Source: Leucoraja ocellata (lineage: Eukaryota). Taken from it: a DNA stretch of 64,000 bases. The translations under genes and the position numbers were made by a program. Shown piece after piece: positions 1 through 64,000 of the stretch (positions within the stretch are counted from its first letter, which is position 1; each line of letters begins with the position of its first letter). The stretch lies in the NCBI GenBank assembly GCA_036785375.1, contig JAWMAR010000079.1, positions 1,240,001-1,304,000 of the forward strand. The letters run 5' to 3'. The notes under the pieces are model-generated. The model saw nothing but the letters and a program-made list of their open reading frames with translations. It was not told the DNA's origin and made no database searches.

Positions 1-382
1 CCCTTCCTAAATCCCACCATTCCACTCTCTTTTAATATGCTCCTTCACAGGTTAGTCTTTGTGCACTGATTAGTGCAGATTGGCATCAGTTTGTAGCTGA
101 CAGTTGCACCTGTGAGGTGTATCGAATGCTTCACTGAATGGATCAACAAGGCTGCATAAATGGAAATTGTTGCTGAATTCCATTTGCCAAGGAAGGCTGG
201 GCATTGACTAGCTTCTTGGCAGTTTTGTGAGATGCTTCATGGGCCAATGTTTGCTTCCTTCCCAACATTTTGCTGACCCATACTCGTTCTCTCAGTAGAA
301 ATTACAGGAGCCCTTACTGAGATATATGAATCATCGTTAAACATGAGCAAAGTGCCGGAAGACGAAAGGAGGCTAATGTTGT

Positions 383-665
383 GCCAAACAAGGCATTGGT
401 ATAAGGCGAAAGGGGAAAGATTTAATAGGGACCTGAGAGGCAACTTTTTCACATGGAGGCTGGTGGGTTTATGGATCAAACAGCCAGAGGAAGTAGTTGA
501 AGCAAGTGCAATCCCAACATTTAAAAGACATTTGGACAGGTACATAAATAAGAAAGGTTTCAGGAATATGGGCCAAATGTAGGCAAATGGGACTAACTTA
601 GATAGGCCATTTTGGGCATGGATGAGTTGGGCAGATGGGCCTGTTTCCATGCTGACTCTGTCTAT
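383..665 (+). mobile_element. CR1 LINE 3' fragment
   Basis: Translates to ...KGERFNRDLRGNFFT.RLVGLW...EEVVEASAIPTFKRHLDRY, the CR1 ORF2 C-terminus, followed by a typical 3' UTR. Confidence 0.8.
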
Positions 666-1327
666 GAGTTAGGAGTTTCAAGGCTTCCTGCTCATGTACA
701 GATTGCTGCGTCATTGGAGAGACCAGGATCTACTTCACCTTCCAATTGCCCTGAAGAAGGTGGTTGTGAGTTGGTGCTTTTACCCACTGCAGTCTGTTTA
801 GCATGAGTGCTTCCACATTGCTCCTTGAAGGGAATTCCCAATAATAGACTCATTGCCAATGATGGGCAGTGCAGGCAATGTATGGTTAAATCCAGCATGC
901 TGCATGTGATCATGCAGGGTCACAACAGGTTCCTGGACTTTACATTACTGCAAAGATAGATGGAATGAAGAGACATAATCTTCTACTGCCATAGTAGAAA
1001 CCTTTGTTTTCTCATTGCATTCTCTTCCAAGGGTCTTATGAAGCTAAAATCAAAGTGTTGGGGGAATGTAACGGGTTAAGCAGCATCTGTGCAGGGAAAT
1101 TGACAGGTGATGTTTGGGGTTATGACCCTTCTGCATACTGACCCGTTGAGTTCCTCGAGCAGTTTGTTTTACTGCTCCAGACTCCAACATCTGCAGTCTC
1201 TTGTGCAGCAAGGTCTGATTGGAGGATGCAGCAAATTCAAAAAGGCAACTTTACAAAGTGATAAGCAAGTGTACTAATGGTGTTCCTGAGGTGAATGATG
1301 CAAGTTGAGAGAAATTGGACGAAACCT

Positions 1328-1362
1328 GAGAGTGTGAGAGCGAGAGAGAGAGAGAGAGAGAG
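1328..1362. repeat. (GA)n microsatellite
   Basis: gagagtgtgagagcgagagagagagagagagagag. Confidence 0.85.
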
Positions 1363-1544
1363 GAAAAGAAGGATAGTGGATGGCAGAAAGGTTGGAAGTT
1401 GCCTTTAGGAATAATAAATGTCAGATGTAAATTTAATTCATTCCTAAGGACCTGTCATTCCTACACTTAGTGATGTGTTCACCCCTGAGATGCAGGGTTT
1501 GTCACTTAACCACTCAATGCTGGGATATTTTTGGTCCCCGAGTC

Positions 1545-1745
1545 ATGGCCAAGTGTCAGTACTCTCGCATCTGTTGGAGGAGATTGTTGGTTTGAGTCCC
1601 ATCTCAGGGATGCGAGTGTAAAAATCCAACCTGAAGCTTTATTGAGGCACCGAGGGAATGCTACACGGTCAGAGAACAGTGTTTCAAGTGAGTGTTTAAA
1701 CTGAGACTCTGTGCCCACTCGAGTTGATGCAAAAGATCCACCTGA
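1545..1745 (+). mobile_element. Ancient Deu-domain SINE (SacSINE1-like), degenerate
   Basis: actctcgcatctg...ggtttgagtccca...actgagggaatgct-like central block. Similar degenerate copies lie near 15470-15800, 19480-19690 and 31720-32060 (-). Family assigned from memory of the consensus. Confidence 0.5.
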
Positions 1746-1921
1746 GGGAAGCTGGGCAGGACATGGGTTGGGAGTAATGCTGGGAGGTTGCGATTTGGGG
1801 GAAATTAAAATGGGATGTACGATTGTGAAGGCGAGCTGCTGTATATTTCTGGTGTTCTGGGGCCAAATTTCTCTTTCAGCCAGTGTTACAAAAACCTTTA
1901 TCTCTGTGATATTTGTGGGAT

Positions 1922-2466
1922 CTTGTCCCCCCGGATCCTGACCAACTTTTACCGCTGTACCATAGAGAGTATCCTGACCACCTGCTTCACGGTATGGTAC
2001 AGCAGCTGCACTGCTGCGGACAGGAAGGCATTACAACGGGTGGTGAAAACCGCGCAGCACATCATCGGTGCCCCACTCCCTGCCATGGATGCCCTCCACC
2101 GAAAACGGTGTCTGAGACGGGCTGGGAAGATCATCAAAGACCCCTCACACCCCAACCATGGACTGTTTTCCCTCCTCCCATCAGGGAGGCGTTATAGGAG
2201 CCTCGGGTCCCGAACTAGTAGGATGAGGAACAGCTTCTACAATAATACAATCACATTGCTGAACTCGGAGTCCCGACAATAGATTTCTCCGGTCCCTCCA
2301 TCCCCATTGTTTAATTATTCTGTATTTTTTGATTATTCTGTATCTTCTCTCTTTCTATTTTTTTTATTTCTTTATGCACAACTACTACGGGCTGACGCAA
2401 AACTGCATTTTGTTGTACTCATACTTGTATTTGTGCAATGACATTAAAATTGAATTGCATTGAATC
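1922..2466 (+). mobile_element. Rex1/Babar-type LINE 3' fragment
   Basis: Open RT C-terminus ILTNFYRCTIESILTTCFTVWYSSCTAADRKALQRVVKTAQHIIG...HPNHGLFSLLPSGRRYRS, then a 3' UTR ending in a ttgaa-type tail. Confidence 0.85.
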
Positions 2467-3038
2467 TTGCAGTGTGTAAATTGGCTGTGAACAACAAGGA
2501 CTACATCTCGAACATCATTGAATTGTAATGTGTTTTAAGATGTTGATAAGGGGAAAAGAGCAACATAGTCTGTGTAGGAAGGAACTTCAGATGCTGGTTT
2601 ACACCGAAGATAGACACCAAGTGCTGGAGTAACTCAACGGGATAGGCAGCATCTCTGGAGAGAAGGAATATAGTCTGCCTTGATTTAGTGATTCATGCTG
2701 AATCAAACAATGTGGTGATGTGGCAAATTTTGGGCAGGACACCTTTCCTTTCTGGTAGCTTCTGAGGAGTGAGCTTTACTCTCGAATGGGCTGATGGTCA
2801 GGTTAATAATGGATGTGTCGATCAGTTAACATGTACCCTCGCTTTGCAGAGAGTCTGTGTTGCCAAACATGCCTGTGTCAGATTCTTGCACTGATTGGAT
2901 GGGACAGATGTTGCTGTACAACATGCCAGAGTTGAAAAAGAAGGCTTTCCTTACATTATTAAATTAAGATATTAATATGCTGTGTGGGCAACACTTCATA
3001 AATCCACTGGTGATAATTTTCCTTCTTTTTAACTGCAG

Positions 3039-3169
3039 ACATCAGATTGGAGCAAATATGATGACCGTTTGCTGAAGGCAGTGGAAAAGGGAGATGTGGA
3101 TAAAGTAACATCAGTGCTGGCCAAGAGGGGGGTCATGCCGACCAAGCTGGATGTGGAGGGCAGATCAGC
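3039..3169 (+). CDS. UACA: UACA exon: TSDWSKYDDRLLKAVEKGDVDKVTSVLAKRGVMPTKLDVEGRSA
   Basis: Polypyrimidine tract plus ctgcag acceptor, GC|gtaagt donor; 131 nt, phase 0 to 2. Confidence 0.93.
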
Positions 3170-4191
3170 GTAAGTGTCCTGCAACCACTGCTACTCCTGG
3201 GCCCACCTTCAATCAGCCTTTCAACTTCCATGCTGAAGATTGACACGGAGAGTGGAGGTTCGACCCAACAAGTGGCGGGTGGAGAGGGGTGTCCCAGCAA
3301 GTGTGGGGGGGATGCTTTCAATATACGGGATGTTGTACAATATCTATTTGGCCTCCACTCGTTCACACTGTGTCGAGATTACCCATCCTGTACACTGCTG
3401 GCATCCTCTCACTTTCTCTCTGGCTCTAGCTCCAAGTATCTCTCTTCTTTCATGTGCCCCCACCCCACCTCTCCCCACTCTCCTCAGGTTTCTCTCTTGT
3501 CTTCTCCCATGTTAAGACTCAGACTTTGATTTGTGTTTCTTCTGCTAATAACAGCACTGTAAAAAGTCTGGGGTATTATGACCTGGTTAAGGTCAAGTAA
3601 TTGGTCACATAGAAAATTGTAGTGTTCTTGCTCAGTAAATCTGTGGTGAATGTTCTACTAAATCTGCTGCATTGCCAGACTCCTGTTTGTTTTGTCTACT
3701 TTTTATGCCACATAATATCATGAAAGATTACTTTGCCTTATCGACTTAGAATTTGTTTAATTATGGTTAGAACTTGTTAGTTCAGGGATAAACAGCGCTG
3801 ATCACTTGCAAAGCTGCACATTCTGTTTAGTGGAACACAAGTCACGATTCACCTACGGCTGGAGGAGATCAAACGCAGTTATTTGAAACAGAACAGTGGA
3901 GTTCTCAACGGAAAGCCATTAAGTCTGACAATAGAAATTGATTTTTATTAAAATTAATTTGTTCAGTAACTTCAGCCTTTGTGATAAGAGGGACGTTGAA
4001 CAATGCCTCGGGCAGTGTTCTTTGGATAAAGTTCCAGTTGGTAAAATACCACTTTGCATTTAATAACATCTTTGATGTAGTAAACCTTGAAGCCTTATTG
4101 GGAGTTCTGTCAAACAAAGCCTAGTTTTGAGCCACACAGGAAGATATTCAAATAGATGACCAGACAGACAGGTTTAAGGAGCACTTGCATA

Positions 4192-5921
4192 CAGTACCTT
4201 CCTTAATGTTTGGGACAAAGACCCATCATTTATTTATTTGCCTGTTGTACTCCACAGTTTGAGATTTGTAATATAAAAAAATCACATGTGGTTAAAGTGC
4301 ACATTATCAGATTTTATTAAAGACCGCTTTTATTTTGGTTTCACCACATAGAAATTACAGCTGTGTTTATACATAGTCCCCCCATTTCAGGGTACCATAA
4401 TGTTTGGGACATATGGCTTCACAGGTGTTTGTAATTGCTCAGGTGTGTTTAATTGCTCCTTAATGCAGGTATAAGAGAGCTCTCAGCACCTAGTCTTTCA
4501 TCCAGTCTTTCCATCACCTTTGGAAACTTTTATTGCTGTTTATCAACATGAGGACCACAGTTGTCCAATGAAAGTCAAATTAGCCATTCTGAGACTGAGG
4601 AACAAGAATAAAACTGTTGGAGACATCAGCTAAACCTTAGGCTTACCTAAATCAGCTGTTTGGAACACAATTAAGAAGAAAGAGAACACTGGCGAGCTTA
4701 CTAATCGGAAAGGGACTTGCAGGCCAAGGAAGATCTCCACCGCTGATGACGGAAGAATTCTCTCTGTTATCCCCAATTATCCCCGATTATAAAATCCCCA
4801 AACACCTGTCCGACAGATCGGAAACACTCTTCAGGAGTCAGGTGTGGATTTGTCAATGACCACTGTCCGCAGAAGACTTCATGAACAGAAATACAGAGGC
4901 TACACTGCAAGATGCAAACCACTGGTTAGCCGCAAAAATAGGATGGCCGTGTTAGTTTGCCAAGAAGTACTTAAAAGAGCAACCACAGTTCTGGAAAAGG
5001 TCTTGTGGACAGAGACAAAGATTAAGTTATATGAGACTAATGGCAAGAGCAAAATATGGAGGAGAGAAGGAACTACCCAAGAACCAAAGCATACCTCCTC
5101 ATCTGTGAAACACGGTGGTGGGGGTGTTATGGCATGGGCATTGTATGGCTGCTGAAGGCACTGGCTCACTATTCTTCATTGATGATACAACTGCTGATGG
5201 TAGTAGCATAATGAATTCTGAAGTGTATCGACACATCCCATCTGCTCAAGTTCAAACAAATGCCTCAAAACTCATTGGCCGGCAGTTCATTCTACAGCAA
5301 GACAATGATCCTAAACATACTGCTAAAGCAACAAATGCATTTCGTTGTCTCTGTACTGTACACTGACAATGACAATTAAATTGAATCTGAATCTGAATCT
5401 GACAAAGGAGTTTTTCAAAGCTAAAAAATTGTCAATTCTTGAGTGGCCAAGTCAATCACCTGATCTGAACCCAATTGAGCATGCTTTTTATATGCTGAAG
5501 AGAAAACTGAAGGGTACTAGCCCCCAAAACAAGCATAAGCTAAAGATGGCTGCAATACAGGCCTGGCAGAGCATCACCAGAGAAGACACCCAGCAACTGG
5601 TGATGTCCATGAATCGCAGACTTCAAGCAGTCATCGCATGCAAAGGATATGCAACAAAATACTAAATATGACTATTTTCATTTACATGACACTGCTGTGC
5701 CCCAAACATTATGGTGCCCTGAAATGGGGGGACTATGTATAAACACAGCTGTAATTTCTACATGGTGAAACCAAAATGTATTAAAAATTGCCTTTATTAA
5801 AATCTGACAATGTGCACTTTAACTACACGTGATTTTTTTATTTTACAAATCACAAATTGTGGAGTACCGAGGCAAATAAATAAATGATGGGTCTTTGTCC
5901 CAAACATTATGGAGGGCACTG
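4192..5921 (+). mobile_element. Tc1/mariner transposon (DD34E, IR/DR type), full-length but defective
   Basis: TA|CAGT...ACTG|TA ends; about 220-bp imperfect TIRs (4192-4411 and about 5696-5921) with ccataatgtttgggaca-like direct repeats at both ends of each TIR. Confidence 0.95.
4548..5665 (+). pseudogene. Tc1 transposase pseudogene
   Basis: GRPRK motif, VKHGGGGVMAW, QQDNDPKH...SPDLNPIEH (34 residues between D and E once the 5336-5401 insert is removed). It has frameshifts and stops, and the first catalytic D is missing (VLWT-ETK). Confidence 0.9.
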
Positions 5922-7595
5922 TATCTTTGTTTAATACCCTGTGTTTTTCTAACATCAGAATATTTCATGTCTCTGAGAGAGCTCATCATGCCTGTAACGT
6001 CTTTTTCCTCTGCAGCTGTTTCTCCAAGAATTTATCAAATTCTGGTTAAAATTGTTGCGTTGGTTTATGTGAGTCTTTGTGGCAACACTGCAGATCAGGC
6101 AGAAAAATTCCTTTCTGGCAATTTTACTTGGATCCGCATTCCTCATTGCACTTTTCCCATCCTCATTCCCTTCCACCTGCATTGCTTCATTTAGCTTCAC
6201 AATTTGCAACTTCAATCTTTTTGTCTCACACCGGTTTTTTCATCTCTAGCCTTTGTCCAACAATTTGCCGATCAAATCCATTTACCCGTGTCAACCTATT
6301 ACCCTGCCCCTCTTTTCACTTTATTTTCCCCCTGCCGTCCCCCCAAATCAGTTTGAATCATCACCTATCCATGTTCTCCAGAGATGCTGCATGACTTGCT
6401 GAGTTACTCCAGCACTTTATGTTGCGAATTCTGTCTCTGATTCATTCTTAACATATGAAAATATTGATTTTGTATGAATTCCAACTGATGTCCTACAATA
6501 AAGATAGGGCTTGTACGTCAAGATCTTTAGGCAGTTTCTTAGAACCACACATTTTCCTGACAATAGATTTACCTGATTGGTATTTTTTTTGCCTCATTTT
6601 AACGTAGCAAATCTTCTAACTATTTGTGAATAGAGTTTTAGACGAATACAATGTTGTTTTGCTCTGGGCATTCATGGATTGTTGGTGAATTTAACTATCC
6701 AGAGGAAACTATGAATGCACAATTTTCTGTTCAGTTAATTAAAAACGGGTGATTTAAAGGAGCATATATTTTGAAAGAATTACTTGTTCCAAAGTCTTGT
6801 TCCAAAACTTAATTATGCTGCAAATGACAGCGTGTTTCTTTTAGATGGTTGTATCAGTACTTGCCTTGTGCAAGTATGATGCAGCTGAAAGCTAATTAGT
6901 TGACCTTCACTTAGTAATGCTGAGATAATTCAACATAGCGGCTTCAGTTTGAATTCTAGAGTTTATTTATAGCTATGTCAACAACAAATTTTGTTGAACT
7001 ACCATAAAATCCAACAGGAACTTAATAAAAGGGAATGTAATAAATTTATGTTTTTGATTATGCAAATGATGCCACAGATATTTTACTTTTGCAAATGGAA
7101 ATATCAGTAAGTGCTCTGAACATTTGAAAGTATAAAGCAATCCATTTTGGCAGAAGGAATGAGGGGAGACAATATGATCCAAATAGCACAGTCTTAAAAT
7201 GTGTGCACGGACAGAGGGACCAGGGTATATAGGTACATATCTCTGTCAGGCAACATGTCAGGCAATATGATAGAAACAGTTCGTGAAGCATTCGTGCCAG
7301 AGTTTGGTTGAGGCACTTAAGCACTTAAGAAATTACAGTTGTATTTTAGATTTGATTGAATTTAATATTTAGCTGTTATGGTGGGATTTGAACCTGTGCT
7401 TTTTGATTGTTAGTGCAAGTCTTCAGTGATGTGATGTGCCTGTCACCACTGTTATTGTTGCACCCATTTGTGTGTTGTTCTTCAAAAAGCACAAGTGTAA
7501 AATAGGGCGTCTATGCGGGAGGGGAGTTTGATTCTCAAGCAGATTATTCTGCAGCACATGAGTTTAATTTTCATTTTGATTTCCTTGTCTTCCAG

Positions 7596-7684
7596 TTTCC
7601 ATCTTGCAGCTGCGAAAGGTGATGTCCCCTGCGTCAATGCAATGCTCTCACATGGTGTTGACGTGACGGCAATTGATGCTGCAG
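7596..7684 (+). CDS. UACA: UACA exon, ankyrin repeat: [30 protein letters not shown]
   Basis: ttccag acceptor, G|gtaact donor; 89 nt; ankyrin consensus. Confidence 0.93.
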
Positions 7685-9357
7685 GTAACTCTTCACACTG
7701 GCACCGGGGTCAGAGTATCAGGTTGCGTCTCAAATTGCCACTTTTAAGATAATAGTTATTTTTCTCCTGCCTTTCTCCAATTGGAACAAGTTGAGCAATT
7801 TATTTCTTTGGTCTGTTTTGCCTTCGAATAGGATCGACTGATAAATGTTCCCTCTAGGTCTATCCCAAAATGGTGATTCTCTTGGCATCTAAGAATCTGT
7901 TGGTCTCAAGGTGGAATATACTCAGTGACTGAAATCCCTCTGCAATTGTGAATTCCACAGAGCCAATCTCTGTCTCAAATGTCCAAACATTTGTCCTGAG
8001 TCCATAACTATTAGTTCAAATGCTCCCAGGCACAGGAGCAAGAGAGCTATAACAAACATGCCTGTTAATTCTGCCATTGAAGGTTTCTGTATATTTCAGA
8101 GGTGTCTCTCTAACTTACTCCATAAAATGTAGGACAATAGGAACAACTTTCTCAACTCTATCCAGCAAACCATACTTTTATCCCTGTAAGATGTGTGTAA
8201 CCTTCCATGGGGAAGCAGTCCAGAAGTATATATGCTGGACTGCTCTTTATAGCTACCTTTGGATTTTTTTCTTATGTTCCAACTTTGTTCAGTCTGAAGA
8301 TAGTTACAACCACTCTATTGTAGAATTATTCTTGTGAATCTTTAGCAGTTCTGCCTGCATCTAAACTTAAGTGAAAAGTAAATGCCATGATGATATTTAT
8401 TTGCTCTTGGTATGTGGTGTAGCATTTCTTTCATCCTCCCACTTGACCTGAGTTCATAGTACAGTGCTTTGGTGGGCCAGGAATCGTGTATTGACCAGAC
8501 CAGATAAGGAAGACTTATTTTCTTGAAGATTAGTGAACCAGATTTTTAAAATATTTCAATACAATGATTTTCAAGGTCTTTTTTACTAACTTTTTTTTTT
8601 TTTTTTTAATAAACTTTTTTTTTAACTATACAGCTGCCATAGTGAGATTTCAAACCAGCCTCGGGATATTTGTCCAATAGCCAAAATATTCTTACTTTTT
8701 CACTATTGCTTTTTCTCTTTCACACATCTAAGCTGCAGATGTCGATCCTTCCATCAAGCCTCTTCATTGCCATTTTATTTAGATCTCAGAACAAATTAAA
8801 TAACCTAATAACATCTTCATTATGACCATCAACAGTACAGAGAACTTGCATCTGATTTTTCTGAGTTCATATGTAGTTATACTTGGAGCCCTGAATCCCA
8901 GAGTTAACTTCTCGGTGATTGATGGGAAGAAAGCGTACGAGCATGTTGAATATTGGTCCAGGATTGATGAGAGGTTTGCTAGCCCATGAGGGAGATGCTA
9001 ATGTGGGAAAGAGTGGTAGAGAATCACATCAATGTGACTTTTGTTACAGTACTATGAAGAGCCAAGCAACTGGAGGAACCGTCAGAACTTGAGTTACACC
9101 ACTTTTGGGTGATCTGGATGCAACAGACTGACTGGGGGCTTCTTTTTCTGTAACTTTCAACGATTCTATTTTGGGTTATCAACTGGTGCCCACTTGTCCC
9201 GCAGTGGATGTCCGAAGGAACCGTCAAGACCAGTTTAAGAAAAACTCTATTGCTATTCTTAAGGGCTGTGCAGTTGCTTATAGAACTCATTGAGAAAGAA
9301 CCCACCCCGAGTCCAAGGTTCATTAATTACTGATTTTATTTTCTCGTTATCTTGCAG

Positions 9358-9422
9358 GACAAAGTGTGTTACATCTCGCTGCTAGAAATGGGCAGTCTCT
9401 GTGTTTGCAGCGGCTGCTTCAG
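9358..9422 (+). CDS. UACA: UACA exon, ankyrin repeat: QSVLHLAARNGQSLCLQRLLQ
   Basis: ttgcag acceptor, CAG|gtaact donor; 65 nt. Confidence 0.92.
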
Positions 9423-11477
9423 GTAACTGCAATTGCCTCTTGGAATTATTGATGCATTAACATGAAGATCAAGTGTATCTGTCCATGAAGAAATTGTTCT
9501 TTTTAACTTTGCAATAGAGAATGCCCAAGGGTAAAGCTGTAGCTTCTGCAGCTTCTGAATTCAGTGTGCTGGTGCCAAGTATGTGCCTGTAATACACACA
9601 CTCAAGTACTTCATTTCCTGCTGTCCTATTTTTAAAACTGAGCAAACACTAGTAACACAGAGAGAGATGTTTTTTAATTCCTATTCTATTTCTTCCAGGC
9701 GATTCCATGATGGGTAGAAGGCGGGTAGATGGTTACATGGGGCGGGCTTGCTCCAGCAATGGGTTGCTTTCTGTCTTGTATGTTTGTGTTCAATATTTAC
9801 AATGCAGGAACAAGTTAGACACAAAAGTTGGAGTAGCTCAGCAGGTCAGAGGCATCTCTGGAGAAAAGGAATAGGTGACGTTTTGGGTCAAGACCCTTCT
9901 TCAGACTGCGAGTCAGAGGAAAAAGAAACGAGGGATATAGGTGATGTAGAGAAACATAGAACAAATGAATGAAAGATTTGCAAAAAAGTAATGATGATAA
10001 AAAGTAACAGGCCATTGTTGGCTGTGGCCTAGTACCTTCTGTCCTTTGAGATCAAGTACAGACATACCTTCCTACAGGAACAGGTAATTGCCCGACCAGT
10101 TTGCGCCAATCTCTATTCCACACAATTTTATCACTGTTTCCTCTTTCATTTTGTTGATGAATCATTCTGTTCCTATCTCCTTGGTGTGTTTATCCAGCTC
10201 ATCCGTTCTCTCCTCCCCAACCTCTCCTTGTGCCACAGTTCTCTGTTCCCACCACCAAGATATTTCCTTTTGAATAGCTTGATGTACGGTTAGGAAGGAA
10301 AGCTGGTGAGATTAGATGCGGACAGAGGGGAAGAGGCTGTAGTGGAGCATAAACACCACCTCGTAGTGTCAAGATGTTTGTACTGTGTATATTTTGGGCA
10401 TGTTTTCATTCATTCTAAAGGAATACTAATTGTGTTGGTCAATGCATGTGCAAAAAATATTGCATTGGGACCAATGGAAGGTAAATTTATTTGATCGTAT
10501 AATCTGCAGATTTTTAAATTACGCGACATGAGTCTTGTTTGATTGGGGAAAGGAAGTGGTGGGGGGGGGGGCAAATGGGAGGATAGTTGTTGCCCTTTAG
10601 CACACAACTAAAAGCTTTTCACTGTACCTTGGTGCAGATGACACTAAACTGAACTGCACTGCAGGAATTCGGGCAATTCTGTCTCAAGGCGGGGGTGAGG
10701 TAGGAGGTGGGGGATTACCTTTGTTGTGCAGATATAACAAGCATGTGGAGATTTTAAATAGTGGAATTTGTAATAAAATACGTTGCACTGCCGATATTAA
10801 TGTTTAAAACTCACTTCCATAGAAGACGAGAGGAGACCACTCAGCCTATCAGATTCATACCATCTTCTAGCAGAGCAATCTCATCAGTCCCATTTCTGTC
10901 TCCTTACTTCCTGTAGCCTTGCATCTTGTTCTCGCTCTCATGCTATTTGATTATTTTGCCATCTAACTACAATAAGGGGTAATTAATTAATCAACATGTG
11001 TTTGAAATGTGACACACCCAAGCTATCACATGGAGAGCATGCAAAGGCCACACTGACCGATCCAGAGGTCAGGATAGAACCTGGGTCCCTGGAGCATAAG
11101 GATGTTATGCTAACTGCTGCTGAAGTCTGTGTGGAGTCCGTGTGATAGTCCGTGTGATAGGTCTCCTCTGGGTGCATCAATTTCCTCTTGAGTCCCAAAG
11201 ACACGCTGTGGATTTTATTTGTACGGTAGTTCAGAATTTGTGATAAGCAAGGACATGAGATTCCCTTAGCTTGTCTATACTCGCAGTAACTATCCCATGT
11301 TGAAAAGACTGAGTAGCCGTCTAGCTGTTGCAAAGAAATTTGCGAAAGCCTATTTCTGCTCCAAGGAGTGATCTTCATTTTATAGGAAACCAAATTTTTC
11401 TGCAATTTTTAATGATTTCAGTATGGCGGGATGATGTTTTGTTCGCCTGTATTAAATCGGTGTGTTTTGTTTTACAG

Positions 11478-11535
11478 CAAGATTGTCCTGTAGACACTAT
11501 AGACCATCAAGGCAGATCTGCCCTTCATGATGCAG
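11478..11535 (+). CDS. UACA: UACA exon, ankyrin repeat: QDCPVDTIDHQGRSALHDA
   Basis: ttttacag acceptor, G|gtctgt donor; 58 nt. Confidence 0.9.
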
Positions 11536-12433
11536 GTCTGTATGCATTGCTTAAATCAGCTGGGGTTTTTTTTGCGGGCACAGAATACATTTTAATGGGG
11601 TTCTGGTGCTTTACGTGTTTAGAGAGCAAGTTTCTTTTCGCTGGAAATGTTGGTGTACAGTTGAGAACTGTCAAAATCTTCAGTTGCTTGTACATAATTA
11701 AAAATTCAAAAGAATCTGCAGATACCAGAAATGAAAACAAAATACTGGAAACACTTGGCCAAATCTGTATAAATAGAAATATCTTTTGTGCCACAACCCT
11801 TTATTCAAGCCGGGGAAGTGATAAAACAATTGACTTTTAAGTTTCAAGAAGGGGTTAAAATAGGAAGGATAAAATAAATATCTCTTGGTGAGAATGATTA
11901 GCTGTGAGGAAATGTTATTCACAAAGTCATCTGCTTGACAGACTTGTGAGGACTGTTGGAGTGAACAAAGGGGTGTGTGAAAGATTTGAAATGCAGATCA
12001 GAACTCTCACAAAGATCTGACAGCATAACGAGAAGTCTGGAAATACTCAGCGTGTTGGACAATGAGTATGGAGAAAGTTTTTAAAAACCGAGTTAATATT
12101 ACAGACTGATAGTCTTGCAACAGAACTCTCCAATGAAAGGAGATGGAGAATTAAAAGTGAAGTTGCAAATCCCACTCTTACCCAGCCTTATCTACCAGTT
12201 ATCTTCTGCACTGTGCCACTGTGAGCTTCATTGTAGAATCGATATCAAATGTTGCAATTTCAGGTAAGTTGCTCTCTGTTTGTTAGACCGGTTCTGCAGA
12301 AAAGTTATCTCCTTGTGGCACGTCTCCTCCCTAGTCTGATCTGCTCGGCATGTAAGTATCCTCATAGTGAAGAAAGGTTTAATATAAACCACCTCTTGAA
12401 TAAAAATTTAATTTGTAATTATGTTCAGCATTT

Positions 12434-12660
12434 CAGTGCCCTCCATAAGGTTTGGGACACGATACAAGATACATTTATTCGTCACATGTACCAAATGGTA
12501 CAGTGAAATGTGTGGTCAAAGACTCATCATTTATTTATTTGCCTCTGTACTCCACAATTTGAGATTTGTAATAGAAAAAATCACGTGTGGTTAAAGTGAA
12601 CATTGTCAGATTTTAATAAAGGCCATTTTTATACATTTTGGTTTCACCGTGTAGAAATTA
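12434..12660. mobile_element. Solo Tc1 TIR fragment (same family as 4192-5921), interrupted by a LINE tail
   Basis: cagtgccctccataaggtttgggaca...aaagactcatcatttatttatttgcct...gtagaaatta closely matches the TIRs above. Confidence 0.88.
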
Positions 12661-15600
12661 TATTTTAGTTCCCCAAATTACAATTTAGTTCCCCATAGTG
12701 CTTTAAAACTGATCAAGATCCAATTAATTAAGCAAGCTTTATTCATGAAAATGAGATGGGTTAGCTCCAACTGAAATCCAAAATGTTGTTTAACATTTTA
12801 GAGTTTTTTTTATAGCTGCAGGTCGTTATCAAAACATCTTGTATGGCAAATTGAAAAATAATTTTAATAGCGTCGTTCACAGTTACAGAACAGTTTTTCA
12901 TCCAATAGAGTACATTTAAGTGTTGCAGTGAAGGAAGTATAACAGCCATATTTTTGTGCATCAAACTGCCAGAGAAAGCACAACTGCAAGGTGAACATTT
13001 GAGCCGAGGGTAAAATAATCAAAATGAAATTGATATTTTAAAATGATAAATGATACCAGGTTGGCCTGGGATGAATTAATGTTGAAATTGGTTCCTTTCA
13101 CGCTCTTGTTCCTTGTTCAGAATGTAAGATCCTCAGACCGACTTCAAGTCTATCACACTTCCACACTGTCATGTATGAGTTATTTCAGTCTGGGATAAGA
13201 TAAGCTTGCAGCTGCTTATCTTGTCCTGGAAAGTTACTGTAGCATTTCAGGCAAAGCCATCTGTCTGCCATTCAACCACCACTCATTTGGAACCGTTAAC
13301 ACTCTCTCCTGCTCAAATCTCCTCGCATAACTTTTCTCTCGTCCAAGAGCAAAGTCGTGATTGAATTATGTTATTAATTGGGAAGTTTGAGGGAAGTGTT
13401 AGTGCATCACGTTGCAAACCCTGCAGATTCCAGAATACCGTGTGACCCAGCCTGTCCATGTCCCATACAAAGCTCCGAACCAGAAGTTTGCTGGGGTGTA
13501 CAGTCTGAGCCTGAGGCTTTATTATTTTCATCCCAACCTAAACTAAGTTGGAGGCATCCATAGAAAAGGAGAAGAAAATCTTGTTTGGTAAGGTGTGCAT
13601 TGCTGTTAATTAAGAAAAGCTGGTGCATATGTTGATACTAAGCAAATAATTGATACGCAGGGAGCTGGTTGCACACCCCAACTTGAACCCGAGTGTTCAA
13701 CTGACGTGACTCCAAGATGACATGCTTTATTGGATCGCATTGGACTAGCATCAACTGGCTATGCTGCACCTTTCTGCTCCTTTACCGCCTTCCTCAGCAC
13801 TATATCTTTCCCTGTGTATTTATTTAGCTTCAAGAGTCAGAGATTCATAGTCCTGCAGTATGAAAAGCCATGCCGACCAAGGAATGGTCTGAACTAATCT
13901 CATTTGGATCTTTTCCTCAATCTATCCTATCATTTAACCCATTAATCCAATTTGCCTCATCAGTCCTTATGGGAGTGAGTTACATGTTCTCTCTGCACTG
14001 GAGATAGAATGTTTCTCAATATCTTATTGATTTTTTTTTTTTAGCAACTGAAATTTGTAATCCCTTGTAAATCACATCATCTTCTTAAAGACATCTATCA
14101 GGTAATTTAAATACATCCCAGGCAGTTAAGTTGTTATGAAAAAGCCTAGAAGGATATAAATCCGTGACCAACTGAAATTGTTATGGTGGTTTTACTATCA
14201 TGTAGGTAGGTAATTCCAAATTATCTTTGTTAATGAGCTAGAGAACTCGTATTATTGATTAATGAGGGAAAGTTGTAGGACAGCTTGTTTGTGCTGTCAC
14301 GGTATTTTCCACGGATGTTTACAATTAGAATTAGTTTGTTTTCTGTCACACTGAAGTGAAGGACTTGACCCTCAGGGTACAAGTTTTAATGCTTTGTACG
14401 AGAATGTGTTTATTTTAGAAGGTTATGTTTTATAGATTTAAACTAGTGTGTCATGGACATTGTAAACAAGGCCAAATATTCTTATTTGCTTGCTTGAATG
14501 AGGAGCTTGCTTGGTCTTGTCTTGGACAATGGTGAGGGTGGAGGGGCAGATCTTGCAGCTCCTATGGTCTGTATTTTTCTCCAGATTCCAACATCTGGAA
14601 TCTTTTGTGTTGAATCTATTGTTATCTTTGTGACCTGGATGTTGGTTGACTTGGGTGCAAGTTGTTTGTGATCTAGAGAGCATTATGTAAGGAGTGTTTC
14701 CCCTCTTCCTTAAAGTTGAAATAACGACAGCTGGCCAATTTTAAAGTTTTTCTTATTTCAAGCATTCTCCTCATCCATAGTGCAGACAACCAACTCTGCT
14801 TTTTGACCTCCCTCCTCTCTTGCTTTTTGATATCGACCATTATCTAAGATTTCTCAGTTGATAAAATGTTATACCTATTTGCTTTTACTAAAGATTATTT
14901 ATCACTAGACTTGAAAGTTGCATGCAACTAAAAAAATGCCTTGGATGCTACAAAACGTATGAGACATTTCTTATCCCACAGTGCATCTTGGGAATCTGCT
15001 CATCATCTTTCTCCTCAAAACGTTAGGAAGTGACTGCTGCAAGATAAAGTCATAACCTGCTAAATCATTGCTGGTTAGCTTAGGGAATATTTGATTAGAA
15101 AAGGATGAACTGATTGAGTCAAGAATGTAAAAAATCCAGAGAGCAGGAGGGGGCTCTTTGGCCTCTTGAGCCTGCTCTGCTGTTTCATGAGATCATGGCA
15201 AATCTACCTTGACTTTCATTTCCACCTTACTATCATGTTTCTTGATTCCCTTGTGAAAGGATTGAAATGAAAATTAGAGTGGATGTCCAATCTTAAATTG
15301 GTATTTGTAGAGGGGTCAGTACCAAACTTCTGCACAAAGCAGTGCAGCAAATGTATGGCACAGAAATAGACCTCCATTGCAAATCAGCCATGCACTCTTC
15401 ATCTTGCCTGCTATCTTCATTCCATTGTACTTTTGTAGTTCTCCCATACATCTGTGCTTTCGGCATGAAGTTGCTCATCAGTAGGTCATGGGTGCAGAAA
15501 CCATTCTAGAGTGCAAATGTCATGGCAGAATGCCAGCATAATACTGACTGAGTGCTACTTTGTCTCGCTCCATCTTTTGAATGAGACGTGAAGTTACTGT

Positions 15601-16043
15601 CTGGTCCGCCCTCTTAGGTAGGCATTACATCAAAAAAAAATCCTAGGTCATTATTCTGAGTAAGGGAATGCAGGTTTGAGATCATCTCCCCGGTGATCAT
15701 GCTAATAATTATTCAACAAGGCACCGGCAAGTAATTAGTGTACAAAATGTCGATCGCACTTCCATAGTACTTAATTGGCTTTTAGATGTTTCATGAGATT
15801 TGACTTCTTGAGAGGAATATATATCAATGCATTTCTTTCTCTCTCTCCACCCGTCTTATTACCGAAGAAGCTAGTTAAATACTGAAACAATGCATATACA
15901 TTCTTGGTGGTATATCGTGGCAGTTTGTGGTCTGATTCAGTCCATCAGATGAAACGAGTCATGTTTATGCTGTCAGACTAACAAATTAACCAGTCTGTTG
16001 TTCAGCGCTGTGATTTCAATTGTACTTATTCCCTATGTTTCAG

Positions 16044-16114
16044 CGGTTGCTGGTTGTGCATCATGTGTGAAACTACTTTTGGACCATGGAGCCATTGTGA
16101 ATGTCAAGGATAAA
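16044..16114 (+). CDS. UACA: UACA exon, ankyrin repeat: AVAGCASCVKLLLDHGAIVNVKDK
   Basis: tttcag acceptor, AAA|gtaagt donor; 71 nt. Confidence 0.92.
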
Positions 16115-16554
16115 GTAAGTGCGATGAATGTCTGAGATGCAATATTCCTGAACGCAAGATATATGGCAGGGAAATGTACCATGACTGTAGATTGCGTGGC
16201 CGTGTTACTGGGCTCATAGTCAAAAGCTTTGGTTCAGTCATCCAGCGATACCACTTCAAATCTCACTCCAATAGCCAGGGAATTTAAATTCAAGGAATTA
16301 AATTACAAACCTTTATTTCAAAAAGGTAATTTTATCTCAGTGTTGGTAATCATTGACCAGCTGGATATGGAGAGGATGTTTCATCGTGGGAACAATCTCC
16401 TTTCCTTGAGTAATAGATGCAGCATCTTTGAATATTTTTAAGTCAGAGGTAGAAAGTTGCTTCAGGGTAGGGGGGGAAGGAAATGGGAGCACAGATTTGA
16501 GGTTACAATTCGATTAGCCATCATTTTATTAAATAGTGAAGCAGGCTAGAGGAG

Positions 16555-16862
16555 AGTTTAGTTTAGGGATACATCACGGAAACAGGCCCTTTGGCCCATC
16601 GGGTCTGCGCCGACCAGCGATCCCTGCACATTAACACCATCCTACACACACTAGGGCCAATTTACATTTATACCAAGCCATTAACCTACAACCTGCACGT
16701 CTTTGGAGTGTGGGAGGAAACTGAAGATCTCGGAGAAACCCCAGGCTGGTCACGGGGAAAATGTACAAACTCCGTACAGCGAGCATCCGTAGTCAGGATC
16801 GGACCTGTTTCTCCAGCGCTGCAAGCTCCGTAAGGCAGCAACTCTACCACTGCTCGGCCATG
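16555..16862 (-). mobile_element. tRNA-derived V-SINE (HE1/Mermaid-like)
   Basis: Reverse strand reads ...agtggtagagttgctgccttac...gagtttgtacattttccccgtgacc...gtttcctcccacactccaaagacgtgcagg..., with a taaac-type tail. Confidence 0.8.
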
Positions 16863-16954
16863 TCGCAAACATCTAACTCGTATTTGTGTATATGTATGAA
16901 GCTACTGAGATTATTGTTAAAATCCCATCTGAATCATGGATATCCTTTAGGGAA

Positions 16955-17185
16955 TGAAACAGTCATATACCCTCGGCCCAACTTGCCCATGCCGGCTGAG
17001 ATGCCCCATCTACGCTAGTCCCACCAGCCCGTGTCTGGCCCATATCCCTCTAAACCTTTCTTATCCATGTAACTGTCCAAATGTTTTTTAAATGTTGTTA
17101 AAGTACTTGCCTCAACTACCTCCTCTGGCAACACGTTCCATATACCCACAACCATCTGTGTGAATAAAATTGCCCCTTAGGTTCC
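16955..17185 (-). mobile_element. CR1 LINE 3' fragment
   Basis: Reverse complement of the CR1 3' end seen at 383-665. Confidence 0.75.
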
Positions 17186-18094
17186 AGCCCTTAAGTCAGA
17201 AATCTTTTTTTTAAAATTAAGCCACCTATCCAAATTTAAAACCCATTGTGCAGCCTTTTCGATTTGGCATTGTTCAATAACTTCAGATGACTCGGAAATA
17301 ATATTGAGCCTCTAGGCAGTAGTGGAACCACTATCCAGTTTTACACATTATGAAATAGCATCAATGGACAGGCCTTTTAAAGAATACAGAAAAGGCATCA
17401 AATGTTTTAATTAATTCAAGGGATGTGGGCGTTGTAGGCTGAGCAAGCATTTAATTGCAAAGCCCTTGAAGGTGGTGGTGAGCTGCCTTCTTAAAGCATT
17501 AGTTCTTGATGTGGGCGCACCCACAATGCTGTTAGGGAGAGTGTTCCACGGTTTTGACCCCCGCCGATGAAGGAACAAAGCTGCGTTTCCAAGTCATAAT
17601 AGTGTGTGTACTATAATTTGGACGGCACCTTACAGGTGGTCGTGTTCCTGTGCTTTTAGCGCTCTTGTGCTTCTAGCTGGTCGAGATCATGGATTTGGAA
17701 GGTGTTGCCTCAGGATATTGAACAGTGCAGCAGAGGAGTGGGCCCTTCGGCCCACAATGTTTGTGCCAAGCAAGATACCAAATTAAACTGATATCATATG
17801 CCTGTACATGATATATATCCCTCTATTCTCTGCACTTCCATGTGCCTATCTAAAAGACTCTTAAATGCTGCTATTGTATTTGCCTCCACCACCCCGTCTC
17901 AATGCGATGGCTTTCTGTAATGGTACAGATTGTTGCTACTGTACATCAGTGATGGAGTGAGTGAATGGTTGTGGAATGGGAATGGCTGCCTGTCAAACAG
18001 GCTGCTATATCAAATACCCTTGACAAGTAGAATGGTAATTATGTGGACAGAGTGGAGAAAGTCTCACTGCCTTTGCTTGCTGTGTTGTGTTCAG

Positions 18095-18201
18095 GATGGA
18101 GGAACCCCCCTTCTGTTGGCCGCCCAGTCATGCCATCCAGTGGCCTGTCGACTTTTACTGGATCGGGGAGCAGACATCAACTCCAGAGATAAAGAAAACA
18201 G
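18095..18201 (+). CDS. UACA: UACA exon, ankyrin repeat: [36 protein letters not shown]
   Basis: ttcag acceptor, AG|gtaatt donor; 107 nt; GxTPL ankyrin motif. Confidence 0.94.
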
Positions 18202-19224
18202 GTAATTTGGACAAATTTTTTTTTTTAAGTTTGAACAAAGTCTGTCCATGTTGATTGAGGAAATGGCAATTCATCTTGGTGTTATGAGCAATCCAGTAAT
18301 TCCAGTAATTCATTGGTAGACGGTGTGAATTAATGTTAATAGGGCAAGCTTTATTTCCAAGCAGAAGAAAGACACAAAATGTTGGAGTAATTCAGCGGTA
18401 GGATCTCTGAAGAAAAGGAACAGGTGATTTTTCGGATCGGAGGCCTTCAGACTGGGAGACATTTCTAAGCATCCTACTTCCCATTATTAGTGAGGTTGCG
18501 TGCTATTCACAGAACAGAATCCAGCCTGCCTTCGAGCTGCATAAGACCATTCTCCCACCCTTTTCATTACTTCTGACTGTAATTCTTCGCTTATTCTTTG
18601 ATTCCATCTTTGCTAGTTCCCTTGCCTCTCCCTGTGGGGTGAGTTTCTCTCTCTCTCAAATCTCCCAGTAAAGGAATTATTCTCATTTTTGTTTTACTTT
18701 GTTTGATGACTGTATCTGAGATAGATGGTACTGGTTATGGTGCTCAAGCAAGTTTTTTCATTTAACCTTATACTCCTAACAACTCAGAAGGCCATACTGG
18801 CTCTTTGTATCTGGCTCTTGGGAGCAATTGCCTCACCTTATACTCCTGTAATACATCTCTCTCTCTCATTCTCTCTATAATGTGCATCAACTGACCTATC
18901 ATTCTGTTTTGCCATTTATTACAACTGTCAATGGAGTGATTTATTATTGTCAGCTTAATTACCAGCATGATTTTGGGATGTGGGAGGAAACCAAATAGTG
19001 TACCTGGTAACAAAGTGTCAAGATATATGGGGGAATATGATACTAAAGGCGACTGTGACTACTGGTCATCTTGTTGGCAGAGCAGGTATGAAGGGCTGAT
19101 TGGTCTACTCTTGAATTTCTGTGGATGTGCCACATCCACTTTGTCCACCACTAATTTGGAGCCCCTGTACTTTGTGAGACACTGTACTTTGCTTCCAACG
19201 TCTAACATGGGACTTTTATTTTAG

Positions 19225-19406
19225 GACTGCGTTGATGCTGGGATGCAGGTCTGGTTGCAAGGATGCAGTAGATGTTCTGTTAAAACACAGAGCTGATGTT
19301 ACCTTGGTGGATCAGCATGGTCACCAGTGCTTGCATTATGCACAGCTCTCCAAAAACCCAGACCTGTTGACTTTGATCAGAACTGCAGTGGAGAAGGCGG
19401 TTAAAG
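19225..19406 (+). CDS. UACA: UACA exon, last ankyrin repeats: TALMLGCRSGCKDAVDVLLKHRADVTLVDQHGHQCLHYAQLSKNPDLLTLIRTAVEKAVK
   Basis: ttttag acceptor, G|gtaaga donor; 182 nt. Confidence 0.94.
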
Positions 19407-19704
19407 GTAAGATGATTGATGCATACAAAAATATCTGACCATTTAATTTATTTTGCTTCCCATTGTCCTCATTTCTAGGTTGCACTCTGTCTGAATCAGA
19501 GGATTATAGATTCAGGGATTAGGCATCTTTAGTGCAGTATTGGTGAATGCTATGCCGTTAGAGAGGCTGCCCTTCAGTTGAGACGCACAGTTAGGAATTT
19601 AAGATTCCAAGTGTCCTGGAGCCAACTTTTACTGCTTGCTTCTCAACATTTTTCAGTCAGCTCTATCACGTAGCTGAATTGGGATCTTTCCATGCACAGT
19701 TTGC

Positions 19705-19935
19705 TGGCACCATGGTAGTGCTGGTATATCTCAGTTACTGAGTTTGCTGCGGACCTCAGGTGTTCTCTGTGTAGAATTCGCACGTTCTTCTTGTGACTGA
19801 GTGGGTTTACTCCAGGTGTTCCGGTTTCCTCCCGCATCCCAGGGGTTTATCGGTTAATTGGCCTTTGTAAATTTCTCCCAGTATGTAGGAAATGGATGGG
19901 AAAGTGGGATAACTGAAGAGCCAGTGATTCAGTGA
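19705..19935 (+). mobile_element. V-SINE copy
   Basis: ggcaccatggtag...gtgggtttactccaggtgttccggtttcctcccgcatccc V-domain. Confidence 0.7.
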
Positions 19936-21306
19936 GAAGGAAACTCCAGTGTAGCCAGTGGATTGGGGCTGGGTTGCAGTGTTAATATGGGGAGCTGAGT
20001 GCCTAGGAGAATAGGGCTGGTGATAAGCTCTGGTATTTGTGGTGCACAGTCTGACATTGGTGCTGCATGGAGGCTTCTTCAAAGTTGACCATGAAATATT
20101 TAAAGAGACTGCTCGACAGTAAAGAGTTGATAGGCATAAGAAGTATGTGTGGATGGGAGTGAAAGAAAGTGGGAGTAGGCTAGAGTGGAGTATTAACATC
20201 GTCACAGCCCTCTTGGATTGAATAACGTGCTTCTCTCTGCTCGTTTCAAAAATAGACCGTTACTCCATTGGCCTTGTCTGGCCTGCATCACCCAGATCCA
20301 TGCTGGGCCAAACATCTGACACAATCAACCATTTACACGCTAGGCTGGGAAACTATGTCTGGGAGGGGGTGGGCTACTGATTTGCACATACACTTTGACT
20401 TTGATCTAATTTGTATTCCATGCATTATCTTTGTTTTGATTTTGCCATTTGAGTGTCTGGGGCGCAGTGTGTGAAATGGCTTGATAAATACAGGTTTGAA
20501 ACGTTAGTATTTATTCTGGCCAATTTGAAGAGATTCTTGCAATGTGCTTTAGATATACTGAATCACAATTTCCACCCACCTAATATATCTATGCAAGAAT
20601 GAAATGCCACAAAGGGTGTTTGAATGAGCGTGTGTGTGCGCATGAATAACGTAGCCTTGTTGTAATTCTGAAGCATGTTGGACATGGATGAGGCACAAGA
20701 TTGCTGCAGCAAAGATGAATTGCCTGCGAATCATGTTAAGCTTAAAACTATTACTCGCATGCTTCAAAGGGCGCAAGTGTAATCTGCTGCCTGAAAGGCC
20801 AGGGTCATAGATCCAGAGATACTTGTTGATAAGGAATTGGATGTGTACTTGAAAAAGATTGCAACGCTATGGCGAAAGAATAGTGGAATGTTGTTAATGC
20901 AATCGCTCCTTCAAAGTAGCAGCAGAAACATGATGTGTAAATGACCAGCTGCTAATGTTTCTTTGTCAACCGTTCAGTATTTTTTATGAAGCTGAGTTAC
21001 AACCACACGCACAACATTGTGGTGCTTTGCCACGTTAAATGTTCATTATAAATGCAAATTGAGGTACAAAGCCATCATAGGATGCCACTAAGTACATGCG
21101 TTTGATAAATAATCTGTTTATTCTTTGTTAATAGATTGCAAATGTGGGGACACTTTTGTGTGTAATTAAAATGGTTTTATCCAGTGAAGTATATTGTAAT
21201 TGTCCACAAAAAACAGTTAATTGCGATGAGGTAGCTAATGTCTTGAACCAATCCACTACGCATTTTTCTGCATCAGTTGAAAGGGCCACACCTGTGAATA
21301 TGAGGA

Positions 21307-21742
21307 AGATAGACGCAAAGTGCTGGAGTAACTCAGCGGGTCAGGCAGCATCTCTGGAGAAAAAGGGAGAGTGATGTTTCGGGTCGGGACTCTTCTTCAG
21401 ACTAAAAGTAGAGGGGAAGGAACTGGAAGTACGAAAAGGCCAGAACAAAGCAGGTCTGTTAACAGATGATCGTGGAAGGGTGGAGCCCATAAAGGTCCAT
21501 TGTTGGCTGGTGAACAGGTGATAAAGAAGGGATGCAAGATTGCGAACAGTAGAACTAGTAGGCGCTTGGTCTCGCCGATATATAGGAGCCCACACCAAGA
21601 ACAGCGGATACAGTAGATTAAGTTGGAGGAAGTGCAGGTGAACCTCTGCCTCACCTGAAAGGACTATTGGGGACCCTGGTTGGAGTTGAGGGAGGAGGTA
21701 CAAGTACAGGTGTTGCGTATACCCCTGTAGCTGGGGAAAGTT
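21307..21742 (-). mobile_element. Penelope-like retroelement fragment (GIY-YIG remnant plus terminal repeat)
   Basis: Minus-strand translation RQRFTCTSSNLIYCIRCSWCGLLYIGETKR has the PLE GIY-YIG CxxC..YIG signature. Flanked by the 16-bp direct repeat cctgtgaatat(g/a)agga at 21291-21306 and 21743-21758. Confidence 0.88.
21370..21403 (-). ncRNA. Minimal hammerhead-ribozyme-like motif in PLE terminus
   Basis: Reverse strand: AGU CUGAAGA A GAGUCCCGACCC GAAAC AUC ACU. Core boxes intact, 3-bp stem I, one mismatch in stem II. Confidence 0.5.
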
Positions 21743-22639
21743 CCTGTGAATATAAGGATGGTGTGAACCATTGCAGTTTGGGTAACCTGTGCTTGAATTT
21801 CGACATCTTAATTGTGGTAAATGAGAATGGAAGAAGGGTCTCGATCTGGAATGTTGTCTGGCAGTTTCTCTCCTTGATGCTGCTTGACCCGCTGAGTTCC
21901 TCCACCAATTAGTTTTTTCTGCTCAACTTGTAATGGATGTTTGATGGCAAGGAATTGAATGAAATACTCAAACTAACTCTGTTAAATCAGTGTCCGGAGT
22001 TTAACATATAACTCTACAGTGCCACCTCCTGATTGCAGAGTGGATTACCCCGGCAGTGTTGCAGACTTAAACTGTATGCACAGCTGTGGTGTGCAAAGAT
22101 CGCTCTAATATCTTTGGTGGTGTGTGTGGGGGATTTCAACGTCAGACCTCAGATTTACGAGCAATTAGTTCAAAATCTGAGTTAATTATGCTGTCGTTAA
22201 TGTGAAAGATTATTGGATTATTCATTGGCGCTGATTGCAAGCGTTTGCGTATTATTGGCTGCCACCATAAATCGTGACGTAGTGCAGACACTGATTTTCA
22301 AAATGTATTTGTATAACGTCCATACCTCAGTGCATTCTGCACCTTCTCAACTAATTAAGAACATTATGCACTCATATTTCTTCACAGCAGGAAAGGATGC
22401 CATTCAGCCCATTCCTCTACTTATATCCCTGTGATCTATTGTCACTCTCATAGAGAAATAGGTGCAGGAGTAGGCCATTTGGCCCTTCGAGCCAGCACTC
22501 TCATGCCCATTAACGTGTGATTCTCCAACCACCCATCTGCATTTTGGGGTAATTTACAGTAACCAATTAACCTACTGCCCGGCCTGTCTTTTAGTCTCTT
22601 CAGCCTCTGTTGTACTTGCAATATATAATATTGGTACAA

Positions 22640-23790
22640 TATCTATGCCGAACCTAATACCAAGGTAAACTAATCTAATTTGCCTATTGATCCATACCCC
22701 TCTATTCGATTTGCCTACCTTAAAGCCTCTTAAATGCAGCTATTGTATCTGCCTCCACCACCACCCCTGGTAGTGCGTTCCAGGCACCCTCCACACTGTG
22801 TAAACAAAACATTTCCTTGACATTTCCACCCAAGGAAAAGGTTCTAACTCTTATCAATGGCTCTCATAAGTTCAATTACTTCTATCAGGTCTCTTTAACC
22901 TCTGGCATTCTAGAGAAAACAATCCAAGTTTGTCCAACTCCTCCTTGTAATCCAGACAAGATTCTCCAAACGCAGCCTAACCAAAGTCTTATAGAGCTAC
23001 ATCATAACTTCCTGACTCTTGTACTCAATGTTCTGACCAATTAAGGTGTGCATACCATATGCCTTCTTTACCACTCTGTCTATTTGTGTTGCCACTATCA
23101 GAGAGCTAAGGTCCTGGACAACAAGATCCCTCTGTACATTAATGTTATTAAGGGTCTTCCCATCAACCGTATGCCTTCCCCTTACATTCAACCTCCTGAA
23201 GTGCCGCACCTCACACTTGTTTGAATTTAATTCTCCCATTTCTCCATTCGTTACTGTGGTTGATCTGTATCCCGCTGTATGCTTGGCGTCTTGGTGTCAT
23301 TTGCAAATGTACTAACTAACCCATCTACATTCACATCCAAATCATTTGTATACATCTCAAACAACAGCAGTCCCAGCATAGATCTCTGCAAACTCCAGGG
23401 ATTTTGGGTAACAGACTTTCAGCCCATAATAATGTTCTTCCACCACAACCGTTCTGTGAGTAAGCAAGTTCTGAATCCATACGACAAGTCTCTGTGAATC
23501 CCGTGAATCTTAATCTTCTGGATCCACCTATCATGTGGGACTTTTATCAAATACCTTACTAAAATTTGTGTAGGAAACAACCATCGCCTTGCCCTCATTG
23601 ATCACTTTCGTCAACTTTTCAAAGCATAGAATTCCCGGGATTATCTGTGCTTCCTTTCTTAAACAAAGGAAGAACATTTGCTACTCAACAGTTTTCTGGC
23701 TAGAGAAGTTGAAAGGAACTCCACCAAGACCCCTATAATCTCCTCTCTGGCTGCTCTTAATAACCTTTTTTAAATTCTATTACTTATTTC
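22640..23790 (-). mobile_element. CR1 LINE remnant, fragmented
   Basis: Minus-strand translations KCEVRHF...VQRDLVVQ...VATQIDRVVKKAYGM...IEYKSQEVM, typical of CR1 ORF2. Confidence 0.8.
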
Positions 23791-24817
23791 CTTCAGTACC
23801 CCATTGTACTAGACTTTTGGTTTTCTGGTATTTCTGGCAGGATTATTTTGTCTTCCATGAACACAGACAAAGTGTTTGTTTAACGTTTCTGCTATTTCTT
23901 AATTGCTTATTATATTCTCTTTTCTACCTGTAAGAGATCAACATTTTCTCCTTGCTTCTCTTTTTCCGTCGGCCTTCCTTTTGAAGCTCGTTTTTATGAT
24001 TCTCATTCATTTGCTCTTAATTTTTATCGTCTTTTTTTTTTAAATGCCTTGGTTCTGAAGTCTTCCATTCATTGAGTCATCAGCATTTGTGGGAACTTTT
24101 AAGTCTCTTCCTTGACTTTTATATTGTCATAAACTTCTCAAATTGGGCACTTTCCCATTTACTGGAAAGTTAATGCTTTTCATTCATCCTTCACTTCCAG
24201 GATGGATTCCAGCTGTTTGCTGCCTTTCACCCCTATAAGATTTTAAATTGATTTATTATTGTTGTTATTCCAATAATTGTTATTGCTTTAAATTGCGTAA
24301 AATGTTTCATTTTTATTTAATTACAAAAGTGGCTGAGTTCCTCTCCCTCTCCTGTGTGCTTTAATGCGTTATGGTCATTTGTAAAATGTTTCATTCGTTG
24401 GGTTCAGAATGACAAACTTTGTGCCTCACTTAATCACAATTCTTCAATTCAAAATACAATCGAAAGTGCAAGATGTGGGGATCCTAAAATGGGGAGTAGC
24501 ATTTCTAAAGTATTAATTATCATCTCAGGATATGCCAAAATTGTATACAACCACTTTGAAGTGCATTTAGGAAATTGTTATGTAGCTGGCACTAGCAATT
24601 TGATCACAATAGGCTCCCACAGCCAGTGTTTGATAATAGCCTGCTTTAAGGACATTGACTCAGATATAAATGTTAACTAGAATTCTGGGTATTTCTACAA
24701 ACTATTCTTCAAATATGAAATGAAATCAATGTGGAAAATCAATAGGTCAAGGGAAGTGGTAGAGGTGGGAACAAATGCTACATATGAATGAAATTTGGAC
24801 AAGTACACAACAGGATA

Positions 24818-25107
24818 GAGTTTAGCGATACAGCTTGGAAACAGGCCCTTCGGATCAGAGTCCACACTGACCATCGGTCACCTGTTCACACTCGTTCTAT
24901 TTTATCCCACTTTCACATCCGCTCCCTACACACTAGGGGCAATTTGCAGAGGCCAATTAATCTACAAAGCTGCACGCCTTTGGGATGGGAGAGGAAACTG
25001 GAGCGCCCGGAGAATGTGCAAACTCCACCCAAACAGTAGCGTTCTGGATCGAGCCTAGGTCTCTGGTGCTGTGAGGAAGCCTCTCCACCAGCTGTGCCAC
25101 TGTGCCG
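24818..25107 (-). mobile_element. V-SINE copy
   Basis: Reverse strand starts cggcacagtggcacagctggtggagag... and contains the V-domain. Confidence 0.8.
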
Positions 25108-25983
25108 CATTTAAAGATTTGGACAATGTGGTCCAGGCAAAGGCAAGTGGGACTGGCTCAGTTTATCAGACAAAATCTGTCGGGCTTTTCTTTTATTTGT
25201 TCCCTGCTATTGGCTTTTCACTTTGTGAACGTTTGTCAATGTGAAAGGTTAGTTTCTAGTTTCAACACGTGTGTGTGTGTATATGTATAGAGCGTTGTGA
25301 TTATTAACACACAATTTTGTTCTAGCTCGTAGAATTTGCACATTAGGAGCAATTTTCACATTATGAACAGGACTTTGAATTATTGGTTTTTCAGACAGAA
25401 ATGCAGCTCCATGAATATTACATGTAGAAGTTGGCTTTCTACACGTTGAATTGTTCCCATTTGTGACATCCAAACATAGGGCAACTTTTGTCTATTCCGT
25501 CGTGAATTGTGGGTGTCATGATAGACCAACATTTATTCCCCATTCCTAATAGCTCAGAATGTGATGAGCTGCCTTCTTGAACTGTTGCAGTCCTTTTGTT
25601 GAAGGCGGCACCCTCAGTGCTGTTGGAGAAGGAATTCCAGGACTTTGACCCAGCAATAGAAAGACTGGTGCTTACATCCATGTCAGCCTAGTGTGTCTTG
25701 TGTTGGGTGCATTCTTGTCTGCTGCCTAGGTCTTCCTCAGTGTCAGAGGTGCCTTAAGAGATGCCTTCAATGATGTTGGTCTATGAATTGTATGTAAGTG
25801 GAACTAACTGTTACAAAGGTGTTCTTGCACAATTACTTTGCCACCCATGTACTGTCTCTCTCTCTGTGTAATCTATTTCCTTGCTAACCTTTGTTCACGA
25901 ATTATACAATCTGGATTGCAGAGGAAGGTTAAATTTGTGTTCATAATTCGCGCTGTTAATATTTTGCCTTTTTACCCCCACAG

Positions 25984-26021
25984 TGAGAGACTCCAGTGTG
26001 AAACCACACCAAGTTTCTCAG
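25984..26021 (+). CDS. UACA: UACA small linker exon: VRDSSVKPHQVSQ
   Basis: Long pyrimidine tract plus cacag, CAG|gtaagt; 38 nt supplies the required phase 1 to 0 change. Confidence 0.8.
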
Positions 26022-26191
26022 GTAAGTCTTGAAAAATACTGCACGTACACATCAGTAAATGACCTGCAGATATCGGAAATCTGAAATGAAGCAAGAAATG
26101 GTGGAAACACTCAGCAGGTCATGCCGAATCTGTGGAGAGAGAAACGGTCAATGTTTTGGATTCAAGACCCTTCAACAGGACCCTTCAACAG

Positions 26192-26522
26192 GAAATTGGA
26201 GGAACAGCACCTCATATTCCGCCTGGGTTGCTTGCGTCCGGATGGCATGACAATTGAATTCTCCCAATTCTCCCAATTTTAGCTAGCCCTTGCTGTCTCC
26301 TCCTCTTCCTTAACCCTCGAGCTGTCTCCTCCCATTCCCCCGCCCTCGGGCTCCTCCTTCTCCCTTTTTTCTTCCTTCTCCCCACCCCCCATCAGTCTGA
26401 AGAAGGGTTTCGGCCTGAAACGTCACCTATTTCCTTCGCTCCATAGTTGCTGCTGCACCCGCTGAGTTTCTCCAGCATTTTTGTGTACCTTCGATCTTCC
26501 AGCATCTGCAGTTCCTTCTTGA
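26192..26522 (+). mobile_element. Penelope-like element 3' end (ORF C-terminus plus terminal repeat)
   Basis: Encodes KLEEQHLIFRLGCLRPDGMTIEF, followed by a pyrimidine-rich UTR and the shared terminal repeat; flanked by acccttcaacag repeats. Confidence 0.85.
26393..26428 (+). ncRNA. Minimal hammerhead-ribozyme-like motif in PLE terminus
   Basis: CAGU CUGAAGA AGGGUUUCGGCCU GAAAC GUC ACCU. Intact core, GUC triplet, palindromic ACGU in place of stem III. Confidence 0.55.
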
Positions 26523-29155
26523 ACCCTTCAACAGCACTGAGTTGACTCCGCTTCTCTTTCCAGAGGTTCTGCCGTGCCAGCTGAATGTTTCCAACAATTC
26601 CTGTTCTTATTATGATTCTTTTCATGGCTGAATTAATTCCCGACATACATTTGGAGTTGAGAATGGTTTGAGTGAATGATAATGGTGCTTTTATTTATTT
26701 TTTAATGTAGGGTGCCTTCTTGGTCCGATGGGAATAAATGGCAATTGGAGACTTGGTTCTATGGTCGAACTTTAAAGTTCAACTCATAGTACAAAGACGG
26801 ACTGAATCATACCAAGCTTTTGCCCAATCTCAATATACAATCCTCAACAGTTCTGCATCTTGCTGACTCCTACCCCTCTCATCCCCTCACTGGGTTATTT
26901 TGTTGTCCCCTCACTGACCTCTACATTTTGACCCCTCCTCTGCTCCCCTTATCTTTTGTCCAACCCAACTTCCTGAAGAGAATCTTGATGGGTGGTGGGG
27001 AAGAACTCCTTGGCCACATTCTCGGATGTTGCCTGATGTTTAATGGTTTAGTTAGTTTAATAACTAAAGCTGGTGACCTGTACTGTTGATCCCGAGATGC
27101 AAGTTCAAATCCCACCAGAGCAAAATGGGAATTTTATTCAAGTAATTAAATAAACCTGGAGTAAAAGGCTAATCTCAGTAGAGGTGACTATGACTCTTCT
27201 GAAAACCTACCATTTGGCCCAACAAAGGCTTTTGAAGGCCTCTATGGATCTCCTTACGCACCAAAAAAACATAGTAATAGAATTAGGCCATTCACCTCAT
27301 CCAGTCTACTCCATCATTCAATTATGGCTGGTCTATTTTTCCCTCTCAGTCCCATTCTGCTGTCTTCTCCCTGATAAGACTCATATCTGCTATCTGAAAT
27401 AACCCAGAAAATTCAGCAGAAATGGGCAATATATACCAGTCTTTCCAGTGAGTTGGACTACACTGTATTTTTCATGCATTGAAAGAGTCCATTTCATCCA
27501 GTGACTCCAGATTGCCTTGGAGAATCCCATTTCCCCACTAATTTCTATGGGACCTATTCTGTCACATGCCCATGCACTTCCCTCTGATTCATCTGCACCA
27601 GGGATGTGGGCTGCCATTTAGCCCACCGACCCACTCATCCTTAGCATGGGGGAGGAAACGGGAGGAACATCAGAAGGAAGCCCACTTGATCACGGAGAGA
27701 ATGTACAAACTCTGCACAACCATCAGCAGATGCAGGAATAGATACAGGTCACTCGTACTGTGAAGCAGCATCACTACCTACCACCATCCCCAGATACCTA
27801 GTGATTTTCTAAAGATTATTTTTGACAATTGTAAATGTTTTTATCTTGGTAATTCTTGCAGTAAGCCATTGCACTTCGAAATTGGTTCTTGACAGCTTTT
27901 GTTGTGATCAGCCATCTGTTGGCAATTACAGCTGTTCCCTTTGTTTCACGATTCTCCACTCCTGCACTCATGCTGTTTTCAAAGCTTACATGGTGAAATT
28001 TGAGAATGATGGGGAGGAAGATGATTACATTTCAATCTGTGTTTTAGAATAAGGATGACTGTATAAATGGGTATCTTGGATCGGGGCGTTTGTGATTATT
28101 GCGCAAGGTCATTACCTGGTTTTTGGAAAGAAGGAAATTGAATTACATTAAAATGTCTACTTAAACCTCCAGGCTGTAGAGCACAGTGGATAATTCCAGG
28201 AGATTTTGAAAGATCTTAAGCAGTGAAGACATCAGCAGTGAAGTCTGCTGGCGCTGTTAAATGCACTTTGAATGGATTACTTTTTTATGAGATGCTGACT
28301 TTTCTGAAATAATAAATTCAATTACGGGGACCAGTTTATCTCTTCCTGTTTTGTTGGTATTTGAGTAGTTGCTGTGGCAGTTCCAAAAAGATGGCCATTA
28401 GGATTACCGGTCTCCAATCTTTTGTGGAGCTTTCCTCCAAAATGTGGGCTGATCCCTGGGCACATCCCTTTGGCCATTATCAACGAAGAATTTTTTTTGG
28501 AGTGGAGATAGGCTGAAATACAGAATACTGAATTTTGAGTATCGAAGTCCAATATAATATTAATGGAAGGAGATTTATTCTGGATCCCAAACCTCCCATC
28601 TCATTGGAGACCTCAATTTGTTCTGCATCACTAACCCCACAATTCACTGTGGACCACCATGCCAATAATCTCCCATCTCATTATGTTCTGCACCTCTGAC
28701 CCCACAACTCATTGTAGTCCACCATTTATTCTATACCTCTAACTCACATCTCATTGTAGACCACCGTTAATTTGGTGTCCACTATCGTTAGTTTACAAAG
28801 AAGCATCTTAACTCAGAAGCTGACACTCGCAAAGTGTTTATTCATTGAGACAGTAACGTGTATAGAAGAAATGAGGATTGGGCAACACATCATCTGCATA
28901 GCACCTGTACCTTTTGCTGTTTGTTTGCAACCAAAACTAATTATTACTATCTAATCTCTTGCTGCAGCACTGATTCAAAGTTTAGATGGATCAGAGGAAA
29001 GGTCATGTTAAATGTCATCTGATCGCTGTGAATGAACTGAGCCACACAGATATTCAATCACAGATAATTCAGTGCACACAAGCTTGAGACTTTGTTTCAT
29101 CATTGAAAAAATCCAGTATTTAAAGTGATTGCATTATTTTCCTTAAAAATTACAG

Positions 29156-29245
29156 GCTGCTGAAATGCCACAGAAGCCAGATCAAAGACATCTTCCAGTC
29201 GAAACCAATTTGGCACCGAGTCAGAAGGAGCAGCGCACTATAAAG
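29156..29245 (+). CDS. UACA: UACA linker exon: AAEMPQKPDQRHLPVETNLAPSQKEQRTIK
   Basis: ttacag acceptor, AAG|gtatta donor; 90 nt open in phase 0. Confidence 0.75.
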
Positions 29246-29526
29246 GTATTATTGTAGCATGTTCTTTAACCAGCTGAAGGAAAAAAACAAACTGCTGGAG
29301 GTCTTGACCTGAAATGTTGACAACTAGTTTCCTTTCACAGACACTGCTCGACTTTCTGAATTCCTCCAAACAGTATTCTTTGTTGCTCTGGAGTCCAGCC
29401 TCTGCAGTCTCTTGTGTCCCTAACATCTTTGAAGGTCCATTGTCAATAGTCCCCTCATTGAATAAAGTATTTACTCTGATGCAATACAGTTCATGGGATG
29501 ACCCTGGCTTGGCAGATATTACTGTT

Positions 29527-29681
29527 TAAGAAGGAACTGCAGATGCTGGAAAATCGAAAATGCTGGAGAAACTCAGCGGGTTTGAAGTCTGAAGAAGGGT
29601 TTCGACCCGAAACGTTGCCCATTTCCTTCGCTCCATAGATGCTGCCTCACCCGCTGAGTTTCTCCAGCATTTGTGTCTACC
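29527..29681 (+). mobile_element. Short fold-back PLE-terminus insertion with 17-bp TSD
   Basis: TSD tggcagatattactgtt at 29510-29526 and 29682-29698; perfect 24-bp inverted arms at 29558-29581 and 29649-29672. Confidence 0.85.
29586..29619 (+). ncRNA. Minimal hammerhead-ribozyme-like motif
   Basis: AGU CUGAAGA A GGGU-UUCG-ACCC GAAAC GUU GCC. Perfect stem II with a UUCG tetraloop; AACGUU palindrome; weak stem I. Confidence 0.55.
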
Positions 29682-30546
29682 TGGCAGATATTACTGTTGT
29701 CTCTGAATTCAACAGATTGAGGGTTCAATTCCCATCACTGAGATTGTAGCACCAGTACTACAGGCCTGCTGGATCTCCCAGTTGCTAACCATTTTAACTC
29801 CCCTTCCCATTCCCACACCAACCTTCCTGTAAGGTTTAAAAACTCATCACCTTGCTCCTGTCTGAAGGTTATGGAAAACACCAATTATCCATCGAGCAAT
29901 GCTGGGGTTGGGCAGTCAGGACCATGCTGGATGTCAGAAACCTTTGCAAGTATCTGCAAATGAGCCAAATAACTCTTCTCCTCTCACTCTTTTACTTTAT
30001 GCTACCATTCATTTGATAGGCAACGTTAAGCAAGCGCTTTTTCCAATCAACATTTCAACGCTCATTATGTTTTTAACTAGTAGCACTTCTATTTTTATTT
30101 TTTTAATTTACAAACAACTTTTACTCAACTGTATCCGAATGAATCTGAAATTCAGACAGCAAAAGTTGTAGAGTATCAGGCACCCATGAGTAGAACTGCA
30201 CTTTAACAGCCGATTGTGCTGCAGACAAGGGTTAGCAGCAGCTGAAGGGCCATATGTCGTAAAATGTCAATGCAGACGGCCATGACGAGGCACCATCATT
30301 AGCCTGAGGAAGAGTGCCAACCCAAAATGTCACCTACCCACTCCCTCCACACGTACTGCCCGGCCCGCCGAGTTACTCCAGCACTTTGTGTTTGTTCACC
30401 ATCATTAAACTGTTTCCCCTTCCATGGATGATGCCTGACATGCTGCACCCTGCACATTGTTATTTCAGGCCTCCAGTATCTCCAGAGAATGGTGCTTCAA
30501 CCCTTTAGGGTCAGAGTTATACATTAAGGTTTTGGACACGCTAGAG

Positions 30547-30988
30547 CAGTGGTTCCCAACCTTTTTTTGGCCATGCCCCACCTAATCACCTCTAAAATCC
30601 TGATGTCCCCCCCTTGCTTTCCCTTGAGAGAAAACGGAGGAAATAGATATTATAAGGGTAACTTAGCAAAAGCTCTTTGAATCGCATTTCTAAATCCAAT
30701 TCAATAAATAAGGTTCTCCCATGGCCTCACGCGCTTCGTGCGACGTGCATGAAGAGCGATGGCGCGGTGATTATGTAATAACTACACAATAAAGACCTTT
30801 TTTACCCCAAAAAAATATTTACTCAAAATAACATCTGAAACATAAACTACATATGTTTACCTGATGGAAAATCCTAAAAAATAAAAATTGAAAATTTGGA
30901 CCCAGACCTCCTCAGTCGCGCTCAATTGCCCCCCTTAAAAATCAAATTGCCCCCCTGTGGGGCGTACGCCCCACGTTGGGAACCACTG
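30547..30988. mobile_element. hAT (Charlie/Buster-type) MITE, 442 bp
   Basis: Perfect 14-bp TIR CAGTGGTTCCCAAC/GTTGGGAACCACTG; perfect 8-bp TSD cgctagag (30539-30546, 30989-30996) with TA at positions 4-5. Confidence 0.93.
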
Positions 30989-31330
30989 CGCTAGAGGCAA
31001 GAAGCATGTTCCCGATGTTGGGGGAGTCCAGAACCAGGGGCCACAGTTTAAGAATAAGGGGTGAGCCATTTAGAATGGAGATGAGGAAACACTTTTTCAC
31101 ACAGTTGTGAGTGTGGAATTCTCTGCCTCAGCGGGCAGTGGAGGCTGATTCTCTGGATGCTTTCAAGAGAGAGCTAGATAGGGATCGTAAAGATAGTGGG
31201 GTCAGGGGATGTGGGAAGAAGGCAGGAACAGGGTACTGATTGTGGATGGTCAGCCATGATCACATTGAATGGCCGTGCTGTCTCGAAGGGCCGAATGGCC
31301 TATTCCTGCACCTATTGTCCATTGTCTATT
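30989..31330 (+). mobile_element. CR1 LINE 3' end (host of the hAT MITE)
   Basis: gagtccagaaccaggggccacagtttaagaataagggg...tggaattctctgcctcag...gaatggcctattcctgcacctattgtc tail; sequence continues across the MITE. Confidence 0.85.
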
Positions 31331-32849
31331 GCATAGAAGCAAGCCCTTTTGTCCAATCATCTCAGTCCTATGAGCCCACAGTTGACCCATTTCCCTCCAA
31401 ATACTTCTTTATCCCATACCTATACAGATGCCTTTTCAATGTAATTGCCGAAAGCACACATCGAATCAATCAGGAAAAACTCACAAGCACCTCTTCAGAC
31501 ATTAAAAGATCTAATAAATGTTCAGTGTTTCAAATTTCCTTCAATCTATTATTTTAATTTCCTGCACTTGAATTTGTTTCCATTCTCTGTCATAGTAATT
31601 GCAGATCTGAGTAACAAATGTGTTAGTTAAGCACGATTGGACAGACTGCTTCAACCTTGCTGCTCTATTAATGAAATGTGCTATTAAGCACAATTGATCT
31701 TCGTTGCGAAGTCTAACAACATCAACAGTGATAGAACTAAGCCTGTATAATGTTTCTCCACACAGTAACGTGAAAAGGTAGTCATTCTGATATTGAAAGA
31801 TCCTTGCACTCTCTCCACCTCGGGATGGTCCAAAGTGCTTTGCAGCCAATGAAGTGTAGTTACTTCACTGTAAATTTGGTAACCAAATGATGGTGGTCCA
31901 GGGTCTAATAACGTCAAGAATGTCAGAGAGAACTCCGGCTAGGCTTCAGTCTTAGATGAAAAGAGATGGCAGCTCCAACTGAGCAGTACTTCCTCAGCAT
32001 GAAACCAGGAGCGCCCACCTAGATCATATCCTCAAGGCTCTGTGAACAGGACTTGTTCACAAAACTTACATTTTGCTGCCTTGCTATAAACACACAAGGC
32101 CCATGATAAAATGGAACTGTTAGATTTTCACCAGCTTCTAAATAGCTATATTTATGTTGGCTTAAGAGATGGCATCTTCTAAACCAGGTGTTCAACAGAA
32201 ATGATCTCTCAGATCAACATTCTACAACATAGGAGGATCCCATCAGATCCATAGCATATCCGAGTAGAGCAATCCCCCTCTCCTTACTTCTTTGCAGCTT
32301 ATCCTCTCATGTCCAGCAGCTTCCCATTGACTCCTGTTATTTACCGATACCACTTTGGTTTAGGAGTTCTGATGTGGCCAAGGAGGGAACCCCAGATACT
32401 TCCAAAGATGGGGCAGATTGCTGGGTAATTTGTGAGATGGTCCACTCATCCCACCACTTAACATATGCCTCAGATGTACAACCTAGAGGCTCACATGCCA
32501 TTCCAAATGCTCCTTCACCACCTTTTATTGTCATGGGCAGAGGCCTCCAGAACTTAATGGAAATGTTATCCTTTATCAAGGAAACTTTGAGCACATCCTT
32601 GAATCTGGGATGTGTAGGAAGGAACTGCAGATGCTGATTTAAAACAAAGATAGATACAAAATGCTGGAGTATTTCAGCAGGATAAGCAGCATCCTCATAC
32701 TCGCATACTGTTGATTGAGTCCCAGATCTGAACACCCAGCACCCATTTTCTGATTCGAAACAAGTGCAGCCAGGTTTGTTTTCTCTGCAAATCCCACTCG
32801 CCCACCCACAACTCCTCCATTTGGATAAATTTAATTTATTTCTCTTTAG

Positions 32850-32957
32850 GAACTTCAGATTGAAAATGAGGATCTCAAAGGAAAGTTGAAAAAGCTCAGT
32901 CATGAACAGAAGGCCTTCCTGGAGAGAGTGAATGGACTTCAAAAGCAACTGAGCCAG
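32850..32957 (+). CDS. UACA: UACA coiled-coil exon: ELQIENEDLKGKLKKLSHEQKAFLERVNGLQKQLSQ
   Basis: tctttag acceptor, CAG|gtacgt donor; 108 nt; IENEDLK and VNGLQ are UACA-like. Confidence 0.92.
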
Positions 32958-35327
32958 GTACGTCAGTAAAAATCTGCATATAACTGGACCGTCAACAAGG
33001 GGAAAAAAATCCATGGTTGTTTCATTGCTAAACAACATTTGACATCGAATCACGGCAAAATTAGGGCAATTTGTTAAAAAGCTTGGTCAAAGAGGCAGTT
33101 TCTCAAGAGCATCTTGAAGAAGAATTGGTAATGGCAAAGAAGTTGGGAGAGGGAATTCTGGAACGAAGAGCATTGGCAGCTGAAGGCACAGACACCCGCG
33201 GAGGAGCAAACAGGTTAAGAGGATCGAGATTTGAGGAGTGAGGAAATTACGAGTTAGGGAGATGATGAAACGTGCATAGATTTTAAAATTGGAGACTTGT
33301 TCTTTCAGGAGCCAGCGGATCAGTGAGCATGGTGTGGTGGTGTGTATTAGGACGTGGGCAAAAGTTTTGGCTGATTTTAGGTTGATGGAGAGAAGTGTAT
33401 TAGGATGGCAGCGTGGAAGTAAAAACCAGTGCAAAATGAATAGTGCTTTAGGATAAATGTCCTCGTGATAAAGTCAGCTTTCAGCCATAGGTGAGCAGAG
33501 GCAAGGCAGTCAGTGATGAGGAGAAACAGCTGTTTTAATGATGGAGATAACAGGCCCACTTCACATATCTGCTACTTGTTTGTGGAGTCCAGACTCCATT
33601 ACTTCTCTTATGTCTGTGGCTCAAAACCTACCAAAACTCCAAAGAATTCTTGAATATCTATAAAAGTTGATATATCGATGCAAGAAACTCTAGATGTTGG
33701 AATTTTGAGCATGAAACAAAATGCTGGAGGAACTCAATGGCTCAGGCAGCATATGCCAGTCTGAAGAAGGAACTTGACTCGAAATATCATTGGGCTGTTC
33801 CCCATACAGATGCTGCCTGACATGTTGATTACCGCCAGCACTTTGTGTTTGCTTAAAGGTTATATGTCCCTCAGGATGTTTGGATACGCAGAAAGTGGAA
33901 TGTAATACTAATTACTGGGCGTTACACTTGCGTCTTTATTGATTTATTTCAGATGTATTTATGGCTGGCAAGGCCCCATTTATTTTTTGCCCCTCCCTAA
34001 CCATCCCTTGGGAGTGTGTATTTAGCTTAGCCCATTGCTCTCACTGCTGTTTTACTGGTAGTTCCTGGATATTGACGTATTTCAGAACCGTGTGTGAACT
34101 GGATGGAAACTTACATCTGTTGTCAGTCCTGTCCCCCTGCTGTTCTTGACCTGTTGCGTGAGTTCTAAGCTTGGCAAATACTGTGATAGAGACTAAGCAA
34201 ATGAATATGCTGTATTTTGTAGATAGTCCACACTACAATTGTGAAACTGCTGCTGAATATCTCGGGCTGTAGGTTAGTGGTATAACAATTGGGTACCTGT
34301 GTAAAAATGTAATCCTCATTTTATTCTGCAGCAGAATAATTGAAAATAAAATGACAGACTCATTGTTCGTGCCCATGAATGTTTATTTATATAAATTCTG
34401 GGGTGCCCTATTTAAAGTAATTAATCATCTAATTTCCACTTCAAACACATTGACTTGCGGTCATTGAAAATAAAAGTATTTTAATTCTATCCAAACCGAT
34501 TGATGCTCTCTAATGCAAATATGGTAATTATTTTCTATTAACTCGTTTCTTCATCCACTCCCACATGCAAAGTGCCTTGTATCCAATCAGCCAAATGTCA
34601 TTTGCAAGTACAATACATTGAAATAATATTAAAGTAATGAGAGTAATCTTCAGAGCATTTTGCAATATATGTAATTATATGCAAAGAGTTTTACTATAAT
34701 TTACTGAAATGACCAAGCAAAGGTTAGCAATTTTCCGATCAGGCAGTGCTTTTTTGTGAAAATATAACTCGGCTACTGATATTGGAATGGCAGAGTGATT
34801 ACATTGCAATCCAATGATGCAGATTTGTTTTATCAGCATGACATTTGTGTGCATTCCTATCTAGCTGTGTCTCTTGCTGTGAATTCATGCTCTTCTTTCT
34901 TTTACTTTCATTCCCTGGTCATTGATTCTCTTATCTTCAAACAGAACATGCTTACCAGCTCATTCATTTCACGACCACCTCTTCTCATCTCTGAGCTATT
35001 TTCCAATGTTAACCTCTGACTTTCCACGGACTAGAGTGTGGATCCCTCTCCTTTCTGGAATCTGTGGGCTTTCAGAATTTAATCGTGGCATCGCCCACCT
35101 GCTACTTTAGTTCCTCTAACACTTTTCATCTATGGCAATCTTGGGCATTATGGTCCTTGGGTTTTCAGAGACTCAGTGAGGAATTGAACACTTAGTTATT
35201 TGGAAATTTTGTCGTTACTGTAAGTGCAGCCAGAAATGTCACGTGTGATCAAATAACTGATATGATAGGGTGGTCTCCGTGAAATGCTTTGTGGCTTTTG
35301 GTAAATGTTGTTGTTCCCATTATACAG

Positions 35328-35360
35328 GAGTGCAAGTCAGTGGGAGAGCTTCAAAATGAG
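35328..35360 (+). CDS. UACA: UACA 33-nt exon: ECKSVGELQNE
   Basis: tatacag acceptor, GAG|gtgagt donor; symmetric phase 0. Confidence 0.78.
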
Positions 35361-36199
35361 GTGAGTTTTTAACATTTAAACGTGAATTTAGGCTTGCGTT
35401 GGTACGGGGTGAAGGATGCCAGGATGCATTTATTTCTCACAACTGTCATTCTTTTGAAATCTCGATACCCACTGCCTCTTCTTCCAATTCAACGTTTCCC
35501 AGGACTGAAGGCTGGTGAAACCTATGATTTCCTCTATGTCTAATCTTGTACAGCTTTTTAAAATTCGCCTTGTCAAATTATAATTCCTCAGTTTTACTGC
35601 TGTCAACCCCCTCAATCATATATAAAATGGTGCCACATGGTGTTAAATTATGGACAGCTATGCTGACAAGTACGATACAGATTGGAGCCATGCTGGTTTC
35701 TGTAAGCGTTTCTCCCATTCTTGTCCTAATTTCCCTGAATTCATGCAACTATTCTTCACACATGCCCATCTATGCACCCATTTTAACTCCTCTTGGTGTT
35801 AACCCACATAATGGGGTTAATTCACAGGGGCCAAATAACTTTCTCGGTCCCAGTGATGCAGGGAGAAACTCACCTCGTCACAGAAATAATGTTAAACTGC
35901 ACAGATATCACCCAAGATCAGGATTAAACTTGGGTCCCTGGAACTGAGGCAGTCATTTTTAATGCTGAGCATCATGCTGTTTTAAATTGCTAAAGATTAT
36001 TTTTTTTGTGCGAAAGATTCTTTTACAGTCATTAGATGCAAAGAAGCAAGACTGACATTTCTATTGTTCCTTTCAAACACTCAATGTTTCAAAGGGGTTG
36101 ATGTAAATTAAGTATATTTGAGGTGTAATTGTCACTGCAGTAAAGGAACCAGAGGGAGGCTGTTTAAAGCAACTATTTGACAAGCACTGCCCTACACTC

Positions 36200-36930
36200 T
36201 TCAATCACCTTCATCACCACCTCAAAAATAAAATCTCAATCAAGTTTATAAAACATGACCTGCCCCAGACAACGCCATGCTGACTGTCCCTAATTAGTCC
36301 ATTCTCTCCCACATGCAAGTAAATCCTATTCAGAAGAATCCAATCCACCAGTTCCCTGCCATTGACATGAGGCTCATGTCTCATGTCATTAATTCCAGGT
36401 CTATAATTTCCTGGATTATTCCCATTTTCCTTCAACAAAGGAATGATATTGGCTACTCTAGTCCTCTGAGACCTCGACTGTGGCTAGAGAGGATACAAAG
36501 ATCTCCAAGGCCCCAGCAATCTCCCCTCTCAATAATATGGAATAGATTCCATTAAGCCCTGCGGTCTTATCCATCTTAAAGCTCTTCAAAAGACCCAGCA
36601 CCACCTCCTCGATCTCAAAATGCCCGAGCATGTTCGTACACTCCAAAATAATCTTGCTATCTTCCATGTCCTTTGCCTTGGTGAATACTGATGCAAAAGT
36701 ACTAATTTAACACCTTGCCTACGTCCTCTGATTTAAGGCTTAAATTCCTTCCTTTATCCTTGAGTGGTTCCTACCCTCTGCCTAGTTGCCCCCTCTTGCT
36801 TAATGTATAGAGTACCTTGGGATTGTCTCTATAATCTGATTTACCAATGATATTTCACGGTGTGTTCAGTGCTTCCTAATTCCCTACTTGAGTTATTTCC
36901 TGCTTTCTTTATATTCCTCAAAAGATGTTG
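36200..36930 (-). mobile_element. CR1 LINE internal (RT) remnant
   Basis: Minus-strand translations NPGNYRP..., ENGLIRDSQHG..GRSC, and EEVVLGLLKSFKMDKTAG..GIY. Confidence 0.8.
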
Positions 36931-37089
36931 CTTTGTCTCAACTTCCTCTCTGATATGTCCAGTGTTTCAAATGCTTTCAACCTTAAAACCTCCATTCGGA
37001 TAATTTCCCCTCTTTTTCAGGGAGTGGAGATCCAATTTTTTCTGGCATTCTTGACTGTTTTGTTTTAATTCTAATAAAATTATTTCTAT

Positions 37090-37750
37090 GGTTTCAAAGT
37101 TTTCAAAGGTCTTTTATTGTCACGTGTACCAAATAAGGTACTGTGATGTATGAATTACCATACAGCCACACTAAAAAAGCAACAAGACACACAACTACCT
37201 AAAAGTTAACATAAGCTTCCAGACAGCAGATTCCCCACATTCCTCACTGTGATGGAAGGCAATAAAGTCTAATCTTCCCTCATGTTTCTCCCGCCGTCGG
37301 GGCAGTCGATGCCCCCACGTCGGGGCGGTCGAAGTTCCCGCGGCTTGGAATTCCCGAAGTCGGTTGCTGACCAGAGACTGCGAGCTCTGCGATGTTAAAG
37401 TCTGCAGGCACCCATGGTTGGAGCTCAGAGGTTGATCCCTGACAAAGGGATCGCAAGCTCCGCAATGTTAAAGTCCGCAGGCTCCCACGGAGGAGCTCTC
37501 GAAGTCAGTTTCCATCAAAGGCCGCCAACTCCTCGATGTTAGGCCACAGTGCGGACGGAGATACGATACGGAAAAAAAAATTGCATCCCCGTTAAGGTAA
37601 GAGATTAGAAAAAGTTTCCCCTGACCCCCTTCCCCCACCCCCCACATAAAACAAGCTAAAGAACACAAAAAACATGCATTTAACACAAACTAAAAAAACA
37701 ATGAAGGGGCAGACAGACTGTTGGTGAGGCAGCCATTGCTGGCGTCACCT
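37090..37750 (-). mobile_element. GC/CpG-rich retroposon with Rex1-like 3' tail (family unassigned)
   Basis: Starts with ggtttcaaag repeats and cttttattgtcacgtgtacc (a reversed 3' tail). The CpG-rich body contrasts with the flanks. Confidence 0.55.
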
Positions 37751-39150
37751 GGTGGTTCCTAGTTCATATGAATACCTTTTTAAGTTAATGCATCATTACA
37801 CTATTTTTATAATTTGTAATATCAAATTATGTATGGCATGCACTGAGGGTTTACCCTCGATTTGTCCAATTTCAAAATAGCATATATGTGTGTTCCAATG
37901 TGTGCTCCGTACGATTAATCCTCAGAGGTTCGTCTGCTTTTAAAAACCTTATTGGAGGTTGTTTTCTTCAGCTGGTGGCCTTTTACTCTTTGCACCAAAT
38001 TGTTCCTACCAACCGATATTATTTGCCAATTAAACAGCCATTCTGCAGGATTATTTATTCCCCCTTTGAACTTAATCCATTCTCCTTATTGTGCCAATTT
38101 AGCGTGGTCTGCAATCTTTTCTATATTTATAATGATTAATTCTTGAATCACTCTGGCATTTACAGCCACTGCTCTACTGAAGTCTCTATTCTAGCGTGTG
38201 ACTTAAACGTTCCTGACAACATTAAATTAAATGAACCGCCCCGCAGTTTAAACCGTTGCCCCTTTCTCATCTCATGTAATTTAAAGTTGTGCCCTGGATT
38301 TGTTTCCTAATATTTCTTCCTGGATTTCTAATTTTCAGGCTGAATTGCCCATCCTTTATGCTGCCTGATTCTCCAAGTTATATAGAATATTCATCAATCA
38401 GTGTAGTTTTGTGGTTGTCCAGCAATGCAGCAATTTAAATTGATCAATATATTGACTGGACACTTTATACATTACAAAGCACTTTCTGAAATGAGGAATC
38501 CTGTTCTATCACAGGATTTTTTTAGCTTTTTTGATGGGGGGTTAATCGACATAATCTAGTATGTTAGTCACAAGATTGTGTTTTAAATTGAGATTAAAAA
38601 TTAAAAAAAGCTTTAAACCCATTTGAATAATCTTTGCTGAAATGTTAGATTGCCCCCAATGCTGCAACTGAACGTTTGTAACATCAGTGTGGTGTGTTAA
38701 CATTTTGACATACACAACATCCTGAACTCTTTCTCCCCTGATCTGTCCCCTGCTGCCTCCCTTGCCAGGACTGCTATATCAAGATGGATATGAGCTTAAT
38801 GTTAGGTGAGGAACATGCTTAAGAGACCTCCAGTCTTCTGCTCCCAAATCCCTAACTGGTTTTGCTCAGCAAAGGTATCAGGAAGAAGGAGTGGGTATGA
38901 TATAGAGATGGATGACAGCCATGGTCCCATGAAATAGTGCAGCAGATTCAAAGGGCTGAATGGCCTCCTGCTCCTGTTTTCGATGTTTACAAGTCACAGC
39001 TTTGAGTGGGTCATCAGTTGATCTCCTCACCATTTTTTTTTTTTAACGCAAGAATGTTATGCACGAATGCCGCTATTAAAATTGGGCACTGAATCAGAGT
39101 GCCTGTGGAATTGTTTAATTTAAAGTATTGTGCTGTGTTCAATCTAACAG

Positions 39151-39249
39151 AAACAGCAACTGAAAACACTGTTGATGGCAAGAGAACGAGAGCAACAAGA
39201 CAATTCGAAGATGCTGGAGAACCTGAAAGCGAAACTTAAAACATACGAG
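39151..39249 (+). CDS. UACA: UACA coiled-coil exon: KQQLKTLLMAREREQQDNSKMLENLKAKLKTYE
   Basis: ctaacag acceptor, GAG|gtgcgt donor; 99 nt. Confidence 0.88.
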
Positions 39250-40839
39250 GTGCGTGGATGACATTTCAGGGCAAAGAATAAATCACTAATACTGTGATCC
39301 AAACAGACTGCTTCGTCCATCAATGCTAATATATTCTGTATCCCATTCAATCCAGCCACCAGCCACTTTTGGTCAGTATTTAGAGCACAGACAGGCCATT
39401 CATTTAACAAAATGGGTTTGTGCTAATATTGACACTCCACACAAACCTCTCAGTGCTCCTTGTCATATTCATATCAATGTATACTTTTTTTTCTTGGGTA
39501 TTTATCCGATTTCCCCCTAATTCTCTTAAGCTGTGTCCTGTTCAGAAAATTCCACCTTCTCACTCCTCTGTAAAAAAATATTGAATGGTTTATTAGCGAT
39601 TTTTATTATTTGTGCCTTTTGTTCTGTTCCCCTCTAAGTAGAAACATCTCCACATCTACTTAATTGGATTCTTTCCTATCCTTGAAGCTCTCCGTTAGGC
39701 CACTCCTGTTGAGAATTGATCCTTTGTGTTTAATCTTTAACACACATTCATGCCTTTTGTCATTCAAAAAGTGATGAGGAGAAAGAATGCATTGAGTAGC
39801 TGAAATACAAGTACTGGTGCTGTCTGTGGAAGCTGATTCAACTGTACAGTTCAAAATGGAGTTAGATAGGTGTCTGAAAGGAAATAATCTTTGATGCCAA
39901 GGGATTGGGACTCACTGGATTTTCCTCGCATGGAGTTGGTATGGTCTTGGAACAGAAGAACATAGGCCACTTGGCCCCTCAAGCCTACCCTATCATTCAA
40001 CATCAAGGCTGGTCAGTTCCAGACCTCGTTTTTTCTGCTGCGCTTATTCCTTGCGCTCAATACCTGATCTTTTAAAAAAATATCAACAACTTTGTTTTCA
40101 AACACACCTAATGATCATCCCTGCAAGGAAGAGAATTCCAGAGATTCATCATCTTCTGCAAGAGGTTCCTGTGCACCTTGGGTTTAAATGACTGCTCCCT
40201 CACCCAGTAACTATGTCCCCTCATTTGAAATTCTCTCCCTTCCATAAATAAGGGGACTAAACTGCACTGTTTGCCAGTTGTGGCCTGATCAGTACCCTGT
40301 ACAATTACAACAATATTCCTTTTTTAAACAGCAATCCTCTCGCAAAAAAGGGCAGTAAGTAATTTGCCTTCTTAACCACTTGCTATATCTGTCTGCACAA
40401 GATTAGCAATTCGTGCACAAGAATGCCTGGATCCCTCTGCTCCCTGCAGTCATTCTAATTGAGACAGTTTGCTCTTAAGAGGAATCTGAAGGCAGACTAT
40501 TATCTCGAATCTCAAAGTGCACAACCTCATTTTCCCAAACTGAATTCCATTTGCCAATAATTCACCGACAGCTCCAATATCCAAGTACTGTTGCAGAATT
40601 GTAAAATTCTCATTGCAACATGCCCTCCCACATACTTTAAATTACTTGCACTCTGTCCTACTTGCAGGTCAGTAATGACAATTTCAAAGAATTGTGGGCT
40701 AAGATCTGGTCTCAGGAACACTGACTGAAAATGGTGTATATATTCTGATGCTCGTATGTGATAACCCTATCTGGTGATAGGAGCTTTGATGTGGTATCTT
40801 GTGAAATTCCTTTTGAGATACCCTTTGCACTAAAAACGG

Positions 40840-41500
40840 ATAAATAGAGGCCGGAGTAGGCCATCAAGCCTGCCCCATTGTTTAATATCATAGCTGATCT
40901 ATGCTAGCCTCAATTCATCTGTGCTATTTCTCTTTCTTACATTCCTTGCTCTTTCAAATATTAATCCACCTCCACTTTAAACACTTCTAATGATCCGGCT
41001 TCTGCCACTCGGTGGGACAGAGAACTCCAGAGGTTCACCAGCATCTGAGAGAAGAAATGTCCATAAGTCTCAGATTTAAATATCCTGCCCCTTATCTTGC
41101 AGTTGTGTCCCCTTGTTTGAGTCTTTCCATTGGTGTAAACATCCCAGCATCTAACCTGAGAAACACCTTTAAGGTCATGGGTCTTTGAATAAGGCCATCC
41201 CACATTCTTCGAGAAGACTGCAAGTAATACGAAACCAACTATTTAGTTTATCTGGTTGGGACAAGCCTCTCATCCCAAAGATTGCCCTGATGAAGCTCCT
41301 TTGCACTGCCATGTCTTTTTTTTTTTGGTAAGAGGATCAAAACTATGCACCGTGCTCTAGGTCGGGTCTCACCAATCCTGTACAATTACAACAAACCCTA
41401 TTTTTAAACACCCGCCCCCTGTGCAATGGAAGTAAAATTGCCATTTGCTGTCCTAACTACTTATTGTATTTGTGATTCATGCACTAGAATGCCTAGAGCC
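40840..41500 (-). mobile_element. CR1 LINE 3' remnant
   Basis: Minus-strand translation QTRGHNCKIRGRIFKSE..FFSQMLVNLWSSLSHRVAEAGSLEVFKVEVD. Confidence 0.8.
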
Positions 41501-41529
41501 CTCCATACCACGACGAACTGTACACTGCA

Positions 41530-41850
41530 AGGGCCAGGAAGAGAGTGGGTAAGATCATCTCTGACTTCCTCTCATCCTGGCCACAAACGCTTTGAAGCAC
41601 ATCCCTCTGGAAGGTGACTCTGGACTGTCAAAGCCGCCACAGCCAGACATTTTTTCCATGAGCAGTAGCTCTACTCAACAACCAAAACTCCTTTTGCTCT
41701 GGTATTTTACTTCATTCTTCACATGTTTAAATTATAATATTTTATTTTTAATTTTCTATGATTATCGTGTTGTTACTTGCGAGCAAAGCACCAAGGCAAA
41801 TTCCTTGTATGTGTACATATTTGGCTAATAACATTTATTCAATTCAATTT
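41530..41850 (+). mobile_element. Rex1/Babar-type LINE 3' fragment
   Basis: SHPGHK.FE..PSGR motif and a ttcaattcaatt tail. Confidence 0.7.
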
Positions 41851-42574
41851 GCGCTCTCCATTTAGATTACAATCTGCCTTTTGATTTCTCTTCCAAAGTT
41901 CATGACCTGGCACTTCCACAGATTAATCTCCCTTTGCGTGTATTTCACCCAGACGCTTGATCCATGTACATCCCATTGCAGAATTTCAGTTTCCTGACCC
42001 CAACCTGCCCTTACTCATATTTTCAAATTATCAGTAGGTTTTCTTCTATCATCTCCACTTGTTACATCCTTCTGTGCTCTTAACTATCTGTGACTTACGC
42101 AACCTATTTTATGAATAGGCCTTTAATTTAGACCACCCCACTTTAATGAGTGCATATTCAAACAAAATTTGAGTACAAAGCTCTTGGGTTACATCAGTGG
42201 AGTGGTAGCAGAGAACAAAATTATACTCTTATTCTAATGTGATTGAAATCCCACCAGGGCAATTTCAATTCTGTTATGATCTCAATAAATTGTCTGAGAA
42301 AAAGAGTTAATATCAGGAACGATATCTTTCAAATGGAATTCCATTAAAAGCTCATCTCTAAACTTCTCTGGCGAAGAAAATCTTAAATTTTTGGCTTATC
42401 TGTAATATAGGCGATCATAAATCCAGAGCAAGGTGTGTGTGACCCTTAAGAGCCTGTCCCACTAACGCGACTTTTCAGCGACTGTCTTCAACCTTCAAGC
42501 TCGAGGGCACTCGCCTGAAGAACTTCGAGCTGGATCGACCGTCAGCGATGAAACCGCCAGCCAGATCGACCGTC

Positions 42575-42928
42575 CACACACACACGCCCCACACACGCAC
42601 ACAAGCCCCACACACACCCCACACGCCCCACACATACACACGCCCCACACACACCCCACACACATACACACGCCCCACACACCCCACACATACACACGCC
42701 CCACACACACACACACACACATACACACGCCCCACACATACACACGCCCCACACACGCCCCACACACACACACACACACACACACCCCACACATACACAC
42801 GCCCCACACACACACATACACACGCCCCACACACACACACACACACACACACACGCCCCACACACACACACACACCCCACACATACACACGCCCCACACA
42901 CATACACACGCCCCACACACATACACAC
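42575..42928. repeat. CA-rich compound micro/minisatellite (catacacacgccccacacac variants)
   Basis: Seen directly; runs into the N gap. Confidence 0.95.
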
Positions 42929-43102
42929 NNNNNNNNNNNNNNNNNNNNNNNNNNNNNNNNNNNNNNNNNNNNNNNNNNNNNNNNNNNNNNNNNNNNNNNN
43001 NNNNNNNNNNNNNNNNNNNNNNNNNNNNNNNNNNNNNNNNNNNNNNNNNNNNNNNNNNNNNNNNNNNNNNNNNNNNNNNNNNNNNNNNNNNNNNNNNNNN
43101 NN
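42929..43102. other. Assembly gap (174 N)
   Basis: Run of n. Confidence 0.99.
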
Positions 43103-44911
43103 GGGAAAGCGGGGGAGCGCTGTCTGAAATTCACACCCGCGATGAACAGGAAGGTAAATGACGGCTGGCACAGTAACGGCAAGTCCTATAGAGAGCGCGT
43201 AGAGGGGGGGAGAAGGGGGGAAGAAGGAGTGGAGGCACTTTTAAGAAGCCAATCTTTTAATAACGTTTAGCGGGCATTTAACATTACCGGTCAGTTTTTC
43301 TCAACGAGCTTTACCTACGACTACCTTTGATTAGCTTTGATTGCCTTTGATTACCTACGATAGCATTACGATCTACTATGACCTACCTCGACTAAATCTA
43401 CGAGAAAAAAAATATTGATTTTTTTTTTCTTTTCTTTATTTTCTTTTTTTCCCCCCCTTTTTTTTACTCGCGGGCATTTTTCAGCATGTTGAACAAAACG
43501 CAGCGACCTAGCTGAGGCCTCGAGTATGCAGGGACTACTCTCAAGCATGAAGGAGAGTTACAAAGACCTCCTTGGACCTCGTGTCGACCATGCTGCGAGT
43601 ACGAGTCGAGGGCAAACTCTTCTAAACTTGCGAATTAGGTCGCCGCAGTGGGACAGGCTCTTTACTTTTTCATACATTATGATAGCATTCTGCTCGGTTT
43701 AGGAATAATTGGTAAATACTGGTTTGCTAACAGACCCGAGGTTTTGGGCAAAGTAGTACATCTGGAAGAATTTGAGGCAGGTGATAATATCATTAACTGC
43801 AACAATGAAATTGTCTGGAATTAGCAGAGTGCAGATATCTTGGAGCTTGTAGGGCTGTAGAAGATAAAGCAGATTTGGAAGGACAAAGCCATGGAGACTT
43901 CACAGTTTAAAATGTTAAGATATTTAACGAGAAACTAAATGAGGCATCCCTAATACTCTGGTTAAAAATTGGTAATTAACTGGTTCCCCTGGAGAAGCCT
44001 ACATGGTCAACTCTTACTGTCTTCAGGACAACCATGGTTGAATCTATTCACACACCCTTTCCCCAGCAATCATAATGCAGTTCATTAACAAAAAATCCTA
44101 ACTCTTAGGTGTTAAATCAACTATTCAACCAATATCAGTTGGCATCGGCAGAAATTACAAGCTTTTGTTACCCTGTGTGTAGAAATGCTTCTGAACTTCA
44201 TCGCAGAATTTTCCAATCAATGACCCCCTTGTCTCAAATTCCAGTGAAATAATTGTTATTACACCTATTATTTCCCCCTTCAAAATGCAGGAAGTAAACA
44301 ATGGGACAGTCAATCTGATTGCCATAGGATGAAGGATATCATTCAGTTGTGGCTGTTTCTTGTTTTTGTGTCCCTCTGAGCCATATTCCAGATGTCTACA
44401 TTCTTCTGCAGTGCAATTACAGTACAGATACAGGAAAAAAGTCAAAATTAATTTGTCTGGTTCTGTTGATGCCTCCAAGTTACGTATTTGAAATAGTCAT
44501 GTTCTGAATCAGGTCTTCAATCTCTCTTTTGGTTGATAATATTGACTGAATTACAGAGTGAGTGCAATCCACAATACATTCCAATCCCTCTGCACGCCAT
44601 GCCCAAACTCTTTCTTGTTAACTTTCAACTCCTTCAAAGATTGTGTGGTATGTTTTGCTGGCTTGAATTAATTTTTCATTCATTTTGAGATTTGTTTTTG
44701 AAGCAGAGGATAAAACTGTTTTTCCATTATTTGGGTGCTCTTTCTCTGACATTGTGGTCCTGTTAAAGAATACCATTATTTTCCCAATGATGTGGTTTAA
44801 CATTTATTCTAAGGAAAAAAAGACTTGCATGTAAGCAGACACGAAGCTGGATGGAGCTGTACCTCATTGATCCTTTAAGATCTACACCAGGGCAGCCTGG
44901 ATCCTGGAGAT

Positions 44912-45132
44912 AGACACAAAATGCTGGAGTAACTCAACGGGACAGGCGGCAAATCTGGAGCGAAGGGATGGGTGACGTTTCAGGTCGAGTCTCTTCTTCG
45001 TGTCCAAAGAACGTTCTTGACCCAAAACGTCACCCATTCCTTCTCTCCAGAGATGCTGCCTGTCTCTCTGAGTTACTCCAGCATTTTTTCTATCTTTGGT
45101 TTAAACCGGCATCAGCAGTTTCTTCCTATACA
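44912..45132. mobile_element. Fold-back PLE-terminus insertion with about 15-bp TSD
   Basis: Head-to-head inverted copies of the PLE terminal repeat; ctgg(a/t)tcctggagat at 44897-44911 and 45133-45147. Confidence 0.8.
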
Positions 45133-45504
45133 CTGGTTCCTGGAGATCTAGGTGCTCACAGCTAAACTTGTGATTGTACAGAGGTCAAGAATGGAGAAGC
45201 AAAGTTTAGTCCCTCTGTAATTAGCAATGATGCCTTTAGCTTTCAAGACTTGACAGTCTGTGATTCCCTTTGTAAATCCCCCCTTCTCTTTCAAGATGTT
45301 CCTTCAAACATTGCTTTGACCAAGCATTTGATCTGTCTGAATACCACCTCTTGTGACCACCTCTTTTTATTCATTGGATAAAAAGCTGTAATAACCAAAC
45401 GTTGCACATTGTAATTATGCTGAATTTGCTGTTTCAATACTAGTTGCTGGTAGAGCTTCCCATTTACTCTCAATGAACCTTGTGTGTTGATGTTATGATT
45501 GCAG

Positions 45505-45553
45505 GCTGGGCATCTATATGAACAGATGACAGCTGGAATCCAGTCAGCAAAGG
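45505..45553 (+). CDS. UACA: UACA small exon: AGHLYEQMTAGIQSAK
   Basis: ttgcag acceptor, G|gtaagt donor; 49 nt, phase 0 to 1. Confidence 0.72.
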
Positions 45554-47149
45554 GTAAGTACAAATATTTTTTAATTCTGACTTTGAAATTTTGCACCCAT
45601 GAATTTACATTTTTGGAATGGTCAGCAAAAAAATGCATTGGCGAATGGTGACGCCCTCATTATAGTGACATAGACAGATTTGCATGGATCAAAGTTTATT
45701 TTTTGTGTAATTTGATTTGTATTGCATTTGTCAGATGTAAATTGATAAATGTGTGACAAGAAATTGAACGATGATCTTACCTTGGGATGCAATGCTGTGA
45801 ATATCTCTAAGAACTTTTGCAATTGTTCATGTTGCTCTCGGGAGCTCCAATGAATGCAGTATTTTAAGTGATATGTTTTTAGTTCCTTGGCTGTGAATGG
45901 TTAATTCATTAGTAATTGTGGTATTTCAAGATCTTGCTGTTTTTATGGCTGCAAAGCCTGTGTATTTTACCCTTATTGCATCGAGCAAACAATCTTGGCT
46001 TTGATTAGGTTATTTTTTTTTTAAGTGGACAGATTCCTGATTACTTCTTTGTTAACTGGCTGGTGTCTTGGGTAGATGTAATGCACTTCAATTGTTTGCA
46101 TGTTGAGCTTGTGCTGTCCCATTGCAGCTGAACTGTGAAATAGGAAGCAATCTAAAATAATGAAAGCATTTCTCTCAAGGCAGCTGCTGGCACTCAAATC
46201 TATCCTTCAATCAGAAAGGGCATTCAGATTTGTCAAGGTTTCTGTAGTGAAAATCTTTTCACAAGCATGTGAAGTGTGTTAATTAGCAGGGTTTATATGT
46301 AAATTATTTATCCTTTGGCATACATTAATGAATCAGATGCTTTGTGTTGGAAGGTGCTTTCCCATTTTAAGGAATGCTGAGTGTTCACAGATGTAAAGTC
46401 AATTTTGCTCTATCCTAACAGTCCACCTAAATTTTCATCTCCGATGCACTACCTGTATGCTTTCAGTCAGAAGGCCCGTGTGGTTCCTCTATGTGAAATT
46501 TGTGCTTTGTGCTGAATGCAATACAACATGTAGAATGTGGCCATTTGTCTCATTGAAGACATGCTGGTTTTTTTGAAGCATAATCTGGCTAATCCTACTT
46601 CCCAGGCTTATCGCAAATCCCTTGTTTTTTGTTTCCTTCGTGGATTGATCAGATTCCCTTTCTGAAAACTCATTAAAGCTGCTCCCATTGACAAACGCCA
46701 CTGAGGAGAGAGGGTATTGCTGATATCACCTCATATCTCAAAGAAACCAGTTATATTTTGCTGCTGTAAATGGTGCTCTCTAAACACTAGTTAACTCTGA
46801 TAACACCCAGAGCAGAACTCTGATAACACCCAGAAATGGATAAAAATTTCCCCAAGCATGATCTCTAGATGACAAAGAGTCATGTCCCATCTTCAGGTCC
46901 CTATTCCAGAGATCAAGAGATCCATCTTCAGGTCCCTATTCCAGTTCCAAGCCAAGCTCTCAATTATCTTGTAGCGTATTTAGTGATGCGCTAGATTTAT
47001 TTTTTCATTCCTTTGAGGTGCGAAGAAAATCATATTGCAAATCCAATTATGGAATGAACTGAGTGTAAAATTGCCAAATATAATTAAAAATGTGTAAGCA
47101 CACTTTGTAATAAATATTTGTTTTCTGCTTCATTTTTTTCTGAAACAAG

Positions 47150-47187
47150 TGAAAGAAGAACTAGCTCTTTCGGGCATGGAATCACAA
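47150..47187 (+). CDS. UACA: UACA small exon: VKEELALSGMESQ (AAG acceptor)
   Basis: Strong T-tract then aacaag|, CAA|gtaagt donor; 38 nt restores phase 0, which the large exon needs. Confidence 0.72.
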
Positions 47188-47554
47188 GTAAGTAACTTTT
47201 TTTTAATCCTGCTTGACGTGGTGTATAAAAATAATTGGATAGCCGGACCCATTTTTCTTCCAGTATAGTGTAGTACAACAGGTAAAAAGACCCTTTGGTG
47301 GATTGGTCATGCTGACCTCAAAAACATCCGTTATGCTCATCCTATCTATCTCGTGTATCCCTATCACCGCCTCTGGAAAATTGACAGATGAATGGGAAGA
47401 AGGGTCCCGACCTTAAATGTCACCTGTCTATTTCCTTCCATGGATGCTGCATGACCTGCTGTGTTCCTTCCTCATATTGCCTGGTTTTGATATGTTGAAT
47501 AGAAGGAGGGAGGTTGTAGAACTAGAGAAATCAAAGGCACAGAAGCCAAAGGTT

Positions 47555-47870
47555 GGTACAGTGTCACAGCTGGTACAGTCGCTGCCTCACGGCACCAGAG
47601 ACCCTAGTTCAATCCTGACTTCGGGTGGCTGTCTGTCTGGAGTTCAGCACATTCTCCCTGTAACTACATGAGTTTCCTCCGGGTGCTTTGGTTTCCCACA
47701 CATTGCAAAGACATCTGGGTTTGTCAGTTAATTGGCCTCTGTATATTGCCCCTAATGTGTAGTGAGTGGATTAAGTGGGATAACATTGAACTAGTGACAA
47801 TGGGTGATTGATGGTCACGTGGACTCGGCAGGCCAAATGGCCTGTTCCCATGCTGTATCTTTAAACTAAG
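47555..47870 (+). mobile_element. V-SINE copy
   Basis: ggtacagtgtcacagctggtacagtcgctgcctcacggcaccagagaccctagttcaatcctgac head plus V-domain. Confidence 0.8.
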
Positions 47871-48427
47871 AAGCATTCCATTTTGGAGATGTTTCAATGG
47901 TTTTAATACAATTTCTTATGTAAGTGCCCTCCATAAGCAGGCAGCTTTATTTTATACATATAGATTAGGCCAACAACATTATTAGAAACAGGTAGATATT
48001 TTGCCAAAATGTTGGTTATTACCAACAATAAGATTAGTAATTATTATAGTATTTATTATAGTGTACTGAAACACAGTGAAAACTTTTTTGTCAAATCATG
48101 CTATACCTGAGTACTATCAAGCCATGCACAAGTACGAAGCAAAGAGAGAAAATACCGAGTGCAGTATATAGTGTTACAGCATTATGGCATTGCAGTTATA
48201 GAGAAACTGCAGCTAAAAAAGTGCAAGGTTTGCAATGAGGTAAGTTGGGAGATTGGGTCTACTTGGTTGAGGTCTATAGGTCACGATAGTTTGCCTCAAA
48301 TTGATGAAATAACATTTAGGATCACGGCACCATTTGCCAAATAGTTTCACAAAATTACCACGCGTTTTGGATATTTCATTCAACTTGTTATGCTGTAGTA
48401 ATGGCTTTCTAAATATTTTTATTACAG

Positions 48428-51139
48428 CATTCTTCCAAATCGGCTGTTGGGTCAAGTGATATGTTGCTGATTGATCACGGCATGCCTGGTACATATGAAA
48501 ACGTGAAGGATCTGGAGATGATGAGGAGGTGGTTTGAGACGGCAAAGAAGGAGAAGGGCAGTCTCCAGCAGGAGCTAGTGAGCAGGAATAAGCAGTGTGA
48601 TGTCCTGAGAGATGAGTGCAACCGTGTGAAGCAGGAATCGGATGAGCAGATTAGACAGCTGGAGGATGCGTTGAATGATGTGCAGAAGCGAATGTTTGAG
48701 TCGGAAGGTAAAGTGAAGATCCTACAAGCGCATGTTAATGCCCTGAAGGATCACCTTTCAAAGCAGGGCTCAGCGGGAAGCAACAGGATGGCGGAAGATC
48801 TTAAAAATCAGCTGAGAGAAGTGAAATCGAAATACGAGGAAGCTGTGGGTAATGTGGAGAGGTTGGAGCACCAAATTAAACTGGGTGCTTTATCGATCGA
48901 GGAACCGGTTGCGGCACTGGATGTGGAGCAGCACATGAAGGAGGTGAAAGAGCTGCAGAAGGCTTTGAGCGCGGCAGAGCAAAGGAAGCAAGAGGCAGAG
49001 AAAAGGGTCAGTGCAGTTGAAGGTGAACTGAAGAGCGTGAAGGCAAAGCTGTCGCAGTGCGTGCAGGCAGAGGAGTTCGAGAACATGAGGAACTCGTTCC
49101 TCAGTACGTTGGAAGAGAAGGAGAAGCAGGTGGCGTCGGCGGGGAATAAGTACGAGAGAGCGCAGGTGGAAGTTGTTCAATTGCAGAAGGACTTGGAGCG
49201 AGAGCGAGCCCAGATAACGGCATGTGTGAAGATTGAGCAGTATCAGTTGCTGAAGGGAAAGTTGGAGAACCAGAATGGTATCCTTACTGATGTTACGCAG
49301 AAGCATCAGAAGGTGCAGAAGGAAAATGAAGCTATTAAACTGGAGAACGGTACTATCAAAGCTGAGCTGGAAGACTTCAAACACAAACTTAAAACACATT
49401 ACGTACCTTTGAAGATGCATGACGAAATGAAATCTTCAGTGAACCAGGCAGTTCGAGATCTGAACAAGCAAATTTCTGAGGTTTCACAAAGGCACAAGGA
49501 CGCTTTGAGAGAAGCAGAAGGGTTAAGACTTGAGAAGAACACAATAAGTGAAAACCTAAATCATGTGAAGTCTCTATACGTTCCTCCAGAGAAACACAAA
49601 GAGGAGATAATAGCGCTGAATTCCATCTTGGGCAGCTCGAAGAAGGAACTGGATGAACTCAACAAGAAGTATGGCCAGGCACAACAAGAGACTGAGAATG
49701 TACTCAAAGAAATCGTTACCGTGAAAGAATCATTGAAGAATCAATATGTGCCCTTGGAAAAGCACGAAGAACTAAGAACCCACCTGAGCACGACTTCAGA
49801 GAAAGCTGCGATCGAGCTGTCGACTGTGATGCAGAAATGCAATGTAGTACAAGACGAATTGGCAAAGTGTGAGCAGGAAAATAAGGAACTGAAAGACCAG
49901 CTGGCTGAACTGTGCAATGAAGTGCAGAGAGACTACGTAAGTCTTCAGCAGCATGAAGAAATGAAGGCTGCCTGGAACAGAAAAGAGGAGGGACTTCAAA
50001 AGCAGGTTGAACACACTCAATTGAATTACAAGGAGATTCAGGAGCAGGTTGTGGCACTAAACAAGGAAAAGGAAAGCCAGGTGAACAGATTTCGAACACT
50101 GCAAGAATCCATCAAGTCACAGTTTATTCCCATTGAAAATTACAAGGAAAACCAGAATGCAGTTAATGCCATGGTGAATAACCTGAAGAATCAATTGTCA
50201 GAGAAAACTCAGCAATGTTCTGTGTTTCAAGGGAAAGCCGATCGATACAAGGGGGAGACGGAAGAGCTGATGAAAAAGGTTACACAGTTGGAGGGAAATC
50301 TGGAATGCCATTACATTTCCAAAGCCGTGTATGAAGAAATGGAAAGCAAGTTTGTCAGTGGTATGGAAGAAAAGGATGAGCAAGTGGAAGAAGTGAAGAA
50401 GAGGATTGGGGATTCTGAATTACAGAATGAAAGGTCACAGGCAGAGAATGCCAGGCTGCAGTTGGCTGCCCAAGTGTTGGAAGAGAAAATAAGGTTAGAA
50501 TACATTCCCGTTGAGGAGCTTGAAAGCATGAAAACATCGCTGAGCAGCAGAGTTGCTGAGCTGCAGCAGGAAAAAGAACAAGTGAAGGACTCTTTGGAGC
50601 AGGAGGAAGAGAAAGTAGCCACTCTCCTCCTCCAGTTGGATGATCAGAGGAAAGATTATCTACTACTTCAACAGCACAATGAGTTGAAAGAGAAGATGGA
50701 AGAAGATATTGTAGGGCTGAAGAACCAGATGAATGAGAGGGAGGAAGAAATGAAAGGGAAAGTTTTAGAGATTTCCAAGCTGCACATGGATACGGAAGCA
50801 ATGTCGAGAACAATAACAGAACTGGAGGCAAGGCAAGTATTGGACTTGTCAGAGCACAAAAGGGTGAAGACCTCTTTAGAAGCACAGATACACTCATTAA
50901 ATGAAAACCTGGCCAAGTTGAAGGAGAAGCACGAGCAAATGTCTACTGAAGTGTTGCGTGCCAAAGAGAAAGAACTATCAGCTAAAGATGAAAAGGAGAC
51001 CTTTCAATCGAAAACATTCAGCTTTGAACAGGAAATTAAAGAGCTGAAAAATAAATATGATGAATCCATGGCAACAATCTGTGATTTGCAGAAAAGTATT
51101 CAGGAATCTGCCAAGCAAATTGAGGCCAAGGATAACAAG
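48428..51139 (+). CDS. UACA: UACA giant coiled-coil exon (2712 nt, 904 codons)
   Basis: attacag acceptor in frame with the 929-aa ORF. Contains ESDEQIRQLEDALNDVQKRMFESEGKVK and ends KQIEAKDNK|gtaata. Confidence 0.95.
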
Positions 51140-51521
51140 GTAATATTGAAGGAAATTGCCTTATTATTGGCAATGACATCTGGGCACTGTGGGTATTTCT
51201 TTGTTTTCATTTCTCAGACTGTCAAAGATAAATGTAAAATTATTAGCTAACCCAGTAAGAAGTTTGGGGCAAACATCTATACACAAAGTTTGTTGAAAAT
51301 CTGGTATTTGCTTGGTAGAGTGAGTTGGGGAAATAAAGTGAGGGAAAGGGAAGTGAGGGTGCGCTGAGAGTAATGGGCCAAATGGCCGCATCCTCTGTTA
51401 TGAGGAAATCTGAAATGTGAGAGATACTGAAACTCCACTCTTGAATGAAATGACTGGTAATTATTGAGAGGATGGGTTTCAAGGTGTTTTATTGTGGGCT
51501 CCAGTAACTCTATAGAGCAGC

Positions 51522-51780
51522 ATGGTGGCACAGTCACTTTCAGGGGCAGTCTGTACGGAGTTTGTATGTTCTCCCTGTGAAGGCATGGGTTTTCCCCGGG
51601 TGCTCTGGTTTCTTCCCACACTGCAAAGACATACAGGTTTGTCTGTTATTTGGCTTTGGTAAAAATTGTAAATTGTCGCTAGTGTGTAGGAGGGTGTTAG
51701 TGTACGGGGATTGCAGGTCGGTGCGGTCTCTGTGGGCAACAGAGATCCTGTTTCTGCACTCTATCTCAAAACTAAACTAA
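51522..51780 (+). mobile_element. V-SINE copy
   Basis: ggtggcacag...gggttttccccgggtgctctggtttcttcccacac...actaaactaa tail. Confidence 0.8.
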
Positions 51781-52048
51781 GCTGAGATATTTTAATTTAC
51801 AGTTCTTTAAAAATATATAAAATGATGAAATGGATCATTTGCATTTTTTTTGGTTTCTCCTGCAAGACCTAGCTACTCTGGAGTCAAAATCTAATATTAG
51901 AGAGGCAGTTCACAGGATGGAATATTGAACCATTACATTGCCTCTGGTTCAGTGGTGATATTTCCAAGAGCAGAGGTGTTTTCCTCAATGCTGCACCAAA
52001 CAGAATCACTTGAAGAACAAAAACATCACTGACCAGTGGCACTTTCTT

Positions 52049-52257
52049 ATAGAAACAAAGAGTGGCAGATGCTAGTTGATATCAAAGATAGAACACAGTG
52101 CTGGAGTATCTCAGTGGGTCAGGCAGCATCTCTGGAGAGAAAGGTGGTGTTTAGGGTTGGGACCCTTCTTCAGAATCCCGACCCAAAGCGTCATCTATCC
52201 TTTTTCTCCAGAGATGCTGCCTGACCCGCTGAGTCACTCCAGCACTCTGTCTATCAT
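52049..52257. mobile_element. Fold-back PLE-terminus insertion with 12-bp TSD
   Basis: Inverted arms; tggcactttctt at 52037-52048 and 52258-52269. Confidence 0.8.
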
Positions 52258-53064
52258 TGGCACTTTCTTGTTTGAAAAAACCTACTGGGGCAAATTGTCT
52301 GATGCGTTTACATTACAATTGCTGTGAACATCTTTAGAAAATACTAATTATCGAAAAGGTGGTGCAGAAATGAAATCTTATTTGCAGAAGATTGTTTCAG
52401 AAACCTTAGCTTACATTTGATCGTAAATCCATCATGCCTACAGTAAAGCTCCAATAATTCCCGCTCTGACGTTTTGGAAATCCTGATTGTCTGGTATCTC
52501 ACCCAGTAATGTTTGCTGCACTCCCTTACGACTTGCAGAGGTTCGAGACTCTGCATGGGTTCTCATGCATCCTTTAACCTTGCCATGTTCCCAGGGAAAT
52601 TAATTTTTTAAAGATTGTGTAATGTACCAACATTTTCCAAAACAAATTCAAGTTGTGTTGGGGTGGTAATAAGAGACAATGGGTTATGGATGTTGGAATC
52701 TGGAGCAAAAGATGAACTGCTGGAGGAATTCAGTGGGTTGGGCAACATCTGTAAACACTTTGGGTTGAGACTCTGCATGGGCCCTGATGGGGTGTCTTGA
52801 CCCAAATCGTCGACTGTCCCTTTGCCTGATCTGCTGCGTTCCTCCAGCAGTGTGATTTTTGCCTGATGTTAATTCTGATCATTCAGTCGTCTGAAAAAGT
52901 TCCGCTGTCACCAGAAGTGCAGATTGTTGAAGTTTTACTGCATCATGTCTATCCTGCCTTGCGTTGTGACGACTTGCTTTGTGACTTGACCAACTGCGAC
53001 TGTTGAAGGAAGTGGTGTGTGAATTGACCAGTTGTACATTTTCTTCCCCCTCTCCTCTGGATAG

Positions 53065-53214
53065 ATTACAGAGCTGTTAACTGACGTGGAGAGGCTGAAG
53101 CAAGCACTGAATGGCCTGTCACAGCTTTCCTACTCTGCCAATAACCCCAAGAGACCGAGCCAGCAAATGGAGGCACTCCAGAACCAGATCAAAAACCTGG
53201 AGCAACAGCTGGCT
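53065..53214 (+). CDS. UACA: UACA exon: ITELLTDVERLKQALNGLSQLSYSANNPKRPSQQMEALQNQIKNLEQQLA
   Basis: Pyrimidine tract plus gatag, GCT|gtaagt; 150 nt. Confidence 0.94.
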
Positions 53215-54849
53215 GTAAGTTGACCATAATTAATACGCATGATATATCCATATCTTAAACATGCATGTGTACGTGACCCCCGCTGTGCTCGCAGCAATTG
53301 TGGTTTTTCAACATGTTGGAAATAATTCGTTTTTTCTTTCAAAGTGTGAGCAAGAAGGTTAATGGTGAGATGGAGGCGAGTGAGTTTCTGTTTAATCATA
53401 ACTTGGCACATATTAATTCCATCCTACTTGGTAACCCTTCCTAGCTCGCTGATGAATTAATATTTTTCACGATGAATGTGACCTTTCACTGCAACAAAAC
53501 ATAGACGACTGCAACTGTGGACAGAGGTGCCTCGTCTCCTGTGGTGGGAATTAAGAATGGGCAGGGAATTTTGATCTTGGATAATGCTCACATCCATAAG
53601 ATACATTCTTAGAAGTTAATCTACTTGGCTCTCCTGTCTGGTTCAGTTTTAACCAGTGTTAAAGAGTGTCAAGAGTTTGCAGTTTTGTGGGCAAGTGAGG
53701 CCTTAACATTGAGGTAATTTAAGTATAAAGATCTTGCACATAATATATTGTTTAAAAAAAAAAGTACTTGATGTATTAACTGCATGGCTATGGAGTGAAA
53801 ATCCTTAGGACAACCAAAACACTTTAATAGAAGTGAACACCAGAGGACATTGCGGTGAGTTGACGGTGTGGATACCTCTATTCAAAAAGGTTAACATGTC
53901 AGATTCTTATAACCGTTGGATTGCCTCCCATGGAGGGACCTTCTGGCTGATGGCAGGCAGAAAATAAACCCATAGTGGATTTGCAAGTGTGTTAGAACAG
54001 CTAATGGTTATCTGGTGCCCGTTGACCTCAAGTTGTTTTGGTACAGCAAACTGCAGTAGGGTTGGACAACAGTCTCACAGGGGGTTCTAAAGAAAGTACT
54101 TTGTACAGCGATTCTTTGAATACCACGGTTGTACACTTTGTCCAAAACTCAGCTAGGCTGTGTCATACTCGCAGCAACTCCCATTCACTCATCACCCCTA
54201 AGATTATAAACAGCCCTAGCTTCCAGCAAACAATGCCTTGCTTTACCTACATTTTTAAATCCTTTCATGTTCTCGGTCTTCCCTACGTCTGTAGTCTCTG
54301 CTACCTCTACAACCTTTCCAGGGGATTGCTGTTCCCCCAATCTGAGCCTTTCAATTATCCCTGGTTTAATTGCTCCATCATTGCCAGTCCTTCCTTCTGT
54401 TGCCTGGATCCTGAGCTCTGGCATTTTCTCCTCAACCCTCCCATCTTTGTCCCTCTTTCTGCCGCTTTGGCCAAGCAATTCTTCATCCAATTTAATAACC
54501 ATCTAAACAAGTTGGAAATTCATAGCTATGAACAACATGTTCACCAGTTTGCGAGACCTTTGATTAAGAGTAACAATCTAAAAGGTTGAGCTAAATTGCT
54601 TACTTTATATGCTAACTGAAGCTTCAATTAATGACAACGAGCTGTCTCCGTTTTGTTCTGGTTATTTAAGATGCAAGAATACATTAGAAATACTAAACTT
54701 TAGTTTGCCTGATTCATAGTGTTACAGTTCCAATATCAAGTTAAATATGTGTACATGTCTGGAGCAGTCAGGAGCAATGAATCTTTAGTTTGCACGTTAC
54801 TGTTCGTGCCGTGCCAAAGGAATGCTAAATGTTCATGCTGAATATTAGA

Positions 54850-55730
54850 ACATCAGAACATAAAACAGTAGAGCACAGGAACAGGGCATTCGGCCCACAA
54901 CATCTGTGCCGAACATGATACCAAAACCAACAATTATCTGCTGCACATATTCCATATCTCTTCATTCCTTGACTATCCATGTGCTGTTCAGAAGTCTCAA
55001 ATGCCACTGTCGTATCTGCCTCACCAATACCCCTGGCAGCACATTCCAGGCTCACTTCACGCTCAGTGTGAAACAAAAAATTTGCCTCGCACTTCATCCG
55101 TCTCACCTTAAAGCTATGCCCTCTAGTATTTTATTTTTTTCATCCTGGGGGGAAAAGGTTCCGACTGTCTATTCTGCATGTCACCAAATACTCCAGCAAA
55201 CTACCATGGATGCCCTGTGGAAAGTATCCTGTCTGGTTGCATCATGTCCTGGCTCAGCAATTCTAATGCACAGGAATGCAAGAAGCTGCAGAGAGTGGTG
55301 GACTCTGCCCCGTCATCTTGGCACAACTCTTCCCACCATCAAGAACGTCTACGTGAGACGCTACCTCAAAAATGGTGCAAGTATCATCAATGATCCCACC
55401 ATCGGGCCGGGCCATGCCCTCTTCTCTATCGGGCAGGAGGGACAGAAACCTGGTGTCCCACACCGCCAGGTTCAAGACCAGATACTTTCCTACAACCATC
55501 AGGTTCTGCACAACCCTAATCCTAACCCGGCAACAGAACACTACGGACCACATCTTGCCCCACCATGGACATGTTTTCTATTTTTTGCACTCGTGTCTTG
55601 TTTTTGCAATCTTTGTTTTTTCACTCTCTTATTTATCTTATTTTTTGTGTTGTCTGAGTCAATGTGCCTTTGATGCTGCTGCACGCTGGAAGATTTTCAT
55701 TGCATTCGTACCACATAATAATAAACTTAA
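54850..55730. mobile_element. CR1 3' fragment (-, about 54850-55180) abutting a Rex1-type LINE 3' fragment (+, about 55185-55730)
   Basis: NYHGCPVESILSGCIMSWLSNSNAQECKKLQRVVD is a Rex1-like RT tail; CR1 tail reversed upstream. Confidence 0.75.
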
Positions 55731-56986
55731 GTTGTATGGGAACAGCTCCAGTGAAGTTCCATTCAAGCAGTGAAGGCAACTCAATGTGTATTTTAGCTTT
55801 ACAAGGAAGCAGCTGCAACATAAAAGGGACTTGTGGGCCATGCAGGATTGTTGACTGATCTGACAACTCCAAGCCTTTATAACTGTCATTGTTCCTTCCT
55901 GTAGAATTTTCCCATATTGGGTAATAGTTCTATAACGAGAAGGTTTAGTGCACCATAATAAATCAGAGTTTGGGGCTGTTGGAATTATAGGATGCGATGC
56001 TACATGATGTCCAGTGTTGCCTGAATCAATGGAAACATGGCACCATTTGGAAAAATAAACACAAGAACTATGTCTGGACAGTTGTAACAATCTCACCCCT
56101 TGCAACAATATATAAAGTGCTTGTGTTTTGCTGGCAGCAGTCCCACTGCTTCCTCCATGACAGCGTTAGTACTGCTGACACAGTATGCATAATACTGACC
56201 TTTGGTGTTTGGCTTACTTGGCGCTTCTCTTTTAAACTGAGTCTTTGCAATCACCCCAGAAATCCACCAGTTTGGCCAGTGATCAAATCATATAACAGTG
56301 TGACCGAGGCCATTCAGCCCAAATCCAAGATGGTCAAAAATGGACATGAGACAATTCTCACTGCTGAGTAAAACAAAGCGCTGGGTAACTCAGCGAGTCA
56401 AGCAGCATCTCTGGAGAACATGGACAAATGATATTTAGGTCGGAGCCCTTCTTCAGACGGGTCGGGACCTTTCTTCAGACGCCACTAATTGGTTCTTGGT
56501 TAATAGCTCTGCAGCTTCATCTGCTCATCTGCTCATCCAGAGTTTATTTTTTTTAAACACAGTGAGTTACTTCTAAACTGAAAAGGGTTCCTAACCCAAA
56601 CGTCACCTATCCATGTTCTTTAGGGATGTTGCGTGACTTGCTGAGTTACTTTAGCACTGTGTCATTTGAGCAAGAAAACTATTTCATTTCAAGTTGGAGC
56701 GAGCTGTAGGAGTGGTGAGAACAAAGAATGTCTGTGTTAGGGTGGGGACTGCAGTCACCCGGATCTCCACCCTGTCACAGACATTCTCTTGTTCCCAATG
56801 GAATGTGTTTTTCTCACTTTCCCGATTCTGATGAAGGAATATTCACTTGTATTGTTTACTGTTTCTCTCTTCACAGATGCTGCCTGACCTGTTGAGCATG
56901 TGTCGCATTCTCTGTTTATTTTTAAATCCTATTGAATTTTAATTTTCCGCAGTTTTGATCCCCCATCTTTTCTGATATTCCTACAG

Positions 56987-57052
56987 GATGCTGACAGGCA
57001 ACACCGTGAGGTCATTGCAATTTATCGGACACACCTCCTGAATGCTGCACAG
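56987..57052 (+). CDS. UACA: UACA exon: DADRQHREVIAIYRTHLLNAAQ
   Basis: cctacag acceptor, CAG|gtatgt; 66 nt; conserved YRxHLL motif of the UACA/RAI14 family. Confidence 0.95.
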
Positions 57053-57076
57053 GTATGTAGGACAATGTTGATAGAA

Positions 57077-57295
57077 TCTGTACGGAGTTTATAATTTCTT
57101 CCTGTGTCCGCTTGGGTTTTCCCCGGGTGCTCCGTTTTCCTCCCATATTCCAAAGACATACAGGATTGTAGGTTAATTGGCTTTGGTAAAAATTGTAAAT
57201 CGTTCCTAGTGTGTAGAATAGTACTAGTGTAAGGGGATTACAGGTTCGTGGGCTGATGGTCTGTTTCCGTGCTGTATCTCTAAACTTACCTAAAC
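57077..57295 (+). mobile_element. 5'-truncated V-SINE just downstream of a UACA donor site
   Basis: tctgtacggagttt...gggttttccccgggtgctccgttttcctccca...ctctaaac. Confidence 0.75.
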
Positions 57296-57509
57296 CATTT
57301 GACAAGATGGGAACTAGGAGCTATATAGGGCTATAACCTACTGACTGGTACTTATTGTGGTACCTTCTGCAGGTTGGATGTTAACTGGACCAGATGGATC
57401 TCCAATTGCCCATTGTCCACCTTCCAATTGACCGTTTAGTTATTTTCTGTTGCGGGGAGACTTTCTGATGGAGATGGTTCTTTTTTCCTGATTAAATCAC
57501 TTCCTTCCA

Positions 57510-57715
57510 ATAGACAATAGGTGCAGGAGTTGGCCCTTCGAGCCAGCACCGGCATTCAATGTGATCATAGCTGATCATCCCCAATCAGTACGTTGTTCCT
57601 GCCTTCTCCCCATATCCCCTGACTCCGCTATTTTTAAGAGCCCTATCTAGCTCTCTCATGAAAGCATCCAGAGAACGTGCCTCCACTGCCGTCTGAGGCA
57701 GAGAATTCCACAGAA
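57510..57715 (-). mobile_element. CR1 LINE 3' fragment
   Basis: Reverse complement of the 31120-31330 sequence. Confidence 0.8.
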
Positions 57716-58720
57716 TTCAGTGTCTGGAATGCTTCCAATTTTATGAAACCTTTCACAAACTTTAGTGAAGTTTTCAGCAAGGTTAATGAATGTTATTATG
57801 AACAGTAATCTATTCAATAAATACGTTTCATGGATTACTCATCCATTTAATATTTAACTGACATAAAAATTCATCAGATGCTCACACCATGTGCATTTAA
57901 TTTTCACAAAAATATTAATGGAATGCAGACATCTCTGGCATTGCCAGCATTTGGTGTCAATCTCTAATTGAATCTCCCTGAGCTGAGGAGACAGGGAAGA
58001 TTGAACAACAGTTGTCACCTGAAGTCACTTGTAGCCCAGACTGGGGAAGGACGGCTGGTTTCTCTCTCTGTATAATTTCATTGAGCCAGAAAGGGGTCTT
58101 TGCTGGAATGGTCTCGATCTGATACGTCACCCCCAGAGATGCTCTCCAGAGGTGCTGCCTGACCCGTTAAGTTAATCCAGCAATTATTTTTTTTTACAAC
58201 AGTACGGTAGTGTCACTTCATTGTACTGAGCGGATCTTCATGGTGTTCTGTGTGAGGGGCAGATAGTTATTTTCTACATTTTATGACTGTTTTATGACGT
58301 TAAACCTTTACATTGTAAACCCACAGCTGGAGGTTTGCAACAATTCCATGCTCCATGTTTTTGCAGTTATATTAGATACTTGGAGAAGGTGCTGGAGAAC
58401 CTTCTGAGTTGAATGCCCCTTGTGATGTGGGGTCTGTTTTGTCGGAAGAGTTGGGACTGTCTCTAAAGCAAAGTGAATGTTTGATTATTTAATTTGTTTA
58501 TTTAATTGAAGGGTAGAGGGGTAGTCTTGATACAATGAGTATGGAGTGTCAAGAAAGTCAGTCAACAGAGGATGTGGATCTGAGAAATTGTAAATTTGAG
58601 AAATAGGTTTTTTCTGCTTGGCAGGCTGGAGCAGATTCAACAAGAAACGTGAATTGGAAAAACTCGAAGGGGAGAAAATGTTAAGGGAAAAGAGCAGGAG
58701 AGTGGGATTGATCAAGTAAA

Positions 58721-59035
58721 AGCCCTGTCCCACTGTACGAGTTCAGTCAAAGAGTTCTCCCGTTTTGCCCTGATTTGAACTCGGAGATTTACGGTAATGT
58801 CCACTCGTCAGTACTCGGGGCTCTCGTGGACATTTTTAAACATGTTGAAAAATCTTCACATGTCTTCCCGAGCTTACCGCGTTTCCCGAGTACCTGCCTT
58901 TAGCGTTACGAGCCGCTAAGAGACGTCCGCGAGCTCCGACGTACCCGCTACGTTCATTCTCCGTGCTTACCACGAGTTTGCTTTTTTTTAAACTTGGGAG
59001 AGCACTTGAATGAACTTGTACAGTGGGACAGGGCC
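58721..59035. mobile_element. PIF/Harbinger-type MITE (about 315 bp)
   Basis: 24-bp TIR gccctgtcccactgtac(g/a)agttca with one mismatch; TAA/TTA close to the ends; shares the CCTGTCCCACT core with 42449-43661. Confidence 0.8.
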
Positions 59036-59220
59036 ATTAGTCTTTCAAAGAGATGGTGTAGTTGCGATGGACCAATTGTCCACTACTTGTGCTGTTTTGC
59101 TCCCTGAATGTGCACCCCTTCTCTTACAAATTCAACTATTTGTTTCTTTTATTTCTAACCTTAATAAAATAACGTGTAGAAAAGCCTGATTCAGTCACTT
59201 CTCTCTGCATTTCTTGTCAG

Positions 59221-59292
59221 GGTCACATGGATGAAGATGTGCAAGCTGCTTTGTTGCAGATCATTCGGATGCGGCAGGAGTTTGTCTGCTAG
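59221..59292 (+). CDS. UACA: UACA last coding exon: GHMDEDVQAALLQIIRMRQEFVC*
   Basis: ttgtcag acceptor; TAG at 59290-59292. Confidence 0.95.
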   Translation, partial: GHMDEDVQAALLQIIRMRQEFVC

Positions 59293-61200
59293 CAGAATCC
59301 TGGCACCCAAGTATTTACCGTTGCTGTGTTAAAGGTTGTAACAAGACTACTTGAAGCTGCTGTAGCATTTACCTGGTGGCCTAAACTCTTCACCTTTTAA
59401 AGAAAAATGCATTATATTGGAAGAGAAAGTAAAGCCATTTCCAGTTTGCACCCTCTCATGTTGGTTATTTCAGATTTATGTACTAAAGTACAAAGCAGTT
59501 TAGTTATTGGAACAAGACAAAGTAAATGCTGATATCTGATACATTTTCATTTGTTGCCATTGCCATTTGATTAATTTTTGTTTTAACTTAAGCCCTGCCT
59601 GACCTTGTGGGAAATTTGTTGCCACAAAGATATGCTTAACTTGCGTATTGGCTCCAGGGTTTCAATATCTTAGATTGTGCTACACTGTGACATTTACAGA
59701 ACTGGAAGTGTGAAACGTTGCTATAAAACTCAACATCCTATGGGCAGATTTCTTTTAGATGCAATCCTTCTCATGGGACTCCTGGGATTTGTTGGGTTAT
59801 GAACCCACAGGAAGATTTCCAGACAAAACAAACTTAAAGCATATTTTTAGTCTCCTTTGATGTCCAACATGAGCCGCAAACACATCATAAAAATATGCAT
59901 TTTGCTTTCTATGAACCATCGGCTGTGATGGCATTCCTGTGACTACCAACCTTTGGCATTTCAACACACACTTCCCACTTTTTTTAATATATATTAGCTG
60001 TCAGGAAATGTTTAGTTTGCTCCTCAAAGAATTAATTTATTTCCTTGGGGGAAGGGTAGATCAGAACTCAAGTGTGTCAGAGGCTAAAAAGAGAAAAGCG
60101 AGCATAATGTTTGAGGTGTCCAGACATGGCCAGACCTTCTGCAGAGAGATGGCGTACTGAATAGTTAACATCTCACCAGAATGAAAGGGTTACTATCTGC
60201 AGTACTTGTAGTTCTTTTTTAGGTAATTTTTAATCAACCTCTGATTCCTGTCCGCCTTGTTATACTGTTCTCTTCCACTCCCCAGCCTGTGTGATCAGAG
60301 ATTGAGTAGCATGGCAACTCTGGTGTGTGCCCCCTGGCAAATGGTCAAGAAAGGAGGGACCATAGACATAGCTCTTGTTACATTCACACCTAGCGTGTGC
60401 ATGTCCAGAGCTGTGACCATTACGTTAAGGCCATTGCTATCATTGAAATTAAGCGAGATGGAGCCTCTTCACATTTTGTACCCAGAAGTTAATTTACTGA
60501 AGAATTATGATACTATTTTACCACTGATTTGTGGGGGCCCATTCTTTAATGTGGAGGCAAAGGATGATATGGCTACAAACCATTTGGATGGCAAAAATCT
60601 TTATTTTTAAATCCCTGATGCACCCTTTAGTATATTCATGCAAGGTGCTGTACTATGCAATTACCTGTATATTCGTAGAGGGCTAACCCAGTTAAAAGTA
60701 AAGGGGTGATGTCAATATTATTTTAAAGTGAATGTGTTATATAAACCTCTACAGCAAAGTCCATGTGATCTAGTTTCAGTGCCTATCTGTAATTCCAGAT
60801 TGAAGCCAACAGCAGCATAATGTTTCCTTTATAAAGTTACTTGGCTGGCCAAGTCTGATTTATAATTTAACTGTTAATCAAAGTGTTATCTTTTTGCAGC
60901 AAGCTGATGTAGTTTGTAGATTTGCATTAGGTTTCTGCTGTACTCTGTTACCTCTTAATGGAGTTAGAAGAACTGTCCATTCTAATAGATTCTTTATAGA
61001 ACCGAGGTACTGATGTATTTCTCAGCTGGACTGGTTGTGGTATTTTTGTTACTGAATAATATTGGATACATAGACATCTGTTTAATTTTGACAGTATTCA
61101 TCACGTTATTCCTCAACTGCATCAAATGGTTACCTATTTGTAATGTGTCTGGAACAAATGTTATGTCAATGAATATTATATATCTAGTTATAGATCTCTC
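59293..61200 (+). other. UACA: Probable UACA 3' UTR (end uncertain)
   Basis: About 2 kb of AT-rich sequence with no recognisable repeats after the stop codon. I saw no canonical AATAAA, so the end is a guess. Confidence 0.45.
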
Positions 61201-61439
61201 TGTTCATGGTAATTGAGTCTTTTCTTTGATTCTTTGTTACACTGCACCACTGACTATCGCTTTCCTGTTCAACCCATCAGGACAGAGTGTCTAACCTGAC
61301 TAGTACTTACAGTGGTATCTTTCAGGTTTCAGGCTGCTTTTCAGTAGTTCTGGGAGCCTTTGAGATGAAGGTTGTCCTTTCTCTAGTGATCCAGGTTTGG
61401 ACAAGATTTATCAGTGCTTTCGGACTGTTGAGTAGTCAT

Positions 61440-62050
61440 GGTGTGATATAACACACAGAAACGCACCCTTTGCGTCAGCTCATTCGTATTGACCAAGGTA
61501 CCATCCTGAGCTTGTCCCACTGAACTGTGCTTGGCCCATATTGCTTCAAATCTTTCCTATCTGTGTACTTGTCCCAAAGTCTTTTGACAGTCATAGTTGT
61601 ACCTGCTCTACCACTTCCTCTGGCAACTCGGCAGCACAGTAGTATAGTTGCCAGAGACCCGGGTTCGATCCTGGCTACGGGTGCTGTCTGTCGCTGAATT
61701 TATATGTTCTCCCTATAACCACATGGGTTTTCTCTGAGTTCTCCACATTCTTCCCATACTCCAAAAACGTGTAGCTTTGTAGGTAAATTGTCCCTTGTGT
61801 GTGGGATAGTGCTAGTGTACACGGCGATGTCTGCTTGGCGCGGAATCGGTCTGCCAGAGGACCAGTTTCAGAATTGTCTAAAGTGAACATATACCCACCA
61901 ACCTGTGTGTGGAGAAAGGTGCTCCTCAGTTCTTCAATACATTTTTTGCCCTCTTGCCTTAAACCTATGCCCTCTAGTTTAGACGTCCTCACCATGGGGG
62001 GAAAAAAATCTGTGACCATCCACCTTATCTGTACCTTTCTGATTTTATAA
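61440..62050. mobile_element. CR1 3' fragment (-) interrupted by a V-SINE (+, about 61628-61880)
   Basis: CR1 sequence resumes after the SINE (ccagagacccgggttcgatcctggctacgggtgctgtctg B-box region). Confidence 0.75.
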
Positions 62051-64000
62051 GCCTTTGTGTAGTACGGCAAGAGTTGTACAGCAAAATTAGACTCCAGAAA
62101 GGGGCAGTGTCTGAGAGTTGGGCAATGGATGGGGGTGGTGGTGGTGAGAGAACATTGTTATTAAATGAAAATGTATTCAAAATTTAAAAAATAATTTAGT
62201 ATGATGAACTATTGCCTTCATGTTAATTCCCTACCAACCAATTAATAATTTATTATAAAGATTTTTTTTTAAATCCTAATGAAAGGGTGCGTTTTCTCCT
62301 TGTAACTAAAAGCTCTCTTTTCCGGTGCTGATCAGTTAAGGTTTTGCTGCAATATTTTAGTGTCCTTGAGATAGCTTTCTAAACCAAGCCATTACACATA
62401 TTATTCAAGACCCACCTAAAAAATGTTTTCATCTGTTGTGATCAGACTTCCAGGTAAAATCACATTCTGTTTAAAACTATTAAAATATTAAATTTAATAT
62501 ATCTTGTGATACTGTGGTTAACTGCTTTCAGGGGAAGTGAGGAGAATTCTAGAGTGATCGAGTCTGAAGAAGGTCCCCCGACCCAAAATGTCACCTACCC
62601 ATGTTCTCCTGACCCATTGAGCTACTCCAGCATTTTGTCACTTTCAAATATAGAGTGGTTGGCCTCTGCCAGACTGAATAATCCTGTTTCAAATCAACGT
62701 GACAGCAAAGTGGCACTGGGTTACTGAGAGTAGATCAATTTTCTTCAGTAAATGAAGATAACACGGCACCAGAAAACCAGGGAGGGCAAAGTAACATTGC
62801 AGGGCGTCAGATAAATGAGATCTAATATCAGAAAATGAGCTGATTCAACAGTGACCTGTGGGAAGAAACTGATTGAATAATTAAAAGCTTATCTTCACTT
62901 CTGGGTACACTATATCAATCCCAGTCTAATTTAATCATCTCTCTTTTATTTCACTTTGACCCAACGCAGACTAACAATTACAATTGGATTTGCTTAATGT
63001 GATAAATGGATCACTCTTCCCATGTCTGGAGAGCACTTACACTGGCACACAGCACCAAACCTTTTCCCCATTTTGTTCACTCTACTGCGAAGACCAAAGG
63101 ATTTTCTAACACAATGAGATGATTTTCATAGCCTGTGGTTTAACTGTTGTTAACATCAGTTCCAAATATCTTGCTCGTCCACTTTCACCTAGCTTCCTTC
63201 CCATTTAATTTTAGATACTTTTGGTTAAAATATTCTCAAAATATTTCCTGTCTGATGTCCATCCTGTATCGGGAAACCCTCCAGGTGGATGGGAATAGAA
63301 TCCAATGGATAAGTGCTGCCAGAATCCCCAAAAGGTTCTTGACAACACTGCATACTCCCTCTGGTGGGTTTGGGGGTGAATTGATTAATTTATTCAGGCA
63401 ACTTACCTAATTAGCTCCCCTGATTCTGTGCTAGCAATCTAGCTCATCCTGCCCCCACTCTCTCCCTGTAACCCTGCAGAATATTTCCTTTCATGTCCTT
63501 GTTCACCTCCTATTTGAATGTTGCAGGCGAACCTGCCTCCTTTCATCACCGGAGTTCATCCCTAATGCTAACCAATGACTGAAAAAGCACATTTTATTCC
63601 CTGGGTTACTTTTTGTTGTTATCCCAATAGTGATGACACTTTTTTTAAATTCAGCAGTGGGGGGTTTGCCTTTGGTTGGGTGCTGGGAGAAGGAGGGGAT
63701 GGGGTGGAAGAAGGCATCACCAATGCACATGAGCCCACATGGAGTGTGACAGCGTAAAACCAGGCTGAGCACTGGGATAAGCTGTAAACAAGGTTATCTG
63801 GTCAATGGGTAAATAGGAGCAGTTAGAGGTCAAGGACACAAACAAAGGACATTGACATCCAGCCGAAGGCATCTTTTGTCTGGGCACTTATCGAAAGTGT
63901 AGAGTCTCAATTGCAGCGCTGACATGCGTTTAATTAGATTGACCATATACATCTGTCGCTGCAAGAGCAGGATGGATGGGTATTTTGTGGTGAAAGATTT

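Follow-up and report, generated by a model that had tools for sequence, protein, structure and literature searches.

The 155-bp unit that lies between the copies of an exact direct repeat at 29510–29698 of the 64,000-nucleotide stretch of DNA analyzed here (the window) consists of two opposite-facing pLTR fragments of a Penelope-like element (PLE), joined head to head. Probably these truncated pieces were integrated in one event, within a 17-bp target-site duplication, and the insertion has been inert since then. The original prediction had proposed two origins for the unit, a severely truncated PLE with an inverted terminus or a retrozyme-like RNA. The first was supported by the analyses described below. 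The second was not, the unit having one hammerhead, no tandem and inverted arms, and a nearest relative that is linked to an open reading frame (ORF).

Anatomy of the insertion and its link to Penelope-like elements

The coordinates of the insertion and of the related features are given in Table 1, in which the family numbering takes A26394 of the ORF-linked copy as +1.

Table 1. Features of the insertion, its host exon and related copies in the window
Feature	Positions	Strand	Remarks
Host exon, 90 nt	29156–29245	+	AG/GT ends; open in phase 0
Target-site duplication, left copy	29510–29526	+	Last 4 nt also correspond to the family tail end
Inverted (left) arm	29527–29581	-	Family +64 to +131, including the ~33-nt tail
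24-bp stem	29558–29672		Arm overlap +64 to +87; pair probability 0.84–1.0
Filler at head-to-head junction, 4 nt	29582–29585		Defined by comparison with the ORF-linked copy at 26394
Direct (right) arm	29586–29682	+	Family +1 to +97; proximal, tail-less terminus
Minimal type-I hammerhead motif	29589–29616	+	CUGAAGA, extra A, 4-bp helix II, GAAAC, palindromic ACGU, GUU
Target-site duplication, right copy	29682–29698	+	17-bp direct repeat
Nearest relative, PLE 3' end	26180–26536	+	ORF C-terminus at 26190–26279, then stop and pyrimidine tract
Longer, internally deleted PLE copy	21291–21760	-	Zinc-finger-like linker; GIY-YIG remnant
Fold-back, older subfamily	44897–45147		Proximal arm +6 to ~+100; tail arm -1 to +131; 15-bp duplication
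Fold-back	52032–52269		Tail arm -1 to +131; proximal arm +11 to +101
Old fold-back	33680–33850		Tail arm +52 to +126; proximal arm -2 to +93
Old fold-back	1040–1204		Proximal arm -2 to +99; tail arm +61 to +126
Decayed fold-back	52689–52872		Tail on left arm only

The two copies of the predicted 17-bp direct repeat were identical at 17/17 positions, with 155 nt between them, and the predicted inverted arms (29558–29581 and 29649–29672) were complementary at 24/24 positions. Chance repeats were rejected as an explanation, the probability of such a direct repeat at the ends of the 155-mer being about 6e-8. A flank repeat scoring at least 14 was found in 0 of 400 random flank pairs, and a score of at least 8 was reached at 7 of the 23 family insertions examined but in only 1 of the 400 random pairs. 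These results agreed with the prediction of a single insertion event accompanied by a target-site duplication. Folding of the whole unit gave a z-score of -4.45. The possibility of a DNA-transposon MITE was considered and rejected: the arms are internal, the ends differ and the duplication is long.

The right arm is 89.7% identical to positions 26394–26490, and the left arm, the only one with a tail, has a 10-nt deletion near 29556/29557. The 10 nt deleted are present in other copies, as seen from a loose end at 29558 in the contigs of public sequencing runs. Because of this deletion the stem comprises 24 bp and not the 34 bp that would correspond to the 34-nt overlap of the arms (+64 to +97). 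No palindrome was present at the junction. In each DNA run, about 200 contigs had family alignments that stopped at 29523, and the first nucleotide of the right duplication copy matches the family's continuation. Since 4 nt and 1 nt within the duplications thus match the family, the boundaries of the element are ambiguous by 4 and 1 nt, respectively, and the 4 matching nt of the left copy possibly represent primer microhomology.

A Penelope-like origin had also been proposed, and it gained support from the nearest relative of the 155-mer, which lies immediately downstream of the C-terminal end of an RT-GIY-YIG ORF. This relative (0.90 identity; 0.80 for the runner-up) has its +1 at 26394, a hammerhead, a tail ending at 26524 and its own 12–14-bp duplication. 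The ORF end of about 30 aa beside it aligned with the last 25 residues of protein P0004 (14/25 identical, E 3e-7), in which RT motifs, a CxxxxxxxC-type linker and a Pfam GIY-YIG domain at the curated cut-off (22.6 bits) were recognized. The longer, internally deleted copy on the minus strand also contains a pyrimidine tract, a hammerhead, the proximal end and a duplication of at most 18 bp with 2 mismatches, and a search with its GIY-YIG remnant (21553–21741, 63 aa, with X at one stop) returned four proteins among six candidates. Pfam detected nothing in the ORF end of about 29–30 aa, and its match to a 36-aa GIY-YIG remnant did not go beyond E 0.056; the link to PLEs was made through homologues. 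P0002 was compared with P0003 and P0005 and aligned with neither, both of these being without the C-terminus concerned. The link was drawn from the 30-aa ORF end and the 63-aa remnant; no full-length PLE was seen. Judged from these sequence matches, the 155-mer can be assigned to the terminal repeat of an EN+ PLE, through its relative at 26394 and not through an ORF of its own. A Cys linker between RT and EN was present in P0001, P0003 and P0004, and this single character suggests a Neptune-type clade; a zinc-finger-like or Cys linker marks Neptune and Nematis PLEs and not Poseidon (PMC8557442). The ORF-linked copy was itself found inserted into the 5' end of an older family copy of opposite strand (26059–26536), and its duplication consists of sequence of that older copy.

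The insertion was predicted to lie in sense orientation downstream of an exon, and this was confirmed: it starts 282 nt past the exon ending at 29245. An ankyrin-repeat exon (18098–18202; Pfam Ank) and a 944-codon coiled-coil exon (48413–51244) are located on the same strand as the insertion. The host gene is presumably UACA; an atlas search with the large coiled-coil exon named no clear family.

Family termini, fold-backs and the proposed integration

A family profile built from ten clear segments identified 31 segments at 24 loci in the window (one locus per 2.7 kb) and none in the reversed-window control, and dozens of partial matches were obtained when the window was searched by BLAST with the 155-mer. 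In each of the three public DNA-type runs searched (3/3), 114,503 to 117,149 contigs matched positions 25900–30300, figures that show a very large family and are not to be read as a copy number. Scanning of viral contigs gave no match, and scanning of metagenome contigs gave seven loci, all of them chance matches of 20–22 nt without further family sequence. The literature covered, which did not include most subscription journals or Repbase, contained no description of the family in cartilaginous fish.

The family has two 3' termini, at about +97 and about +131, some 33 nt apart, and 28 of the 31 segments in the window end in one of the two terminal zones (18 and 10 segments). In the public-run contigs, loose ends of low agreement cluster at 26490–26492/29682 and at 26524/29523. 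The stretch of about 33 nt between the termini is the PLE tail. In described EN+ PLE insertions the tail measures 30–40 bp (PMC3846280; PMC8557442), and in the Anolis element it is the stretch between two RT start sites (PMC11167929).

The 155-mer had been regarded as a unit with shared breakpoints, and this view did not hold, since the six fold-backs of the window differ in their inner breakpoints. Ends that are shared among copies with different duplications were indeed found, but for the single-arm monomer (5' end at about +1, 3' end at about +97 or +131) and not for the 155-mer. By profile, the tail arms have their inner starts at +61, +62, +52, -1 and -1. The inner breakpoints are nevertheless not fully random, the tail arm stopping at +52 to +64 in three of the six fold-backs. 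The fold-back at 52032–52269 is bordered by a 17-bp duplication with 2 mismatches; the flanks of those at 33680–33850 and 1040–1204 showed no convincing duplication, and none was found for that at 52689–52872. The tail was located on exactly one arm in all five clear fold-backs (5/5), and also in the sixth, decayed one; if the fold-backs are independent, this corresponds to P of about 0.02–0.03, calculated post hoc. Two pairs of segments were left out of the fold-back count. In the pair 26059/26353 the second copy has its own duplication. The minus/plus pair at 56371–56662 has about 90 nt of other sequence between its members, no duplication, and proximal ends on both sides; if it was one insertion, it is a counter-example to the one-arm-tail rule.

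In the integration that we propose, the GIY-YIG endonuclease of the element would cut both target strands about 17 nt apart, and each target 3' end would prime reverse transcription on element RNA. Priming at the distal start site (+131) would generate the tail-bearing arm, which would have stopped at +64, and priming at the proximal start site (+97) would generate the arm running to +1. The two cDNA ends would then be joined with the 4-nt filler and filled in, the 24-bp stem representing the overlap of the copies after the later 10-nt deletion. The stop at +1 would most likely mark the RNA 5' end, with stalling of RT at the upstream pyrimidine tract about equally probable. Past the left duplication, the top strand runs antisense to the RNA downward from +131; past the right duplication, the bottom strand does so from +97. 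Each is the product expected if a target 3' end served as RT primer after a cut with a stagger of about 17 nt. Since the family match extends 4 nt into the left duplication and 1 nt into the right one, short primer pairing is possible. In LINE-1 twin priming both target strands also prime cDNA, which results in an inversion inside the duplication, the arms being non-overlapping parts of one RNA with a poly(A) end. In contrast, the arms described here overlap by 34 nt and both derive from the element's own 3' start sites; because of this overlap, two RNAs or strand displacement would be needed.

This arrangement is close to those of known PLEs. A direct pLTR with an adjacent inverted pLTR, a tail on one arm and a target duplication are typical of EN+ PLE insertions, in which solo pLTRs, a hammerhead in the pLTR and an RT-GIY-YIG ORF upstream in longer copies also occur, as in the present family (PMC3846280; PMC8557442). 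Unlike those insertions, the 155-mer has neither an ORF nor a junction palindrome, and duplications in this family measure 11–18 bp, against 8–10 bp in the rotifer examples of the same sources. With the Poseidon PLE of Anolis carolinensis (PAc; PMC11167929) the family shares two 3' termini that define the tail, a geometry that needs priming on both strands, and the lack of RNA ends at the ribozyme site. The PAc protein cuts and extends both target strands in vitro, and ribozyme mutants of the element still insert (PMC11167929). PAc differs in that the proteins related to the present family have a Cys motif between RT and EN, and in that it initiated without homology in vitro, whereas genomic ends here match the target by 1–4 nt. 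The literature covered, which left aside most subscription journals, contained no run-off or two-strand model for such PLEs as those described here.

For rotifer PLEs, palindromes at head-to-head junctions have been read as a sign of self-priming on an antisense or fold-back template (PMC3846280). The fold-back at 1040–1204, whose arms are joined at a 4-nt overlap, would agree with that explanation, and a longer antisense RNA template may be compatible with the layout of the insertion studied here. However, the palindrome is missing from its junction, and a self-folding cDNA is excluded by the presence of +98 to +131 on the left arm only and of +1 to +63 on the right arm only. We consider an origin by self-priming very improbable.

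The insertion at 29510–29698 is thus likely a dead, truncated and inverted PLE copy of a known pattern, and its value lies in being a clean example of PLE integration geometry. The origin of PLE inverted repeats with a one-sided tail was called undefined (PMC8557442), and self-priming (PMC3846280) competes as a model with two-strand cutting and two start sites (PMC11167929). Thousands of such insertions would permit a genome-scale test of the one-arm tail and of the stop at the transcription start.

The hammerhead motif

The predicted motif CUGAAGA-A-GGGU(UUCG)ACCC-GAAAC-GUU was found in the right arm (Table 1). It had been described as an intact core, which proved correct for the conserved letters but not for the helices. 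The conserved letters, the extra nucleotide after A9, G10.1–C11.1, the ACGU palindrome and an NUH triplet are all present. Helix I, however, comprises only 2 bp (U-G plus G-C), and in the context of the insertion the predicted probabilities were 0.002 for helix II and about 0 for helix I (0.017 and 0.005, respectively, in the isolated core). A forced hammerhead fold reached about 1e-5 in the insertion, a competing hairpin over GAAA about 0.3, and the ACGU duplex did not form in a two-copy fold prediction; these values refer to equilibrium folding and ignore help from proteins. An Rfam search at E values up to 10 gave eight matches, none of them a hammerhead and all far below the gathering scores. 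A microRNA precursor and a plastid RNA were considered as candidates and rejected, their Rfam matches reflecting the long stem only.

The metazoan PLE minimal type-I hammerheads (PMC4209133), which come mostly as single copies from truncated PLEs with some opposite-strand pairs, have in common with this motif the core letters, the extra nucleotide, G10.1–C11.1, the palindromic positions 15.2–16.2 and the absence of helix III. The present motif differs in the 4 bp of helix II and the 2 bp of helix I, which are at the short end, in the triplet GUU and in its occurrence on one arm only. In that study minimal hammerheads showed no cleavage as single motifs and weak activity as dimers, and a precedent for a helix I of 2 bp is given there by Penelope of D. 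virilis (PMC4209133). Cleavage by the Anolis ribozyme requires the PLE protein (PMC11167929). Relatives of the 155-mer carry GUC in place of GUU, so that the latter is likely due to CpG decay. All three core motifs were kept in only 2 of 20 aligned segments, the two most alike, and this retention in the two closest copies fits youth and not selection.

RNA reads were also inspected. No pile-up of read beginnings or ends was detected among 12,704 RNA reads, a weak test based on one oligo-dT run of organism B, of which about 5 in 100 reads were sampled and in which the matched reads came mostly from other copies. RNA depth was equal on both strands. A longer helix I created by splicing had no support, the RNA loose ends before 29586 showing an agreement of 0.45. 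The pyrimidine tract and AG that precede the core resemble a splice acceptor, as in D. virilis Penelope. Among the matches listed, several back-joints from just past the hammerhead triplet to about +1 were seen at 26393–26431 / 29586–29629. These are tandem duplications of the core of about 34 nt in other copies, and a partial one is present at 56440–56481; they could have arisen by switching of the template to RNA ends cut by the ribozyme, or simply by slippage.

On these data a mobile, catalytically active retrozyme-like unit that cleaves the host pre-mRNA appears extremely unlikely. Like animal non-LTR retrozymes (bioRxiv 10.64898/2026.07.22.740005), the 155-mer is non-coding, derived from a pLTR and provided with a type-I hammerhead; its core letters and ACGU palindrome are complete, its short helix I has the precedent mentioned above, and the second complete core among the 20 aligned segments, located 3.2 kb upstream on the same strand, would in principle be a dimer partner. 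Retrozymes, however, are defined in that source as tandems with at least two consecutive complete hammerheads, and an inverted pair with a single one is present here. The breakpoints differ in the remaining fold-backs, the 10 nt missing from the 155-mer are retained elsewhere in the family, GUU replaces the GUC of the family and competing folds dominate. Hammerhead segments in sense orientation are not depleted between the exons either (8 on the plus and 4 on the minus strand in 11500–51250), and 8 of 9 Xenopus retrozyme dimers were not cleaved in vitro (bioRxiv 10.64898/2026.07.22.740005). The hammerhead letters came along with the pLTR as passengers, and folding models predict that the hammerhead would neither fold nor cleave in the host pre-mRNA.

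Shared 5' boundary, age of the insertion and neighboring sequences

Twenty of the 31 family segments start at -5 to +13, eight start further in and three extend upstream. Pyrimidine content upstream of the boundary was 0.38–0.60 (background) in the 20 segments versus 0.80–0.95 in the 3 long copies; because of this background value, the shared 5' boundary is not only an effect of a weak profile. A model of constant truncation gave P values from 6e-18 to 5e-6 and was rejected even at a fivefold-raised rate (P 5e-6), the ends of old copies being uncertain by about 10 nt. Random truncation would not produce the boundary of the 20 segments, which a short non-autonomous element could also explain. 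The +1 of the ORF-linked copy is part of TCAGTC, a sequence resembling the initiator consensus. PLE transcripts start inside the pLTR (PMC2377424; PMC6765202), and a rotifer pLTR contains an initiator-like TCACT (PMC3846280). We infer that reverse transcription, primed at the start sites close to the 5' end of PLE RNA, ran off that end and produced the short copies. Alternatively, RT may have stalled on reaching the pyrimidine tract, or the tract may belong to a splice acceptor, for which D. virilis offers a parallel (PMC4209133). The old short copies at 21830 and 47396 have a few extra letters in common just upstream of the core and possibly represent another subfamily or a different 5' exon.

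The shared boundary could also be explained if the monomer (+1 to +97 or +131) were a self-propagating, SINE-like non-autonomous PLE derivative, with its own internal promoter and RT start signal, transcribed from short copies and mobilized in trans, a fold-back then being a double insertion. The common start of the 20 segments and the rejection of constant truncation would be expected from such an element, and the solo short copies at 2559 and 18353, which have their own duplications, point in the same direction. In addition, pLTRs alone supported integration in trans (PMC3846280), and the core bin had about 30 times the RNA depth of the ORF-end bin. Against this, run-off from the 5' end of an ordinary PLE RNA yields identical ends, and the nearest relative of the 155-mer is linked to an ORF. 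Long and short copies intermix in a tree of the 20 of 31 segments that were long enough (97 columns), with 4 changes and 0 of 200 bootstrap trees separating them, although no branch was strongly supported. Family RNA was equal on the two strands (1059 versus 1040), as would be the case if it were carried along in transcripts of other origin. The data do not favor a separate SINE-like lineage, and self-propagation of the monomer with fold-backs arising by double insertion seems improbable to us. In another scenario, rather unlikely as we see it, most family copies would represent one discrete short product that extends from the first transcribed base to either RT start site, and such strong-stop cDNAs of a dimeric PLE enzyme would have become self-propagating, non-tandem and SINE-like, each fold-back using both start sites once, one per strand. 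If this were true, the genome would be a natural record of the in vivo coupling of two PLE start sites.

The age of the insertion that we regard as truncated PLE pLTR pieces was approached through contigs of related organisms. Contigs from organisms B and C (32 differences over 2,821 nt and 65 over 3,022 nt, respectively) cover the unique left flank and extend into the element by 19 and 18 nt before ending, and the right junction is present in organisms A and B. Among the matches listed, no empty site was found in organisms B or C, in which contigs reach 18–19 nt past the left duplication; on the other side contigs begin 27 nt before the right duplication, and overlaps fall below the bridging bar of 31 letters. 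In an empty site the left flank would pass directly into the right one; since element sequence was found at this place instead, the insertion is probably shared with relatives and not recent.

Several other elements were noticed in the window. A GIY-YIG remnant of the same PLE group lies 60 nt past the insertion, at 29762–29830 (frame LLDLPVANHFNSPSHSH; loose end at 29762), and a decayed family copy is present at 29300–29415. An element with terminal inverted repeats of about 225 bp and broken transposase frames (4793–5662) occupies 4189–5924 and is presumably of the Tc1/mariner type; a further end is located at 12507–12660. The 157-codon frame at 1809–2279 resembles what we take to be the C-terminal part of a Rex1/L2-type LINE protein, and CR1-like ends are located at 277–638 and 16970–17185. 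A long low-complexity, (CA)-rich tract at 42443–43267 contains the only assembly gap of the window (42929–43102). A second abundant dispersed repeat occurs at 16555–16779, 19752–19913, 24819–25106, 47555–47867, 51543–51778, 57077–57286 and 61510–61790.
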